From positions 798 to 64,797 of the forward strand of contig CAZYYD010000014.1 of assembly GCA_964651225.1 (NCBI GenBank): 64,000 bases of DNA. Direction: 5' to 3'. The DNA is from an uncultured Ignavibacteriaceae bacterium (GTDB lineage Bacteria > Bacteroidota > Ignavibacteria > UBA10030). Made by a program: the position numbers and the translations under genes. A model generated the notes under the pieces. It did no database searches, was not told the origin of the DNA, and worked only from the letters and a program-made list of their open reading frames with translations. This document shows positions 1-64,000 of this stretch, piece after piece; the stretch's first letter is position 1, and every line of letters begins with the position of its first letter.

Positions 1-3
1 TTC

Positions 4-2301
4 TTGAATCAAAGCGTAACAAATTCAACATTGAGCCGAATTGCATTCGTCGGAAATTATTTGCCACGTCAATGCGGCATTGCCACGTTTACCACGGATC
101 TCTGTGAGGCTGTAGCATCGGTATATCCGGAAATAACATGTATCGCGTTACCGATCAACGATATCGAAGGTGGTTACGACTATCCAACCCGGGTCCGCTT
201 TGAACTCACGGAGAAAGACATCCATTCGTACATGCGCGCAGCCGAGTTCCTTAATATCAACAATGTCGGTCTGGTATGCCTGCAATTCGAGTATGGAATA
301 TTCGGTGGAAAATCCGGAAGCCACATCTTGACACTCTTGCGTGACCTGCGAATGCCGATTGTCACAACATTACACACCATTCTTAGCACCCCAAACCCTG
401 AACAGCGATTGGTGTTGGAAGAAGTTGGCGCTCTCTCGGATAGATTGGTCGTTATGAGTGAACGCGGAGCTGAATATCTACAAAAAGTCTATCATATACT
501 GCCGGGAAAAATTGATCTGATTCCGCATGGTATTCCTGATGTGCCGTTTGTTGATCCGAGTTTCCATAAAGATCTCTTTGGCGTTGAGGGCAAAACCGTT
601 TTACTGAGTTTTGGCTTGCTTTCAGCGAACAAAGGAATCGAAACCGTTATTTCTGCCCTGCCCGAGATCGTTGCCCGCTATCCCGACATTGTGTATATCG
701 TTGTCGGTGCGACACATCCTCATGTTCTTCAACATGAAGGCGAAACGTATCGGCTCTCTCTTCAATGGTTAGCTCAGCAGAAGGGGGTAGAAAGTAATGT
801 CATCTTCTACAACCGCTTTGTCAGTCTGGAAGAACTTAACGAGTTCATCGGAGCCGCCGATATCTATATTACACCCTATTTGAACGAGGCACAGATCGTA
901 TCCGGAACACTTGCGTACACACTAGGAGCAGGGAAGGCGATCATTTCAACGCCGTATTGGTATGCGCAAGAAATGCTTGCCGACAAACGTGGGGTTCTTG
1001 TCCCCTTCAATGACCCCGCGGCTCTGGCTGAGCAGGTAATGAACTTACTGGGCAATGAAGCGGAGCGGCACGCAATGCGGAAACGTGCGTATATGTTCGG
1101 ACGGACGATGATTTGGTCCGAAGTGGCAAAACGCTATATGGAAAGTTTTGAGCGTGCTCGAGTAGAACGTCGACATTATATTCCGCCAGGCTTTATAGCG
1201 AAGACACTCGATAAATTTCAGAGCGAATTACCACCGCTAAAATTGGAACACCTGCGGGCCATGACGGATGAAACAGGAATTTTGCAACATGCTCTTTTTA
1301 CCGTGCCAAACTATTCTCATGGGTACACAACCGACGATAATGCACGCGCCCTCTTGGTGAGCATTCTCTTGGATGAACTGGGGAGTAGTGAGGGCGGAGG
1401 ATTGGCGTCCCGCTACCTCGCATTTCTCGGGTTTGCATTTAATGATCAGAATAAACGTTTTCGAAATTTCATGGATTATCAACGCAGGTGGGCAGAAGAT
1501 ACAGGCTCGGACGACAGCCATGGCCGCGCAATTTGGGCATTAGGAACCGTGTTGAGCCATTCTACAAAACCATCCTACCACAGCATGGCAGGGTGGTTAT
1601 TTGAGCAAGCCCTTCCCTCTATCCTTGTAACAACCAGTCCTCGCGCCTGGGCATTTGCACTTATCGGTATTTCCGAGTATTCACAAAAATATTCCGGTGA
1701 TCGGATGGCCAACCAAGTCAGCGAAGAATTAGCTGGTCGTCTGTTGAAATTGTATCAAAGTAATCGGTTAGAAGAGTGGCGCTGGTTCGAACGAAGCCTC
1801 ACGTATTGCAATGCGGCTCTCTCTCATGCACTCCTTGTCTGCGGCAAATCAATTCCGAACAGTGCCATGACCGATGCCGGAATGGAGTCGTTGCAATGGC
1901 TGGCCGGGCTGCAGTGCTCACGCGACGGGCATTTTGTTCCCATAGGCTCGAATGGATTTTACGAATATGGAAATGAACGCGCCCGTTTTGATCAACAGCC
2001 GGTAGAAGCACAAGCGATGGTCTCGGCTTGCCTCGAAGCATTCAGAATAACAGGGGACAAACACTGGAACAGAGAAGCCCGGCGGGCGTTTGAGTGGTTC
2101 CTCGGGCGGAATGATTTGAAACTTCCTTTGTATGATGCAACAACAGGGGGTTGCCGTGACGGATTACATCCCGACCGTCCGAACGAAAATCAGGGAGTGG
2201 AATCCACGCTCGCATTTCTTCAGTCGTTATTGGAATTGCGTTTAGCCGAACAGACACATTTATCAATGGAGGCATTATTAAAACGAACAATCAGCACCTA
2301 G
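4..2301 (+). CDS. GT4 glycosyltransferase fused to a C-terminal (alpha/alpha)-barrel-like domain
   Basis: N-terminal GT4 motifs (YLPRQCGIATFT, FGLLSANKGIE, SGTLAYTLGAGKAIISTPYWYAQE); C-terminal half with GYTTDDNARAL, DSHGRAIWALG, FDQQPVEA, NENQGVESTL. The TTG start is at the window edge, so the true start is uncertain. Confidence 0.85.
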   Translation: MNQSVTNSTLSRIAFVGNYLPRQCGIATFTTDLCEAVASVYPEITCIALPINDIEGGYDYPTRVRFELTEKDIHSYMRAAEFLNINNVGLVCLQFEYGIFGGKSGSHILTLLRDLRMPIVTTLHTILSTPNPEQRLVLEEVGALSDRLVVMSERGAEYLQKVYHILPGKIDLIPHGIPDVPFVDPSFHKDLFGVEGKTVLLSFGLLSANKGIETVISALPEIVARYPDIVYIVVGATHPHVLQHEGETYRLSLQWLAQQKGVESNVIFYNRFVSLEELNEFIGAADIYITPYLNEAQIVSGTLAYTLGAGKAIISTPYWYAQEMLADKRGVLVPFNDPAALAEQVMNLLGNEAERHAMRKRAYMFGRTMIWSEVAKRYMESFERARVERRHYIPPGFIAKTLDKFQSELPPLKLEHLRAMTDETGILQHALFTVPNYSHGYTTDDNARALLVSILLDELGSSEGGGLASRYLAFLGFAFNDQNKRFRNFMDYQRRWAEDTGSDDSHGRAIWALGTVLSHSTKPSYHSMAGWLFEQALPSILVTTSPRAWAFALIGISEYSQKYSGDRMANQVSEELAGRLLKLYQSNRLEEWRWFERSLTYCNAALSHALLVCGKSIPNSAMTDAGMESLQWLAGLQCSRDGHFVPIGSNGFYEYGNERARFDQQPVEAQAMVSACLEAFRITGDKHWNREARRAFEWFLGRNDLKLPLYDATTGGCRDGLHPDRPNENQGVESTLAFLQSLLELRLAEQTHLSMEALLKRTIST

Positions 2302-2333
2302 AACTTTTTCATCGTTATAAACTGAATCCTCTT

Positions 2334-3227
2334 TTGACAGCCGACAATTGGCCTTATCCTGTCAACAGTGTGTTCAATGCGGGTGCAACGATGCTCCCTG
2401 ACGGAACAACATTGCTCTTGTGCCGGGTGGAAGACCGGCGGGGACATTCTCATTTGTGCGCTGCCCGATCCGAAAATGGAATAGATGGATGGAGGATTGA
2501 TCCAAAGCCAACGCTTCTACCAGATCCTGAAAATTTCCCCGGAGAATTATGGGGTATTGAAGATCCGCGCATTACGTTTGTACCGGAATTAAAGAAATAT
2601 GCAGTCATCTACACTGCATTTACGCATGGTGGTCCTGGTGTTGCTTTAGCCCTTACGGAAGACTTTCACACCTTTGAACGTTTTGGTGTGATCATGCCGC
2701 CGGAAGATAAAGATGCAGCACTGTTACCAAGGAGATTGGGCGGAAACTGGGCATTGATTCATCGGCCCGTCAGTGCCCCGAGAGCGCATATGTGGATTTC
2801 GTACTCGCCGGATCTGAAAAATTGGGGCGGCCATAATCTTATGATGGAAGCTCGGAAGGGTGCATGGTGGGATGCAAATAAAATTGGTCTTTCACCCCCG
2901 CCTATTGAAACACCTCAGGGTTGGTTGGTGATTTACCATGGTGTAAAACAGTCATGTGCCGGATGCATCTATCGGTTGGGACTCGCACTGTTTGATTTAA
3001 ACAAGCCTGAGCTTTTATTGAAGCGCACCGATGAATGGGTCTTTGGACCGGAGGAATCGTACGAACAACGCGGCGACGTCGGGAATATCGTATTCCCGTG
3101 CGGATATACGATTGGCCAGGATGGTGATGCCATCAATCTGTATTATGGTGCGGCAGATACGAGTATTGCCCTGGCGACCGGCAGCATACGTACAATGCTT
3201 GAGTGGCTTGAACAGCGCAGCAAATAG
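2334..3227 (+). CDS. GH130-family glycosidase / beta-mannoside phosphorylase-like protein
   Basis: VFNAGA, GIEDPRI, EDKDAAL, LVIYHGV, NIVFPCG and LYYGAAD motifs. The true start may be upstream at about 2283 (see findings). Confidence 0.85.
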   Translation: MTADNWPYPVNSVFNAGATMLPDGTTLLLCRVEDRRGHSHLCAARSENGIDGWRIDPKPTLLPDPENFPGELWGIEDPRITFVPELKKYAVIYTAFTHGGPGVALALTEDFHTFERFGVIMPPEDKDAALLPRRLGGNWALIHRPVSAPRAHMWISYSPDLKNWGGHNLMMEARKGAWWDANKIGLSPPPIETPQGWLVIYHGVKQSCAGCIYRLGLALFDLNKPELLLKRTDEWVFGPEESYEQRGDVGNIVFPCGYTIGQDGDAINLYYGAADTSIALATGSIRTMLEWLEQRSK

Positions 3228-3344
3228 AACAATAATCATGCGTCAGTGTGGTCCATCATGATACTGAACACTGAAACAGAATTTCAAATAGACTGTCCCG
3301 GGGAAAACCTGGGAACATATTATTAACTGAAGAGGGAGAAAATT

Positions 3345-3470
3345 ATGAGTAAAAGTCAAAACAGCAAAAAGAGTTCAAAGAAAGAACCGGCAAAGACCAT
3401 GAAAGAAAAAAAAGCGGCGAAAAGAGAGAAGAAAAATGAAAAACTGAACCAGGGAATCCTCAATCAATAA
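3345..3470 (+). CDS. small Lys-rich protein (41 aa, MSKSQNSKKSSKKEPAKTMKEKKAAKREKK...)
   Basis: Not in the ORF track. GGGAG RBS at 3334-3338, ATG 3345, TAA 3468-3470; strongly basic, low-complexity composition. Confidence 0.65.
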   Translation: MSKSQNSKKSSKKEPAKTMKEKKAAKREKKNEKLNQGILNQ

Positions 3471-3889
3471 TTACTGAGATTGGATTTTGGATAAGATCGG
3501 CTGATAAGATAATTAGGAGCTACCGGAAGGATAAATGCTATTGAGCATTCCTCAAACGTGTTGGAGCGCAATGAATGCCCCTTCCAATACGATAAGGCAA
3601 TGAACTGGATTTTTCATAATCGTCTACCCCTTTCCCTTATCGTCTTCTTTATAAAAGGATTAATCCCTTTTTCATCCTTTTGGGCTATTCCTGGTTTAAA
3701 AAATCATTGGTATTGTTATATCAAGATGAGGAAATGGGTATTTCGTGCTTGGCGGGTGCGTTGGCAGGTCGGAATTCAATCAATACCTCGACTGCAGGGA
3801 CAATGAAAAACATATCGATCTAAATACAACTGAAGAGTAAAAGACATTCAATAAGAAATAGTATCCTGGAGCTTTTAGAAGGATGCACT

Positions 3890-5944
3890 ATGCGAGAACG
3901 TACGGTAAAAGGCGAAACACAGCATCTTAACGACACCAAAACCGATTTTCCGACGCTGAAAGAATACGGAGTTCATGAACTGGATGTGACGCTGATCCGT
4001 CCCACGAACTACACGGACAACGGATACCCGATCAAAACACGTATCGGTGTCATCCGCAGCAACACCTTGACACAGATCGGTACACTCGTTCACGATCTGG
4101 TGAACTATCCTTTCTTCAGAGGAGTCTCGTTTAAAATCCGAAAGATTGACGAAGCGATTGAGTGGATACCGGAGAAGGAGATCCTGCATCGTTCTCAGGT
4201 GTCTGGTGTGAGATCCATCGTCATGCTCGTTGGTGTACAAACGAACCAGTACCCCCGGGCATTGGATATTGCAGCGAAGTTTCTGCCGCGGGGGATCCCG
4301 GTTGTCATCGGTGGTTTCCACGTCAGCGGTATGCTTGCGATGATCGGTGTAACTGACGACCTCAAAGCTGCAATGGTGAAAGGAATCACTCTTGTTGCCG
4401 GAGAAGTTGAAGGGGGGCGATTACCTGCGATCGTCGAGGATGTTCTCAGGAAAAAGGCGCAGCCGCTCTATAATTTCCTCAATGCCGCACCGAACCTGTT
4501 CGACGTTCCCATCCCGCATATCACGAAAGAAGAATTTGAGAATTTTGCATCACGGTTTACGACCATCGACACGGGGCGCGGGTGTGTCTTTAATTGCGAC
4601 TTTTGTACTATTATCAACGTGCAGGGCCGGACGATGCGGTATCGGGATCCAAAACAAGTCGTCGAATTTTTAAGACAAAGTTACTGCGAGGCAGGTGTGT
4701 CGCACTCGTTCTTTACGGACGATAACACAGCACGGAATCCGCGATGGCGAGAGCTATTTACGGAACTCACACGCATGCGTGAAGAAGAAAAAATCCCATT
4801 CACCTTTATGATGCAGAGTGATCTCGCTGCTCGAAAGATGCCTGGCGGAGATTTCTTTAAACTCGCAGCACGTGCAGGCTGTAATCAGGTCTTTTTCGGT
4901 GTGGAAAGTGTGAATCGGGAGAATCTCCGTTCGAAGGACAAGTTTCAGAACCAGGTGTCCGAGTACAAAGACCTCATGGATCATTGCCACTCGTTCGGTA
5001 TAACCTGCCACGCAGGGTATATTCTCGGATTGCCTTTTGATACGACAGAGAGCATCAAACAAGATGTTGCCGAGCTTCAGCGAATGATGTTCGATTCTGC
5101 ATCATTCTACATTCTTGCACCGCTTCCCGGTTCAAAGGATCATCAGCGGTGGTGGAAGGAAGGGCGGTGGATGCATGAAGATTTCAATGCCTACGATTCA
5201 GCTCATGTTGCTGTCAAGCCGGAACGCATGTCGTGTGATGAACTTATGGAAGCGTATCATAATGCATGGGAACAATTCTATTCCACCGAGCATATGGTAA
5301 ATGTTCTGAGGCTCTGGAGAGGTGACCCTCATTATTACAAGGAGAGGTTGTCCTTTTTTATGTGGTACCTGTATGCTTCGAGAATTGAACGTCTGCACCC
5401 GATGAACTGTGGATTCTGGACAGTACGGCACCGCAATGACCGCCGGGCAGGTCTCCCGCAGGAGTCATTTGTTCCATTTTGGTGGAACCGCTTGAAGGTC
5501 ATCACTCTCCGTTGCGGAGGAATGGTAAAACTGTTCTTCCAGTTTGAAGAGGTATGGCTCCGGACCCGGCCGAAGAGCACCATCGAAGAGGCGCTTCATG
5601 ACCTCATATCAAAGACGAAACAAGACATCATCGATTGGCGGGATCTGAGCACGAAAGAACTTGCAGCATTCTATGAGAGACTTTCTCTCGAGATACCGGG
5701 GATGACGGTCCCATCGATCGTACATCTTTGGTTCAAGAAACGAAATCCATTTGCCAGTGCATTTACGAGAGTATACGTTCAGCGAATCTGGCGGCGATGG
5801 TATCTCTATCTATGGAATCCACTAAAGTGGGTGGAAGTGTGGCTGTTCGAAGGGGTTCACGGCTTTCGATTCCTTACCCATCTTCTGGGCGAGGAAACGA
5901 AAAATGCAACAGCTCTTGCTGAAAGGAGGGCACCGTCCGGGTGA
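3890..5944 (+). CDS. B12-binding-domain radical SAM protein
   Basis: CxxxCxxC motif (GRGCVFNCDFC), N-terminal cobalamin-binding-like VVIGGFHVSG...GEVE, FTDDN, FFGVES, GYILGLPFD, PLPGS; Trp-rich C-terminus. Confidence 0.85.
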   Translation: MRERTVKGETQHLNDTKTDFPTLKEYGVHELDVTLIRPTNYTDNGYPIKTRIGVIRSNTLTQIGTLVHDLVNYPFFRGVSFKIRKIDEAIEWIPEKEILHRSQVSGVRSIVMLVGVQTNQYPRALDIAAKFLPRGIPVVIGGFHVSGMLAMIGVTDDLKAAMVKGITLVAGEVEGGRLPAIVEDVLRKKAQPLYNFLNAAPNLFDVPIPHITKEEFENFASRFTTIDTGRGCVFNCDFCTIINVQGRTMRYRDPKQVVEFLRQSYCEAGVSHSFFTDDNTARNPRWRELFTELTRMREEEKIPFTFMMQSDLAARKMPGGDFFKLAARAGCNQVFFGVESVNRENLRSKDKFQNQVSEYKDLMDHCHSFGITCHAGYILGLPFDTTESIKQDVAELQRMMFDSASFYILAPLPGSKDHQRWWKEGRWMHEDFNAYDSAHVAVKPERMSCDELMEAYHNAWEQFYSTEHMVNVLRLWRGDPHYYKERLSFFMWYLYASRIERLHPMNCGFWTVRHRNDRRAGLPQESFVPFWWNRLKVITLRCGGMVKLFFQFEEVWLRTRPKSTIEEALHDLISKTKQDIIDWRDLSTKELAAFYERLSLEIPGMTVPSIVHLWFKKRNPFASAFTRVYVQRIWRRWYLYLWNPLKWVEVWLFEGVHGFRFLTHLLGEETKNATALAERRAPSG

Positions 5945-6098
5945 CGTATAGATTCTTCGGAAGGCCGTGAATACGCAGAACACTGCAATCCTGCCTTGAT
6001 CTCCACAATAACAATAAAGTGATCACTTCAAGGGCGTCTTGAAAACCCTTTATCGTCGGGGGATGTCCATGGAGGGAATCCATCAGGACAAATCGTTT

Positions 6099-6130
6099 AA
6101 AGAGCTCTGAATATGGGGCTCTTTCTTTTT
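6099..6130 (+). terminator. intrinsic terminator downstream of the radical SAM gene
   Basis: AAAGAGCTCT-gaatat-GGGGCTCTTT stem (with G-U pairs) followed by CTTTTT. Confidence 0.7.
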
Positions 6131-6409
6131 ATGGTTCAGGAGAGAAAAAAGTTCAAGCAAGAGTCTTCCCGTCCGAAAAGAGCCAAACGATCGATCGTTA
6201 AGCGGTGGCAGAGCGATCAAATGATACACAGAGCCTGAAATACCATCCTTCAACCTCTTCTTACCAGATGATTCCAGTCAATGGAATCTGAAAATATTCG
6301 AAGCAGAACACTTCTGCACTGCATGAAACCGGTCATGAGAATATAATCGACCAATGATAATCGATTAATATTTTTTAAATAACAGCGGGTGTGTTCTCCA
6401 TATCACTGC

Positions 6410-6438
6410 TTGACCTTGAGACATGATTATCGTACCGT
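6410..6438 (+). promoter_or_regulatory. putative sigma70 promoter of the catabolic operon
   Basis: TTGACC-N17-TACCGT about 50 nt upstream of ATG 6490; weak -10 box. Confidence 0.4.
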
Positions 6439-6489
6439 AAAACACTTGGTAAATCAGACTATTGAGTGTTCATCATTTAAGGAGAAGCT

Positions 6490-7236
6490 ATGGCGATAGA
6501 TTTAGAAAAAATATTAAGACCAATTGACACGCCGCTGCCGGAATTTCCCGCAAAATATATGACCCTGGCAGGCGGCGAGCAGCTTGTCATCCGGCAGGTG
6601 ACACGCGACGAAATACCGGATATTCTTCCGTATGTGGAACCCCTGATGCACGTGGAACGCGATTATTACGATGTCGTCGCGGCACGTGTCTATTCGGAAT
6701 TGTTGGCCTATTACAATTATCGAGTTCAGGATGAATATGTCCTTGCAGCTCAAATTGAAGGAGAACTCGTCGCCGTAGTCAATGGCCGTATCGTCAATAA
6801 AGATATCGGAATGTCGCTTCACACGTTGGGGCTGCGCCGGGGATTGCGTGTGGGGGCGCACACGTTTGCAGCAAAGATGGAGTATCATATCGATATCCTT
6901 GGTCAGAAAGAAGTTCTTATCGTTGCTGAATCACCAATCGGGTTCCGTCGGTGGATGATCGAATATAAACTGGAAAAACGGTTTGAGATCCCCCATGAAC
7001 TCGGTGGCTGTCCGTCGTGGGCGCTGACAAAAGAGTTGTTTGATAAGGCCCGGAAGAGTCTGATTGTAGGGACACGCCCGGTCCCGGAAGCATTGTTGGC
7101 AAAAGCGAAAGCAGCAATCCTTCCTCCGAGCGATCCACCGAAACAAGCTGCTGATCTTCTAGCGGCAACCCGTTCACTCTACGACTCAACGGGCACCATT
7201 CTTCTCTCTCAGAGAACAAAATTGGGAGGGAAATAA
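6490..7236 (+). CDS. GNAT-like hypothetical protein
   Basis: AAGGAG RBS. Pattern LVIRQVT...YVLAAQIEGELVAVV...SLHTLGLRRGLRVGAH resembles GNAT beta strands and the R-x-x-G-x-G/A CoA-binding loop. First gene of the operon. Confidence 0.55.
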   Translation: MAIDLEKILRPIDTPLPEFPAKYMTLAGGEQLVIRQVTRDEIPDILPYVEPLMHVERDYYDVVAARVYSELLAYYNYRVQDEYVLAAQIEGELVAVVNGRIVNKDIGMSLHTLGLRRGLRVGAHTFAAKMEYHIDILGQKEVLIVAESPIGFRRWMIEYKLEKRFEIPHELGGCPSWALTKELFDKARKSLIVGTRPVPEALLAKAKAAILPPSDPPKQAADLLAATRSLYDSTGTILLSQRTKLGGK

Positions 7237-7238
7237 CA

Positions 7239-8414
7239 ATGCGTGAAGTCTATGTGGCAGGAATAGGAATTACCAGTTTTACCCGTCTGGAATATCCCCT
7301 TGTGGAAATTGCAGCGTATCCCGGCTTGATGGCGATGAAAGAGAGCGGGATAAAATCGATTGACCAGCTGTACGTTGCCAACATGGGTGCGTCAAAAGCC
7401 AACCATCAAACCGGATTAGCCAGTGCGGTTGTTGATCATATGAGTTTAACACCGGCAGGTGCTGAAGCGATAGAAAATGGGCCGGCCTCTGGTGCGTCGG
7501 CGATCAAACAGGGATTCCTGGGTGTTGCCTCTGGTATGTATAATACAGTGATGGTCATCGGTGCCGAACGTATGCGGGAAGTTAATAATCTGGAAGCGAC
7601 AGACTTCGTCGCAACCTTAACCCATCCACTGGCAGAATATATCTATGGTGTGACACTTCCTTCGTTAGCGGGCATGTTTGCCCGATTGTATATGGAGAAG
7701 TATGGAGTGACCCCACGCCATTTTGCCATGGTTGCTGTGAAAAATCACAAACATGCGATGGACAATTTCTATGCACATCTTCACGAGGAGATTACCCTTG
7801 AAGGTATTTTGGATTCGAAGGATTCGGCAACAAACAATCCGATGGTCGCTGATCCATTGCGCTATTATGATATGTGTCCCGTTTCTGATGGCGGCGCTTG
7901 CCTGATACTGGCGACAGCTGAAATTGCCAAGAAAACAGGCAAACCGATGGTACGTCTCGCCGGGATTGGCCAGGCAACGGATACACACGCAGTGCACGAT
8001 AGGAAAAATCCGACGGATCTCCTCGCAGTCCGTGAAGCCGCAAAAAAGTCTTTTGCAATGGCCGGTGTGAAACCGAAGGATGTTCATGTGGCGGAGCTGC
8101 ATGATGCATTTACGATTCTGGAAATTGTAGAAAGCGAGGAGGTGGGCTTCTTTGAAAAAGGGCAGGGACATATCGCGCTGCAGGAAGGTTATACAAAATT
8201 AGGCGGCAAGCTCCCCATCAATCCTTCCGGCGGCTTGAAAGCAAAGGGGCATCCCGTAGGTGCTACAGGCGTCGGCCAGGCGCATGAAATAGTTCTCCAG
8301 CTTCGCGGTGATGCAGCCAAACGACAGGTAAAGAATGCAAAAATCGGATTCACCTGTAATTTCGGCGGATTTGGTAATAATGTGGTGTGCCTCACCTTCG
8401 TGAAGGAGAATTGA
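7239..8414 (+). CDS. SCP2/archaeal-type thiolase-fold protein lacking the catalytic cysteine
   Basis: VYVAGIGITSF, IGAE, PVSDGGA, ELHDAF, INPSGGLKAKGHPVGATG. The usual E-x-A-C-A-S-G is ENGPASG. Confidence 0.9.
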   Translation: MREVYVAGIGITSFTRLEYPLVEIAAYPGLMAMKESGIKSIDQLYVANMGASKANHQTGLASAVVDHMSLTPAGAEAIENGPASGASAIKQGFLGVASGMYNTVMVIGAERMREVNNLEATDFVATLTHPLAEYIYGVTLPSLAGMFARLYMEKYGVTPRHFAMVAVKNHKHAMDNFYAHLHEEITLEGILDSKDSATNNPMVADPLRYYDMCPVSDGGACLILATAEIAKKTGKPMVRLAGIGQATDTHAVHDRKNPTDLLAVREAAKKSFAMAGVKPKDVHVAELHDAFTILEIVESEEVGFFEKGQGHIALQEGYTKLGGKLPINPSGGLKAKGHPVGATGVGQAHEIVLQLRGDAAKRQVKNAKIGFTCNFGGFGNNVVCLTFVKEN

Positions 8415-8416
8415 TT

Positions 8417-8764
8417 ATGGAAAAGAATATTTATGCATACAAATGCAGACGCTGCGGCCATGTGCAGTATCCGTATCGAACAATCTGCCGCAATTGCCAT
8501 GAGAACGACCATAATGAATTTGACATTGTTCCTCTTTCCAAAAAGGGAAAACTTATTACTTTCACGCATCTCTTTAATCCTCCGTCAGATTTCGAAACGG
8601 TTTTTCTCACGCTCGGGATCGTGGAACTGGATGACGGCAATCGCGTGACGTGTCAGCTGAATATCCCAAAACCCAAAATGGGTATGAAGGTGACCGGTAA
8701 AGTGGAGGTTGTCCGCAAAGATGAATATAATAAGTACCATGGATTCGTGTTTTACGAAGACTGA
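8417..8764 (+). CDS. DUF35 Zn-ribbon/OB-fold protein (thiolase partner)
   Basis: CRRCG...YP...CRNC, GKLITFT, LGIVELDDG, GMKV. AAGGAG RBS; ATG 8417 is 3 nt after the thiolase stop. Confidence 0.9.
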   Translation: MEKNIYAYKCRRCGHVQYPYRTICRNCHENDHNEFDIVPLSKKGKLITFTHLFNPPSDFETVFLTLGIVELDDGNRVTCQLNIPKPKMGMKVTGKVEVVRKDEYNKYHGFVFYED

Positions 8765-8795
8765 CCAGGGATTGGTTGTTTCCCGGCAATTGCAC

Positions 8796-9665
8796 ATGAG
8801 GGAAACACTTCTCTCTCCAAACAGGAGAGAAGTCCAAAACCCGACGCTGAGTAGTTATGGCGACTTCATCGTCCCCGGAGAATATCGGAGACATTCTCGA
8901 TTTTCACACGTTGCGAACTATCTTCTTGGTAAACATCTTATCTCTCTTGTTGATCCATCCATTGGGGCAGGGCCTCTGAATATCGTCGTCGAGAATGGAA
9001 TCCAGCACATTGTTGATCGAGTGATCATTGAACATGACAAGGTGATTCTCGATCATCGTATCTATGTCTGCACAACTGCAGTACGATATGATTCTTCATT
9101 GCCAATTCTTTCTCTTTCCGATCTTCAGCTTATCAAAAATAATCTTCCAACATTCAAACGTATCCTGAGAGATTGTGCTCCCGAAAAAAGTATTGCCTTT
9201 CTACTCGATGAATCCGAGGAATTACATTCTCCACTATCGTTTGAATCAATATTGAAAGAGCGGTTTCTCAGAGGCAGGAAGCTGATCGTGGAGGGGAACG
9301 TCCTGGAGGCTGTTCGCACAATGAAAGGACTGGGATTTGGATTGACACCCAGCGGCGATGATTTCATCTCGGGTTTTGTGCTTGGATTGAATCTTCAACA
9401 AATTCCATTAGCCATTGATTTTCAAAACCTTATGAGGGAAATATTTGAGATCGCACAGTCTGATAATCCTCTTTCCCGGGCATGGCTTCAATGCTCAATA
9501 AAAGGCCGACTCTTTGAAAAAATGAAGCAGGTAATTCTCGCTTTAGGGCAAAAGGATCCAAATGAACTCCTGCGAGCCGTACACCGGCTCTTAACAGTTG
9601 GATCAAGTTCGGGGATTGATATGGCCGTTGGATTTGTATTTGGAATGGAGTATGTTCGAGTATGA
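8796..9665 (+). CDS. yahE: DUF2877 protein (YahE/YlbF(AllH)-like)
   Basis: GLGFGLTPSGDDFISG and VGSSSGIDMAVG signatures, GAGPLNIV. Start uncertain (8709 or 8796). Stop overlaps the next start (ATGA). Confidence 0.8.
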   Translation: MRETLLSPNRREVQNPTLSSYGDFIVPGEYRRHSRFSHVANYLLGKHLISLVDPSIGAGPLNIVVENGIQHIVDRVIIEHDKVILDHRIYVCTTAVRYDSSLPILSLSDLQLIKNNLPTFKRILRDCAPEKSIAFLLDESEELHSPLSFESILKERFLRGRKLIVEGNVLEAVRTMKGLGFGLTPSGDDFISGFVLGLNLQQIPLAIDFQNLMREIFEIAQSDNPLSRAWLQCSIKGRLFEKMKQVILALGQKDPNELLRAVHRLLTVGSSSGIDMAVGFVFGMEYVRV

Positions 9666-11227
9666 TGATCAAAGGCTTGATCAAGAAGGGTGAATATTAC
9701 GACTCTGTGACTTTGATGTCGGCTGTTAAGCAGCTCAACACGTTGAACGGTGTCCGGGATAGTGCTATCGTCATGGGCACAAAGGAAAATAGATCGATCC
9801 TGGATGCGTCGGGGCTTCTGTTGGATGAATTTCAATTGAGCAGCGACAACGATCTGCTCATTGTTGTGAAGACGGACACGGCCGGTGAAGCAGAGCAGGC
9901 GTTGTCAGGTGTTGGGACAGTTCTCCAATCTGTCCGGAGACGTGTTCAACCCGGTTCTTCACCTTTACCGCGAAGTCTTCCACAGGCGCAGAAAATCCTT
10001 CCCGGGGCAAACCTAGCACTCATTTCAGTCGCAGGGCGGTATGCCGGAGACGTCGCCATGAACGCCTTAGAGCATGGACTGCATGTGATGCTATTCTCGG
10101 ATAATGTCTCGCTTGAACAGGAAGTCGCCCTGAAACAATATGCTATTGAGCATCAATTGCTGGTAATGGGACCGGATTGCGGTACGGCCATCATCAATGG
10201 TGTACCTTTGGCGTTTGCGAATGTGGTAACTCGCGGTGATATCGGGATTGTAGCTGCAGCGGGGACTGGATTACAAGAGGTAAGCTGTCTGATCTCTCGA
10301 GGCGGGTGCGGTGTATCTCAAGCTCTCGGGACCGGCGGTCGGGATGTAAAAAAAGAAGTTGGCGGTTTGATGTTTATCAAGTCAATGCAATTGCTGGCGC
10401 AAGATCCGAAGACGAAGATTCTTCTCCTTATCTCAAAACCACCTCATCCGGAAGTGTTGGAGAACATAGGGAAACTGGCGAAAAAAATCCCGAAGCCGGT
10501 TATCGGGGCCTTTCTTGGTGCAGATCATGAGACGATGAAGAACCATGGTATGCATCCGGCAGGCACATTGGAAGAAGCGGCAGCTCTTGCGGTTATTCTT
10601 TCATCTGGAGGAAGGGCAGAAGAAGTTAAAACCCACCTGGAAAAAGAATACGAATTACTTCAAATGAGCGCAAAGCAGGAAGCAGGGAAATTACATAAAC
10701 CGCAAAAATATATCCGCGGATTATTCAGTGGAGGGACATTCTGTTATGAAGCCCAACTGCTTCTGAAAGATCTGAAAGAACCGATCTTCTCGAATGCACC
10801 GACCGGGATTTCTGCGAAGCTTGTGAATTCACTTAAAAGTCAGAAACATACGCTGATCGATCTCGGAGAAGATGAGTTCACCGTTGGACGTCCGCACCCC
10901 ATGATTGACTATTCATTGAGAAATAAACGCATTATTGAAGAGGCAGCAGATCCAGAAACAGCTGTCATTCTATTGGACGTGGTACTTGGATATGGGTCGA
11001 ATCCGGAACCTCTGAAAGATATATTGCCGTCAATTATTCAGGCACAGAAATCTGCACGGCAGAGAAATCGATCTATTGTAATTGTTTGTTCGGTGACTGG
11101 AACGGATGCTGATCCACAGAATCGAATTCTCGTGGTCAAAGGACTCGAACAAGCGGGAGTGATTGTGATGAACTCGAATGCCGCTGCAGGTTTGCTCGCC
11201 GGCAGAATCATTGAAGAAATCGAATAA
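9662..11227 (+). CDS. fdrA: FdrA/YahF-family acyl-CoA-synthetase-like protein
   Basis: YYDSVTLM, ALISVAGRYA, FSDNVSLEQE, MGPDCGTAII, GTGLQEV, GLFSGGTFCYEA, DLGEDEFTVGRPHPMID. Confidence 0.9.
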   Translation: MMIKGLIKKGEYYDSVTLMSAVKQLNTLNGVRDSAIVMGTKENRSILDASGLLLDEFQLSSDNDLLIVVKTDTAGEAEQALSGVGTVLQSVRRRVQPGSSPLPRSLPQAQKILPGANLALISVAGRYAGDVAMNALEHGLHVMLFSDNVSLEQEVALKQYAIEHQLLVMGPDCGTAIINGVPLAFANVVTRGDIGIVAAAGTGLQEVSCLISRGGCGVSQALGTGGRDVKKEVGGLMFIKSMQLLAQDPKTKILLLISKPPHPEVLENIGKLAKKIPKPVIGAFLGADHETMKNHGMHPAGTLEEAAALAVILSSGGRAEEVKTHLEKEYELLQMSAKQEAGKLHKPQKYIRGLFSGGTFCYEAQLLLKDLKEPIFSNAPTGISAKLVNSLKSQKHTLIDLGEDEFTVGRPHPMIDYSLRNKRIIEEAADPETAVILLDVVLGYGSNPEPLKDILPSIIQAQKSARQRNRSIVIVCSVTGTDADPQNRILVVKGLEQAGVIVMNSNAAAGLLAGRIIEEIE

Positions 11228-11236
11228 GAACTCTCT

Positions 11237-12640
11237 ATGAAAAATCTTTTCGAACAAGAGCTTCAAGTCATCAATATCGGACTGCAATCGTTCAAGGAAA
11301 CTTTGGATGCGTGCAACGTGAAATCAGTTCAAGTTGATTGGAAGCCGCCGCTCGCTGTTTCGGCCTCAGCAAATGCAGTGCTTCGATCACACCGCGGAAG
11401 GATTGAACAGGCGAATCAACGCGCAGTACAGAGGATCATGAAAGGCAGACCTGCGTTGGTTGGCTTGGATAGAGCAGGGGATGTTATTCCGGGGATGAAA
11501 AAAACCCTTTTACTCCATGCCGGACCGCCAATTGGATGGGATCGGATGTGCGGACCTATGAGAGGTGCCATTATCGGTGCGTTAGTCTATGAAGGTCTAG
11601 CAAGGACTCCGGAAGAAGCAGAACAAATTGCCCAGTACGGACAGATCGAATATGCCCCATGCCATGAGCATCAGACTGTGGGACCGATGGCTGGTGTCGT
11701 ATCGTCATCGATGCCAGTCTTCATTGTCAAAAATGAGGAATATGGAAATTATTCCTACAGTACGATGAATGAAGGGCTCGGAAAAGTGCTGCGCTATGGA
11801 GCATTCAGTGAAGAAGTAGTAAACCGGTTGAAATGGATGGAGAATGTGTTATACCCGGTATTGAAGCAAGCAGTGACAGCAGCGGAGCGTGTCGATCTAA
11901 AGGCCATCATCGCGCAAGCACTGCATATGGGAGATGAAGTCCATAACCGAAATCGTGCCGCAACGTCATTGCTGTTCCGGGCACTCGCACCGCACATTGT
12001 ACGGACCTGCAACGATCAGAGTACCTCAGCAAAGGTTCTTGATTTTATCAACGGGAATGATCATTTCTTCCTCAATCTCTCCATGGCAGCAGGGAAGGCT
12101 TGTCTTGACGCCGCACGGAATACGAAAGAGAGCAGTATCGTTGTGGTGATGGCAAGAAATGGTACGGACTTTGGTGTTCAACTTGCGGGGACAGGAAATG
12201 AGTGGTTCATTGGCCCGGCCCCTGTCCCGGATGCATTGTTCTTTCCGGGTTTCACGAAAGAGGATGCTAATCCGGACATTGGCGACAGTGCAATTACGGA
12301 GACGTACGGTCTTGGCGGATTCGCGATAGCAGCATCACCAGCCATTGTACAATTTGTCGGTGGACAAGCAAGGGATGCACTGTACTATACATTACAGATG
12401 TATGAAATTACGACTGAAGAAAATCCGGGATTCCAAATTCCTTCCTTGGATTTTCGCGGAACCCCAACCGGTATCGATGTCAGAAAAGTCGTGGACACTG
12501 GAATTATGCCGTTCATTGATACCGGAGTGGCGCATAAAAAACCGGGTATTGGTCAAGTCGGCGCGGGTGTTCTTTCTGCGCCGGCCGAGCCATTCATCAA
12601 TGCCTATGAAGGTCTTGCAAGGAAATTGAGCAAACGGTAA
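11237..12640 (+). CDS. yahG: DUF1116 protein (YahG/YlbE(AllG)-like)
   Basis: LLHAGPPI, PCHEH..VGPMAG, NEGLGKVLRYGA, MGDEVHNRN, NDHFFLN, ARNGTDFG, DIGDSAITE, IDTGVAHK. Confidence 0.9.
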   Translation: MKNLFEQELQVINIGLQSFKETLDACNVKSVQVDWKPPLAVSASANAVLRSHRGRIEQANQRAVQRIMKGRPALVGLDRAGDVIPGMKKTLLLHAGPPIGWDRMCGPMRGAIIGALVYEGLARTPEEAEQIAQYGQIEYAPCHEHQTVGPMAGVVSSSMPVFIVKNEEYGNYSYSTMNEGLGKVLRYGAFSEEVVNRLKWMENVLYPVLKQAVTAAERVDLKAIIAQALHMGDEVHNRNRAATSLLFRALAPHIVRTCNDQSTSAKVLDFINGNDHFFLNLSMAAGKACLDAARNTKESSIVVVMARNGTDFGVQLAGTGNEWFIGPAPVPDALFFPGFTKEDANPDIGDSAITETYGLGGFAIAASPAIVQFVGGQARDALYYTLQMYEITTEENPGFQIPSLDFRGTPTGIDVRKVVDTGIMPFIDTGVAHKKPGIGQVGAGVLSAPAEPFINAYEGLARKLSKR

Positions 12641-12667
12641 GATGACTGCATAGTTTTGTATTTTGAC

Positions 12668-12738
12668 ATTCCCTCACGTTGTCAGAGGGAATCTTGCTGA
12701 ACGTCATAGTAGGACTCCCGTCAACAATCCGCGGGAGT
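12668..12738 (+). repeat. two intercistronic stem-loops
   Basis: ATTCCCTC-N9-GAGGGAAT (12668-12692) and ACTCCCG-N11-CGGGAGT (12714-12738); no U-tract. Confidence 0.55.
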
Positions 12739-12764
12739 GACATTATCCCCCAAAAGGAGTGCAT

Positions 12765-13577
12765 ATGAACTCGAAACAATTTTTTGATTTTATGGACAAG
12801 ATCAAAATGTTCGATCTGACACAGCGTCTTTCGATCCACACACCTCCCTGGCCAAGTTATATGCCCCTCGGCATCCAGTATTTCAAACGTATTGCAGGGG
12901 CCCATATGGGACAAGGAGCGAACGGGCAGATCATTACGACAAGCAATCATGTCGGGACGCATATTGATGGTGAAATTCATTTCCATGCCAGCGGGCGGAC
13001 GATCGGTCAGGTGCCGATGGAGGAATGGGTCGGCCCGGGAGTCGTTGTGGATATCTCAAAGGAGGTTTCCGATTATAGTCTGTATTCTCCGGATCTTCTC
13101 ATGAGCAAAGCAGAGATCAAGAAGGGTGATATTCTGATCATCAATACCGGGTATCATCAGTATGCATGGGACCAATCTGGTTCGGATGAAATTCGATATT
13201 TTGTTAAGCATCCAGGCCCGGATCCGAAATTCCACACATGGGCGTTGAACATGAAATTCAAATGGATTGGAGTAGATTGTGGAAGTGCTGACCATCCAAT
13301 GAATACGATTATTAGGAACTGGCATCCGAAGTCGTTTGTTGAGGCTGACAAGAAGTTGAAGCAGGACTATGGTAAAATCTGGGATGAGATGTTTCCTCTC
13401 GAGGAGTATTATCAAGTGATGCACTTAAAACTCTTTCCCAAGAAGTTGATCCATGCTGAAAATGTCGGGGGTGAAATAGACCAGTTGTCGAACAAGCGGG
13501 CTTGGATCGGATTGTTCCCGCTGCGCGGCATTGAAATGGAATCTTCCATGTGTCGCATTGTGGCATGGATGCCCTAG
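12765..13577 (+). CDS. cyclase-family metal-dependent hydrolase (KynB/isatin hydrolase superfamily)
   Basis: HVGTHIDG metal motif (HxGTHxD), GDILIINTG, GVD, HAENVGG. AAGGAG RBS favours ATG 12765. Confidence 0.9.
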   Translation: MNSKQFFDFMDKIKMFDLTQRLSIHTPPWPSYMPLGIQYFKRIAGAHMGQGANGQIITTSNHVGTHIDGEIHFHASGRTIGQVPMEEWVGPGVVVDISKEVSDYSLYSPDLLMSKAEIKKGDILIINTGYHQYAWDQSGSDEIRYFVKHPGPDPKFHTWALNMKFKWIGVDCGSADHPMNTIIRNWHPKSFVEADKKLKQDYGKIWDEMFPLEEYYQVMHLKLFPKKLIHAENVGGEIDQLSNKRAWIGLFPLRGIEMESSMCRIVAWMP

Positions 13578-13585
13578 GAGACGAT

Positions 13586-14473
13586 ATGCCCATTCTGCAG
13601 GAATTCGAATATTTCAAACCTTCCTCAGTCAACGAAGCTCTTCATCTGCTCTCGCACTATAAAAGAGCCTCTGTGTTGGCGGGAGGTACGGACCTCGTCA
13701 ACAATCTTAAAAGTGAAATCGATCAGCCCGATGCCGTTGTGGATATCAAAGGCATCAGCGGATTGCATACGATCGTGTTCAAAAAGAATATTCTGACGAT
13801 CGGTGCAGCTGTGACGTTTTCCGAGCTGATCGCATCAAAAATCATTCAATCAAAATATCCTGTAATTGCAGAGGCCGCAAAGACCGTCGGATCTGCCGGT
13901 ATTCGCAATAGAGCAACGATGGTCGGGAATATTTGTTCTGCAGTTGCATGCGCAGACAGCAGTCCGCTGCTCTTGGTATTTCAGGCGAACGTACTCGTGC
14001 AGGGAAAGAAGGGAAAGCGCAAGGTTGCCATAGCGAAGTGGCTGAAGGGGAATAAGAAGACAGATTTGAAGAAGGGCGAACTCGTGCTCGCAATCGAAAT
14101 CCCTCTTCCGGCAAAAAAATATGCCGGACGTTTTGTGAAGATGGGACGATATTCGGGTGAAGATCTTGCACAGGCGAGTGTGGTGATTCTGGCATTGCCG
14201 AAAAACCAATTCAGAATTGCGTTCGGCTCGGTCGGTCCCGTTCCTATGAGAGCGGCCGCGATCGAAAAAGTTCTCAATGGCCGTGAACCATCACCAGAGC
14301 TGATCAAGGAAGCAAAAGCAATGGTTCCGGCGCTGATATCACCCATCACAGATATCAGGGCGACAAAGGAATACCGTATGCATATGTCTCAGGTGATGTT
14401 CGGGCGCGGTTTGAACGACGCTGTCGAGCGGTTTCGGGGTAAAGGATCTGATTACGGTGTGAGCCTTCTATAA
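13586..14473 (+). CDS. Mo-hydroxylase (xanthine dehydrogenase family) FAD-binding subunit
   Basis: FEYFKPSS, LAGGTDL, IRNRATMVGNIC, SPITDIRATKEYR. AGGAG RBS before ATG 13586. Confidence 0.92.
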   Translation: MPILQEFEYFKPSSVNEALHLLSHYKRASVLAGGTDLVNNLKSEIDQPDAVVDIKGISGLHTIVFKKNILTIGAAVTFSELIASKIIQSKYPVIAEAAKTVGSAGIRNRATMVGNICSAVACADSSPLLLVFQANVLVQGKKGKRKVAIAKWLKGNKKTDLKKGELVLAIEIPLPAKKYAGRFVKMGRYSGEDLAQASVVILALPKNQFRIAFGSVGPVPMRAAAIEKVLNGREPSPELIKEAKAMVPALISPITDIRATKEYRMHMSQVMFGRGLNDAVERFRGKGSDYGVSLL

Positions 14474-14504
14474 TGGAACTGACGAACCTATGGAGTTGTT
14501 ACCT

Positions 14505-15011
14505 ATGAAACGAAAGTTATCGTTCCTCCTCAATCGACGGCAAGTTCATGTGGAAGTTGAGCCGCAAGAGATCCTGTTGGATGTACTGCGCGACCGCTTG
14601 GGTATCAAGACTCCCAAATGCGGATGCGATCGTGGGGACTGTGGTTCTTGTTCCGTGCTGATTGACGGGAAGACAGTGCGGAGCTGCATGGTGCTGGCGA
14701 TGGAAGTCGCCGGTCTAGCCGTAACAACGATCGAGGGATTACTTGAAAATGATCACTTGACACCGCTGCAGGAATCATTTATTCATCATAATTCTTTTCA
14801 ATGCGGGTTTTGCGCACCGGGCATCATTCTTTCTGCGACCGAGCTGTTGGAACACAACACCCACCCGAATGATGACGAGATCAAAGAAGCTATCTCTGGA
14901 AATTTATGCCGATGCACAGGGTACCAGCCCATCATTGATGCAATAAAAGATTTGACCTCCCATCCGGAATCCTTCAACAGAACTGATGTGAAGAAGGAGG
15001 TGAAGTCATGA
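14505..15011 (+). CDS. Mo-hydroxylase 2x[2Fe-2S] subunit
   Basis: GCDRGDCGSC...SC and QCGFC...NLCRCTGY. Alternative start at 14490. Confidence 0.95.
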   Translation: MKRKLSFLLNRRQVHVEVEPQEILLDVLRDRLGIKTPKCGCDRGDCGSCSVLIDGKTVRSCMVLAMEVAGLAVTTIEGLLENDHLTPLQESFIHHNSFQCGFCAPGIILSATELLEHNTHPNDDEIKEAISGNLCRCTGYQPIIDAIKDLTSHPESFNRTDVKKEVKS

Positions 15012-17353
15012 GCAGCTTAAAATTTGTGGGACAGGATGCGATCCGTATTGATGGGAAGGCAAAAGTCAGCGGTGCTGCTCAGTATGTCGACGATCTGGAA
15101 TTCGGGCCGGGATTACTTTTTGCAGAAATTGTTGAAAGTCCATTCGCACATGCGGAGATCTTGAAGATTGACACATCAAAAGCCGAACGAGTACCGGGTG
15201 TGATCAAGGTGGTGACCGGAAAAGATTTTCCATTTAGTTTCGGCTTATATCTGCAGGATCGGTATGTCTTTGCACAAGACCGTGTCCGGTTCGTCGGCGA
15301 GCAAGTTGCCGCCGTCATTGCAATCGACATCGTTACAGCAAAGAGAGCGGCAAAATTGGTCACCGTGACATATAAAGAATTGACCCCCGTTCTCACCGTA
15401 GAAGATGCTCTGAAGGAGCATCCGCTGCTCCTCCACCCGAATTTGAAGAATTATAAGCGTGTCCCATGGTTCTTTCCTCAAGCGGATACCAATATCGCTC
15501 ATCTGAGAAAAGTGCGGAAGGGAAACACCGATGATGGATTGAACAATGCTGATCTTGTGTTCGAAGATACCTACACTGTTCCACGATATGCACATTGCGC
15601 TATCGAAACGCATGGGGCTGTTGGTTTGTATGACCTCACCGGACGATTGACGGTCTGGGCGGCATCACAATCGCCATTCACTCAGCGCAATCTCTTTGCC
15701 GAAGCCCTGGCTCCGCTCGGATTGACGCATAACGATGTCCGGGTCATTGCACCATTTGTCGGCGGAGGATTTGGAGGGAAAGCCGGAGTTTCGATGGAGA
15801 TTCTGGCTGCAGCATTGGCCACCACAGTACGGGGGAATCCTGTCAAAATCATCTGGTCTCGTGCGCAGGAATTTTATAACACGTATCAGCGGCAAGGATT
15901 GGTTGCAAAGACAAAGATCGGCGTGAAAAAGGACGGTACGATTACAGCGCTGGAGCAGACATTATATTGGGATGCAGGCGCGTACGTCGAATACGGAGCA
16001 AATGTTGTCAATGCTGCGGGCCTTTCAGCCACCGGTCCATATCGGATCCCCAATGTCAAAATAGACTCGTATTGCATTTATACGAATCTGCCGCCAGGAG
16101 GACCATATCGGGGTTTTGGATATTCTGAGTTCTTATTCGGTCTCGAGTCGCATATCAATGAGACAGCGAAGAGAATTGGATTGGATCCGGTAGAATTCAG
16201 ACGACGCAATGCAATTCAAGAAGGGGATATTTTGAACTATGGAGGCCATATGAATCCCAGCGGCCTCCGAGAATGTATTGATAAGGCTGCCGAAGCGATT
16301 GGTTGGGGAAAGAGAGTTGAGAATGCTACTGAGTCGACAAAAGTTACCGGCAAGGGGTTCGCCTGTTTCTGGAAGGCGCCTGCGATGCCTCCCAATGCTG
16401 CATCAAGCGCCTTTATCAAATTCAATGAAGATGGAAGTCTTAATATCCTCATCTCAGCAATGGAAATCGGTCAGGGACTCTTGACCGTGATGGCTCAAAT
16501 AGCAGCAGAAGTGCTGACCGTGCCGATTTCCAAGATTCGTGTTGAAGTGCCCGATACAGATCGGAATCCCTACGAATGGCAAACCGTTGCTTCACATATT
16601 ACGTGGGGTACCGGGAACGCTGTGAAGAAAGCGGCAGAAGATTGTCGCGAACAGATTTTTGACCTTGTCGAGCATGCTCTTGGCAAGAAACGAGAAGATT
16701 TGTATTTAGAAGGGGAACATGTCTGCTCGCGGAGCGATCCGACATTCAAAAAACCTTTGCGCGAGTTCGTTATCAACGGCTTGATGATGAGTGATGGAAC
16801 GTTCCGCGGCGGTCCGATCATGGGCCGCGGCATGTTTATGCCGGAATTCGCTTCTGCTCTTTCTGACCCTGAAACAAGTCAGGGAGGGAAACCGAACGTT
16901 CATTATACAGTGGGTGCCGCTGCCGTGGAACTGGAAATTGACCGCGAAACGGGTCGCATGCGCATACCGAAAGTTGTACTTGCTGTTGATGTCGGAAAAG
17001 CGATCAATCCAGACTTGGTGAGGGGACAGGTCGTTGGAGGAATTGTGCAGGGAATTGCCACCGTGTTATACGAGGATATGCGGTTCAACGAAAAAGGGCG
17101 TCTCCTGAATCCGAATTTCACTGACTATAAAATTCCAACATCAATGGATATTCCCGATGAAATAATTTCGATCTTAGTTGAAGTGCCTCAGCCAGATGGC
17201 CCCTACGGGGCGCGCGGAGTTGGAGAGCATACAATGATTCCGGCCGCTCCCATCATTGCCAATGCGATAGAAGATGCTCTGGGGATTCGTATAAAATCTA
17301 TGCCCATCACTGCAGAAAAAGTGGCGCTAGAAATATTACGGGCAAAGAAATAG
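15008..17353 (+). CDS. Mo-hydroxylase molybdopterin-binding subunit
   Basis: KVSGAAQY, AHCAIETHG, VGGGFGGK, YRGFG, EIGQG, DVGKAINP, GARGVGE (catalytic Glu). Confidence 0.95.
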   Translation: MSSLKFVGQDAIRIDGKAKVSGAAQYVDDLEFGPGLLFAEIVESPFAHAEILKIDTSKAERVPGVIKVVTGKDFPFSFGLYLQDRYVFAQDRVRFVGEQVAAVIAIDIVTAKRAAKLVTVTYKELTPVLTVEDALKEHPLLLHPNLKNYKRVPWFFPQADTNIAHLRKVRKGNTDDGLNNADLVFEDTYTVPRYAHCAIETHGAVGLYDLTGRLTVWAASQSPFTQRNLFAEALAPLGLTHNDVRVIAPFVGGGFGGKAGVSMEILAAALATTVRGNPVKIIWSRAQEFYNTYQRQGLVAKTKIGVKKDGTITALEQTLYWDAGAYVEYGANVVNAAGLSATGPYRIPNVKIDSYCIYTNLPPGGPYRGFGYSEFLFGLESHINETAKRIGLDPVEFRRRNAIQEGDILNYGGHMNPSGLRECIDKAAEAIGWGKRVENATESTKVTGKGFACFWKAPAMPPNAASSAFIKFNEDGSLNILISAMEIGQGLLTVMAQIAAEVLTVPISKIRVEVPDTDRNPYEWQTVASHITWGTGNAVKKAAEDCREQIFDLVEHALGKKREDLYLEGEHVCSRSDPTFKKPLREFVINGLMMSDGTFRGGPIMGRGMFMPEFASALSDPETSQGGKPNVHYTVGAAAVELEIDRETGRMRIPKVVLAVDVGKAINPDLVRGQVVGGIVQGIATVLYEDMRFNEKGRLLNPNFTDYKIPTSMDIPDEIISILVEVPQPDGPYGARGVGEHTMIPAAPIIANAIEDALGIRIKSMPITAEKVALEILRAKK

Positions 17354-17531
17354 ATAGAGCAGTCTCCTGTGCCGGATTGTGGTTTAATGTTCCCTCAACC
17401 CATCGTAAGGACTTTTTCCAAATTGAAATGAAAACCTGTACTCATTAAGTCGTTATTTAGTAATAATTTACAGGTAAGTGTCATCTCTCTCTTTGCTCCT
17501 CTGATTTGTTTCTCAATATGATCACTACCCC

Positions 17532-17560
17532 TTGCTAAATCTCCTTATGCTCTCTATATT
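17532..17560 (+). promoter_or_regulatory. sigma70-type promoter of gdhA
   Basis: TTGCTA-N17-TATATT. Confidence 0.6.
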
Positions 17561-17571
17561 GGACACCATAA

Positions 17572-19002
<1,431 letters not shown>

Positions 19003-19039
19003 TCGGCGCTCTGTTGCGTTCATCTGTATGCAAAATCAT

Positions 19040-19087
19040 AGGTGACCGTTATCTCTTGACATGCTTCGGTGGGGGTAACGGTCACCT
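19040..19087 (+). repeat. strong stem-loop downstream of gdhA
   Basis: AGGTGACCGTTATCTC...GGGGGTAACGGTCACCT, about 16 bp with G-U pairs; no U-tract. Confidence 0.6.
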
Positions 19088-19298
19088 GAATATTCCGCAT
19101 AAATCGATAGCAGGAATGAGTAGTATAATCAACAGGCCGTGAACTCCGTCTCCAATCAGGTATATCTGTTGATTGGAAAAAATAGATTCTTTCCAGAATA
19201 TTCAGGATAATGTTATGGAATATATTCTTACAGTCCTCTGAAGAGATAAGACGAAACGCGAACCTGCGCTCAGATTCGCAAAATGCAGGTAGGAATGC

Positions 19299-22200
19299 AT
19301 GGGAAGCAATCTTGATCAAGTCATAAGTTCGATAGATCCGCTGTGGGTCGAACATGGGTACGGGAACCGGTTCCAGGGTTTCCAGAACTTGATGCGCATC
19401 CGTATCAGTAATGTACTCCTTGTCTCCAGCCTCTACGATCTCTATTTATTTGAAGAAGATGGCCGCCTCTATGAACTTATCCGTAATGAATATGAAGGAT
19501 TCAACCTCAGCCATGCTCCTGAACTGACGCGCGTTTCCAGCGGCCAAGACGCAATTGCACTCGCCAAAGAAGAACGCCGCTTCGACCTCATCGTTACCAC
19601 GCTTCACATTGATGATATGCATGCCATTGATTTTGCACGAATGGTCAAGGAATCAGGGTTAAACATTCCAATTGTACTCCTCGCTCATGACAACCGCGAA
19701 TTGAAATACCTGCTCATGAACCATGATACATCGGTGTTCACCAAAGTCTTTATCTGGCAGGGTGATTTCCGTATCATTATTGCGATCATTAAATTTCTCG
19801 AAGATCGATTGAACATTGAACACGATACACACATTGTTGGTGTGCAAACGATCATCGTGATTGAAGATGACGTCAGGCAGTACTCGTCGATTCTGCCGAT
19901 CATTTATACAGAAATTCTCAAACAATCCCAGCGGCTCATATCGGAAGGAATTAATCTGAGCCACAAGTTCCTCCGGATGAGGGCTCGCCCAAAAATACTG
20001 CTTTGTCATACGTATGAGGAGGCATGGAAGGTCTATCGGCGATATACCGAGTTTATCCTGGGTATTATTTCGGATATTGATTTTCCGCACCGTGGTATTC
20101 AGGATCCACAAGCCGGTCTTGAATTTGCCCAGCATGTGAAGAAGAAACAATCCGACTTGCCTATTTTGCTTCTTTCCAATGGATCCGAGAATCAACAACG
20201 TGCGCATGAAGCAGGTGCTTCGTTCATCTTAAAGGATTCTCCGCAGTTCTTGCAGGAATTGCGTCAGTTTATGATTCGCTACTTCAGCTTTGGCGATTTT
20301 ATTTTTCGTCTGAAAGATGGTACGGAAGTCGGCCGGGCAAGTGATATGAAAAGTATGGAAGATGTGCTTCGAGTCGTTCCGGAAGAGAGTATTCGATTCC
20401 ATGCAGAAAGAAATCATTTCTCCAACTGGTTGAAGGCACGGACAGAGTTCTGGCTGGCAGATAAATTGCGGCCGCGGAAAGTCTCAGATTACCCCACGGT
20501 CGAAGGGCTGCGAAAAGATTTGATAACGTCACTTCATCAATATCGGAACATTCGGCAGAGGGGGATCATTGCTGATTTTTCAAAGGATACGTTTGATCCC
20601 GAATCAAGTTTTGCCCGAATTGGCGGCGGATCGCTCGGTGGAAAGGCGCGCGGGCTGGGATTTGTGAACACACTCATCAATGATTATAATGTCCGCGACC
20701 GGTTTGAAGGAGTGAGGATTTATGTTCCCTCTGCTGTCGTCATTGCGACTGATGTTTTTGATCAATTTCTTGATGAGAATGAGCTCCGTGACTTTGCATT
20801 CCATTGTCAAGATGATCGAGAGATCACTAAAAGATTTCTTGCAGCAGAAAAATTTCCGTCAGATATCTTGGCAGATTTGTCGGCATTTCTTGAAGTAGTC
20901 CATATGCCGCTCGCAGTACGTTCATCGAGCTTGCTGGAGGATTCACAATACCACCCCTTTGCCGGTGTGTACGAAACATACATGATTCCCAATATTCATC
21001 AAAATCCACTTGCACGGCTTAACGATCTGCTCAATAGTATCAAGCGTGTCTACGCTTCGACGTTTTACAAGAGCTCAAAAGAATATATTGGGATAACTTC
21101 ATACCGTCTTGAAGAAGAGAAAATGGCTGTCATTGTTCAGAAGTTAGCAGGGAAGACGCATGACAATCGGTATTATCCTGATATCTCCGGTGTGGCAAAA
21201 TCCTACAATTTTTATCCTGTCTCACCTCAGAAGTCATCAGATGGAACGGTCTCGGTTGCGCTAGGTCTTGGTAAATGGGTTGTTGATGGCGGCAATACTA
21301 TTCGCTTCTGTCCCAAATACCCGACAGATATCCTGCAATTTCATTCTGTAAAAGAAACATTAAACAGTACACAGCGGTCTTTCTTTTCTCTGGAATTGGA
21401 TGCAAATGCTGACTTTGGTTCGGAAACACATGATATGATGGTACAGCAGCACGAACTCGAAGTAGCTGAGCAGGACAAGGTGCTACAGTATGTAGGATCC
21501 ACCTATTCTACAGAGAATGATGTAATTTATACAGGACTGAGTCGTCAAGGTATACGCGTCATAACATTTGCACCGATTCTTCAGAACAATTTGATCCCGA
21601 TCCCTCAAATTGTGGAATTATTATTGGATATGGGCGTTTGGGGAATGGGAACGCCTGTCGAAATAGAATTTGCTGTCAACTTTCCTAAACCGGAGAGGAA
21701 TATCGTCGAGTTTGCTCTCCTTCAAATGCGGCCGCTGGTTATTCATCGGGAGCCGGAGGAATATTTGGTAGAAGCTACAGATCGTTCTACTATTCTCTGT
21801 CAGAGTGATCAGGTACTCGGGCATGGAGTTATTGAAGGAGTACGGGATATCGTTCTCGTGGACTATCATCGTTATGACCGCGGGAAAAGCCGCGAGGTAG
21901 CAAGAGAAGTAGCACTGTTCAATTCGCAGCTTATATCTGAGAATAGATCCTATCTCCTGATCGGTGTCGGTCGCTGGGGTTCCTTTGATCCATGGTTAGG
22001 TATTCCGGTCACATGGGAACAGATTGCCGGCGCAAAGGCGATTATTGAGACGGGGTTCAAGGATTTCGATGTGACACCTTCGCAAGGCTCGCATTTCTTT
22101 CACAATATTACTGCATTTATGGTTGGATATTTTACCATCAACGAGCATAAGCAGCAAGGATTTCTCGATTGGGATTGGGTCCTGAAGCAGACTCCGAATA

Positions 22201-22313
22201 CTCAGAAAGAGTACACAAAGTTGATCCGATTCGATACCCCTCTTACCATTCGCATCAACGGACATCAAAGCAAAGGGATGATCTTAAAGCCGGAGGCGTA
22301 CCATGGGCACTGA
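19299..22313 (+). CDS. receiver-domain / PEP-pyruvate-binding (PPDK_N ATP-grasp) hybrid protein
   Basis: Receiver-like segments (NVLLVSS...FDLIVTT; IIVIEDD...GIISDIDF); ATP-grasp motifs GGKARGL, LAVRSSSLLEDS..FAGVYET, MAVIVQ, LLQMRP; C-terminal SQGSHFFHN. Confidence 0.85.
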   Translation: MGSNLDQVISSIDPLWVEHGYGNRFQGFQNLMRIRISNVLLVSSLYDLYLFEEDGRLYELIRNEYEGFNLSHAPELTRVSSGQDAIALAKEERRFDLIVTTLHIDDMHAIDFARMVKESGLNIPIVLLAHDNRELKYLLMNHDTSVFTKVFIWQGDFRIIIAIIKFLEDRLNIEHDTHIVGVQTIIVIEDDVRQYSSILPIIYTEILKQSQRLISEGINLSHKFLRMRARPKILLCHTYEEAWKVYRRYTEFILGIISDIDFPHRGIQDPQAGLEFAQHVKKKQSDLPILLLSNGSENQQRAHEAGASFILKDSPQFLQELRQFMIRYFSFGDFIFRLKDGTEVGRASDMKSMEDVLRVVPEESIRFHAERNHFSNWLKARTEFWLADKLRPRKVSDYPTVEGLRKDLITSLHQYRNIRQRGIIADFSKDTFDPESSFARIGGGSLGGKARGLGFVNTLINDYNVRDRFEGVRIYVPSAVVIATDVFDQFLDENELRDFAFHCQDDREITKRFLAAEKFPSDILADLSAFLEVVHMPLAVRSSSLLEDSQYHPFAGVYETYMIPNIHQNPLARLNDLLNSIKRVYASTFYKSSKEYIGITSYRLEEEKMAVIVQKLAGKTHDNRYYPDISGVAKSYNFYPVSPQKSSDGTVSVALGLGKWVVDGGNTIRFCPKYPTDILQFHSVKETLNSTQRSFFSLELDANADFGSETHDMMVQQHELEVAEQDKVLQYVGSTYSTENDVIYTGLSRQGIRVITFAPILQNNLIPIPQIVELLLDMGVWGMGTPVEIEFAVNFPKPERNIVEFALLQMRPLVIHREPEEYLVEATDRSTILCQSDQVLGHGVIEGVRDIVLVDYHRYDRGKSREVAREVALFNSQLISENRSYLLIGVGRWGSFDPWLGIPVTWEQIAGAKAIIETGFKDFDVTPSQGSHFFHNITAFMVGYFTINEHKQQGFLDWDWVLKQTPNTQKEYTKLIRFDTPLTIRINGHQSKGMILKPEAYHGH

Positions 22314-22500
22314 GAACCCTGAAGAGCATACGGTATTCAATACCTGTCCACACTGCGGTCAGAAACTGAGTCCATGGCAGCAAGTCCTCCTGAATGTCGA
22401 TCGTGCTTTAATGTGTAAGAATTGTTGGTACAGAATTATTTTAGACTCGGAAGAAGGACCGGACACACCGAATGGTCAATCTCCGACGCAGAAGGAGTAA
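22303..22500 (+). CDS. small Zn-finger protein (CPHC...CKNC)
   Basis: GGAGG RBS. Overlaps the upstream stop and ends 3 nt before the next ATG. Two CxxC motifs. Confidence 0.65.
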   Translation: MGTENPEEHTVFNTCPHCGQKLSPWQQVLLNVDRALMCKNCWYRIILDSEEGPDTPNGQSPTQKE

Positions 22501-22503
22501 CCC

Positions 22504-23751
22504 ATGCAATCGTACAATTCATTCACTGTTCTCCAGCAGCAAATAACGGATGCAGCCAAGATTCTCAATCTTGATCAGGCAACGACATCATTGCTTCTCT
22601 GGCCGCAGCGGGAATATAAATTTACTATGCCGGTGCGTATGGATACGGGAGAAGTGAAAGTTTTCCACGGATATCGTATTCAGTATAATTCAGCCCGCGG
22701 GCCTGCCAAAGGGGGAATCCGCTTTCACCCGAACGAAACAGTGGATACGATCCGGGCACTTGCCGGGTGGATGACGTGGAAAACGGCAGTTCTTGATCTG
22801 CCGCTTGGCGGCGGCAAAGGAGGTGTTGTCTGCAATCCGAGGGAAATGTCTGAGCGTGAACTGGAAAATCTTTCACGAGCTTATATCCGTGCTGTTCTCC
22901 AATATATTGGTGTTGATAAAGATGTACCGGCACCGGACGTTTACACAAATCCGCAGACAATGGCATGGATGATGGATGAATATGAGACGTTGATGCAGAC
23001 GCACCAGCCCGGTGTGATGACGGACAAACCACAACAAATCGGAGGAACGCAGGGAAGACGCGATGCAACTGCACGGGGCGGTGTTATCGCAGTGAGGGAA
23101 GCCTGCCAGGCACTTAATGTAGATCCAACGGGTCCCTTCGCCATACAGGGTTTTGGAAATGCCGGACAGCGAGCGGCGTTGTTGCATCAAGAGCTGCTGA
23201 ATGGAGGGCGGCTCGTATCAGTGTGCGATTCGCGCGGCGGTATTTATAACCCTGATGGATTGAATCCGAAAGAACTTGTGACGCATAAACTCAAAACAGG
23301 GACAGTGGTCGGTTTTCCAGGCGCAAAAAATATTCCTAAGGAATCTGTCCTGAATCTTAATGTTGACATTCTCTATCCGGCTGCATTGGAAAACTCCATT
23401 AACGAAGAGAATGCAGGAGACATCAAGGCAAAGATTGTCTGTGAACTTGCCAACGGTCCAACAACACCGGAAGCGGACTTGATTCTTCACAAACGCGGTA
23501 TCCACGTTATACCTGATATTCTCGCAAGCGGCGGTGGAGTGACCGTCTCGTATTTTGAGATGGTGCAGGACAAATATTCCTTTTTCTGGGATGAAAAGAT
23601 CGTTCACGAACGATTAGATGAGAGAATGCGAAAAGCCTATTTGACGATGCAGGAGGCCATCCGTGAAAAAAAGACCCATCCGCGACTTGCAGCAATGGTT
23701 GTAGGCGTTGCGCGTGTAGCAGAGGCCTGCAAGCTGCGCGGCTGGGTATGA
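22504..23751 (+). CDS. Glu/Leu/Phe/Val dehydrogenase (second GDH, GudB/archaeal-like type)
   Basis: RGPAKGGIRFHP, MTWK, GGGKGG, DVPAPDV, IQGFGNAG, ELANGPTT, PDILASGGGVTVSYFE. Confidence 0.93.
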   Translation: MQSYNSFTVLQQQITDAAKILNLDQATTSLLLWPQREYKFTMPVRMDTGEVKVFHGYRIQYNSARGPAKGGIRFHPNETVDTIRALAGWMTWKTAVLDLPLGGGKGGVVCNPREMSERELENLSRAYIRAVLQYIGVDKDVPAPDVYTNPQTMAWMMDEYETLMQTHQPGVMTDKPQQIGGTQGRRDATARGGVIAVREACQALNVDPTGPFAIQGFGNAGQRAALLHQELLNGGRLVSVCDSRGGIYNPDGLNPKELVTHKLKTGTVVGFPGAKNIPKESVLNLNVDILYPAALENSINEENAGDIKAKIVCELANGPTTPEADLILHKRGIHVIPDILASGGGVTVSYFEMVQDKYSFFWDEKIVHERLDERMRKAYLTMQEAIREKKTHPRLAAMVVGVARVAEACKLRGWV

Positions 23752-24015
23752 TGAAGGAAGTCAACACGCTGAATCTGTTATTTTGAATCGATGGCCAAAA
23801 GTATTTTCTGGTCCCCCATCACCGAACAGAAGGTATCTCATAATATCGTCGTTAATCTGATTGGGGACGAATCATCATGATTTCTGTTTGGAGTTTGTAC
23901 TATCGCCAGTAGTCAGGCAAGAAGAGTTACGCAAGTCCACAAGAGGAGGTGTTTCAAGAGGAGTTTGTTCTAATAAAATCCTTCAATTCAAACTGCCTTT
24001 CTATAGAATCCTTCA

Positions 24016-25251
24016 TCATTCTGCTTTTTCGAAGCATAACGTGGCATTAGTCCCTCCGAATCCGAAGCTGTTGGAAAGCGCGTACTGGACCTCTTGCCGC
24101 CGTGCGATATTGGGAACGTAATCAAGATCGCATTCCGAATCGGGAGTATCAAGATTGATGGTGGGAGGGATGATTCCCTCGCGCATCGCGAGAATAGTGA
24201 ATGCCGCTTCCACAGCACCGGTTCCGCCAAGGAGATGCCCGGTCATCGATTTGTTTGCGCTGATAGCAATCTTGAAAGCGTGCGAGTTGAACACCGCTTT
24301 GATTGCCCGTGTTTCGGCGATGTCACCTAGATGGGTCGCTGTGCCATGCGCGTTGATGTGGTCGATCTGCTCCGGCCGGAGTCCTGCGAATTTCAGCGCG
24401 CGCATCATTGAGAGCTGTGTTCCTTCGCCATGTTCAGGAGGTGCTGTGATGTGATGAGCATCTGCGCTCATACCGCAGCTGAGGATGCGTGCATAGATCC
24501 GTGCCCCGCGCGACAGTGCGAAATTCTCTTCTTCCAGGATCAGCACACCTGCTCCTTCACTGAGAACAAATCCGTCACGGTCTTTGTCAAATGGACGGGA
24601 TGCTTTCGTTGGTTCGCTGTTTCGATGCGACATGGCGCGAGCAGCGCAAAATCCAGCGATCCCGAGTTCGGTGATGGAGGCTTCTGTCCCTCCAACGATC
24701 ATCGCTTCCGCTTCCCCCCGGAGGATTGCATGGAATCCATCAGCGATGGCATGATTACTGGAGGCACAGGCAGAGACGACAGAGTAGTTCGGACCTCGCG
24801 CCCCAGTACGGATGGCGAGATATCCAGAAGTCATATTGATGATTGCACTGGGAATGAAGAACGGTGTTACCATCCGCGGTCCATCGTGAGCAAGCGCGAG
24901 TACTGTCTCACTGATCGTCGAAATGCCGCCGATCCCGGAACCGATGATGATACCCACCAGATCAGCTCGTTCAGGTGTTATCTCGAAAGAAGCATCCTTC
25001 AGCGCATCGAGAGAAGCAGCTACGGCATACTGGATAGAGAGATCGTATCGCTTGACATCCTTTGGACCGAAATATTTGAGCGGATCAAAGCCCTTCACTT
25101 CACCGGCGATCTGTGTCGGATATTTCTCCGGATTGAAACGAGTAATAGGTCCAATACCTGAAGTACCAGCGATGCACTTCTTCCATGATTCTCCGGTAGA
25201 CAAACCCAGTGGTGTAATTAAACCGATACCTGTGACTACTACACGTCTCAT
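24016..25251 (-). CDS. fabF: 3-oxoacyl-ACP synthase II
   Basis: RRVVVTGIG, VSACASS, INAHGTAT, KSMTGHLLG, SNSFGFGGTN. Confidence 0.95.
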   Translation of the reverse strand: MRRVVVTGIGLITPLGLSTGESWKKCIAGTSGIGPITRFNPEKYPTQIAGEVKGFDPLKYFGPKDVKRYDLSIQYAVAASLDALKDASFEITPERADLVGIIIGSGIGGISTISETVLALAHDGPRMVTPFFIPSAIINMTSGYLAIRTGARGPNYSVVSACASSNHAIADGFHAILRGEAEAMIVGGTEASITELGIAGFCAARAMSHRNSEPTKASRPFDKDRDGFVLSEGAGVLILEEENFALSRGARIYARILSCGMSADAHHITAPPEHGEGTQLSMMRALKFAGLRPEQIDHINAHGTATHLGDIAETRAIKAVFNSHAFKIAISANKSMTGHLLGGTGAVEAAFTILAMREGIIPPTINLDTPDSECDLDYVPNIARRQEVQYALSNSFGFGGTNATLCFEKAE

Positions 25252-25615
25252 ACGATCTCATTTTTCTGATGCTGTAAACGAACATCTTCTCGATGGCCGG
25301 AAAGATAACAGGTTTTTAAGGTGAACACAAGTAAAGGCGAAGGATCCATCAGTATGCCTTCCAATCACAAAATCCATAATATGTTGCACACAATAGAAAC
25401 TAATGTCGTGTACATTATTACCTGATCTAAAGCCAAAGCTTCGAAATGCATCTTTCACTTTTGGAAAATATTTTGTATCCTATTTGTAGTTAAAACCGAT
25501 ACCAATGCATACTAATGGATAACATCTGTTACCATTTTATAATCCTAAGTTGATAAAAATGGATTGTTGATCGAATGAAGGCGAAAAAACTACGACGAAT
25601 ACTAAATAAAAACAC

Positions 25616-25689
25616 GCACCCGTAGCTCAATTGGATAGAGCATCAGACTTCGGATCTGAGGGTTGGGGGTTCGACTCCCTCCGGGTGCA
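25616..25689 (+). tRNA. tRNA-Arg (anticodon UCG)
   Basis: Cloverleaf: GCACCCG/CGGGTGC acceptor stem, TAGCTCAATTGGATAGAGC D-arm, TCAGA-CTTCGGA-TCTGA anticodon arm, GGTTCGACTCC T-arm. CCA not encoded. Confidence 0.95.
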
Positions 25690-25747
25690 CGAACCATCGT
25701 CTCCATCGTTTCTCAAAATAAAAAAGAGCTCAGTGATTGACTCCGTA

Positions 25748-25775
25748 AAGAAAAGCCCCATCATAGATGGGGCTT
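25748..25775 (-). terminator. intrinsic terminator of the pilin-like gene
   Basis: AAGCCCCATC-ata-GATGGGGCTT perfect 10-bp stem, with a U-rich tail on the - strand. Confidence 0.7.
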
Positions 25776-25881
25776 CGTGTGATGTTCTTTATGCTCTCCA
25801 ATACATTCCAAACATTTCGAAAGAAAAATGGAAAGTACTAGAATGTTTTATTCAATATCCGCTAATAATTCTATCGGTGAC

Positions 25882-26265
25882 TTATAGGAAATCACCAGCA
25901 AAAGTCCATCCGGTTAATCTGCCTTCGGAATTGACGGTGACGGTGACCGTGTTCGAGGCATTTTGGGCTGATGTAGCTACAACCTCAACGCTGCCTGCAG
26001 CTGGTGTGGCGACATAGGTCGCGTTTTCATTTGTTGCCATTTTAGTGGGCAGTTTATAGCCCGGATAATCTCCACCGCCGCCAGCCATCGATGCAGGGCG
26101 AATCTTATACTGGTATGCATGTGCTGCAATATTGTTGAGATCGTTGATGATGGCATCTTTATTTGCCTGAATGCTTTGTGCACTGAAGAGGCTCAATCCA
26201 ACGGCGATCGCGATGCCGACGATGATAACACCGAGGATGATAAGTAGCAGTTGTTGTTGACCCAT
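25882..26265 (-). CDS. pilin-like protein with a class III signal-peptide-like N-terminus
   Basis: MG-QQQLLLIILGVIIVGIAIAVG hydrophobic helix, then amphipathic NKDAIINDLNNIAAHAYQY, then a small beta-rich head; GGGGA RBS. Confidence 0.7.
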   Translation of the reverse strand: MGQQQLLLIILGVIIVGIAIAVGLSLFSAQSIQANKDAIINDLNNIAAHAYQYKIRPASMAGGGGDYPGYKLPTKMATNENATYVATPAAGSVEVVATSAQNASNTVTVTVNSEGRLTGWTFAGDFL

Positions 26266-26504
26266 GATGAAATCCCCATAAAAATGTTAGTGAATTTGTG
26301 AGATAAACAGCATTGAATAGACAGGTCTTATCGAAAATTAAGTCTGTGAAAAAATATTTTTTCATAAACCGGAGAATTCGAAAGGTCTATGGAAGGAAAG
26401 TAGTTCAGCTCAACTATTCGATTGACTCTGAAAAACACTTTTCGACATGACCCACCCCCCAAAAAAGGAATTACCCGGCAGAGATCCTACCTAATAGCTG
26501 CAGA

Positions 26505-26533
26505 ATCCTACACTTAATTCATTTGAGAATCAA
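26505..26533 (-). promoter_or_regulatory. putative sigma70 promoter of the pilin-like gene
   Basis: TTGATT-N17-TAGGAT on the - strand. Confidence 0.45.
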
Positions 26534-26846
26534 GCACTAATAAAAAGAAGTAATATTCACGGTATTAATGACCCTATCAAGAGATTCAACAGATAGAGAG
26601 AATGATCGAGTGTTTCATTAATTTTCCGTGGAAAAAATATTTTCAGGAATGTTCGGGAAAAAATTCAAATTTCTTTATACTTTCTTAATATTTGTATATG
26701 GACGTAATGAGTTGCGCTGTACCGCCTCGAATGGTATATTTCACAAAGCATTCCTGTATGATGAGATTTTGTACATAGGCTGGAAGGATCTGTCGGTGAC
26801 CAAAGGTGTATTGTTTATCATACATTTGAACAATGATGGAGGTTCT

Positions 26847-29249
26847 ATGAAATCTGCAGTGCGATTTTATTTTCTTGTCTTTTTCATATCCACGTTTACA
26901 TTTGCACAAACCCGGTATAAACTGCCTCCCAAGGAAATCGTGGACATCCTTGATGCACCGCCAGCACCTTTCGTTATTGTAAGCCCGACAAAAAATGCGA
27001 TGCTGTTTGTCGAGTATCGGCCCAATCCATCTCTTGAGTTTATCGCCCAACCCATCCTCCGCCTTGCAGGGGTCCGGATTTCGCCCCGGCTCTCAGCAGG
27101 TCAGCGTATCACGCAATACATCGGTGCCACAGTGAAACATTTTGACTTAAGAAAAGATGTTCGAATTCAAATCCCGCCGAAATCGAATATCGGTATCCCT
27201 GCCTGGTCGTATGACGGCATGAAGCTCGCTTTTACGCTCGATGTTCAGGATGGTGTGGAATTGTGGATAGCTGATGCATCGACAGGGAAGGCACATGCTC
27301 TTCCCGATATTCGTGTGAATGATGTAATCGATTCACCGTTTGAATGGATGAGCGATAACCAGACGCTGTTAGTTTGTGCAATTGTAAAAAACCGAGGAAA
27401 AGTACCTGAAGCGCCGATCGTCCCGTCTGGTCCCAATGTAGAAGAGACATATGGCAAAATTTCAAAAACAGCGACGTATCAAGATTTGCTGAAATCACCG
27501 TACGATGAACAACTCTTTGAATATTATGCGACCTCGCAGCTTGTTCTGGTGAACACAGCCTCGGGCAAAGTACAAATCATAGGTAAACCCGGGATGTTCA
27601 TCTCTTCGGAATTCTCTCCCGACAACCGGTTTCTCCTTGTCACGAAACTTACACACCCATTTTCGTACCGCGTGACATGCGATGATTTTGCACGGACCAT
27701 TGAGATCTGGGACGCAAAAGGAAGTTTGGTGAAGACTATTGCAAGCTTTCCTGTGACGGACGAGATACCAACGCAGGGAGTGCAAACCGGTCCAAGGAAT
27801 GTGCAATGGCAGCCATTGTACGACGCAAAACTGCTTTGGGTTGAAGCACTGGATGGAGGCGATCCGATCAAAAGAGTTCCATTTCGCGAAAAGGTTATGA
27901 CGCTGAACACACCGTTCAACTCGGATCCTAGCGAGGTAATGAAACTCCAGCACCGCTACGCAGGATTTCAGTGGTTCGCTATAAAAGATGAAGCGCTCGT
28001 GATGGAATATGACCGGGATCGCAGATGGCGAACCACCACATGGATCTCATTGACTGATACTTCAAGGAAGAGAGTTATTTTCGATTTGAGTGTCAATGAT
28101 GCTTACAAAGATCCGGGACGCCCGGTAATGCAGACGGATAAAAGGGGCACGATAACCATTTCGCAAGATGGCGACTGGATCTATCTTGCAGGACAGGGAG
28201 CATCGGAAAAAGGAGACAGGCCTTTTCTCGACAGAATGAATCTTTTATCCAAAGAAACACAGAGACTATTCCGTTCCGATGAAAAGAGTTTTGAACGATT
28301 TATCTCGTTTGTGAGCGGTTCTCGAACGAAGATCCTGACGAGATACGAAAGCAAAATCATGCCGCCGAACTATTTTCTTCTCAACGTGGAAGACGGATCG
28401 AAAGAAGCATTAACGGACTTCAAGGATCCGGCTCCCCAAATGACAGGAATGAGAAAGGAACTCATGAAGTATAAGCGGCCCGATGGTGTCCCGCTGTCAG
28501 GAACGCTGTATCTGCCTCCCGGCTATAAGGAGGGTGCCAGGCTTCCCCTTCTTCTCTGGGCATATCCACTGGAATATTCTGATGCCAGCACAGCGGGTCA
28601 GGTTCGCGGTTCGACGAATACTTTCACCTTCTTCCGCGGTACATCGCCGCTTTTCTTTGTCACGCAGGGTTATGCTGTTCTCATGGATGCAACCATGCCT
28701 GTTGTCGGTGATCCGGAAACAATGAACAATACATTTGTTGAGCAAATTGTTGCTGCAGCAAAGGCCGCTATCGATACACTCGATGCGCTGGGTATTATCG
28801 ATCGCCATCGCGTTGCAGTGGGCGGACATAGTTATGGTGCATTCATGACAGCAAATCTCCTGGCACATTCAGACCTGTTTGCTGCCGGCATCGCTCGAAG
28901 CGGTGCCTATAACCGTTCCTTGACCCCGTTCGGATTTCAAAGCGAGCGCCGTTCATTTTGGGAAGCAACAGATATCTATATGAAGGTTTCACCATTTACA
29001 TTCGCTCATAAAATTAAAGTACCGCTTCTGATAATCCACGGTGAAGCAGATAATAACACAGGGACTTTCCCGATCCAATCGGAACGGTTGTTCAATGCGA
29101 TCAAGGGGAATGGTGGAACAGCGCGATTGGTAATGTTGCCGTTTGAATCGCATGGCTATTCCGCTCGTGAATCGGTTCTAGATGTTCTCGCAGAAAGTTT
29201 TGGGTGGGCCGATAAATTTGTAAAGAATAGACCGGCAGAAAGTAAGTAG
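26847..29249 (+). CDS. secreted S9-family peptidase (glutamyl-endopeptidase-like)
   Basis: GGAGG RBS before ATG 26847; signal peptide ending TFA-Q; GGHSYG nucleophile, IHGEADNN, ESHGY. Confidence 0.9.
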   Translation: MKSAVRFYFLVFFISTFTFAQTRYKLPPKEIVDILDAPPAPFVIVSPTKNAMLFVEYRPNPSLEFIAQPILRLAGVRISPRLSAGQRITQYIGATVKHFDLRKDVRIQIPPKSNIGIPAWSYDGMKLAFTLDVQDGVELWIADASTGKAHALPDIRVNDVIDSPFEWMSDNQTLLVCAIVKNRGKVPEAPIVPSGPNVEETYGKISKTATYQDLLKSPYDEQLFEYYATSQLVLVNTASGKVQIIGKPGMFISSEFSPDNRFLLVTKLTHPFSYRVTCDDFARTIEIWDAKGSLVKTIASFPVTDEIPTQGVQTGPRNVQWQPLYDAKLLWVEALDGGDPIKRVPFREKVMTLNTPFNSDPSEVMKLQHRYAGFQWFAIKDEALVMEYDRDRRWRTTTWISLTDTSRKRVIFDLSVNDAYKDPGRPVMQTDKRGTITISQDGDWIYLAGQGASEKGDRPFLDRMNLLSKETQRLFRSDEKSFERFISFVSGSRTKILTRYESKIMPPNYFLLNVEDGSKEALTDFKDPAPQMTGMRKELMKYKRPDGVPLSGTLYLPPGYKEGARLPLLLWAYPLEYSDASTAGQVRGSTNTFTFFRGTSPLFFVTQGYAVLMDATMPVVGDPETMNNTFVEQIVAAAKAAIDTLDALGIIDRHRVAVGGHSYGAFMTANLLAHSDLFAAGIARSGAYNRSLTPFGFQSERRSFWEATDIYMKVSPFTFAHKIKVPLLIIHGEADNNTGTFPIQSERLFNAIKGNGGTARLVMLPFESHGYSARESVLDVLAESFGWADKFVKNRPAESK

Positions 29250-29296
29250 AAACCATCAAGAGAGGAAGGGGAGAGTTATCTCGCCTTCAATACTCC

Positions 29297-30016
29297 ATGA
29301 AGCAGGAAAATCTAAACATCCAACCTATAGGCGTCATTCATACACCATTTCACTCGAAATATAGCGCACCACGCCAGCCTGCTTCAGCAATGGGGAAAAC
29401 AGTCGGAATCATAACGCTTTCGGAACATAGGAATTTCGAGCAGGCGCTTGAGGACATTGAAGGATTTGAGTATGTGTGGGTGATATTCTGGTTTCACAAG
29501 AATAAAAACTGGAAAGCCAAAGTTCTTCCGCCGTATGGTGGAAGAAAAAAGCGGGGCCTTTTCTCGACCCGATCACCTCATCGTCCTAATCCGATAGGAT
29601 TATCGCTCTGCAAACTTCTCACTGTCAGCGGCAGGAAAATCCGGATAGAAAATCCTGATATGCTGGATGGTACACCTATTCTGGATATCAAGCCTTATAT
29701 ACCACACGCTGAGTCATTTCCTCACGCACGTGCAGGATGGATTGACGAGTCGAACGAACAGACGGCAGCGCCGTATAGAGTCACTTTCACGCCGAGAGTG
29801 AAACGGATATTGAATGAGATGGAAGAGCGCGAAAACCGTGAAGTACGCACGTACCTCACAAACATACTTGCCCATGATCCGCATCCGCATGGTTACCGGC
29901 GGATTAAAGTCTTGGAGAATGGTACTTCGATGATCGCTGTAAAACATTGGCGATTCACTTTTAAAATCGATGAAATGTCTGTACGGATTCTCGATGGAAT
30001 GCTGTATCATGAATAA
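29297..30016 (+). CDS. tsaA: tRNA (t6A37-N6)-methyltransferase TrmO
   Basis: [43 protein letters not shown]. Confidence 0.9.
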
Positions 30017-30497
30017 AGAGATGTCTATACCTACACAACATGAACAATGGATGCACGCAGCACTCAGGGAGGCACAGAAGGCTGCTGAGTCAGATGAAGT
30101 ACCTGTAGGTTCGGTCGTTGTCCATGAAGGGAAAATAATCGGAAAAGGATATAATCAGATTGAACGGCTCCAGGACCCTACCGCTCATGCAGAAATGATT
30201 GCTATAACGGCTGCAGCAAACTATCTGCAGTCAAGGCGGTTGGAAAATTGCGCACTCTATGTAACGCTTGAACCATGTGCGATGTGTGCCGGTGCCATTA
30301 TCCTGGCCAGAATTCCTACGCTCATATTTAGTCTATACGATCCCAAGGCCGGTGCGTGCGGGACACTTTTCAATATCGTAGAAGATACGAGATTGAATCA
30401 TACTGTCCATGTTCTGGGAGGAGTGTGCGACAGAGAAAGCCAGTCGCTCCTGCAGGCATTCTTTTCAAAAAAGAGGATCCCTACACCGAAGAAGTAG
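30009..30497 (+). CDS. tadA: tRNA adenosine(34) deaminase
   Basis: [26 protein letters not shown]. Confidence 0.93.
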
Positions 30498-30515
30498 TAC
30501 AAGCAATAGAAAAAG

Positions 30516-31586
30516 TTATGCGGTCAGGTTCCGAAGCTTTTCGGCGCGGTCAGCAATACGTAATTGTTCGATCAGTTCATCCAGTTCACCGTCAATGACC
30601 CTATCCAGACTATAGAGTGTAAAACCGATACGGTGATCGGTCAACCGGTTCTGCGGAAAATTGTACGTCCGGATCTTATCGCTCCGGTCGCCGCTTTTGA
30701 CCATGGATTTGCGCTGCTCAGCAGTGTTTTTCGTCTGTTCCTCAAGTTTCATTTCGTACAATTTCGAACGAAGCATTTTCATGGCTCGTTCGCGGTTCTG
30801 AAATTGTGAACGTTCCTGCTGGCATGCGACGATAATCCCGCTCGGTCTATGAGTGATTCGTACCGCTGTCTCAACCTTATTCACATTCTGTCCCCCCTTA
30901 CCGCCGGAACGATAGGTGTCAAATTGAAGATCGGCAGGATTGATCTCGACCTCAACTTCTTCCACCTCAGGCAAGACAACAACAGATGCCGCAGATGTAT
31001 GGACGCGTCCTTGTGCCTCAGTTTCAGGGACACGCTGAACCCGATGGACGCCGCTTTCATATTTCATCACGCCGTACGCACCGTCACCCGAAACGGCAAA
31101 AGAAATTTCCTTAAACCCGCCTTTATCGGTTTCGTTCCAATCCATCAACTCTGCTTTCCAACCTTTGCGCTCTGCATAGCGTGTGTACATCCGGTACAGG
31201 TCAGAAGCGAACAAAGCAGCTTCTTCTCCCCCCGTGCCTGCCCGGATCTCCATGATAAAATTCTTCGTGTCATTGGGATCCGGCGGAATGAGCAGTACCT
31301 TTAATTCTTCTTCCAGACGAAGGACTTCAATTTTGAGATGATCGTATTCTTCCTGGGCAAGTGCCTTCATCTCCGGATCGCTGGTGGATTCTAATAACTC
31401 CTTGCTGCCGTTGAAATCGTGAAAGGCTTTCTTATAACGAAGTCCGGGTTTGACGATCAACTCTAGGGACCGGAACTCCCTCCCGAGATCACGGGTTTTC
31501 TGCTGATCCGTAAGGACAACCGGATTGCTCATGAGAGCGTTCACTTCGTCATAACGCTGGAATATTTTTTCTAACTTCGCAATCAT
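30516..31586 (-). CDS. prfA: peptide chain release factor 1
   Basis: [21 protein letters not shown] (PxT), [17 protein letters not shown]. Confidence 0.97.
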
Positions 31587-31592
31587 GGAGAC

Positions 31593-32651
31593 TTAAACTT
31601 TCTCGATATGAGGGATTGTGATAGTCGCTGGTTGAAGACGGTATTTTGCAGGATCTTCCTGGCCTAAAGCACACTTCAGAGCAACCAGTGCAACTTCGAT
31701 CTGGTCAGTTGTTGGTTCTTTTGTTGTAATCTTCTGAAGCCAGAGTCCCGGAGCTATGATAGCCCGTCCCCACCATGGTGTGCTGTGTTTTGCAGAAAAT
31801 TTTATAATCTCATACGCGATGCCGCCGACAATCGGGATAAAGGGAAGATGTGTCAGCAATCGTACAGGGAGCGAAAGGGAGCCGAGCAATTTTAATAGGA
31901 AAGCATCGAGAAGACTGAAAGAAAGAATGGCGACAAAAGCCACGATCAGCAGGAAACTGGTGCCGCATCGCGGATGGAAACGGCTGTACCCTTTGACAAT
32001 ATCCGGAACAAGTGCCGCTTTGAGTTCGAAAGCGAAGACAGATTTATGCTCTGCTCCGTGATAACGGAAGAGCTGCTGGATATCTTTCATCAGCGAAATT
32101 CCGGCCAAATACAGAAGCAGAATAGAAACACGGATCGCTCCTGCTACAAGGTTAAAACTGACAGCTGTTTGTTCGATCACGAAGACTTTTGTCGTTACAT
32201 ACAAAGGAACTATGAAAAAGATACCAATGCCGAGTGCTAACGCCATGATCAATGTTCCGGTCAAGGCAAGAGTCGATTGAGTCTTCTGTTTCTTCTCTTT
32301 TCCATTGTGTTTCTCTGTACCATTGTCCCCCTTATTTTCGTTTTCCACATCCAGCATAGCAATTTCTGCGGAAAAATTAAGGGTTTTGATACCGAGGTAC
32401 ATCATATCGACAAGTCCAACCGCACCGCGGAGAATTGGTACGTTCAGCCATTTGTATTTTTCCGTGACAGATTTATAGGGTTGATACTGGACGACGATTT
32501 CTCTGTTAGCACGCCTCACCGCGGTTGCTACAGAGCCGGCTGCTCGCATCATCACGCCTTCCATAACAGCTTGGCCGCCCACTTGCATCGGCTTATTCGG
32601 GTCGTAATCCGGATTTGTTGGGATCCATTCTTGTTTGTCTATTTGTTCCAC
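31593..32651 (-). CDS. DUF1385 (YqhQ-like) membrane protein
   Basis: VGGQAVMEGVMM, YHGAEHK, HPRCGTSF, QKITTKEP; GTG start with AAGGAG RBS. Confidence 0.9.
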   Translation of the reverse strand: MEQIDKQEWIPTNPDYDPNKPMQVGGQAVMEGVMMRAAGSVATAVRRANREIVVQYQPYKSVTEKYKWLNVPILRGAVGLVDMMYLGIKTLNFSAEIAMLDVENENKGDNGTEKHNGKEKKQKTQSTLALTGTLIMALALGIGIFFIVPLYVTTKVFVIEQTAVSFNLVAGAIRVSILLLYLAGISLMKDIQQLFRYHGAEHKSVFAFELKAALVPDIVKGYSRFHPRCGTSFLLIVAFVAILSFSLLDAFLLKLLGSLSLPVRLLTHLPFIPIVGGIAYEIIKFSAKHSTPWWGRAIIAPGLWLQKITTKEPTTDQIEVALVALKCALGQEDPAKYRLQPATITIPHIEKV

Positions 32652-32676
32652 ATCTCACTCCTTATCATTCTTGTGA

Positions 32677-32705
32677 AATATACGGAACTTTTTCTGCGCT
32701 ATCAA
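32677..32705 (-). promoter_or_regulatory. sigma70 promoter of DUF1385-prfA
   Basis: TTGATA-N17-TATATT on the - strand. Confidence 0.65.
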
Positions 32706-32739
32706 TTTGGCAAGGAGAAGAAGTTTATCTAAATTAGAC

Positions 32740-34584
32740 ATGGAAAGAATCGGAATGCAGCCAACGGAACATTTAAAAAAATTAGAGCTGCTCGCTCCTG
32801 CTAGGGACCTTGAGTGCGGAATTGCGGCAATCAATCATGGCGCCGATGCTGTCTACATTGGTGCGCCAAAGTTTGGTGCACGCGTCGCTGCTGGAAATTC
32901 TCTGAACGATATCGGAAAACTTATCGATTATGCACATCGCTATTGGGCGAAAGTCTATATTACCATCAATACGATTCTTTATGATCATGAACTCGAAGAA
33001 GCACTCGGTATTGCCCGGTCTGTCTACGATGCTGGTGCCGATGCACTGATCATTCAGGATATGGGATTGCTGGAACTCGGATTGCCCCCAATTCCATTAT
33101 TCGCCAGCACGCAGACACATAATTACTCCTTGGAGAAAATTCAATTCCTGGAAAAAGTGGGATTTCAGCGAATTATTCTTGCGCGCGAATTATCGCTGAA
33201 GCAGCTGTACGAAATTCGGAAGAGTACTTCGGTCGATCTGGAATTCTTTATCCACGGCGCATTGTGTGTCAGTTTCAGCGGACAATGCTATCTTAGCGAA
33301 GCAACGCAGGGGCGAAGTGCCAATCGAGGCGAGTGTGCCCAGCCATGCAGACTTCCTTACACGCTCACGGACAGTAAAGGGCGCATATTGGATGAAGAGA
33401 AGTACCTGTTGTCACTAAAAGACCTGAATCTCTCAGGTTTTCTGAAAAATCTGATTGACGCAGGGATTACCTCCTTCAAGATCGAAGGACGGTTGAAAGA
33501 TATCAATTATGTCAAGAATATCACTTCATACTATAGACAGAGAATTGATGATATAATAGAAAAGGGATCTTTATTTGGCAAAGCTTCCTCCGGGAAAACA
33601 ACAATTCGCTTCAAACCGGATCCGGCAAGAACCTTCAATCGTGGATTCACGGAATATTTTATCCGACGGCGTAGTAAAGATATTCTTTCTCCTCACACGC
33701 CGAAATCAATAGGTACCTATTTAGGGAATGTTGAGCGGATCGAGAAGGATCATTTCGTGTTCGATACAGAAGAGGAACTCCATAGCGGTGATGGGATTTG
33801 TTTCTTAGATCGGAATAAGGTGCTGCAAGGAACGAACGTCACGAGGATTGAAGGGAAAAAGGTATATCCTTCTGAGCTCGATGGAATAGAAGAACAGGCA
33901 GAGATCTATCGGAATTTCGATTACACGTTTACAAAAACATTGAAGTCAGAAAGGACAGAGAGGCTTATTGGTCTAGAAATGCGGTTTGAAGAGACAGAGG
34001 ATGGATTTCTGCTTTGTCTGAAAGATGAAAACGCTGTTGGGACGACAGTAACCCGGAGGATGGAAAAAACATCGGCGATAAATACTCGATGGGGTGAAGA
34101 AACCGTCCGGAGACAATTAACAAGGTTGGGAGGGACAAAGTTCGTTTGTAAAAAGTTCACTCTCGTCTGGAACCAGCCGTATTTTCTACCTATCAGTCTG
34201 CTCAATGAACTTCGCCGGGAGGCTGTTTTTCAATTAGGTCGGGAGCGATTGCAACAGTATCCCCGCCGTAGATTCCATTTGATGCCTAACACTGAGCCTT
34301 ATCCTGAAACGAAGTTAGATTATTCCGCAAATATTGCAAATAAAAAAGCGGAAGACTTCTATCGCCGGCATGGCGTTACATCTCTTGATCCTGCTTTTGA
34401 ACTCCAATCCAATGTCCCTGGTGCTGCCCTTATGACAATGAAACATTGCCTGCGTTTCCAGTACGGTCTTTGCGCCGGTGTGGGAGCTAGGGATGTCGAA
34501 CCGTTATTTTTACAGGAGGCGAAGAATCGATATCGGTTAGAATTTGATTGTGATGTCTGCCAAATGAAAATAATATCTGAGTAA
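32740..34584 (+). CDS. rlhA: U32-family protein, RlhA-like (23S rRNA 5-hydroxycytidine synthase)
   Basis: LELLAPA, GADAVYIG, HGALCVSFSGQC, ANRGECAQPCR, FKIEGR, long DUF3656-like C-terminus. Start 32740 or 32755. Confidence 0.8.
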   Translation: MERIGMQPTEHLKKLELLAPARDLECGIAAINHGADAVYIGAPKFGARVAAGNSLNDIGKLIDYAHRYWAKVYITINTILYDHELEEALGIARSVYDAGADALIIQDMGLLELGLPPIPLFASTQTHNYSLEKIQFLEKVGFQRIILARELSLKQLYEIRKSTSVDLEFFIHGALCVSFSGQCYLSEATQGRSANRGECAQPCRLPYTLTDSKGRILDEEKYLLSLKDLNLSGFLKNLIDAGITSFKIEGRLKDINYVKNITSYYRQRIDDIIEKGSLFGKASSGKTTIRFKPDPARTFNRGFTEYFIRRRSKDILSPHTPKSIGTYLGNVERIEKDHFVFDTEEELHSGDGICFLDRNKVLQGTNVTRIEGKKVYPSELDGIEEQAEIYRNFDYTFTKTLKSERTERLIGLEMRFEETEDGFLLCLKDENAVGTTVTRRMEKTSAINTRWGEETVRRQLTRLGGTKFVCKKFTLVWNQPYFLPISLLNELRREAVFQLGRERLQQYPRRRFHLMPNTEPYPETKLDYSANIANKKAEDFYRRHGVTSLDPAFELQSNVPGAALMTMKHCLRFQYGLCAGVGARDVEPLFLQEAKNRYRLEFDCDVCQMKIISE

Positions 34585-34608
34585 CTTTCATGAGTAGAGG
34601 AATCTGCT

Positions 34609-36942
34609 ATGACCAACATTTTACGATCTATTCCTATCATCATGCATCTCACAATATTCCCGATCATGATAACGGCACATGAAATATCCATTATCCCTCG
34701 ACCTGTAAAAGTGGTCGATGGTAAGGGGGTCTTCTCGTTCAACAAAAATACTTCAGTAGTTATAGAAGGAGACTTCAAACAGTTGTCAGCGATAGCTTCA
34801 CTATGTATGGATGGAATTTGTACATGTACTGGTACGGAAATGGTTCTTAAAAAAATACCGATAACAAAAAAACTTAAAAATGTCATTATTTTGAAATTGC
34901 TTAAATGCAATAAAGATGACGATCAAGAAGGATACCGCCTCACTGTTGGAACAAATAGAATCACCGTTGAATCGATTGCACCGGCAGGTATTTTTTATGG
35001 TATTCAATCATTGCTGCAACTGATCCCAAAGGAAAAACAGGGGAGTGAATTTGCAATTCCTGCTGTATCTATTGAAGATCGGCCAAGATTCAAATGGCGG
35101 GGTATGCATCTTGATGTCAGCCGACATTTTTTCCCAAAGGAGTTTATCAAGACATACATTGATATGCTGGCGATGCATAAAATGAATGTTTTCCATTGGC
35201 ATTTAACTGATGATCAAGGCTGGCGAATCGAAATAAAAAAATATCCAGAACTCACCGGGGTCAGTGCATGGCGTGTTGATCGTGAAAATATTTCAGAATG
35301 GAATTTTCGTGATGGGCAAAGAAACGGAGAAAAAGCGACGTACGGCGGCTTTTATACACAAGATGAGATCAAGAATATTGTACAGTATGCTCAAAAGAGA
35401 TTTATCACGATTGTCCCCGAAATAGAAATGCCGGGACATACGAAAGCAGTACTGGCTGCATATCCCCGGTTTTCGTGTACTGGAGGACCTTTTACAATAC
35501 CGGCGGGGCGTTATTGGCCGATCACGGATATTTATTGTGCAGGGAATGATAGCACATTCCAATTTCTCCAGGACGTTCTCAACGAGGTAATTGCCCTTTT
35601 CCCGGGAAAGTACATTCATATTGGCGGTGATGAAGCAAATCATAAGGAATGGAAGAAATGTACAAAATGTCAAAATCGTATTAAATCAGAAGGATTAAGA
35701 GATGAGCAGGAACTCCAAAGCTACTTCATTAAGCGTGTTGAAAAGTTCTTAAAATCCAAGAATCGAAAATTGATTGGATGGGATGAGATTTTGGAAGGCG
35801 GCCTTTCACCGGAGGCAACAGTCATGTCATGGCGTGGAACAAGAGGCGGAATTGCTGCTGCACGCGAGGGTCATGATGTTGTGATGACACCCGGCTCGCA
35901 TTGCTATTTCGACTATTACCAGGGCAATACCGGACTTGAACCACTTGCCATCGGCGGTTATCTGCCCCTGAGCACAGTGTATTCGTTTGAGCCCGTCCCT
36001 GATAGTCTTAGTACTATCGAAGCAAAACATGTACTTGGTGCACAGGGAAATGTCTGGACAGAATACATAGCAACACCTGCACATGTCCAGTACATGACAT
36101 TGCCGCGCATGGCAGCTATGGCGGAAGTGGTGTGGTCACCGAAGGAGGAGCGCAACTGGCAGGATTTCTCATCACGAATCGAAAATATCATGAAGCAATA
36201 TGAAAAACGTCATTGGAATTATTCAAAAAGTGCATACCAGATTATGTTTCATGCATCAATCGATTCCTTGAATCGAAAAGTGAATGTCGCGTTGACAGTT
36301 GAAGTACCTTCATCCACGATCCATTACACACTAGATGGAAGTCAACCCTTGCCGACATCGCAGGTATATGATTCACCAATTTCTATTGCGCAGACCGGCG
36401 TCATCAAAGCCGGGTCGTTCAAGAATGAAAAGCTTATTGGATCTGTTACGGAACAGCAGTTTGTATTTCATCAAGCTTCATTTAAACCTGTCAGACTCAA
36501 GAATACTTATGAGGGATATAAGGGTGACGGGGTGCAGGCGCTGACAAATACTCTTCGCGCTACGAAGTTTTACGGTGATAAGAATTGGCAGGGATTCCGT
36601 CAAAAAGATTTTGAGGCCGTAATAGACCTCAACGAGACAACAGATATTAGGAAGATATCGGCAGGATTCTTGCGGAATCTTAGATGGGGGATTTTCCTTC
36701 CGACAGAGGTCGAATATGCTGTCTCAGATGATGACCTGCACTACTTAGTGATTGGTAGGTTTTTAACTCCACTTCCGCAGATTATCGAGGCAGATGACAT
36801 CAAAGAATACTCGCAAGTGTTAGTCAATGGCAGGGCACGCTACATCCGCGTCCGCGCGAAGAATATAGGTCTCTGTCCTCAGTGGCATCCGAGCCAAGGT
36901 GAACCGACATGGATCTACATCGATGAGATTATGGTCAACTAG
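34609..36942 (+). CDS. GH20 beta-N-acetylhexosaminidase with C-terminal Fn3-associated/discoidin-like domains
   Basis: DRPRFKWRGMHLDVSRHF, HWHLTDDQGWR, PEIEMPGH, HIGGDE, IHYTLDGS. Confidence 0.93.
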   Translation: MTNILRSIPIIMHLTIFPIMITAHEISIIPRPVKVVDGKGVFSFNKNTSVVIEGDFKQLSAIASLCMDGICTCTGTEMVLKKIPITKKLKNVIILKLLKCNKDDDQEGYRLTVGTNRITVESIAPAGIFYGIQSLLQLIPKEKQGSEFAIPAVSIEDRPRFKWRGMHLDVSRHFFPKEFIKTYIDMLAMHKMNVFHWHLTDDQGWRIEIKKYPELTGVSAWRVDRENISEWNFRDGQRNGEKATYGGFYTQDEIKNIVQYAQKRFITIVPEIEMPGHTKAVLAAYPRFSCTGGPFTIPAGRYWPITDIYCAGNDSTFQFLQDVLNEVIALFPGKYIHIGGDEANHKEWKKCTKCQNRIKSEGLRDEQELQSYFIKRVEKFLKSKNRKLIGWDEILEGGLSPEATVMSWRGTRGGIAAAREGHDVVMTPGSHCYFDYYQGNTGLEPLAIGGYLPLSTVYSFEPVPDSLSTIEAKHVLGAQGNVWTEYIATPAHVQYMTLPRMAAMAEVVWSPKEERNWQDFSSRIENIMKQYEKRHWNYSKSAYQIMFHASIDSLNRKVNVALTVEVPSSTIHYTLDGSQPLPTSQVYDSPISIAQTGVIKAGSFKNEKLIGSVTEQQFVFHQASFKPVRLKNTYEGYKGDGVQALTNTLRATKFYGDKNWQGFRQKDFEAVIDLNETTDIRKISAGFLRNLRWGIFLPTEVEYAVSDDDLHYLVIGRFLTPLPQIIEADDIKEYSQVLVNGRARYIRVRAKNIGLCPQWHPSQGEPTWIYIDEIMVN

Positions 36943-36995
36943 TTTGAATCTGAGAAATACACTAAAAGTTCACTACCAGCGTGCTTCTTGTTATG

Positions 36996-37069
36996 TGCAC
37001 CCGGAGGGAGTCGAACCCCCAACCTACAGCTCCGTAGGCTGCCGCTCTATCCAATTGAGCTACGGGTGC
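36996..37069 (-). tRNA. tRNA-Arg (anticodon ACG, read as ICG after TadA)
   Basis: Reverse complement GCACCCGTAGCTCAATTGGATAGAGCG-GCAGC-CTACGGA-GCTGT-AGGTTGGGGGTTCGACTCCCTCCGGGTGCA. Confidence 0.95.
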
Positions 37070-37260
37070 GTTTGCAACCTTGTTCATAATTGAGTCCCGC
37101 TTGAAAGCAGCGGGATTCATAAAATGGATACTGCTCATAAAAAATACTCGCAGACCATTTTTGAACTATGGGTGCGTTGAAAATTATTTATTCTAGCAAT
37201 TCCTTTTTCATGTTGAGTGAACTTCTAATTCCATTTCACTCTCATTGTAATAAGAAGTGT

Positions 37261-37368
37261 AACAACTGTCTCGAATAAGGAACGCCAAGCGAAAGGAGGC
37301 TTCCTGTCTCCCAACACTTTGGTGTTCTGCTCTTTCAGGCAAATTTCCTTATATTTCGTAAGATTGTT
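37261..37368 (-). ncRNA. candidate structured RNA in the leader of tRNA-Arg(ACG)
   Basis: Nested complementary segments forming a three-way junction, beginning just downstream of the promoter at 37385-37413. No family recognised. Confidence 0.4.
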
Positions 37369-37384
37369 TTTTAAATTCGTGCAC

Positions 37385-37413
37385 AATATACAAAAAGATC
37401 AAAGGGAAGGCAA
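37385..37413 (-). promoter_or_regulatory. sigma70 promoter driving the leader RNA and tRNA-Arg(ACG)
   Basis: TTGCCT-N17-TATATT on the - strand; same hexamers as the lpdA promoter. Confidence 0.6.
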
Positions 37414-37786
37414 GAATGTATAGTTAGAATATTCTTCCAATGAAAGAGACTTCCTTCTCCACTATCCGGAAGATTTATCAGTTCGATATATCTTTATGTC
37501 TTTGTGCTTCCATCCCGGCCGTGAGTCTTCGGGGAGCTTTTAACAATAGGGTTGTCACCTCATGTTTATTCAAAAATAAAAATTTCGCAACCCGCTTCTG
37601 GCGAAAATACCACACAGGAGTTTCTGTTAAAAATGGACTCTCCAGAAACGGAAAGTTGATTGAATAAATTTGAAAAGGAGCTGTTATCTTACTCTGACAA
37701 TATTGATTTGGGAAATAGAAAACAAGGGATACACTGAAGAATCCCTTGAGTCATTCCCTTGATAAATGGATTTTTTAAAGATTCGC

Positions 37787-37815
37787 TTGAATCCGATTAT
37801 TTTCTTTTCTACATT
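37787..37815 (+). promoter_or_regulatory. sigma70 promoter of the lipoprotein operon
   Basis: TTGAAT-N17-TACATT. Confidence 0.55.
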
Positions 37816-37867
37816 CGTTGAGATAAAGAAACGGACATTTGCAGTCAACCTTAACCATGGAGGACTT

Positions 37868-38323
37868 ATGAAGTGTACGATAATCTTTGTTCTCTCTTCA
37901 CTACTGTTAGCGGGCTGTTCCTCATTGATCCTTAAACCTGCAGATTTTTCATGGCCGGTGGAATCGGTAATGAAAGTAGATCGTAAAGGCATGATAGAGG
38001 AGCAACGGAACAACTTTTCGGTGAACGTGAAAGGGCTGCTGTTTGCAGAAACACAGGATTCGATCAACGTCACGACACACACATTGCATCTTATTCGTGA
38101 CATCAAAGGATATTATTTTATCACGGGCCCAAAGTTCAAGAATGTATACGTTTTTGAACAGGCAGAAGGAGGATTGAAGCTTGCAGCGAAGATCCTTATC
38201 AAAGAGCAGGGACTCGAAGATCCGGCGTTTAACCAAAAAGCGCCCTATATCCAGCTCCTCAACGAGAAAGACAAACCACTCCTCCTGAGTAAGGAAGGAA
38301 TTCTGGAAGGAGGCAAAAAATGA
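37868..38323 (+). CDS. hypothetical lipoprotein
   Basis: GGAGG RBS; MKCTIIFVLSSLLLAG-C lipobox; stop overlaps the next ATG. Confidence 0.8.
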   Translation: MKCTIIFVLSSLLLAGCSSLILKPADFSWPVESVMKVDRKGMIEEQRNNFSVNVKGLLFAETQDSINVTTHTLHLIRDIKGYYFITGPKFKNVYVFEQAEGGLKLAAKILIKEQGLEDPAFNQKAPYIQLLNEKDKPLLLSKEGILEGGKK

Positions 38324-39585
38324 AATCCTTTATTCGATTCTTCGTTTCTCTCCTCATCGTGGCTGCACTAGCACCCGCTCAGCAGAAATCTGATTATGCA
38401 ACCGTTAAAAGATTTCAGGAGTTAACAAAATCAATTACAAAGGCGACAGAGGAGGCAAAAACCGTCCAGGAATGCGCAGCCGTTGCCGCATCGATTGACG
38501 AATTGGGGGAAGAATTTCGATCTGAAAAACCCTTACTGGACAAGGCACTTTATCCCGACGATTTTTTAAAGACCTTTGATCTTCTCAGGGGGCGATTGAT
38601 GATCCGGCAGAAGGACTTGGGTGTTATCGAATCCCAGTTCGTCCGCATTTCAGAGCTTGAGACTCAGGTTCGGGAGTTATCCGGTCAAGTGGAGAAATTG
38701 AACGGAGAGAACAGCAAATTGATGAGTGAAATCGAAGGGCTGAAGGGCAACATCGAAAAGATCGGCGCTGAGACCGCTGCCAGAACAACCCTCACTGATT
38801 CACTGAAAGGGGTAATCACCAAACTTCAGCAACAGTTGAAAGATCGCGACCAATTGATCTTCGCACTTGTTGACAGCCTTTTTCTCCAGTATGATAAGAA
38901 TGTCGCCGATATGAAAGATGTTGAAAAGCAGGGGTTGAGTGTCAAGCTGGAACGGCACGGTGTTTTTAGCAACATCAAACGTTCATTAGAGGACAATTTG
39001 AAGTTCCTCGAAACAACATCACTCAAGGGAAATGATCTTGTCAAAGTGGTGCAGCAGCAGCAGCGATTCCAATCCCAGTGGAAAGGCCTTAGACCGAAAT
39101 TCACCGCAGTGTATGCAGGAGGGAAGAAAAAGTTCACTGATGTTGCAGACATTGATGAATTACTCATAAAATGGGCAGCAAATGTCGACCTCGCGACATG
39201 GCGATCGCTCAACCAATTGATGAAAGATTATGGGATTACCATAAAGGAGTTCACAAACGGGCAGGAATTTATCACTCAGCTTATGGCGTTTATCGATGAG
39301 CAAATTCAGAATCCGAAGAAGGATGCAGATGATGTGCGTTTGAAACTCTTCTTGAACTTCGAAGAAAATCTCTGGAAAGGTGAACTCGGTTCGTCATGGA
39401 TTCCAGCGCTTGCAGAGGTTGGGAAAATTACGGTGGAACAGAAAAATGAGATTACAGCGAAGGTGGATCAGTGGAAGTCGGAGGTATCTCCCGCTGCATC
39501 ATGGTTGACCTATGTATTGATTCTCCTTGGCGTTGCACTGGTTGTATTGATAGCGGTGCGTTATTTCCAAAAAGGGAAGAAGTAA
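38320..39585 (+). CDS. exported coiled-coil protein with C-terminal membrane anchor
   Basis: Signal peptide (APA-Q), heptad-rich ISELETQVRELSGQVEKLNGENSKL, C-terminal TM WLTYVLILLGVALVVLIAV followed by RYFQKGKK. Confidence 0.8.
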   Translation: MKSFIRFFVSLLIVAALAPAQQKSDYATVKRFQELTKSITKATEEAKTVQECAAVAASIDELGEEFRSEKPLLDKALYPDDFLKTFDLLRGRLMIRQKDLGVIESQFVRISELETQVRELSGQVEKLNGENSKLMSEIEGLKGNIEKIGAETAARTTLTDSLKGVITKLQQQLKDRDQLIFALVDSLFLQYDKNVADMKDVEKQGLSVKLERHGVFSNIKRSLEDNLKFLETTSLKGNDLVKVVQQQQRFQSQWKGLRPKFTAVYAGGKKKFTDVADIDELLIKWAANVDLATWRSLNQLMKDYGITIKEFTNGQEFITQLMAFIDEQIQNPKKDADDVRLKLFLNFEENLWKGELGSSWIPALAEVGKITVEQKNEITAKVDQWKSEVSPAASWLTYVLILLGVALVVLIAVRYFQKGKK

Positions 39586-39618
39586 GAGGTACTTCCAGGG
39601 GAAGTTTGAGGATCATGG

Positions 39619-39655
39619 AAAAGAGGTTCGGATCAGTCCGGACCTCTTTTTTTTT
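39619..39655 (+). terminator. intrinsic terminator
   Basis: AAGAGGTTCGGA-tcag-TCCGGACCTCTT followed by a T run. Confidence 0.85.
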
Positions 39656-40005
39656 ATTGATTTCAGGTCTTAGAAATCGCAGGTACAATTGCTTCGAGCC
39701 GGAATGGTTTCGGAAGAACCTCTCGTACACCTGACTGTTTAAGAGCTTCAGGATCGTCCTCTCGTTGCTCGATGCTGAAACCCGGTCAATGTGGTTGTGA
39801 ATGAATGAGCTTTTTCCTAACTTTTCAATGGAAAGTTAAATGAAATCAGATTCTGACGCCAAAGGAATGGCATGGTCTTTGGCCATCTGCCCGAGTCGGC
39901 TAATTGAGGAGTGCTGGAGAATGATGCGATTCTTGAATACTCCAGGCACATGTACGAGGGACTACAAAAGAAAAACCATCATGAATGACTATTTGGTGGA
40001 CGACA

Positions 40006-40620
40006 ATGATTGCACAAACACCTTTGCGAGTCCTGATCGCTGAGGATCAGGATATAATCGCCTTAGCCATCAGACGCCAGTTGGAAAAGATAGGACATGA
40101 AGTGGTTGGGAGAGCGCATGATGGAAAAGAGGCGGTTCAGATGACAGAATTTCACCATCCGGATGTTGTACTGATGGATATTGGGATGCCGGAGATGGAT
40201 GGATTGGAAGCAACTCGCGTGATTCATGAAAAAATCCCCACGCCGGTTGTTCTCCTGACGGGATTTGACGACCCGAAATTGATTAAGCAGGCCAGCGTTG
40301 CGGGAGCCTGTGCATATTTGCTCAAACCTACGAGCGGGAAAGAAATGGAACGAACGATGATCTTCGCGGTAGCTCGCTTTGGCGATCTCATGGAGTTACG
40401 TCGGTTGAATTCCGAACTGAAGGTAGCGATGGATAATGTAAAAATGCTGAGCGGATTACTTCCTATATGTGCAAAATGTAAAAAGATCAGAAACGACAAG
40501 GGCTACTGGGAAGCCGTTGAAGATTATATCATGGATCACTCAGAAGCACATTTGTCACACAGCGTCTGTCCTGAATGCCTTAGTAGTTTATATCCAGAAT
40601 TCAAACCAAAGACTCCTTGA
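40006..40620 (+). CDS. response regulator (REC + coiled coil + Cys-rich tail)
   Basis: VLIAEDQ, DVVLMDIGMPEMDG, LLTG, YLLKP; tail LLPICAKCKKIR...YW...SHSVCPEC. Confidence 0.88.
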   Translation: MIAQTPLRVLIAEDQDIIALAIRRQLEKIGHEVVGRAHDGKEAVQMTEFHHPDVVLMDIGMPEMDGLEATRVIHEKIPTPVVLLTGFDDPKLIKQASVAGACAYLLKPTSGKEMERTMIFAVARFGDLMELRRLNSELKVAMDNVKMLSGLLPICAKCKKIRNDKGYWEAVEDYIMDHSEAHLSHSVCPECLSSLYPEFKPKTP

Positions 40621-40760
40621 GCCGGCATGTGTGATGACCTATCAGAACGAACATACCTTGGATGATGGTCTCCTAGTTCGAACGAATGTGGAAATTTTGG
40701 GCGGTTCATGGTGTGAGCCTCCTCCCAGGTTAGAAAAATACTGCTTGTAAAGTACCCTCC

Positions 40761-41987
40761 ATGTCGAAAAAGAGCCGCCACCGTATACACCCAAAACTCA
40801 CCAACGATAAAGGTACGATACAACGGAACCGTAGTCTTGGAATAGGAATTGCTCTTGTCCTTATAATGTCCATTATCCTTTTCTTCTGGATCAGAAATGG
40901 AAAGAAAGAACCGGCGGTAACTGTCCAGGAAAAAGCATTGCCGCCTCCAACAACCTCTGAATTACTCCGGACGACTATCCAGCGTGCCTATGCCATCGAT
41001 AACCTGTTTCACCGGATCATCAATCCGGAGTGGGAAGGGGCGAATGGAGCAATTGGAGACGCTCATCTCTATGCAGCAACGGGTGATGCGAGTCTGCTTC
41101 AATTCTATTCAAATACATCCAAGCTTCTCAATATGCATAATGGAACGTGGGTAGACGACCGGGCATGGGTATGTCTCGCAGAAATGTATTGGTGGGACGT
41201 GACCGGTCGGAATGGGTCGGAATGGGTAGATGACGCCAGGAGACGATATCTGGAGGCGAAACGAGAAGGGCGCATGTCCAAACACGAAGGATTTTGGAGC
41301 TGGTATAATTACCCGCCGAGGATGAGTAAAGAAATCAATATTTTCACCAACACTAATATGAACCAGATGGCCACGGTGGCCTGCTGGCTTTATCAAGCGA
41401 CACAGGACAAGCAATTTCTGAACGATGCACTGCTTGTATGGGAAGGTGATGCAACAACACCCGGTGTTGAAAAACAATTCTATCGCGGTAACGGGATCTG
41501 GAAAGGGAAAGAAGGGCAGGCTGCCTTTGGAAAACAATTTCCTTGGGAAGGAACCGGTATGTGCACCATCGGTGCGGCCCTGTACCGTGTGACAGGGAAG
41601 GAAAAATATCGAGACATCGTCATCGCGACCGCAAAACGCATTATGGATCCTTCCACAGGGTGGGTAGATCCGGTCGATTTCTATCAACTCCGGATGGATG
41701 GAAACGGCGCCTTTGTTCTTTTTATTCTTGACGCATACCAGATCGCCCCGTCAGAACTCGCAGATATTCCGGGAAAGGTGCAGAAGATGCTGGAACACGT
41801 CTGGTCCAATAATCATGAGAAATCACTGATCACGCTTCACCGTCCGATCGATAACGGGATTCGCAACGGATGGAATCCTCGCGGAGGTGAGGATGGATAT
41901 AAAGTGAATGAAGTGGGTACGGTTCATCCGCAATCACAGGCGGTCCTGGCCTTCGGGGTCTTTGCCTCTATTCTTAAAAGAAATTGA
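40761..41987 (+). CDS. membrane-anchored GH76-like glycoside hydrolase
   Basis: N-terminal TM; WVDDRAWVCLA resembles the GH76 catalytic DD motif; helical repeats (LYQATQDKQFL, LYRVTGKEKY). Confidence 0.65.
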   Translation: MSKKSRHRIHPKLTNDKGTIQRNRSLGIGIALVLIMSIILFFWIRNGKKEPAVTVQEKALPPPTTSELLRTTIQRAYAIDNLFHRIINPEWEGANGAIGDAHLYAATGDASLLQFYSNTSKLLNMHNGTWVDDRAWVCLAEMYWWDVTGRNGSEWVDDARRRYLEAKREGRMSKHEGFWSWYNYPPRMSKEINIFTNTNMNQMATVACWLYQATQDKQFLNDALLVWEGDATTPGVEKQFYRGNGIWKGKEGQAAFGKQFPWEGTGMCTIGAALYRVTGKEKYRDIVIATAKRIMDPSTGWVDPVDFYQLRMDGNGAFVLFILDAYQIAPSELADIPGKVQKMLEHVWSNNHEKSLITLHRPIDNGIRNGWNPRGGEDGYKVNEVGTVHPQSQAVLAFGVFASILKRN

Positions 41988-42248
41988 ACGACATATGACG
42001 TTTTTCGTGATGCTTTTCCATCAAAAATACTCAAAGATAATATCACCTGTGATGATTTCCTTAAAAGGAATTCCGAAATTGACATCGCAGGTTTCTAGCT
42101 ATTTCACTTACAGAAAGGATCCTTACCGATGAGAAAACTGTTCAATGCTGTTGTACTTACCTCTTGCTTCTGTGCCGGTCTTTTTGCGCAGGAGAAGGCC
42201 TCGGGAGCTGGTTCAAAGAGCATGGCAGAGAGTTATGATCAATGAGGA

Positions 42249-42584
42249 TTGATGATGGATCATGAGAAGAAATTTAGGTCGCTAGAAGACCTCGCCGAAC
42301 TATCCCCTCAGAACCCGGACTTGAACATTCCTGCTCCGCATCAGCATGATGGAAAAGGGAAAAGGATCCGGGTGATATTGGATACTCATGGAAGAAAAGG
42401 GAAAAACGTCACCGTTGTCATTGGTCTGCAGCATAATCTAGCGACGATGGAAGATATCGCCCAGATTCTAAAACAGCATTGCGGGGCCGGAGGAACAGTG
42501 AAAGAAGGGAAGATCGAGATCCAGGGAGACCAGCGTGAGCGTATTGCAGAGGAACTCAAGACCATGAATTATTTGGTAAAATAA
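42249..42584 (+). CDS. yciH: SUI1/YciH translation initiation factor homolog
   Basis: GRKGKNVTVV, LKQHCGAGGTVK, IEIQGDQR. Confidence 0.9.
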   Translation: MMMDHEKKFRSLEDLAELSPQNPDLNIPAPHQHDGKGKRIRVILDTHGRKGKNVTVVIGLQHNLATMEDIAQILKQHCGAGGTVKEGKIEIQGDQRERIAEELKTMNYLVK

Positions 42585-42810
42585 TTATCCTTCAGGATTC
42601 ACTGTAAAAGCTGAACGAAGAGCTTGCCTTAGCTCTCCCTTTCCATGGAATTTTCTTGCAAACTAGGGTAAGAGAAACAAGGAACCATACCCTGAGAGGG
42701 TGTGAATACTCCTCCTGGGATGAGAGTTGAAAGAAAGGTGCATTTATGCGTTCATTCTTTTATGATTTCTTCTTATCATGGTAATGTACATAATGTAAAA
42801 TTAAGGGCAG

Positions 42811-45729
42811 ATGTCTACTATGAAAAATAATCTTGTTCGTCGCGTCATTGGCGCATTCGTTCTTCTTATTTCATCGATCCAATTTATCATTACTGCGCAG
42901 GTTTCCGTCCCCTTTTGGGACCCGGGTGAGCTGTCCGCGGCTGCATACCTGCTTCAAGTTCCGCATCCGCCGGGCGGTCCACTGTTTTCGCTTGTTGGGA
43001 GGATCTTCTATATGCTCCCGGTTCCCGGTGATATCGGTTATCGGATGAATCTTCTGTCAGGGCTTGCAAGCGCCTTTACGGTTCTGTTCTTATATCTCGT
43101 GATCGTCAAAGTTATCGAGAATTTCAAAGGAAAGCAGGCCGGAATTACACTCGATGGAATCGGTACGTATCTTGCCGGTGCGATAGGAGCACTCACCCTT
43201 TCCTTCAGCGATACGTTTTGGTTCAATGGGGGAGAAGCGAACTATTTTGCAGCGAGTATGGTGTTGTATTCTTCTGTCGTGTGGCTGATGATGGTGTGGA
43301 ATGAAAAAGCGGACGAACCCGGAAGCGAGCGCTATCTTCTCCTTATTGCGTACATCGCCGGTTTATCTGCCGGACTTCACCTGATGAGTGTTCTCACGAT
43401 ATTGATTGTTGGAGTCGCGGTTATTCTGAGAAAATATGTGAACAGCGATAAAGAATTATTGGAGTCCACATATGTGCTTCTCGGACATGCTGTTCTTTTA
43501 TTCGTGATTGCAGCAATTCTCTGGAGCGGGGAAAAAGCAACCCAGCCGCCGACGCAGGAAGCAATCCGTGCCTTTGAGACCAAATTCATTACAGCGATGA
43601 TCATTGCAAGTATTGCTGTAATTGCTGTCTTTAGGAAAAAAGTGATACAGCGTAATTCCTATTATTTGGCTCTTCTCGTTGGAGGTATAGCTTTCGGGGT
43701 TATTTTTCCGGGAATCATCAGATACCTACCTTCCCTGTTGCTGGCGATCGCCGGTGATCATCTGGAGGCGGGACTTCTCGTTCTTTTGGGTGTCGTTGCT
43801 GCCGGAGGGGCCGGTGTCTACTGGGCCGCGAAGCAGCGTCAGATAGTATTAGCATTGTCAATCACGGGAACACTTATCGCGATACTCGGCTTTACGACGT
43901 ATACCATGATCGTCATTCGCGCAAATAAAAACCTTCCGATGAACGAAAATCATCCAAAGTCGTTTGCCACACTGGTGACGTATTTGAATCGTGAACAATA
44001 CGGCGATTTCCCTATGTTCAAACGCCGGTGGTCATCAGAGCCGGAAAAAGCAGCAATCTACACAAGCTATTCGAGTGATCTTGATTTCTTCTTACGCTAT
44101 CAGATGGATCATATGTTCCAACGGTATGTGGCATGGAACTTTATCGGCCGGATATCTCATGATCAGGATGCTGGTGTCGATTGGAGGGGATTTTTTGGTA
44201 TCCCGTTCTTCCTTGGATTCTTCGGCCTGTACACGCATATTCGAAAAGACTGGAAAATGGCTTCCGTCTTTCTCCTGGCGTTTATCTTAATGGGATATCT
44301 GATTACGTATTATCAAAATCAGCAGCAGCCCCAGCCTCGGGACCGTGAGTATTTTTATTGCGGTGCTTATTTTGTTTTTGCGCTATGGATTGCCCTTGGT
44401 GTCAGGGGACTGCTCGATCTCGTGCAGGAAAAAATTGGCCGACCTGCGTATGTGAAACCTGCATTCTTCGGAGTGCTGTTCTTGTGCACCCTGGCGATAC
44501 CGGTACGCATGGCGCAGCTCAACTACTTTACGCACGATCGATCGAAGAACTGGGTACCATGGGATTTTGCGTATAACCTTCTTCAGACATGCGAACAGGA
44601 CGCTATTCTTTTTACTCAAGGCGATAATGATACATTCCCGCTGTGGTATATGCAGGATGTTGAAGGTGTTCGGCGGGATGTGCGAATCGTGAATTTAAGC
44701 CTGGTGAATACACCTTGGTATATTTTGCAGATGAAAAATACACCGGCGTATCCTGAAGCGAAAGCGGTTCCTATGAACATGCCGGATGCATATGTCAACG
44801 ACATCCAGCCGATTGCCTGGGAACCCAAGAATGTTGAGCTCCCGGTCTCAAAAGAGGTTGCTCAGCACTATCGTGAGCTAAAAGGAGTTACTCTGGATAC
44901 GTCGATTACGAATCACGACAAGATTACTTTCTTTCTCCGCAATACACTGCAATTCGGTCAGACGAAAGCTCTTCGAGTGCAGGATATTGCCGTGTACGAT
45001 ATAGTTCTGGCCAATGAATGGAAACGTCCGGTGTATTTTGCTTCCACATGTTCGCCGGATGCAAAAATCGGACTCGATGAATATATGTGGTTTAAAGGGT
45101 TGGCATGGAAGCTTGAGCCGATGAAAGGATCGCAAGTGAACTATGGCATCGATGCCGAGACACTCGCAAAGAATCTGATGTATGAACCATCGGATTTTTC
45201 AAAGACGCAACAATATGGGTATAAATTCAGGGAACTTGCAAATCCGAAAGTGTTCTTTGATGAAAACACTGTGCGCATCATTTCAAACTATCGGTCATCG
45301 TTCAGGGCATTAGCAGCGTACTATAAAGATGCCACGAAAGATCCAAAGAAAGCGATGGAAGTGTTAGAGAGAATGGAAACTCTCATGCCGAACAGCAAGA
45401 TACCGCTTGGATGGCAATATGCTGCCGAGATGGCCAATTTCTATCGCAGCCTTGGGCGTTTGGACAAGGTGAAGGAAATGGCAGAGGAGATTGAGCCTGC
45501 ATGTTCTGCACTTATCGAGCGTGGCGAGGTAGATATGAATTCCTATTATAATCCATATCGGGCACTGCTCGATCTCTACGATGCGACAAATGAATACGAT
45601 AAATCACTCGTGATTCTTCGGAAGCTCAGTGTTATGTATCCGTCAGATCCCGGTATCAAGCAAAGAATTCTGATGATGGAGCAGATGAGCAGGCAAGCAG
45701 CTGAAGCAGCACCTGAAAAAGGAAAGTAA
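42811..45729 (+). CDS. DUF2723 polytopic membrane protein (TMEM260-like GT-C)
   Basis: FWDPGE, QVPHPPGGP, FSDTFWFN, YLNREQYG, RDREYFY, LFTQGDNDTFPLWY. Confidence 0.88.
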   Translation: MSTMKNNLVRRVIGAFVLLISSIQFIITAQVSVPFWDPGELSAAAYLLQVPHPPGGPLFSLVGRIFYMLPVPGDIGYRMNLLSGLASAFTVLFLYLVIVKVIENFKGKQAGITLDGIGTYLAGAIGALTLSFSDTFWFNGGEANYFAASMVLYSSVVWLMMVWNEKADEPGSERYLLLIAYIAGLSAGLHLMSVLTILIVGVAVILRKYVNSDKELLESTYVLLGHAVLLFVIAAILWSGEKATQPPTQEAIRAFETKFITAMIIASIAVIAVFRKKVIQRNSYYLALLVGGIAFGVIFPGIIRYLPSLLLAIAGDHLEAGLLVLLGVVAAGGAGVYWAAKQRQIVLALSITGTLIAILGFTTYTMIVIRANKNLPMNENHPKSFATLVTYLNREQYGDFPMFKRRWSSEPEKAAIYTSYSSDLDFFLRYQMDHMFQRYVAWNFIGRISHDQDAGVDWRGFFGIPFFLGFFGLYTHIRKDWKMASVFLLAFILMGYLITYYQNQQQPQPRDREYFYCGAYFVFALWIALGVRGLLDLVQEKIGRPAYVKPAFFGVLFLCTLAIPVRMAQLNYFTHDRSKNWVPWDFAYNLLQTCEQDAILFTQGDNDTFPLWYMQDVEGVRRDVRIVNLSLVNTPWYILQMKNTPAYPEAKAVPMNMPDAYVNDIQPIAWEPKNVELPVSKEVAQHYRELKGVTLDTSITNHDKITFFLRNTLQFGQTKALRVQDIAVYDIVLANEWKRPVYFASTCSPDAKIGLDEYMWFKGLAWKLEPMKGSQVNYGIDAETLAKNLMYEPSDFSKTQQYGYKFRELANPKVFFDENTVRIISNYRSSFRALAAYYKDATKDPKKAMEVLERMETLMPNSKIPLGWQYAAEMANFYRSLGRLDKVKEMAEEIEPACSALIERGEVDMNSYYNPYRALLDLYDATNEYDKSLVILRKLSVMYPSDPGIKQRILMMEQMSRQAAEAAPEKGK

Positions 45730-45740
45730 TTCAAGGCTCT

Positions 45741-46919
45741 ATGCCGCGGGATGTACATATTGTTGTCAACAAGCACACACCCTTTGTGGTGCAGGCATTT
45801 GAACGGATAGGACGTGTCTCTGCTCTGGACACTCGAGAGATCACTAGAGAAACGGTCAAAGATGCGGATATTCTGATCGTTCGTTCTGAAACAAAAGTCG
45901 ATAAAAATCTTCTCGAAGGGAGCCGAATCAGATTTGTCGGAACCGTGACGATCGGTACTGACCATGTTGACACGGAGTATCTTTCACAGCAGGGGATTAC
46001 TTTCGTAAGTGCTCCTGGGAGCAATTCGAATTCTGTCGCGGAATACATGACGGCCGCCTTGCTGCAATTAGCCATCGTAAAAGGCTTTTCCTTAAGCGGA
46101 AAAACTCTGGGCATTGTCGGAGTAGGTAATGTTGGGAGCGAAGTCTGGCAGAAGGCGAAAGCTCTTGGCATGCATGTTCTCTTGAATGATCCACCGCTTC
46201 AGCGGCAGGGAAGCAAGTATCCGTTGTATTTGTTGGATGAGCTGATGAATGCCGACATTCTCACTGTACATGTTCCCTTAACCCGTTCCGGTCCGGATGC
46301 GACGTATCATCTGTTCGATGAAACCTGGTTACGGAAATTGAAACGCGGATCGATTTTCTTCAATACTTCGCGCGGGAGTGTGATGGAGACTGAAGGATTG
46401 AAACGAGTACTATGTGACAAGCATCTCTCAGCTGCAGTGCTCGATGTCTGGGAAGGTGAGCCGAAGATAGATCTATCTCTCCTTGAACTTGTTTTTCTGG
46501 GCACACCGCACATCGCCGGTTATTCTTTGGATGGAAAAGTGAACGCTCTGCGGATGAACTACGAAGCGGTCTGCCATTTCCTGAACATACCTGTGAATTA
46601 CGATATCACAGATCTTATTCCATCTCCTCATGTGCCCATGCTTAAAATCGATTCGAAAGAGATCGGTATTGAGCAGACACTGGAAAGTATCGTGAAGCAA
46701 TGTTACGATATCCGAATGGATGATAGAAATCTGCGTCAAATAGAAATGCTTCCGGACTCCGATCGTGGCAGGTATTTCTCACAGCTTCGTGCGGAATACA
46801 GAATCAGGCGTGAATTCTCAAATTCAACGGTCGTTGTACCCGGGAAAGAAAAAACTATTTCCGTGATGCTTCGTCTCCTTGGATTTCAAGTGAAGAATGA
46901 GGACAGATTTCATGGCTGA
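45741..46919 (+). CDS. pdxB: 4-phosphoerythronate dehydrogenase
   Basis: [54 protein letters not shown]-terminal F..LR..Y..RRE. Confidence 0.88.
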
Positions 46920-47382
46920 AACTTTGCGTGCAAAAATTTTGAGAATCAATCCGGGAAAAACGGATATTCCTCTGCCGGGTTATACGACTGCAGGATCCGC
47001 AGGAATGGATGTTTGTGCAGCGGTCGAAAATGATATCGAACTTCAAGCAGGAGAAACCTCCTTGATTCCGACAGGGTTTATTCTTGAATTGCCGGAGGGC
47101 CATGAAGCGCAGATTCGTCCGCGAAGCGGTCTTGCTATCAAACATAATATCGGAATTATGAATTCTCCAGGGACTATCGATTCTGATTACCGTGGTGAAG
47201 TCAAAATCATCCTGACAAATTTTGGAACGAAGCCATTTGTCATTCATCGCGGTGATCGCATTGCTCAAATGATCGTGACAAAATATGAGCGTGTACAGTG
47301 GGAAGAAACTTCGTCGCTTGCTGATTCAAAGCGCGGCGAAGGAGGCTTTGGGCATACAGGAATCGGTTCGAAGGGGAGATAA
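46912..47382 (+). CDS. dut: dUTP diphosphatase
   Basis: [37 protein letters not shown]. Confidence 0.97.
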
Positions 47383-47386
47383 TACT

Positions 47387-48703
47387 ATGGCCAAACATCA
47401 GACGACTAAAAGAACATCAAAATCGCACTCTCCGCAAGGTGAGACCCCGCAGGAGTTCCGCTGGGATTCACTCTTTTCATCGCTTGGCAGAATAGAGATC
47501 GTTCTTCTTACTGGTGGTGTGCTTCTTCTGTTTGTACTGATTTATACGATTCATTCGATCCTGTCTCCGTTTCTAGCGCTGGGTGCACTTCTTTTTCTTT
47601 TGTTTCCTCTTCGCCGGTACGTGCTGGCACGTAATCTCATGTGGCTGGCCATTGCACTGTTTTCCCTCTGGTTCTTGGATGCCATCTCAACGATCCTTGT
47701 TCCTTTTATTGTTTCACTGGTCTTTGCCTATATGCTCAACCCGATTGTGGATCTGTTCCAGCGGTGGAAAATTCCGCGATGGGTAAGTTCCCTGGTGCTT
47801 ATTCTGCTGTTTATTACAGGTATTACGCTGATCATATTTTTTGTGCTTCCGATCGCGTTGACGCAATTTGAAGGTGTGCTGGACGCACTTGCAAAGCTGA
47901 CGAACGAATATAGCGACGGTCTCTGGAATAGCAAATTAATTACGATTCTGGAGCGCTATGGGATTTCCGCAAATGAACTTCGTAACACATTTGCGAGCCA
48001 GTTGACACCGCGGTTTGAAGACCTCCTCAAAGCTATGCTGAAAGCATTGGGGACACTGATGAGCGGAATTTCTGGTTTTATTACTCAGATCTTCTATATC
48101 GTTCTTATACCGTTCCTGACCTTCTATTTTCTGACCGATTTTCCGAAGATCGGCCATCGGTTCCTCCTGCTCTTCCCACGGCGGACGAGAGATCAAGTTG
48201 AAGATTACGTGGGGCGTGCCGATGATTTAATCGGACATTATTTACGCGGAGCTTTGATCGTAGCGTTAGTAGAAGGAATTATTGTTGCTGTTTTATTTGC
48301 TATCGTCGGTATTAAATACGCATTGTTGTTGGGACTCCTCGCCGGTATTTTCGATCTTATACCATACTTCGGCCTCTTTGCTATCATGGCACTCTCGGCG
48401 ATTGTTGCGCTTGTCAGTGAGCCGCCTGTTCTCATGAAGCTGGCGATCGCTGTCACCACCATTGGTGTTCTTCATATGGCAGAGGTCACATTTCTTTCAC
48501 CGAAAATTATCGGCAGTAAAGTCGGGTTGCATCCATTGTTAATCATTCTTTCTCTGCTCATCTTTATGTATTTCATCGGTATTGTCGGGCTGCTCATTGC
48601 TGTTCCAACTACCGCACTGATCATCCTTTTCGTCCGGGATTGGGAGACACGAAAACGCGGTATTGTTCCACCGTCTGAGTCTTCCCGGCAGGAAGAGGTA
48701 TGA
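47387..48703 (+). CDS. AI-2E family transporter
   Basis: PFIVSLVFAYMLNP, LIPYFG, PKIIGSKVGLHP, GLLIAVP. Confidence 0.9.
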   Translation: MAKHQTTKRTSKSHSPQGETPQEFRWDSLFSSLGRIEIVLLTGGVLLLFVLIYTIHSILSPFLALGALLFLLFPLRRYVLARNLMWLAIALFSLWFLDAISTILVPFIVSLVFAYMLNPIVDLFQRWKIPRWVSSLVLILLFITGITLIIFFVLPIALTQFEGVLDALAKLTNEYSDGLWNSKLITILERYGISANELRNTFASQLTPRFEDLLKAMLKALGTLMSGISGFITQIFYIVLIPFLTFYFLTDFPKIGHRFLLLFPRRTRDQVEDYVGRADDLIGHYLRGALIVALVEGIIVAVLFAIVGIKYALLLGLLAGIFDLIPYFGLFAIMALSAIVALVSEPPVLMKLAIAVTTIGVLHMAEVTFLSPKIIGSKVGLHPLLIILSLLIFMYFIGIVGLLIAVPTTALIILFVRDWETRKRGIVPPSESSRQEEV

Positions 48704-49374
48704 GCGGCATTCTCTATCTCGTAGCGATTCCCATCGGCAACTACGAAGACATCACTTTCCGTGCCCTCAATGTGCTCAAGTCTGTAGATATTGTTGTCTG
48801 TGAGGAACGTAGCGAAGGATTGCGCTTTCTCCGTCATTACGGAATTGAAAAGCAAGTCGAGACCCTTAACGAGCACAACGAAGCTGCTGCAGCGAGTGTC
48901 ATCATGGACCGGTTAAGGGGAGGAGAATCGGCTGCGCTCATTTCTGATGCCGGCACACCAGTATTCTCCGATCCGGGGCGGGTGTTGGTAGAGAAGGCGA
49001 TCCATCACCATACTAAAATAGTTCCTGTTCCGGGCGCTTCATCCCTTCTCCCGGCACTTATCGTTTCAGGATTTCCTATCAAAGAATTTGTCTTTGCAGG
49101 ATTTCTCTCACCCAAACGCGAGCGCCGTCTCACCGAATTGCGGAACCTGAAAAAAGAACAACGCACAATTGTATTCATGGATACACCATATCGTCTTGTA
49201 CAACTCCTGAGAGATATGGCTGATGTGTTTAACGAGACAAGACGTGTCTGCATCGCGTTTGATTTGACATTGCCTTCAGAAGAAATCTACCATGGCACGC
49301 CCCCGAAATTATATCAGCAGTTTCTCAAAGAGGGAACAAAAGGAGAGTTTGTAGTTGTCCTGGAAGGCAAATAG
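48700..49374 (+). CDS. rsmI: 16S rRNA C1402 2'-O-methyltransferase
   Basis: LYLVAIPIGNYEDIT, ISDAGTPVFSDPG, VPGAS, KGEFV. Confidence 0.92.
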   Translation: MSGILYLVAIPIGNYEDITFRALNVLKSVDIVVCEERSEGLRFLRHYGIEKQVETLNEHNEAAAASVIMDRLRGGESAALISDAGTPVFSDPGRVLVEKAIHHHTKIVPVPGASSLLPALIVSGFPIKEFVFAGFLSPKRERRLTELRNLKKEQRTIVFMDTPYRLVQLLRDMADVFNETRRVCIAFDLTLPSEEIYHGTPPKLYQQFLKEGTKGEFVVVLEGK

Positions 49375-49453
49375 GAAAGACGGCAGATTGATGTATTCTC
49401 AAATACGATCGAAATGGATCGATTTTCTTTTTCATTAGAAGGGGGCATAGACT

Positions 49454-50284
49454 ATGATATCCCAGTCCTGTTGTTCATTGCTCATGAATGCTACGATACT
49501 TTCATTGATTGTTTCTATATTCGAAGGATGCGCAACAAGCAGCAGCAGTAGAATACACTCCCTGATACATCCCACTATACAACGTACAGGTCTGTATCAA
49601 GAATCAGCGAACATTCACATTGATACTACTAAAAATATTTTTCAGTCGGTACAGATAAACTATTTGCTCTACCTACCCGAATCATACGGGAAAGATCCGG
49701 CGAAGAAATGGCCAGTAATACTGTTCCTTCACGGAATGGGAGAGCGGGGAAATAATTTAGAACTTCTAAAAATTCAGCCTTTACCCAAAACCCTCGACCT
49801 GCAAAAGGATTTTCCTTCCATTGTCATCTCTCCGCAGCTACCTCTTGATAAGAGACTTTGGGATGACTTGATTGATCCATTAAAAGAATTATTGGATCAG
49901 GTTCGTTCGCATTATACCGTGGATCAACAACGTGTGTATGTCACCGGACTGAGTATGGGAGGGGCAGGGACATGGAATTTCATACTCAGGTATCCTCAGT
50001 ACTTTGCCGCAGCTGTTCCCATTGCAGGCGCCTACAAATTTCGCAGCAAGGAAATTCCGGAAAATATCTGTGACATTAAAAATCTTCCCGTATGGGCTTT
50101 CCATGGTGCAAAAGACAAGAGTGTAGAGGCCTGGCAGACTGAAATTCTTGTTGATACATTAAAAGCCTGCGGTAGCACGCTTCGGTTTACACTCTATCCA
50201 GAAGCCGATCACGTGCAATCTTGGATTCTTGCTTATGCAGATCCGGAACTATATACGTGGCTCTTTAGCCAGACTTTGAAATAG
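49454..50284 (+). CDS. alpha/beta hydrolase (carboxylesterase/phospholipase-like)
   Basis: PVILFLHGMGERG, YVTGLSMGG, WAFHGAKD, DH. Confidence 0.88.
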   Translation: MISQSCCSLLMNATILSLIVSIFEGCATSSSSRIHSLIHPTIQRTGLYQESANIHIDTTKNIFQSVQINYLLYLPESYGKDPAKKWPVILFLHGMGERGNNLELLKIQPLPKTLDLQKDFPSIVISPQLPLDKRLWDDLIDPLKELLDQVRSHYTVDQQRVYVTGLSMGGAGTWNFILRYPQYFAAAVPIAGAYKFRSKEIPENICDIKNLPVWAFHGAKDKSVEAWQTEILVDTLKACGSTLRFTLYPEADHVQSWILAYADPELYTWLFSQTLK

Positions 50285-50598
50285 TGAGGAGGTTTAACCT
50301 TCCTGGACAAGAATTCCTTTCAACGGATGGATTTCTTTCTTTACTCAGCGCGAAATAGATATTCGCACTTTTATTCCCGTCCCTGCGAACACCACTCCGA
50401 CAACGGCAGAAGAATTTGCACAGGTCTTTAAAGCGGTTTACGAACAGAGCTAAGCGTTACCGAAAAGATTTGTATTGAAGTTCGAAGAAGATAAACCTGC
50501 CAAAGTTGCATGCGTTGAAGCTTACGGGACTTTGACGAGGCCTTAAAAAGGACCTTTCCGACCGCTTACAGTGGTTGGAAAGGTGAAGATAAGAGGGT

Positions 50599-51822
50599 CT
50601 ATTTCTTCTCCCCATGCACGCGGGGTTTGTAGCTACCGTTCGGAGTGATTGACTCTTTATACGGACTGTCCCAACTCTTGCGGAATATTTTTGAAAGTAT
50701 TCCTCCAAGAGAGGTACTTGTTCCGGTGATACCAAGATTACGGGAGGAATAAAAATAATTCTTCTCACAATTACTGGTACCGATCCAGAAAGCGGTTTCA
50801 TCTGCGACAATATATTTACAATGTTCAACTCGGGCATATGCGATGTATCCGCCTGACCATTCAGGTATAACGGTAAATGCCACTTCGATATTGGGGAGCG
50901 CTGCAAGTTCCTTGAGAGCCTTCATTGCAGATGATCCTTTAGCCCAATCGGCAACGATCATCTTAACTTTTACACCGCGAAATGCTGCTCTTCGAATAGC
51001 ATCGTCAATAATAGTGTACATCTCCCCGAGCCGTTCAAACGGGGAATATGCAAGGAATTGAAGGAGGAGAGAATTCTTTGCTCGATCAATCAATGCTACG
51101 AGAGCTCTTTCATCCCATAATGTGGAATCCGGAATGAAACCTATCGGACTGCATGTGGGGGCAACAATTGCCGTGTCACCTGCCTTGGTCAAAACACGGA
51201 CAGGTAATGAGTATCGTTTTGTCAATACCATGCGAGGCTGCTTGGTTTTCAATGGTTCAGCCGAAGCTTCCCAATCGAAGGAAAAAATATCCCGGTATAC
51301 TGATGCGATTTCCGTGTTTCGAAGCCTTAATCCGAGTTCATGAATTTGTTCCAACGCCCTCCAGTCAAAGTTCTGGCTCCCGACGAAGATTTCCACATCG
51401 TCAACAATAAAATATTTGGAATGTTGAATCCCGCCTCCGAGGTTGCTGAAATCAATGCGACGGGTTTCAATGTTGCGGCGTCGACCGAGACTGTCAATCG
51501 TTTCCGGATATGTCTTGTACATTCTGGCGTCGGCGATGATTCGAATTTTCACACCACGGTCTGCTGCACTGCATAGAGCCACGATGACATCACGAAGAGA
51601 TTTATCGGGTTCATCGGTGATATAAAACTGTTCGATATCGATTGATCGCTGAGCATGTCTGATCATCTCCAGCCACGTCTCTCTGGTGTTTCGGATATCG
51701 GTGTTATCCAGTATGGTTTCAATGGGAATGCTCTCAACGAGTTCAATTTCTGGAATCTGTCTATTTTGAGCAAAAAGGGAGGGAGCGATAGAAAGAGCAA
51801 CAGCGCAAAGCAAAACCTTCAT
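50599..51822 (-). CDS. secreted phospholipase D-family protein (PLD3-like)
   Basis: Signal peptide; ELVESIP; two HKD motifs QHSKYFIVD and EHCKYIVAD; GSQNFDWR, IGTSN. Confidence 0.88.
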   Translation of the reverse strand: MKVLLCAVALSIAPSLFAQNRQIPEIELVESIPIETILDNTDIRNTRETWLEMIRHAQRSIDIEQFYITDEPDKSLRDVIVALCSAADRGVKIRIIADARMYKTYPETIDSLGRRRNIETRRIDFSNLGGGIQHSKYFIVDDVEIFVGSQNFDWRALEQIHELGLRLRNTEIASVYRDIFSFDWEASAEPLKTKQPRMVLTKRYSLPVRVLTKAGDTAIVAPTCSPIGFIPDSTLWDERALVALIDRAKNSLLLQFLAYSPFERLGEMYTIIDDAIRRAAFRGVKVKMIVADWAKGSSAMKALKELAALPNIEVAFTVIPEWSGGYIAYARVEHCKYIVADETAFWIGTSNCEKNYFYSSRNLGITGTSTSLGGILSKIFRKSWDSPYKESITPNGSYKPRVHGEKK

Positions 51823-51894
51823 TGAATAATCTCCACGAGAAAGAAAAAGCGGTTCTCAATCACAGAACCGCCTCCCTGCAAAGACAACCCACCT

Positions 51895-52440
51895 CTATGG
51901 TAAGAGCACAGCTGACGCGACGACTGAAGTCCACAACCCATTCTTGTCACCTTCCGCAGACTGTGTGACATTGAATGTCCGAACGATCTTACCAGACATT
52001 TTAAATATCTTTTCGCGTTCATCCCAATTTGTATTGGGATCGAATTGTACACCGAGTGTCGTCGCCAGCATCGAAGCTGCAAGATCCTCAGCGTACTCTC
52101 CAGCCCGCTCATCAGTTTCGCCCCATGGATGGTGCTCGGAAAGATATCCGTACACGGAGTCATCTGCAGGCTGAGCAACGCCGATGGATGCTGCAATGAG
52201 TCGGTTCGGTTCATTGGTTGCATTCCGCGCCATCACGCAGAATGTGATTTGTCCGGCACTTAATAGCTTCGTGCCTTCATCTTTGGGAATGCGTTTGCAG
52301 CTGGGGGGATAAATACTCGACACCGTGACGAGATTGCACTTCTCAATCCCGGCATCTCGGAGAGCAAGCTCAAAGGATTGAAGATAATCTTTATGGCGGC
52401 CGACGCCTTTTGTAAAAAATATTTTTGTAGGAGTAAACAA
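51895..52440 (-). CDS. pdaD: pyruvoyl-dependent arginine decarboxylase
   Basis: [22 protein letters not shown] self-cleavage site, [17 protein letters not shown]. Confidence 0.9.
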
Positions 52441-52465
52441 TTTTTATCTCCGCTATGGTGACAGG

Positions 52466-53671
52466 TTATTTTTTAACTTTCAAAAAGCGCCGCTTGCCTA
52501 CCTTCAGGATGAACTCATCTTTTTCGGGCAGCGATGCGTTGGGATCTGAAATCCGATCGCCGTCGATCGTAACTCCGCCTTGATCAATTAGACGGCGGGC
52601 TTCGCCTTTTGAAGATGCCAGCTTCGACTCGGTCAACAGGGTGGTCATTGTCATGGCGTCATGCCGCTTGAATTCTTCAATGTTATCCGGAATGCTTCTT
52701 TCCACGAAGATCCGGTCGAATTCTTCTTCGGCAGCGGCAGCAGCATCCTTCGAATGATACATCTGTACGAGCGTTTTTGCAAGTCGCCGTTTCACATCCC
52801 GTGGATTGTGAAGGGGATTGTTCAGTGAAGTTTTAATTTCCAGTAATTCTTTTTTCGTCACATCGGTCGTCAATTCAAAATATTGATAGATCAATGTGTC
52901 AGGAATGCTCAGGGTCTTGCCGAAAATATCTTTCGGAGATTCGTTGATGCCGATATAATTGTCCAGCGATTTACTCATTTTCTCAATTCCGTCAGTGCCG
53001 GCGAGAATAGGCATCATAATGGTGACTTGTGGTTCTTGTCCGAATTCTCTCTGGATGTCCCGTCCGACCAGCAAGTTGAATTTCTGGTCGGTTCCGCCAA
53101 GTTCAACATCTGCTTGAATTGCCACAGAATCCATGGCCTGCGCAAGGGGGTAGAGGAATTCGTGTACACTGATGGGTTCACCAGCCTTATAGCGGGTCGT
53201 AAAGTCATCACGTTCGAGCATGCGAGCGACTGTGTATTTACTTGCCAGCCGAATAACATCGGAAAAACTCATTTTTCCCAGCCATTCGGAATTATACTGC
53301 ATCGTCACATGGTGGGTCGAAAGGATTTTGGTTGCCTGTTCGAAATATGTTTGCCCGTATTCACGGGTTTCTTCGATGGTCAATGAAGGGCGAGTTTTAC
53401 TTTTTCCCGAAGGATCGCCGATCATGCCGGTAAAATCACCGATGATGAGGATTGCTTGATGGCCGAGGTCCTGGAATTGACGAAGCTTGCGTAGAACAAC
53501 CGAGTGTCCGAGATGGAGATCTGGGCGGCTTGGATCGCAGCCAAGTTTGATGTTCAAAGGCTTTTTATACTTGAGAGAATACTCAAGTTTTTTGATCAGG
53601 GCTTCTTCTGAGATGATTTCGGCGATACCGCGCTTGATCACATCCATCTGTTCATTGATCGGAGGAAACAA
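52466..53671 (-). CDS. tyrS: tyrosine--tRNA ligase
   Basis: HLGH, KMSKS, GGTDQKFN, C-terminal S4 domain. Confidence 0.97.
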   Translation of the reverse strand: MFPPINEQMDVIKRGIAEIISEEALIKKLEYSLKYKKPLNIKLGCDPSRPDLHLGHSVVLRKLRQFQDLGHQAILIIGDFTGMIGDPSGKSKTRPSLTIEETREYGQTYFEQATKILSTHHVTMQYNSEWLGKMSFSDVIRLASKYTVARMLERDDFTTRYKAGEPISVHEFLYPLAQAMDSVAIQADVELGGTDQKFNLLVGRDIQREFGQEPQVTIMMPILAGTDGIEKMSKSLDNYIGINESPKDIFGKTLSIPDTLIYQYFELTTDVTKKELLEIKTSLNNPLHNPRDVKRRLAKTLVQMYHSKDAAAAAEEEFDRIFVERSIPDNIEEFKRHDAMTMTTLLTESKLASSKGEARRLIDQGGVTIDGDRISDPNASLPEKDEFILKVGKRRFLKVKK

Positions 53672-53674
53672 TGC

Positions 53675-54136
53675 TTAGACTTTACTCCTTCTTAATCGTG
53701 CAATGTCGCGGTCTGCATCACGTTTGGCAATCGCCTCGCGTTTATCGTAACTCTTTTTCCCCCGCGCGAGTGCTAATTCCACTTTTGCGTATGGTCCTTT
53801 GAAATAAACCGAAAGGGCTACCATGGTCAATCCTTTTTCCTTCATCCCGCCGATGAGTTTTCGTATTTGCTTTCTTTGCAGCAGGAGCTTCCGTTTTCGC
53901 CTTGGTTCATGGTTATTAATATTACCTTGTTCATAAGGACTAATGTGCATTCCCTCCAGCCAGATCTCACCGTTTCGCAATTCAGCGTAACTATCTTGGA
54001 GATTTGCATTCCCTTTCCGTAGCGATTTCACCTCCGTGCCGGTAAGGACAATCCCGGCTTCCATTGCTTCGATGATGAAATACTCATGCCGCGCTTTGCG
54101 GTTGCTTATGGTGACTCGTTGTGGTGCCTCAGCCAT
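53675..54136 (-). CDS. smpB: SsrA-binding protein
   Basis: NRKARHEY, GTEVKSLR, RKLLL, GKKSYDKR. Confidence 0.97.
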   Translation of the reverse strand: MAEAPQRVTISNRKARHEYFIIEAMEAGIVLTGTEVKSLRKGNANLQDSYAELRNGEIWLEGMHISPYEQGNINNHEPRRKRKLLLQRKQIRKLIGGMKEKGLTMVALSVYFKGPYAKVELALARGKKSYDKREAIAKRDADRDIARLRRSKV

Positions 54137-54152
54137 CCGCTCTTTTTATTTT

Positions 54153-54181
54153 AACATACCTGAAAAGTGAAAAAGAATCAA
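54153..54181 (-). promoter_or_regulatory. sigma70 promoter of smpB-tyrS-pdaD
   Basis: TTGATT-N17-TATGTT on the - strand. Confidence 0.55.
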
Positions 54182-54332
54182 TGAGAATTCGAATTATCTG
54201 CGATGAGAAAAATTTCATCATGGTGGAGTTGACAGGAGTTCGCCATGACCGGAGAGACCCGGAAGTGGGGAACTTAGAGAGAATGATTCATCGTTGGATA
54301 GAGGAAAGAGCAAGGAAGTGAGCGGAAGCGTT

Positions 54333-54361
54333 TTGCCTTTCGGAACTCTTCTGACTATATT
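54333..54361 (+). promoter_or_regulatory. sigma70 promoter of the lpdA operon
   Basis: TTGCCT-N17-TATATT. Confidence 0.65.
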
Positions 54362-54401
54362 AAGAAGGAAATTGAATACTACTTCCAGTGGAAGGATTAC
54401 C

Positions 54402-55796
54402 ATGGCAGAACGACAATTTGATGTAACGGTGATTGGCAGCGGTCCGGGTGGATATGTAGCCGCGATCAGAGCAGCACAACTGGGGATGAAAGTCGGTCTT
54501 GTAGAGCGTGATAAATTGGGCGGTATATGCCTCAATTGGGGCTGTATTCCCTCAAAAGCACTCCTCAAAAGCGCTGAAGTATATACTATGATGAAGAAAT
54601 CGGAGGAATTTGGAATTTCCCATACAGGGTTGTCGTATGATTTTTCCAAGATCATTTCCCGCAGCCGCGGTGTCGCCGACCGGATTTCCAAAGGTGTTGA
54701 ATTTTTGATGAAAAAAAACAAGATCGATGTTATTTCCGGAACAGCAAAGATATCCGGGAGGAACTCGATCGAGGTGCTGAACAATGGTGTCTTGACCGAA
54801 ACCATCAAAACGAAGAATATTATCCTTGCGACTGGTGCAAGACCGAGATCGGTGCCGGGAGTGAGCATCGACAGGAAAAAGATAATCACAAGTTCGGAAG
54901 CAATGAGCCTTCCTGAACAGCCAAAATCAATGATCGTGATTGGCGGCGGCGCTATCGGGATTGAATTTGCGTATTTCTACAACTCGTTCGGTACGAAGAT
55001 GACGGTCGTTGAAATGCTGCCATCGATCCTGCCATATGAAGATAAAGAGATTACAAAACTTCTTGAAGCCAGTCTGAAGAAATCAGGAATGGATATCCTT
55101 ACTGGGACAAAGGTGGAAGGAGCCAAGGTTGGCGAACAAGTGACCGTGACGGTCTCCGATCAGAATGGCAGGAAAGATATTACCGCGGATGTTGCATTGA
55201 TGGCAGTCGGTGTTCAAGCGAACAGTGAAAATCTCGGACTCGAGGCGGTCGGCGTAAAGACCGAACGTGGATTTATCTCCGTCAATGAATTCAATAAGAC
55301 AAACATCGATAGGATCTATGCTATAGGAGATGTCTCCGGTCCTCCATTGCTTGCCCACGTCGCTTCGCAGGAAGGATTGGTTGCCGTTGATCATATTGCC
55401 GGAAGGGCAAAGCATGGTATCGATAGGTTGAATATACCAAGCTGCACTTATTGTCAGCCGCAGGTTGCCAGCGTTGGGATGACCGAAGAAGCCGCAGTCG
55501 CCCAGGGGTATAAAGTGAAGGTCGGGCGTTTCCCGTTTCGTCCGCTTGGCAAAGCATTGGCGATCGGTGAAACAGAAGGAACCGTGAAACTCATTTTTGA
55601 TGAAAAGTTTGGCGAATTGCTAGGTGCGCACATTATAGGATCTGAAGCGACAGAAATGATTGCCGAATTGGGAATTGCCAAAGCACTTGAAACGACATGG
55701 GAAGAGTTGCATAACACCATGCACGCGCATCCAACACTGTCAGAAGCAGTGATGGAAGCAGCCGGTCAGGCATTTAATGTCGCCATTCACATATAG
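54402..55796 (+). CDS. lpdA: dihydrolipoyl dehydrogenase (E3)
   Basis: GSGPGGY, GGICLNWGCIPSK, GGGAIG, HAHPTLSE. Confidence 0.97.
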   Translation: MAERQFDVTVIGSGPGGYVAAIRAAQLGMKVGLVERDKLGGICLNWGCIPSKALLKSAEVYTMMKKSEEFGISHTGLSYDFSKIISRSRGVADRISKGVEFLMKKNKIDVISGTAKISGRNSIEVLNNGVLTETIKTKNIILATGARPRSVPGVSIDRKKIITSSEAMSLPEQPKSMIVIGGGAIGIEFAYFYNSFGTKMTVVEMLPSILPYEDKEITKLLEASLKKSGMDILTGTKVEGAKVGEQVTVTVSDQNGRKDITADVALMAVGVQANSENLGLEAVGVKTERGFISVNEFNKTNIDRIYAIGDVSGPPLLAHVASQEGLVAVDHIAGRAKHGIDRLNIPSCTYCQPQVASVGMTEEAAVAQGYKVKVGRFPFRPLGKALAIGETEGTVKLIFDEKFGELLGAHIIGSEATEMIAELGIAKALETTWEELHNTMHAHPTLSEAVMEAAGQAFNVAIHI

Positions 55797-56538
55797 GGAA
55801 TCCAGCAAGATTAAATCAGTGATTCCTATCCTTGTTGCAAATATTCATCGCACCCGATATGAGGACGTGTGGATGCTCCAAAAAAAAATGTGGGCATTCA
55901 GACAATCCGGCGCGATAGGGGATATCCTGCTGTTCACGGAACATGAACCAGTCTACACTCTCGGTAAAAGCAGCGACGATAATCATCTTCTCGCTTCGCA
56001 AGCGGAGTTGAAAGCCGGTGGTATCGATGTTTTCCATATTGATCGCGGCGGTGATATCACGTATCATGGTCCGGGTCAAATTGTTGGATATCCTATCCTC
56101 GACCTGAAGAAGTACTCCCCTGATATCCATTGGTATTTACGCAATCTTGAAGAAGTTATCATTCGGACATTATCGAAATTTGGCATAGCTGCACGACGGG
56201 AGGACGAATTAACAGGTGTCTGGGTCAACAGCGAAAAAATTGCAGCGATCGGCATAAAAGTCAGCCGATGGGTGACGATGCACGGTTTTGCCCTGAACGT
56301 GAATACGGATCTGACAAAATTTGATCGGATTATTCCGTGTGGCATATTTCATAAAGGGGTAACATCGATGAACCGGGTGTTAGGACAGGATGTTAGTGTT
56401 AGTGCTGTACAGGATAGTCTCATAGAATCATTTGCAGAAGTCTTTTTGTGCCAACCTCAATGGATCACGAAATCTGAACTGGACAATCTGACAATGAGGT
56501 TAAATCTTCAGTCGGTGGCAGAAGAGGGTATTCTATAG
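55777..56538 (+). CDS. lipB: octanoyltransferase
   Basis: EHEPVYTLG, DRGGDITYHGPGQ, KIAAIG, HGFALN, IIPCG. Start uncertain. Confidence 0.95.
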   Translation: MSPFTYRESSKIKSVIPILVANIHRTRYEDVWMLQKKMWAFRQSGAIGDILLFTEHEPVYTLGKSSDDNHLLASQAELKAGGIDVFHIDRGGDITYHGPGQIVGYPILDLKKYSPDIHWYLRNLEEVIIRTLSKFGIAARREDELTGVWVNSEKIAAIGIKVSRWVTMHGFALNVNTDLTKFDRIIPCGIFHKGVTSMNRVLGQDVSVSAVQDSLIESFAEVFLCQPQWITKSELDNLTMRLNLQSVAEEGIL

Positions 56539-56605
56539 AATTCTCTCACTGGTGGAAACATAGGCGGCACCATTCATTCTTAAATCAAATGGAGTACCCT
56601 GCAGC

Positions 56606-58654
56606 GTGAAGAAGGTGAAGGAAACGAAATCAGCCGATGCCATAAACCTGGTTGGACTTTCGAAAGAAGAGTTGATCCAAGCGTATCGGATCATGCTGCT
56701 TTCACGGCGAATGGATGAGAAGCAGCAGACGTTGTTAAAGCAAGGGAAAGTATTTTTTCATATTGGCGGATCAGGGCACGAAGCAGCCCAGATCGCAGCA
56801 GCAGCGTCGTTGAAGCCCGGTCATGACTGGGCTTTTCCATATTATCGGGATCAGGCCTTTGTCCTTCGATATGGGATGACACCGGAAGAAATCATGCTGT
56901 CAGCACTTCACCGGGCTGAAGAACCGGGGAGCGGCGGAAGACAAATGCCGGGGCATTTTGGTAAAAAGGAGCTTCGCATCATTACACAATCCAGTCCAAC
57001 CGGCACTCAATATCTCCAGGCGGTAGGAATGGCTTTGGCGGCGAAGAAAGAGAAAACGGATGAGGTCGTGTACGTTTCTTCGGGTGAAGGAGCAACGAGC
57101 GAAGGTGAATTCTTCGAGGCAGTCAATTGGGCTGCAAGGGAGTTGTTGCCGGTTATCTTTTTTATTCAGGACAATAAACTAGCTATATCTGTGCCGGTCA
57201 CAAATCAAACTGCCGGTGGTTCCGTCTATGAGGTCGCAAAGGGATTTCAAGGGCTTGAACGTTTTCAATGCGATGGCACGGATTTCCTTGAGTCATTTCA
57301 TACTATGCAGAGCGCTGTGCATCGTGCCCGTACAAATGGAGGCCCATCGTTGATTCGCGCTCATGTTGTACGGCTTCTTCCTCATTCCTCTTCTGATGAT
57401 CAGCGGAAATACCGGAAACCGGAAGATATTGAGATGGATAAAAAACGCGATCCTATCCCGCGGATGACCAATGATCTTATAGGGGGTGGATATATAACGG
57501 AGAGCGAAATTACCGCATTGAAGGAAGAAGTAAAGCAGACCGTAGAAGCTGCCGCAGATTGGGCGGAAAGCCGGCCTGTTCCTGATGCATCGACAGTCTT
57601 GAACCAAGTTTATGGTTCCTCTCATGGGGACCCCCCCAGAGAATTTGTTGAGCCGGTTCATACAGGCAGTAAAATTGTCATGGTCGATGCTATCAATCAT
57701 GCCTTGAACGAAGAGATGGAAAGCAACCCCAAAATGGTTGTCTTCGGTGAAGATGTCGCTGACGGAAAAGGTGGCGTCTTTACAGCAACGAAAGGATTGC
57801 TCACAAAGTACGGAATCGAACGGACTTTCAATTCACCGCTGGCGGAAGCTAGTATTATCGGCATTGCGATTGGGATGGCCTTAAAAGGATGGACTCCCGT
57901 TCCTGAAATTCAATTTGGCGATTATATTTGGCCCGCGTTTATGCAAATCCGCGATGAGATGGCCATGATACGGTATCGCTCCAATGGACTGTGGACATGC
58001 CCATTGGTCGTTCGGGTTCCTGTTGGAGGATATATTCACGGCGGATTGTATCACAGCCAGTGCATTGAGGGGATCATGGCACATATTCCGGGAATTCGTT
58101 TAGTCTTTCCTTCAACAGCTGCCGATGCGAAAGGATTATTGAAGTCTGCGATCCGGGGCGATGATCCGGTACTCTTCATGGAACATAAAGGATTGTATCG
58201 TCAGGGATATTCTTCCAGTCCTGAACCAGATGCTCACTATTCACTTCCGCTAGGGGTCGCTGCAGTCCGATGCGAAGGGAGCGACATCACGATCATAACG
58301 TATGGGGCGATGGTGCAGCAATCCCTGGAGGCAGCACGGGTTATGGAGACCAAAGGAGTGAGTGTGGAAGTTATCGATTTACGCACCCTCAATCCATTAG
58401 ATGAAGAGTCGATCTATCGTTCTGTGAAGAAAACCAGCAGAGTGGCAGTGATTCATGAAGATACATTTACAGCAGGCTTTGGTGCGGAGATCGTTGCTAG
58501 AATAACGAAGGATTGTTTTGAATATCTTGATGCACCCATTGTGCGGGTGGCAGCGCTTGACTCGCCTATCCCTTATAGCCCGCCGCTGGAAGATGCTATG
58601 CTGCCGAACAAACAAAAAATTATCACTGCACTTGAACAGCTTGCTGCGTACTAA
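56606..58654 (+). CDS. 2-oxoacid (probably branched-chain) dehydrogenase E1, fused alpha/beta
   Basis: GHEA, PYYRD, GEGATSEG...N TPP motif, HSSSDD; beta part GEDV, SPLAE, EIQFGDY, YHSQ, IDLRTL. Confidence 0.93.
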   Translation: MKKVKETKSADAINLVGLSKEELIQAYRIMLLSRRMDEKQQTLLKQGKVFFHIGGSGHEAAQIAAAASLKPGHDWAFPYYRDQAFVLRYGMTPEEIMLSALHRAEEPGSGGRQMPGHFGKKELRIITQSSPTGTQYLQAVGMALAAKKEKTDEVVYVSSGEGATSEGEFFEAVNWAARELLPVIFFIQDNKLAISVPVTNQTAGGSVYEVAKGFQGLERFQCDGTDFLESFHTMQSAVHRARTNGGPSLIRAHVVRLLPHSSSDDQRKYRKPEDIEMDKKRDPIPRMTNDLIGGGYITESEITALKEEVKQTVEAAADWAESRPVPDASTVLNQVYGSSHGDPPREFVEPVHTGSKIVMVDAINHALNEEMESNPKMVVFGEDVADGKGGVFTATKGLLTKYGIERTFNSPLAEASIIGIAIGMALKGWTPVPEIQFGDYIWPAFMQIRDEMAMIRYRSNGLWTCPLVVRVPVGGYIHGGLYHSQCIEGIMAHIPGIRLVFPSTAADAKGLLKSAIRGDDPVLFMEHKGLYRQGYSSSPEPDAHYSLPLGVAAVRCEGSDITIITYGAMVQQSLEAARVMETKGVSVEVIDLRTLNPLDEESIYRSVKKTSRVAVIHEDTFTAGFGAEIVARITKDCFEYLDAPIVRVAALDSPIPYSPPLEDAMLPNKQKIITALEQLAAY

Positions 58655-58804
58655 TGGCACGCTAAGAAAGAAATCTTGTGTTTTATGTCGATAGTCCATA
58701 CAAAAAGGTCCCGCTCGATTTAAGAGCGGGATGCCCGTTTCCATTGGTCATCACAAATCAAAACATCATGCTAGGTAATGGAAACAGCACGAGAAAGGAC
58801 ATCT

Positions 58805-60115
58805 ATGCAAGTTGAAATCATCATGCCGAAGATGGGCGAAAGTATTCAAGAGGGAACCATCCTTCATTGGGCGAAAAAGATAGGCGAAAAAGTCGAGAAA
58901 GATGAGACAATTCTCGAAATCAGTACAGACAAGGTTGATTCTGAAATTCCCTCGTCGGTGAGCGGCATCCTGATGAAGATCGTTGTCAAGGAGCAGGAAA
59001 CAGTCCCCGTTGGGACTGTTATCGCCTATATTGAGACTGACCCTTCAAAAGGAAAACTTGATGTCCAGGAAGTAATGTCGGAATCCATAAGAAAGGATCA
59101 ACCTGAAAAAATTGCCGATGTTCAAGCTCAAGGACAAATCCCGGTGAGTGATCCATTGAGCGGGAAGCGGTTCCATCGATGGTATTCACCATTAGTAAAA
59201 ACCATAGCCAGGAAGGAAGGAGTTGGTGAAGCCGAACTCAGTCAGATTGCCGGTACCGGATCAAATGGCAGAGTCACGAAGCACGATATTCTCTTCTATC
59301 TGGAACAGAGGGAAGTCAAAGAAATGGCTGTTCCCTCAAAGGGACACACGAGCATCAGACAAAGCACTGATTGGGAGTTGTTAACGAAGAAGTACCAGGC
59401 ACCAAGGTATACCGTTGTCCGAATGGATAATCTCCAGAGAAAAATGTCCGAACACATGGTGCGAAGTGTATCGACTTCCCCTCATGTCACGGTAGTCGAC
59501 GAAGTGGATATGACCTCGATTGTGAACTTTCGTTTGAGTATATTAGAGAGGTTTGAGAAGAACCATGGCTTCAAGTTGACATTGACACCGTTCTTTACAA
59601 TTGCCGCGATACAAGCGCTGAAGGAATTTCCGATTGCGAATAGCTCGGTTGAGGGTGATGTAATCATCTATAAGAATTTCATCAATCTGGGGATAGCCGT
59701 TGCTGCACCGAATGGTTTAATAGTCCCTGTTGTGCGCAATGCTGGAGAGAAGAATTTTCTGGAACTGGCTCGGTCATTGACAGATCTCGCTGTCCGGGCA
59801 AGGACAAAGAAACTCATGCCGGACGAAATTGTCGATGGAACGTTCTCTATCACGAATTATGGTGTTTTCGGAAATATCCTGGGAACACCAATCATTAACC
59901 AGCCTCAAGTGGCGATACTGGGAGTTGGAGCGATTAAACAAAGGCCTGTCGTGCTGGCTAATGACACCGGTGGTGACTCCATAGGAATTCGCTCGATGAC
60001 TTACCTCACACTTTCTTTTGATCATCGAGTCATTGATGGTGCGATGGGCGGGCAATGCATCTCGCGTATGAAATGGTATTTAGAGCATTGTAACTTTGAT
60101 ATGGTGAATGTGTGA
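58805..60115 (+). CDS. dihydrolipoamide acyltransferase (E2)
   Basis: Lipoyl domain MPKMGES...STDKVDSE, E3-binding [10 protein letters not shown], catalytic FDHRVIDG. Confidence 0.95.
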
Positions 60116-60999
60116 CAAGAGAAGGTCGCGAAAATAGTACTGACACCGCAGCAGTAACACACTTGAGACGTCCTGAGTGGTTGAAAGCAAAGATTCCCGG
60201 CGGAAACGAGTATGTGCGTCTGGATAGTATTCTGCGTTCCCACAAATTACATACAGTCTGCGAAGAAGCCCGTTGTCCGAATAAGGGCGAATGTTGGAAT
60301 TTAGGTACTGCAACTTTCATGATTCTTGGCGATATTTGTACCAGGTCATGCGGGTTTTGCGCCGTCAAAACAGGCAGGCCGGAGTATGGATTAGACTGGG
60401 ATGAACCGCGCCGAGTCGTTGAAGCTGTCGAATTGATGAAGATCCGGCATGCAGTCATTACGTCAGTCAATCGTGATGAACGGGATGATGGCGGAGCGCC
60501 CATCTTTGCTGAAACGATAAAATTGATCCATGAGCGTGTCCCGAAATGCAAAGTGGAAGTACTGGTTCCGGATTTTAAAGGAAATGAAAAAGCTCTTGAT
60601 ATCGTACTTTCAGCGAATCCGGATATCTTAAATCATAATCTGGAAACTGTGCCGCGGCTGTATCGAATGATCCGTCCGCAGGCAAATTATCGGCAATCGC
60701 TGGAAGTGCTCGAGAGGGCAAAGCGGAAGGGATTTGTAATAAAAACAGGATTGATGCTTGGTGTTGGGGAATGTACGGAAGAGGTTCTTCAAGTAATGAA
60801 CGACACACGCGCTGTGCAGTGCGATATCCTGACCATAGGCCAGTATCTTCAGCCGACAAAGGACCATGTGCCGATCGATCGTTATGCTCATCCCGATGAA
60901 TTCAAAATGCTCAAGGAAGAAGGATTGTCTATGGGATTCAGGCATGTTGAGTCTGGTCCTTTGGTGCGGAGTTCATATCATGCAGCAGGACAGGTTTAA
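60112..60999 (+). CDS. lipA: lipoyl synthase
   Basis: [24 protein letters not shown]. Confidence 0.97.
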
Positions 61000-61005
61000 G
61001 GGAAT

Positions 61006-61677
61006 ATGATCACAAAATATGGATATGATGTATATTTCACTATAGCTGCAGTCTGCGTTGTGATCGTTGTCCTGGCGCTCCTGTTTGTCGAACCGAAATC
61101 ATATCGATACTCGCTCATTGTTGTATCACTGGCATTCCTTGGCTTTACAACAAACTTCTTCCGTGACCCGGAGCGTGCTACACCAAAGGGCGAACATCTT
61201 ATCATTGCTCCGGCAGATGGCAGGGTTGTCACTGTAAAGAAAATTCATGATGAAGAGTTCTTTCATAGCGATGTCTGGCAAATAAGTATTTTTATGTCAC
61301 CGCTCAATGTTCATGTGAACCGCAATCCTGTGACGGGAATCGTCAAGCATACACGATATGTCAAGGGCGAATATTTCGCGGCATTCGAAGATAAAGCCTC
61401 GGAAAGGAACGAACAAATGATTGTGGGACTCGAGGGCGTATCTGGGAAGGTGATGGTCAAGCAGATAGCCGGATTCGTTGCACGGAGAATTGTTTGTCCA
61501 TTAAAACCGGGCGATCCGGTAACCGCAGGTGAGCGGTTCGGTATGATCAAGTTCGGCTCTCGCGTAGACCTATTTCTGCCCCTTTCAACGACGATTCGAT
61601 CAGCGCTGGGGGATGTAACAAAGGCTGGCGAGACGATTGTGGGAGAATACTCTCAGAACCTACCGGAGAAGAAATAA
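61006..61677 (+). CDS. psd: phosphatidylserine decarboxylase
   Basis: FFRDPER, APADG, IFMSPLNVHVNR, FGSRVD. Confidence 0.93.
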   Translation: MITKYGYDVYFTIAAVCVVIVVLALLFVEPKSYRYSLIVVSLAFLGFTTNFFRDPERATPKGEHLIIAPADGRVVTVKKIHDEEFFHSDVWQISIFMSPLNVHVNRNPVTGIVKHTRYVKGEYFAAFEDKASERNEQMIVGLEGVSGKVMVKQIAGFVARRIVCPLKPGDPVTAGERFGMIKFGSRVDLFLPLSTTIRSALGDVTKAGETIVGEYSQNLPEKK

Positions 61678-61679
61678 TT

Positions 61680-62447
61680 ATGAAAATTACTCGGGCGGTT
61701 GTACCAAGTCTATTCACAACCCTCAACATTTTTTGTGGCTTCCTTTCACTTATCAGCACCAATCAGGGTCAATTTCAAACAGCAGCATGGTTCATTATCC
61801 TCGCCGCAATATTCGATTCGCTGGATGGAGTGATGGCGAGGATTACACGGTCCTCCAGTCAATTCGGTGTTGAGCTGGACTCGCTGGCGGATGTGGTTTC
61901 CTTCGGTGCAGCTCCTTCCTTCTTAGTGTATCAACTCTTTCTCTCGACATTGGGGAATTGGGGCATTCTCATTGCATCAATGCCCGTGATATTTGGAGCG
62001 ATCCGTCTGGCACGGTTCAACGTGCAACTGGTCGGCTTTGATAAGGACTATTTCAATGGATTGCCTATTCCGATGCAGGCGATAACAATATGTGCATTTA
62101 TCCTTCAGCTGGACGGAAGTTTCCAATCCGGGTTGCTGCCCCTGCCGGGAATCGGCCTCACGGCCCTTGTGATACTCTTATCGTTCTTAATGGTAAGTCA
62201 TGTGAAATACGATACCCTGCCGAAGCTTTCGAAGAAACAGGTGAAAGCGTATCCCTGGAAATTTGGAATATCGTTGATAGGGTTTTTACTTGTCCTGTTT
62301 TCCAAAGGATATCTTCTGTTCATGCTCCTGGCTTTGTATATCCTCTTCGGTTTGGTCCGATATGCTGTCTCGGGAATAAAGAAAGCAGTTAAAAAAACAG
62401 AGAATGAACCGGAAGAAACCGGGGAATTTTCAAGCATTGATATCTAG
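61680..62447 (+). CDS. pssA: CDP-diacylglycerol--serine O-phosphatidyltransferase
   Basis: DSLDGVMAR, FGVELDSLADVVSFG, RLARFN, FNGLPIP. Confidence 0.93.
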   Translation: MKITRAVVPSLFTTLNIFCGFLSLISTNQGQFQTAAWFIILAAIFDSLDGVMARITRSSSQFGVELDSLADVVSFGAAPSFLVYQLFLSTLGNWGILIASMPVIFGAIRLARFNVQLVGFDKDYFNGLPIPMQAITICAFILQLDGSFQSGLLPLPGIGLTALVILLSFLMVSHVKYDTLPKLSKKQVKAYPWKFGISLIGFLLVLFSKGYLLFMLLALYILFGLVRYAVSGIKKAVKKTENEPEETGEFSSIDI

Positions 62448-62456
62448 GAGAGTAAG

Positions 62457-62726
62457 GTGTTTCATTCAAAAATTTTCGTAACGTTAAAGAAGTCGATATT
62501 GGATCCGCAGGGAAAAGCGGTCGAGCAAGGGATCCATGCACTTGGATTTGAATCGGTGGGGAATGTGCGAATAGGGAAATACATAGAGATGGATATCGAA
62601 ACTAGTTCGCGCGACGAAGCCGAACGAATGACAAGAGAGATCTCTGACAAGCTTCTTGCAAACCTTGTCATGGAAAGTTATACCTTTACCACGGAACCTT
62701 TCGAAGAGTTGACGGCTCAACCATGA
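62457..62726 (+). CDS. purS: FGAM synthase subunit PurS
   Basis: [20 protein letters not shown]. Confidence 0.95.
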
Positions 62727-63463
62727 CGAACGTAAAATTCGGTGTTATTGTTTTTCCGGGTTCAAATTGCGACCATGATGCCCATTATGTTGCCGAAACT
62801 ATCATGGGACAGGAAACACGTCTCATTTGGCATAAAGAAGGTTCCATTGGTGATGTAAATGTGGTTATCCTCCCCGGAGGCTTTTCCTACGGTGATTATC
62901 TCCGATGCGGAGCCATTGCACGATTCTCGCCGGTGATGAAAGATGTTGTTCGATTCGCTCAGAATGGCGGGATGGTGATCGGTATTTGCAATGGTTTTCA
63001 AGTACTAACAGAAGCCGGACTCTTGCCCGGTGTGTTATTAAAGAATCGATCGCTTTTATTCATCTGCAAATATCTGCATCTTCGTGTCGAAAATGCAAAT
63101 ACCAGGTTTACCGGAATGAGTAAAAAGGGAGAAGTGCTTGAAATTCCTATTGCCCATGGCGAAGGAAATTATTTTACGGATCAGGAAACACTCAAACGGC
63201 TGGAAGAGAATCAGCAGGTAGTATTTCGCTACTGTGACAGGGCGGGAAATGTGACTGATGAAGCAAATCCAAACGGCTCCTTGAACAATATCGCAGGGAT
63301 CGTCAATGAGACGGGGAATGTCTTGGGGATGATGCCTCACCCTGAGCGAGCAGCCGATCCTGTCTTGAAGCATACCGATGGCAAAAAAATATTTCAATCC
63401 ATGATTCAAAGTGTAAGTTCACAATTTCAATTTGTAGAAAGTATGGTTGTAGAGAGGAGTTAG
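62723..63463 (+). CDS. purQ: FGAM synthase subunit PurQ
   Basis: [28 protein letters not shown]. Confidence 0.97.
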
Positions 63464-63467
63464 TACC

Positions 63468-63671
63468 ATGGGATCTATAGGTGGTCAAGAGCTATTTCTT
63501 ATTTTGCTCATCGTCCTGGTGTTTTTCGGTGCAAAGAAACTTCCAGAACTGGCCAAAGGGCTAGGTCAGGGAATACGGGAATTCCGTAAGGCGGCAAAAG
63601 ATGTTCAGGACGAGGTCGAAAAGGAAGTAAAGAAGATTGATGAATCGACCGATACGAAGCCAAAAGGCTGA
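63468..63671 (+). CDS. tatA: twin-arginine translocase TatA
   Basis: FGAKKLPELAKGLGQGIREFRK. Confidence 0.93.
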   Translation: MGSIGGQELFLILLIVLVFFGAKKLPELAKGLGQGIREFRKAAKDVQDEVEKEVKKIDESTDTKPKG

Positions 63672-63721
63672 CATGGTTGTCGGAATGACTGTGGGAATCG
63701 AGTATCATCGACAGCGAATCC

Positions 63722-64000
63722 ATGAAGAATTATGATACCATCCGCGAAGAACTCGCAACCGGAAGAATAAGTTGTGAGGATCTCACGAAGTCATATCTTG
63801 GTGCAATCGAAGAAAAGAAGCATTTGAATGCACTGCTCTCTGTGTTCCCAGACACAGCCCTTGAAGAGGCAAAGCGCGTCGATAAAAAAATCCGTTCGGG
63901 CAATGCAGGGCCGTTGGCAGGGATGGTGGTGTCAATCAAAGATGCTATTTGTGTAAAAGATGAACACGTGACGTGCGGATCAAAGATACTGGAGAACTTC
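63722..64000 (+). CDS. gatA: Asp/Glu-tRNA amidotransferase subunit A (5' part, runs off the window)
   Basis: Not in the ORF track. MKNYDTIREEL...GPLAGMVVSIKDAICV..TCGSKILENF. Confidence 0.9.
   Translation, partial: MKNYDTIREELATGRISCEDLTKSYLGAIEEKKHLNALLSVFPDTALEEAKRVDKKIRSGNAGPLAGMVVSIKDAICVKDEHVTCGSKILENF

What the first reader, a model, noticed from the sequence alone, without database searches (positions are those of the whole stretch)
6490..17353. Candidate undescribed N-heterocycle catabolic pathway: GNAT + Cys-less thiolase/DUF35 + YahEFG + cyclase + Mo-hydroxylase
Seen: ten co-oriented genes with overlapping or very short junctions (7236/7239, 8414/8417, 9665/9662, 11227/11237, 13577/13586, 15011/15008). 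Established: xanthine-oxidase-family Mo enzymes hydroxylate heterocycles without O2; cyclase-family enzymes (KynB, isatin hydrolase) hydrolyse amides and lactams; E. coli FdrA-YlbE-YlbF is reported as oxamate carbamoyltransferase; thiolase/DUF35 pairs act on acyl-CoA. I know no described pathway combining all of these. Inference: ring hydroxylation, hydrolytic ring opening, phosphorolysis or CoA-activation of an acyl-urea/amide, then C-C cleavage or decarboxylation. One testable model is oxidative pyrimidine breakdown (uracil > barbiturate > ureidomalonate > malonamate + carbamoyl-P > acetyl unit). Indole, pyridine or modified-purine substrates are alternatives. The two GDH genes downstream could handle released ammonia.
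Basis: partly seen in the sequence, partly recalled or inferred. Interest (0 to 1): 0.88.

Follow-up and report, generated by a model that had tools for sequence, protein, structure and literature searches.

The report
ATP-yielding oxidative pyrimidine breakdown operon
Ten co-oriented genes most likely encode an unpublished, oxygen-independent route that breaks uracil down through barbiturate and recovers ATP from the ring, which would give genes to a pathway known only biochemically since the 1950s.

Summary
Ten co-oriented, tightly packed genes lie at 6490-17353 with the stated families; gene 1 has no Pfam match but a GNAT fold.

The set recurs across many phyla. Of 80 related loci, 34 hold all nine core genes: 18 with the cyclase, 16 with an AtzD-family enzyme instead, none with both or neither. 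That replacement is a barbiturase orthologue (502.7 bits to solved barbiturase; Bar-type signature).

In Actinomycetota, barbiturase sits with a nucleobase permease, carbamate kinase, AllH/FdrA/AllG homologues, a Mo enzyme and a malonamidase-E2-like amidase. That amidase stands where the GNAT/Cys-less thiolase/DUF35 trio stands here. A fourth form in relatives of this organism pairs the cyclase with an amidase.

- uracil to barbiturate (Mo enzyme);
- barbiturate to ureidomalonate (cyclase);
- ureidomalonate to carbamoyl phosphate plus malonamate (AllFGH-like);
- malonamate to an acetyl unit (trio).

No activity was measured; every step is inferred. Ten literature searches found no description of this arrangement. 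Verdict: real, conserved, probably a new variant of the oxidative pyrimidine pathway. Confidence 0.65, interest 0.8.

The parts
6490..7236 (+). g01: 248-aa GNAT-fold protein of an unnamed, narrow, very conserved family; first member of the trio
   Evidence: No Pfam family. AF2 model pLDDT 86.3. Foldseek top hits are all GNAT acetyltransferases. VIA-align: all 50 rows shown are GNATs, best 1yre_A Z 12.5, rmsd 3.2, 161 aligned. 2399 relatives, best 120 at >=75% identity, named 'hypothetical' where a name is given. Only 174 clusters at 50% identity. Invariant S109, H111, G122, K129, G151.
7239..8414 (+). g02: SCP2/archaeal-type thiolase-fold protein without either catalytic cysteine
   Evidence: Thiolase_C_1 145.5 bits, Thiolase_N 79.5 bits. 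Best solved relatives 4yzo_A, 7yvy_A, 6esq_A. Nucleophile Cys is Pro82 and HDCF is HDAF; both invariant in 75 of 75. N328 and H338 are retained, and 160 of 391 residues are >=97% conserved.
8417..8764 (+). g03: DUF35 protein (four-Cys zinc ribbon plus OB fold), usual partner of SCP2-type thiolase-fold proteins
   Evidence: OB_ChsH2_C 28.7 bits, zf-ChsH2 23.5 bits. C10, C13, C24, C27 invariant in 20 sequences. Adjacent to g02 in 72 of 80 loci.
8709..9665 (+). g04: AllH-like subunit (start uncertain: 8709, 8739 or 8796)
   Evidence: PF11392 AllH 85 bits. Possible starts read. 28-38% identity to the counterparts in the type A loci.
9662..11227 (+). g05: AllF/FdrA-like subunit (succinyl-CoA-synthetase-alpha-like)
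   Evidence: NF004760 FdrA 501.8 bits, above cut-off 433. E. coli FdrA structure 3dmy_A 290.5 bits.
11237..12640 (+). g06: AllG-like subunit
   Evidence: PF06545 AllG 330.6 bits. Co-occurs with and is adjacent to the cyclase in the same 5 of 41 related genomes.
12759..13577 (+). g07: cyclase-family metal amidohydrolase, proposed barbiturate ring-opening enzyme
   Evidence: PF04199 113.8 bits. H-V-G-T-H-I-D-G-E-I-H metal motif present (the motif itself is recalled). Mutually exclusive with barbiturase orthologues: 18 versus 16 of 34 complete loci, 0 both, 0 neither.
13586..14473 (+). g08: FAD subunit of the Mo enzyme (ORF opens at GTG 13550)
   Evidence: FAD_binding_5 168.1 bits, CO_deh_flav_C 62.7 bits. 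4-hydroxybenzoyl-CoA reductase beta model only 131.1 bits against cut-off 404.55.
14490..15011 (+). g09: 2x[2Fe-2S] subunit
   Evidence: Fer2_2 110.2 bits, Fer2 29.8 bits.
15008..17353 (+). g10: molybdopterin subunit, proposed uracil(/thymine) dehydrogenase
   Evidence: MoCoBD_1 255.4 bits, MoCoBD_2 251.3 bits. Below every NCBIfam equivalog cut-off: XdhA 545.4 of 780; 4-HBCR alpha 535.1 of 994.55. Best solved relative 1rm6_A 352.6 bits, next 253. GGGFGGKA and GVGEH read. 66-80% identical in 45 loci.

Best explanation
The ten genes encode a phosphorolytic, oxygen-independent form of the oxidative (barbiturate) pathway of pyrimidine breakdown. All steps are inferred; none was measured.

1. The three-subunit Mo/FAD/[2Fe-2S] enzyme (g08-g10) hydroxylates uracil, perhaps also thymine, at C6 with water, giving barbiturate and two reducing equivalents.
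2. The cyclase-family metal hydrolase (g07) opens barbiturate to ureidomalonate (3-oxo-3-ureidopropanoate). It does the job that the unrelated AtzD-family barbiturase does in other lineages.
3. The AllH/FdrA/AllG-like complex (g04-g06) cleaves this acyl-urea with phosphate into carbamoyl phosphate and malonamate. This is the one-carbon-longer homologue of the oxalurate > carbamoyl phosphate + oxamate reaction of E. coli AllFGH.
4. A carbamate kinase encoded elsewhere in the genome turns carbamoyl phosphate into ATP, NH3 and CO2.
5. The GNAT-fold protein, the cysteine-less thiolase-fold protein and the DUF35 protein (g01-g03) dispose of malonamate. Decarboxylation would use the retained Asn/His oxyanion hole of the thiolase fold. 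The amide group would be removed on the GNAT-fold protein, yielding an acetyl unit.

Step 5 is the least certain. The position of the module in the pathway is inferred; its chemistry is a guess.
For: Conservation.
- Gene 1 relatives lie in 80 loci from many phyla: Bacteroidota, Ignavibacteria, Verrucomicrobiota, KSB1, Zixibacteria, Elusimicrobiota, Actinomycetota, Myxococcota and others.
- 34 of the 80 hold all nine core genes.

Displacement 1, the ring hydrolase.
- Those 34 split into 18 with the cyclase and 16 with an AtzD-family gene; 0 have both and 0 have neither.
- The AtzD-family protein scores 502.7 bits (E 4.8e-150) to solved barbiturase 5hwe_A, against 310.5 bits to the best cyanuric acid hydrolase.
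- It carries the published Bar-type specificity residues N, H, K, V (passages of PMC3758960) in all 30 linked genes tabulated. Two cyanuric-type genes in the same table show R, T, R, G, G.

Linkage to ATP recovery and uptake.
- PF09663 was found in 21 of 401 sampled Actinomycetota genomes.
- Seven complete clusters among them read: barbiturase, NCS2 nucleobase permease, carbamate kinase, AllH, FdrA, AllG, FAD, FeS, Mo, amidase. AllH was not detected in one of the seven, G065.
- The kinase scores 337.7 bits on TIGR00746, and 296.9 bits on PRK12352 against a cut-off of 266.

Displacement 2, the last module.
- That amidase scores 282.8 bits (E 4.9e-83) to malonamidase E2 1ock_A; the next family scores 146. 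It is present in 7 of 7 of these clusters.
- Gene 1 was not found in 5 of 5 of these genomes tested.
- No amidase of this kind was found in the 80 trio-bearing loci. At E<=1e-40 there was no hit in G000, G036 or G041, and only partial hits in G042 and G043.

Fourth combination.
- Two relatives of this organism carry FAD-FeS-Mo-AllH-FdrA-AllG-cyclase-amidase. Neither holds gene 1.
- In one of them the cluster is headed by a dihydropyrimidinase (TIGR02033, 594.2 bits, cut-off 393.25) and a family III CoA-transferase.

Genome-level coupling.
- In 5 of 5 genomes where the trio stands alone, adjacent AllG-like and cyclase genes lie elsewhere in the genome.
- Among 41 relatives, the cyclase and AllG-like genes occur in the same 5 genomes and are adjacent in each.

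Chemistry and host.
- E. coli AllFGH is shown to interconvert oxalurate + Pi and oxamate + carbamoyl phosphate (PMC11326118, abstract and Discussion). Ureidomalonate differs from oxalurate by one CH2 (my chemistry).
- The host genome has a carbamate kinase: 384 bits, above the cut-off.
- Contigs from four lake-water metatranscriptome runs cover the cluster. One contig covers 6538-13871.
Against: - No enzyme activity, substrate or product was observed; every step rests on homology and gene context.
- The closest solved relative of the Mo subunit is 4-hydroxybenzoyl-CoA reductase, not a pyrimidine or purine hydroxylase.
- The Mo subunit is only 28-31% identical to the Mo subunits linked to barbiturase in the permease/kinase clusters. 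The two Mo enzymes may therefore not share a substrate.
- No cyclase-family enzyme is known to me to open barbiturate.
- Neither carbamate kinase nor a close permease lies in the window or in 78 of the 80 trio-bearing loci.
- The host's only carbamate kinase sits between two OTCase-family genes. The kinase is also common in the order, in 35 of 41 genomes, so its presence says little.
- The 80 loci share 70-88% identity in gene 1 across phyla. This points to horizontal spread, so they are not 80 independent observations.
- RNA-library contigs may stem from carried-over DNA and cannot show one transcript.
- The amidase of the fourth form is not specifically malonamidase-like: 155 bits, tied with GatA and 2dc0.
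- The function of the trio is unsupported by any direct test.
Confidence: 0.65

Rival explanations
1. The pathway logic is the same (hydroxylation, hydrolytic ring opening, phosphorolysis of an acyl-urea), but the physiological substrate is another N-heterocycle. It could be a 5-substituted pyrimidine, a hydroxypyrimidine, or a triazine-like ring that yields a trioxo six-membered ring. The Mo enzyme would then not be a uracil dehydrogenase.
For: - The Mo subunit reaches no equivalog cut-off. It is only 28-31% identical to the Mo subunits of the permease/kinase clusters.
- AllHFG-like genes also sit beside a cyanuric-acid-type AtzD in one genome (L115). They lie beside triuret/biuret genes in nitrifier MAGs (PMC12625717, passage). 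The complex family is therefore not tied to one substrate.
Against: - All 30 linked AtzD-family genes have the barbiturase-type residues, not the cyanuric-acid type.
- The best solved match is barbiturase.
- Barbiturate is known in nature only as the oxidation product of uracil (PMC3758960 introduction; otherwise recalled).
- A malonamidase-like enzyme, a dihydropyrimidinase and an NCS2 nucleobase permease all fit pyrimidines.
Confidence: 0.12
2. The trio (g01-g03) is not part of the pyrimidine route. It would be a separate CoA-ester module, for example a retro-aldolase like Ltp2/Sal or a scaffold, that merely travels with the other seven genes.
For: - The trio stands alone in 3 of 35 fully flanked loci.
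- Cysteine-less thiolase-fold proteins with DUF35 partners are known steroid-CoA aldolases (PMC12329534, search listing and start of the abstract only).
- No chemistry links a GNAT fold to malonamate.
Against: - In 5 of 5 genomes with a lone trio, the AllG-like and cyclase genes are present elsewhere.
- The trio and the amidase are complementary across the four cluster forms.
- Gene junctions of 2 and 2 bases within the trio, and an overlap or short gap to g04, argue for one operon.
- A metatranscriptome contig covers g01 to g08.
Confidence: 0.08
3. An aryl- or heteroaryl-CoA pathway (indole, anthranilate, hydroxybenzoate, nicotinate and the like). The Mo enzyme would act on a CoA thioester as 4-hydroxybenzoyl-CoA reductase does, FdrA-like/AllG-like would be a CoA ligase, the cyclase an isatin- or formamide-type hydrolase, and the thiolase-like protein would cleave the side chain.
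For: - The best solved relative of g10 is 4-HBCR alpha: 352.6 bits against 253 for the next.
- FdrA has CoA-ligase and CoA-binding domains.
- The cyclase's nearest solved relatives are kynurenine formamidases and isatin hydrolase.
Against: - TIGR03194 scores 535 bits against a cut-off of 994.55, and the beta subunit model 131 bits against 404.55.
- The thiolase-like protein lacks both cysteines.
- The one-for-one exchange of cyclase and barbiturase and the links to carbamate kinase, malonamidase and permease have no place in an aryl-CoA route.
Confidence: 0.05
4. Ordinary purine/allantoin breakdown: xanthine dehydrogenase plus genuine oxamate carbamoyltransferase acting on oxalurate.
For: The XdhA, XdhB and XdhC models are among the best-scoring NCBIfam models: top for g10 and g08, second for g09. 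AllH and AllG are the Pfam names.
Against: - All Xdh models score below their cut-offs.
- The residue after GGGFGGK is Ala, where bovine xanthine oxidase has Glu (the role of that Glu is recalled).
- No allantoin-pathway family turned up among the 33 window proteins scanned.
- Barbiturase and malonamidase homologues, not allantoinase or ureidoglycolate enzymes, are the linked partners elsewhere.
Confidence: 0.04

Closest known systems
Oxidative pyrimidine pathway of Rhodococcus, Mycobacterium and Nocardia (uracil/thymine dehydrogenase, barbiturase, ureidomalonase)
   Same: Proposed first two steps and intermediates: uracil > barbiturate > ureidomalonate. The sister clusters (type B) use a true barbiturase orthologue.
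   Different: - In the window the ring is opened by a cyclase-family enzyme, not an AtzD-family barbiturase.
- Ureidomalonate is proposed to be split by phosphate into carbamoyl phosphate + malonamate. In the classical pathway ureidomalonase splits it by water into urea + malonate (PMC3758960 introduction).
- The carriers are mostly uncultured lineages from lake water, groundwater, bog and sediment metagenomes.
E. coli oxamate carbamoyltransferase AllFGH with carbamate kinase AllK (PMC11326118)
   Same: Three homologous subunits: FdrA model above its cut-off, AllG 330.6 bits, AllH 85 bits, and 3dmy_A 290.5 bits. The proposed reaction type is the same, phosphorolysis of an N-acyl-urea to carbamoyl phosphate. 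Carbamate kinase is linked in the actinobacterial clusters.
   Different: The proposed substrate is one carbon longer (ureidomalonate, not oxalurate). The context is barbiturase/cyclase plus a Mo hydroxylase, not allantoin genes. In the window the kinase is unlinked.
Thiolase-fold/DUF35 assemblies: archaeal thiolase-HMGCS-DUF35 (6esq), PhlACB (5m3k), and the steroid aldolases Ltp2-ChsH2(DUF35) and Sal-Shy (6ok1; PMC12329534)
   Same: An SCP2/archaeal-type thiolase fold with a separate DUF35 zinc-ribbon/OB partner. Like Ltp2/Sal it lacks the nucleophilic cysteine.
   Different: The third partner is a GNAT-fold protein, not an HMG-CoA synthase/KAS III-like protein or a MaoC hydratase. The Cys is replaced by an invariant Pro. 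No CoA-activating enzyme lies in the operon. The context is pyrimidine breakdown.
Malonamidase E2 of Bradyrhizobium (1ock)
   Same: It occupies the same slot in the actinobacterial clusters that the trio occupies here. It defines malonamate as the likely substrate of that slot.
   Different: It is an unrelated fold (amidase signature). The trio has no sequence similarity to it, and may decarboxylate as well as deamidate.
4-hydroxybenzoyl-CoA reductase (1rm6) and other xanthine-oxidase-family enzymes
   Same: Three-subunit Mo/FAD/2x[2Fe-2S] architecture. It is the best solved relative. A Glu aligns with the catalytic Glu of Qor and bovine xanthine oxidase.
   Different: It scores far below the family cut-offs, and the beta subunit does not match the 4-HBCR beta model. 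It is proposed to act as a hydroxylase of a free pyrimidine.

Membership tests
Oxidative (barbiturate) pyrimidine pathway | Barbiturase of the AtzD/TrzD family | tested here: not met
   No PF09663 match in the window's genome (the controls were silent too, so this is weak). The slot is held by a cyclase-family gene. It is met in the sister clusters: 16 of 34 complete loci, 502.7 bits to 5hwe_A, Bar-type residues.
Oxidative (barbiturate) pyrimidine pathway | Uracil/thymine dehydrogenase activity | not testable with these tools
   A three-subunit Mo enzyme is present and linked to barbiturase elsewhere. No reference sequence of the enzyme was found.
Oxidative (barbiturate) pyrimidine pathway | Hydrolytic ureidomalonase giving urea + malonate | not testable with these tools
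   No reference sequence was at hand. No amidase-signature gene lies in the window's cluster. AllHFG-like genes stand in its place.
AllFGH oxamate carbamoyltransferase | Three subunits AllF (FdrA), AllG, AllH encoded together | tested here: met
   NF004760 501.8 bits above cut-off 433; PF06545 330.6 bits; PF11392 85 bits. 3dmy_A 290.5 bits.
AllFGH oxamate carbamoyltransferase | Operon with carbamate kinase and allantoin-pathway genes; oxalurate as substrate | tested here: not met
   No carbamate kinase in the window or the 80 loci. None of the 33 window proteins scanned is an allantoin-pathway enzyme. The substrate was not tested.
Xanthine dehydrogenase (XdhABC/PucCDE) | Equivalog-level match of the Mo subunit | tested here: not met
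   XdhA 545.4 bits against 780; PRK09970 519.7 against 916; pucD 434.5 against 783.65.
4-hydroxybenzoyl-CoA reductase | Equivalog-level match of the alpha and beta subunits | tested here: not met
   Alpha 535.1 bits against 994.55; beta 131.1 against 404.55. It is nevertheless the best solved relative.
Thiolase (acetyl-CoA C-acyltransferase) | Nucleophilic Cys and acid/base Cys | tested here: not met
   Pro82 aligns with the Cys of 7yvy and 6esq. Pro82 and HDAF are invariant in 75 of 75.
GNAT acyltransferases | GNAT fold | tested here: met
   AF2 pLDDT 86.3. Foldseek probability 1.0 to GNATs. VIA Z 12.5 to 1yre_A, and all 50 rows shown are GNATs.
GNAT acyltransferases | Sequence-family membership and the acyl-CoA pyrophosphate-binding motif Q/R-x-x-G-x-G/A | tested here: inconclusive
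   No Pfam GNAT family at E<=0.001. The loop reads R-G-L-R-V-G, with Arg where the motif has its first Gly (the motif is recalled).
Cyclase family PF04199 (kynurenine formamidase, isatin hydrolase) | Domain match and metal-binding His/Asp motif | tested here: met
   113.8 bits against cut-off 23.1. HVGTHIDGEIH is present. The arylformamidase equivalog scores only 50.4 bits against 223.05, so this is not KynB itself.
Thiolase/HMGCS/DUF35 or PhlACB complexes | Third subunit of HMG-CoA synthase/KAS III type | tested here: not met
   The third gene is a GNAT-fold protein. No KAS III or HMGCS domain lies in the cluster.

The most novel reading that the evidence does not exclude
The GNAT-fold protein, the cysteine-less thiolase-fold protein and DUF35 form a new kind of enzyme system. 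It would convert malonamate and CoA directly into acetyl-CoA, CO2 and NH3. An uphill amide-to-thioester exchange on the GNAT fold would be pulled by decarboxylation in the thiolase-fold oxyanion hole. With carbamate kinase, the operon would then yield two substrate-level ATP and two reducing equivalents per uracil without oxygen. That would make it a complete fermentative pyrimidine pathway, spread by gene transfer through uncultured anaerobes. It would also assign genes to uracil dehydrogenase and reveal a second, cyclase-type barbiturase.
Probability: 0.2. Interest if true: 0.9.

Novelty: new variant of a known kind. Interest (0 to 1): 0.8.

Why it matters
- **Genes for an old pathway.** The oxidative pyrimidine pathway has been known biochemically since the 1950s. 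As far as my searches reach, only barbiturase has a well-described gene family.
- **Candidate uracil dehydrogenases.** The clusters offer two lineages of candidate genes for uracil/thymine dehydrogenase.
- **A second substrate for a new enzyme class.** They suggest a second natural substrate for the recently discovered AllFGH class of carbamoyltransferases.
- **Two unrecognised functions.** These are a cyclase-family barbiturase and a GNAT/thiolase-fold/DUF35 module acting on malonamate.
- **Ecology.** Phosphorolysis would make pyrimidine breakdown ATP-yielding and independent of O2. The genes are widespread in uncultured bacteria of lakes, groundwater, bogs and sediments. Contigs of lake-water RNA libraries hold them, which fits expression but does not prove it. 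The pathway may therefore matter for nucleic-acid turnover in anoxic habitats.

Tried and rejected
1. Complex prediction on thiolase-like + DUF35 + GNAT gave no verdict: score 0.10 against a mark of 0.32. It is evidence neither way.

2. Carbamate kinase as a phyletic marker. It is present in 35 of 41 relatives, while the cluster is in few of them, so it does not discriminate.

3. The promoter/terminator scan of 5800-17800 found 18 and 16 sites, against 15.8 and 10.7 expected. That is no better than chance. I note only the 11-pair stem with a T-run at 6099-6124.

4. The permease query was cut out of frame by my own error, so those blanks mean nothing for the permease. One search repeats the test in frame. 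The kinase query was in frame.

5. Neighbours of lone trios gave only unrelated families or none.

6. The search of the window's genome for PF09663 found nothing. Its control genomes were silent too, so absence is weakly shown.

7. RNA-library contigs. In the runs laid, no listed contig covers 6336-6455 or 17565-17585, and adapter-like loose ends stand at 6335, 17586 and 17602. This fits a unit of about 6456-17564, but holes in contig cover prove nothing and no DNA run was laid beside them.

8. Literature. Ten searches found no paper that joins barbiturase or uracil oxidation with AllFGH-like genes, carbamate kinase, malonamidase or a cyclase. Subscription journals are largely outside the library. 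PMC3415516 (Seffernick 2012) was not held. Supplements were closed: Table S3 and Figs S3-S4 of PMC11326118, and the supplemental results on allFGHK of PMC12625717, might bear on the range of AllFGH contexts.

10. I considered and dropped a role for the two GDH genes and the PPDK_N/receiver gene downstream. They have no counterpart in any of the 80 loci.

11. I considered that the caprolactamase-like HyuA of the actinobacterial clusters has a counterpart here. None was found in the 80 loci.

Full report
**What is there**

The + strand of 6490-17353 carries ten ORFs with junctions of -4 to +16 bases. The exception is a 118-base gap before the cyclase gene.

Pfam and NCBIfam give the following:
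- a thiolase-fold protein;
- a DUF35 protein (zinc ribbon plus OB fold);
- AllH-, FdrA- and AllG-like proteins (FdrA model 501.8 bits, cut-off 433);
- a cyclase-family protein;
- the FAD, 2x[2Fe-2S] and molybdopterin subunits of a xanthine-oxidase-family enzyme.

The first gene has no Pfam family. The flanks hold a radical-SAM gene and a GH130 gene upstream. Downstream lie two glutamate dehydrogenases around a PPDK_N/receiver protein. None of these flanks recurs in related loci. The start of gene 4 is uncertain: 8709, 8739 or 8796.

**The three unusual proteins**

*Gene 1.* It belongs to a narrow family.
- 2399 relatives were found. The best 120 are at least 75% identical and are named 'hypothetical protein' where a source names them.
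- Only 174 clusters at 50% identity exist among 1.8 billion representatives.
- An AlphaFold model from a 30-sequence alignment (pLDDT 86.3) is a GNAT fold. Foldseek returns only GNAT acetyltransferases at probability 1.0.
- A Foldseek-independent scan of 48,161 chains lists GNATs in all 50 rows shown; the best is 1yre_A at Z 12.5, rmsd 3.2 Å, 161 residues.
- The ESM Atlas neighbours are also auto-named N-acetyltransferases.
- Invariant residues are S109, H111, G122, K129 and G151.

*The thiolase-fold protein.* It aligns end to end with archaeal-type thiolases. It has Pro82 where 7yvy and 6esq have the nucleophilic Cys, and HDAF where 6esq has HDCF. Both features are invariant in 75 of 75 family members. 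The Asn and His of the thiolase oxyanion hole (N328, H338) are kept, and 160 of 391 residues are at least 97% conserved. This is the pattern of a working enzyme with changed chemistry, not of a decaying gene.

*DUF35.* It keeps its four zinc-ribbon cysteines.

**The Mo enzyme**

- The large subunit is below every NCBIfam equivalog cut-off: XdhA 545 bits of 780, 4-hydroxybenzoyl-CoA reductase alpha 535 of 995.
- Its best solved relative is 4-HBCR alpha (352.6 bits; the next is quinoline oxidoreductase at 253).
- A Glu in GVGEH aligns with the Glu of the GEP and GES motifs of bovine xanthine oxidase and Qor.
- The residue after GGGFGGK is Ala where bovine xanthine oxidase has Glu. The roles of these residues are recalled, not tested.
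- The FAD subunit does not match the 4-HBCR beta model (131 bits of 404.55).

**Conservation**

A scan of one genome per species found 93 relatives of gene 1, and 80 loci were kept. They come from Bacteroidota, Ignavibacteria, Chlorobiaceae, Verrucomicrobiota, KSB1, Zixibacteria, Elusimicrobiota, Lentisphaerae, Actinomycetota (mostly Acidimicrobiia), Myxococcota and others.

- The thiolase-like gene follows gene 1 in 77 of 80 loci. The three misses end at the locus edge.
- DUF35 is present in 72 of 80.
- All nine core genes are present in 34 of 80.
- Of the 35 loci with at least 9 kb on both sides, 30 hold the Mo subunit, 31 hold AllG and 3 hold only the trio.
- Identities to the window are high across phyla: gene 1 70-88%, thiolase-like 67-90%, Mo subunit 66-80%, cyclase 53-90%. 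This implies strong constraint and probably horizontal spread, so the loci are not independent.

**First displacement: cyclase against barbiturase**

Two gene orders exist.
- Type A, as in the window: GNAT-thiolase-DUF35-AllH-FdrA-AllG-cyclase-FAD-FeS-Mo.
- Type B, in Actinomycetota: AtzD-like-AllH-FdrA-AllG-FAD-FeS-Mo-GNAT-thiolase-DUF35.

Among the 34 complete loci, 18 have the cyclase and 16 the AtzD-like gene. None has both and none has neither.

- The AtzD-like protein matches PF09663 at 464.8 bits.
- Among solved structures it matches barbiturase 5hwe_A at 502.7 bits (E 4.8e-150), against 310.5 bits for the best cyanuric acid hydrolase.
- Peat et al. (PMC3758960; passages read) give residues that separate the two activities. 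AtzD has R195, T321, R325, G345, G346; barbiturase has N, H, K, V, S/A.
- All 30 linked genes I tabulated read N, H, K, V and then G, A or S. Two genes in the same table read R, T, R, G, G. One further gene fits neither.

So in type B the ring-opening enzyme is a barbiturase, and in type A a cyclase-family metal hydrolase holds the same slot. The metal motif HVGTHIDGEIH is intact in the window's cyclase.

**Barbiturase neighbourhoods found independently of gene 1**

In 401 sampled Actinomycetota genomes, PF09663 was found in 21. One of these is flagged unpublished and was not used further. I fetched 19 neighbourhoods and extended 8.

Seven genomes (G050, G065, G095, G110, G207, G414, G425) hold a complete 'type C' cluster, and G194 holds one cut by its contig end. 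The type C order is: barbiturase, NCS2 permease, carbamate kinase, AllH, FdrA, AllG, sometimes PAS/receiver genes, FAD, FeS, Mo, amidase, hydantoinase-A-like. AllH was not detected in G065.

- The permease is an NCS2 nucleobase:cation symporter (TIGR00801 225.7 bits; Xan_ur_permease 266.8 bits). Orthologues at 53-74% identity lie next to barbiturase in 11 genomes.
- The kinase is a carbamate kinase (TIGR00746 337.7 bits; PRK12352 296.9 bits, above cut-off 266).
- The Mo subunit of type C is only 28-31% identical to the window's.
- The amidase is present in 7 of 7 clusters. It matches malonamidase E2 (1ock_A) over its full length at 282.8 bits, E 4.9e-83; the next family, GatA, scores 146.
- Family III CoA-transferase genes lie in six of the regions fetched: five of the seven type C clusters and G208.

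**Second displacement: trio against amidase**

- Gene 1 was not found in 5 of 5 type C genomes tested.
- Neither the amidase nor the hydantoinase-like gene occurs in the 80 trio-bearing loci.
- At E<=1e-40 the amidase query found nothing in G000, G036 or G041, and only partial hits in G042 and G043.

A fourth form, type D, completes the square. Among 41 relatives of the window's organism, the cyclase and AllG-like genes occur in the same 5 genomes and are adjacent in each.
- G013 has a type A cluster cut at both ends of a 6.8-kb contig. This explains why gene 1 was seen in only 2 of 41 genomes.
- G025 and G033 carry FAD-FeS-Mo-AllH-FdrA-AllG-cyclase-amidase, and neither holds gene 1.
- In G033 the cluster is preceded by a dihydropyrimidinase (TIGR02033, 594.2 bits, cut-off 393.25) and a family III CoA-transferase. 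These two were not found in the G025 locus.
- The type D amidase is an amidase-signature protein, but it is not specifically malonamidase-like (155 bits, tied with GatA and 2dc0).

The four forms fill a 2x2 table:

| | trio | amidase |
|---|---|---|
| cyclase | type A | type D |
| barbiturase | type B | type C |

Where the trio stands alone (5 genomes tested), adjacent AllG-like and cyclase genes lie elsewhere in the same genome in 5 of 5.

**Reading**

- Barbiturase fixes barbiturate as an intermediate.
- Barbiturate is the product of uracil oxidation and is opened to 3-oxo-3-ureidopropanoate (PMC3758960 introduction).
- That product is oxalurate lengthened by one CH2.
- AllFGH of E. coli interconverts oxalurate + Pi with oxamate + carbamoyl phosphate, and is co-transcribed with a catabolic carbamate kinase (PMC11326118, abstract and Discussion).

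The recurrent linkage of barbiturase, AllHFG homologues, carbamate kinase and a malonamidase-like amidase is what one expects if two things hold. Ureidomalonate would be phosphorolysed to carbamoyl phosphate (giving ATP) and malonamate, and malonamate would then be deamidated. The Mo enzyme is the only redox enzyme in the set, and the permease is of the nucleobase family.

The window's operon is therefore best read as uracil (perhaps thymine) > barbiturate > ureidomalonate > carbamoyl phosphate + malonamate > acetyl unit, with the trio in the last slot.

**Shown and inferred**

Shown:
- gene content;
- the two missing cysteines;
- the GNAT fold as a confident prediction;
- the conservation;
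- the two mutually exclusive exchanges;
- the barbiturase and malonamidase similarities;
- the kinase and permease linkage in Actinomycetota.

Inferred:
- every substrate and product;
- that the cyclase opens barbiturate;
- that the two Mo lineages share a substrate;
- that AllHFG-like proteins use ureidomalonate;
- the chemistry of the trio. I propose decarboxylation in the retained oxyanion hole and removal of the amide on the GNAT-fold protein, but this is a guess.

**Points against**

- The window and 78 of the 80 loci lack a linked kinase or permease. Two type B loci, L057 and L079, have a distant NCS2 gene (31-33% identity) right after DUF35.
- The host's carbamate kinase lies between two OTCase-family genes and is common in the order.
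- An NCS2 permease exists elsewhere in the host.

**Expression**

Twelve public runs hold the stretch or a part of it, five of them lake-water metatranscriptomes. I laid four of those five. In X3 one contig covers 6538-13871. In X4 three contigs cover 6456-10281, 10348-13754 and 13890-17412. All match at 99% identity or more. This fits expression in situ, but RNA libraries can carry DNA, and contigs cannot show a single transcript.

**Novelty**

Ten full-text searches found no description of:
- this arrangement;
- a gene for uracil/thymine dehydrogenase;
- a cyclase-type barbiturase;
- AllFGH-like enzymes in pyrimidine breakdown;
- a GNAT/thiolase-fold/DUF35 module.

The library lacks most subscription journals, and supplements were closed. 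I rate the finding a new variant of a known kind: the oxidative pyrimidine pathway with a phosphorolytic, ATP-yielding lower part and two non-orthologous replacements.

Noticed in passing
L115 (G129:C6:94000-113900), AtzD-like at 9512, AllH/FdrA/AllG-like at 12066-15900: A cyanuric-acid-hydrolase-type AtzD (signature R,T,R,G,G) lies about 1.5 kb from AllH-FdrA-AllG homologues. The complex family may therefore also phosphorolyse biuret- or carboxybiuret-type acyl-ureas. A nitrifier study likewise places allFGHK next to triuret/biuret genes (PMC12625717).
   Followed up: partly
L138:10185-12311 and counterparts in G050, G425, G110, G065, G207, G140: The actinobacterial barbiturase clusters carry a hydantoinase-A/caprolactamase-alpha-like gene (NF050156, 512.6 bits, below cut-off 1000) right after the malonamidase-like amidase. 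Its role in the pathway is unexplained.
   Followed up: partly
L156:1196-3772 (G033:C3): A dihydropyrimidinase (TIGR02033, 594 bits) and a family III CoA-transferase head the cyclase + amidase form of the cluster in a relative of the window's organism. This hints at a meeting of reductive and oxidative pyrimidine routes, and at malonate activation by CoA transfer.
   Followed up: partly
window 17641-23751: Two glutamate-dehydrogenase genes (453 and 415 aa) flank a 1004-aa protein with a receiver domain and a PPDK_N ATP-binding domain. The arrangement is odd and is not conserved beside the cluster elsewhere.
   Followed up: no
window 3890-5944: A 684-aa radical-SAM protein with no other recognised domain, followed by a 545-base spacer that holds an 11-pair stem and T-run at 6099-6124.
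   Followed up: no
window 37766-38323 and 40761-41987: Two ORFs of 185 and 408 aa with no Pfam family.
   Followed up: no
PDB 4yzo_A (best solved relative of g02): This 'putative acyl-CoA acyltransferase' also lacks the nucleophilic Cys; its sequence reads Ser-Gly-Ser-Gly at that place. Cysteine-less members of the archaeal-type thiolase branch therefore exist beyond this family.
   Followed up: no
L057:6577-7632 and L079:12479-13318: In two type B loci, a distant NCS2-family permease gene (31-33% identical to the actinobacterial one) directly follows the DUF35 gene.
   Followed up: no
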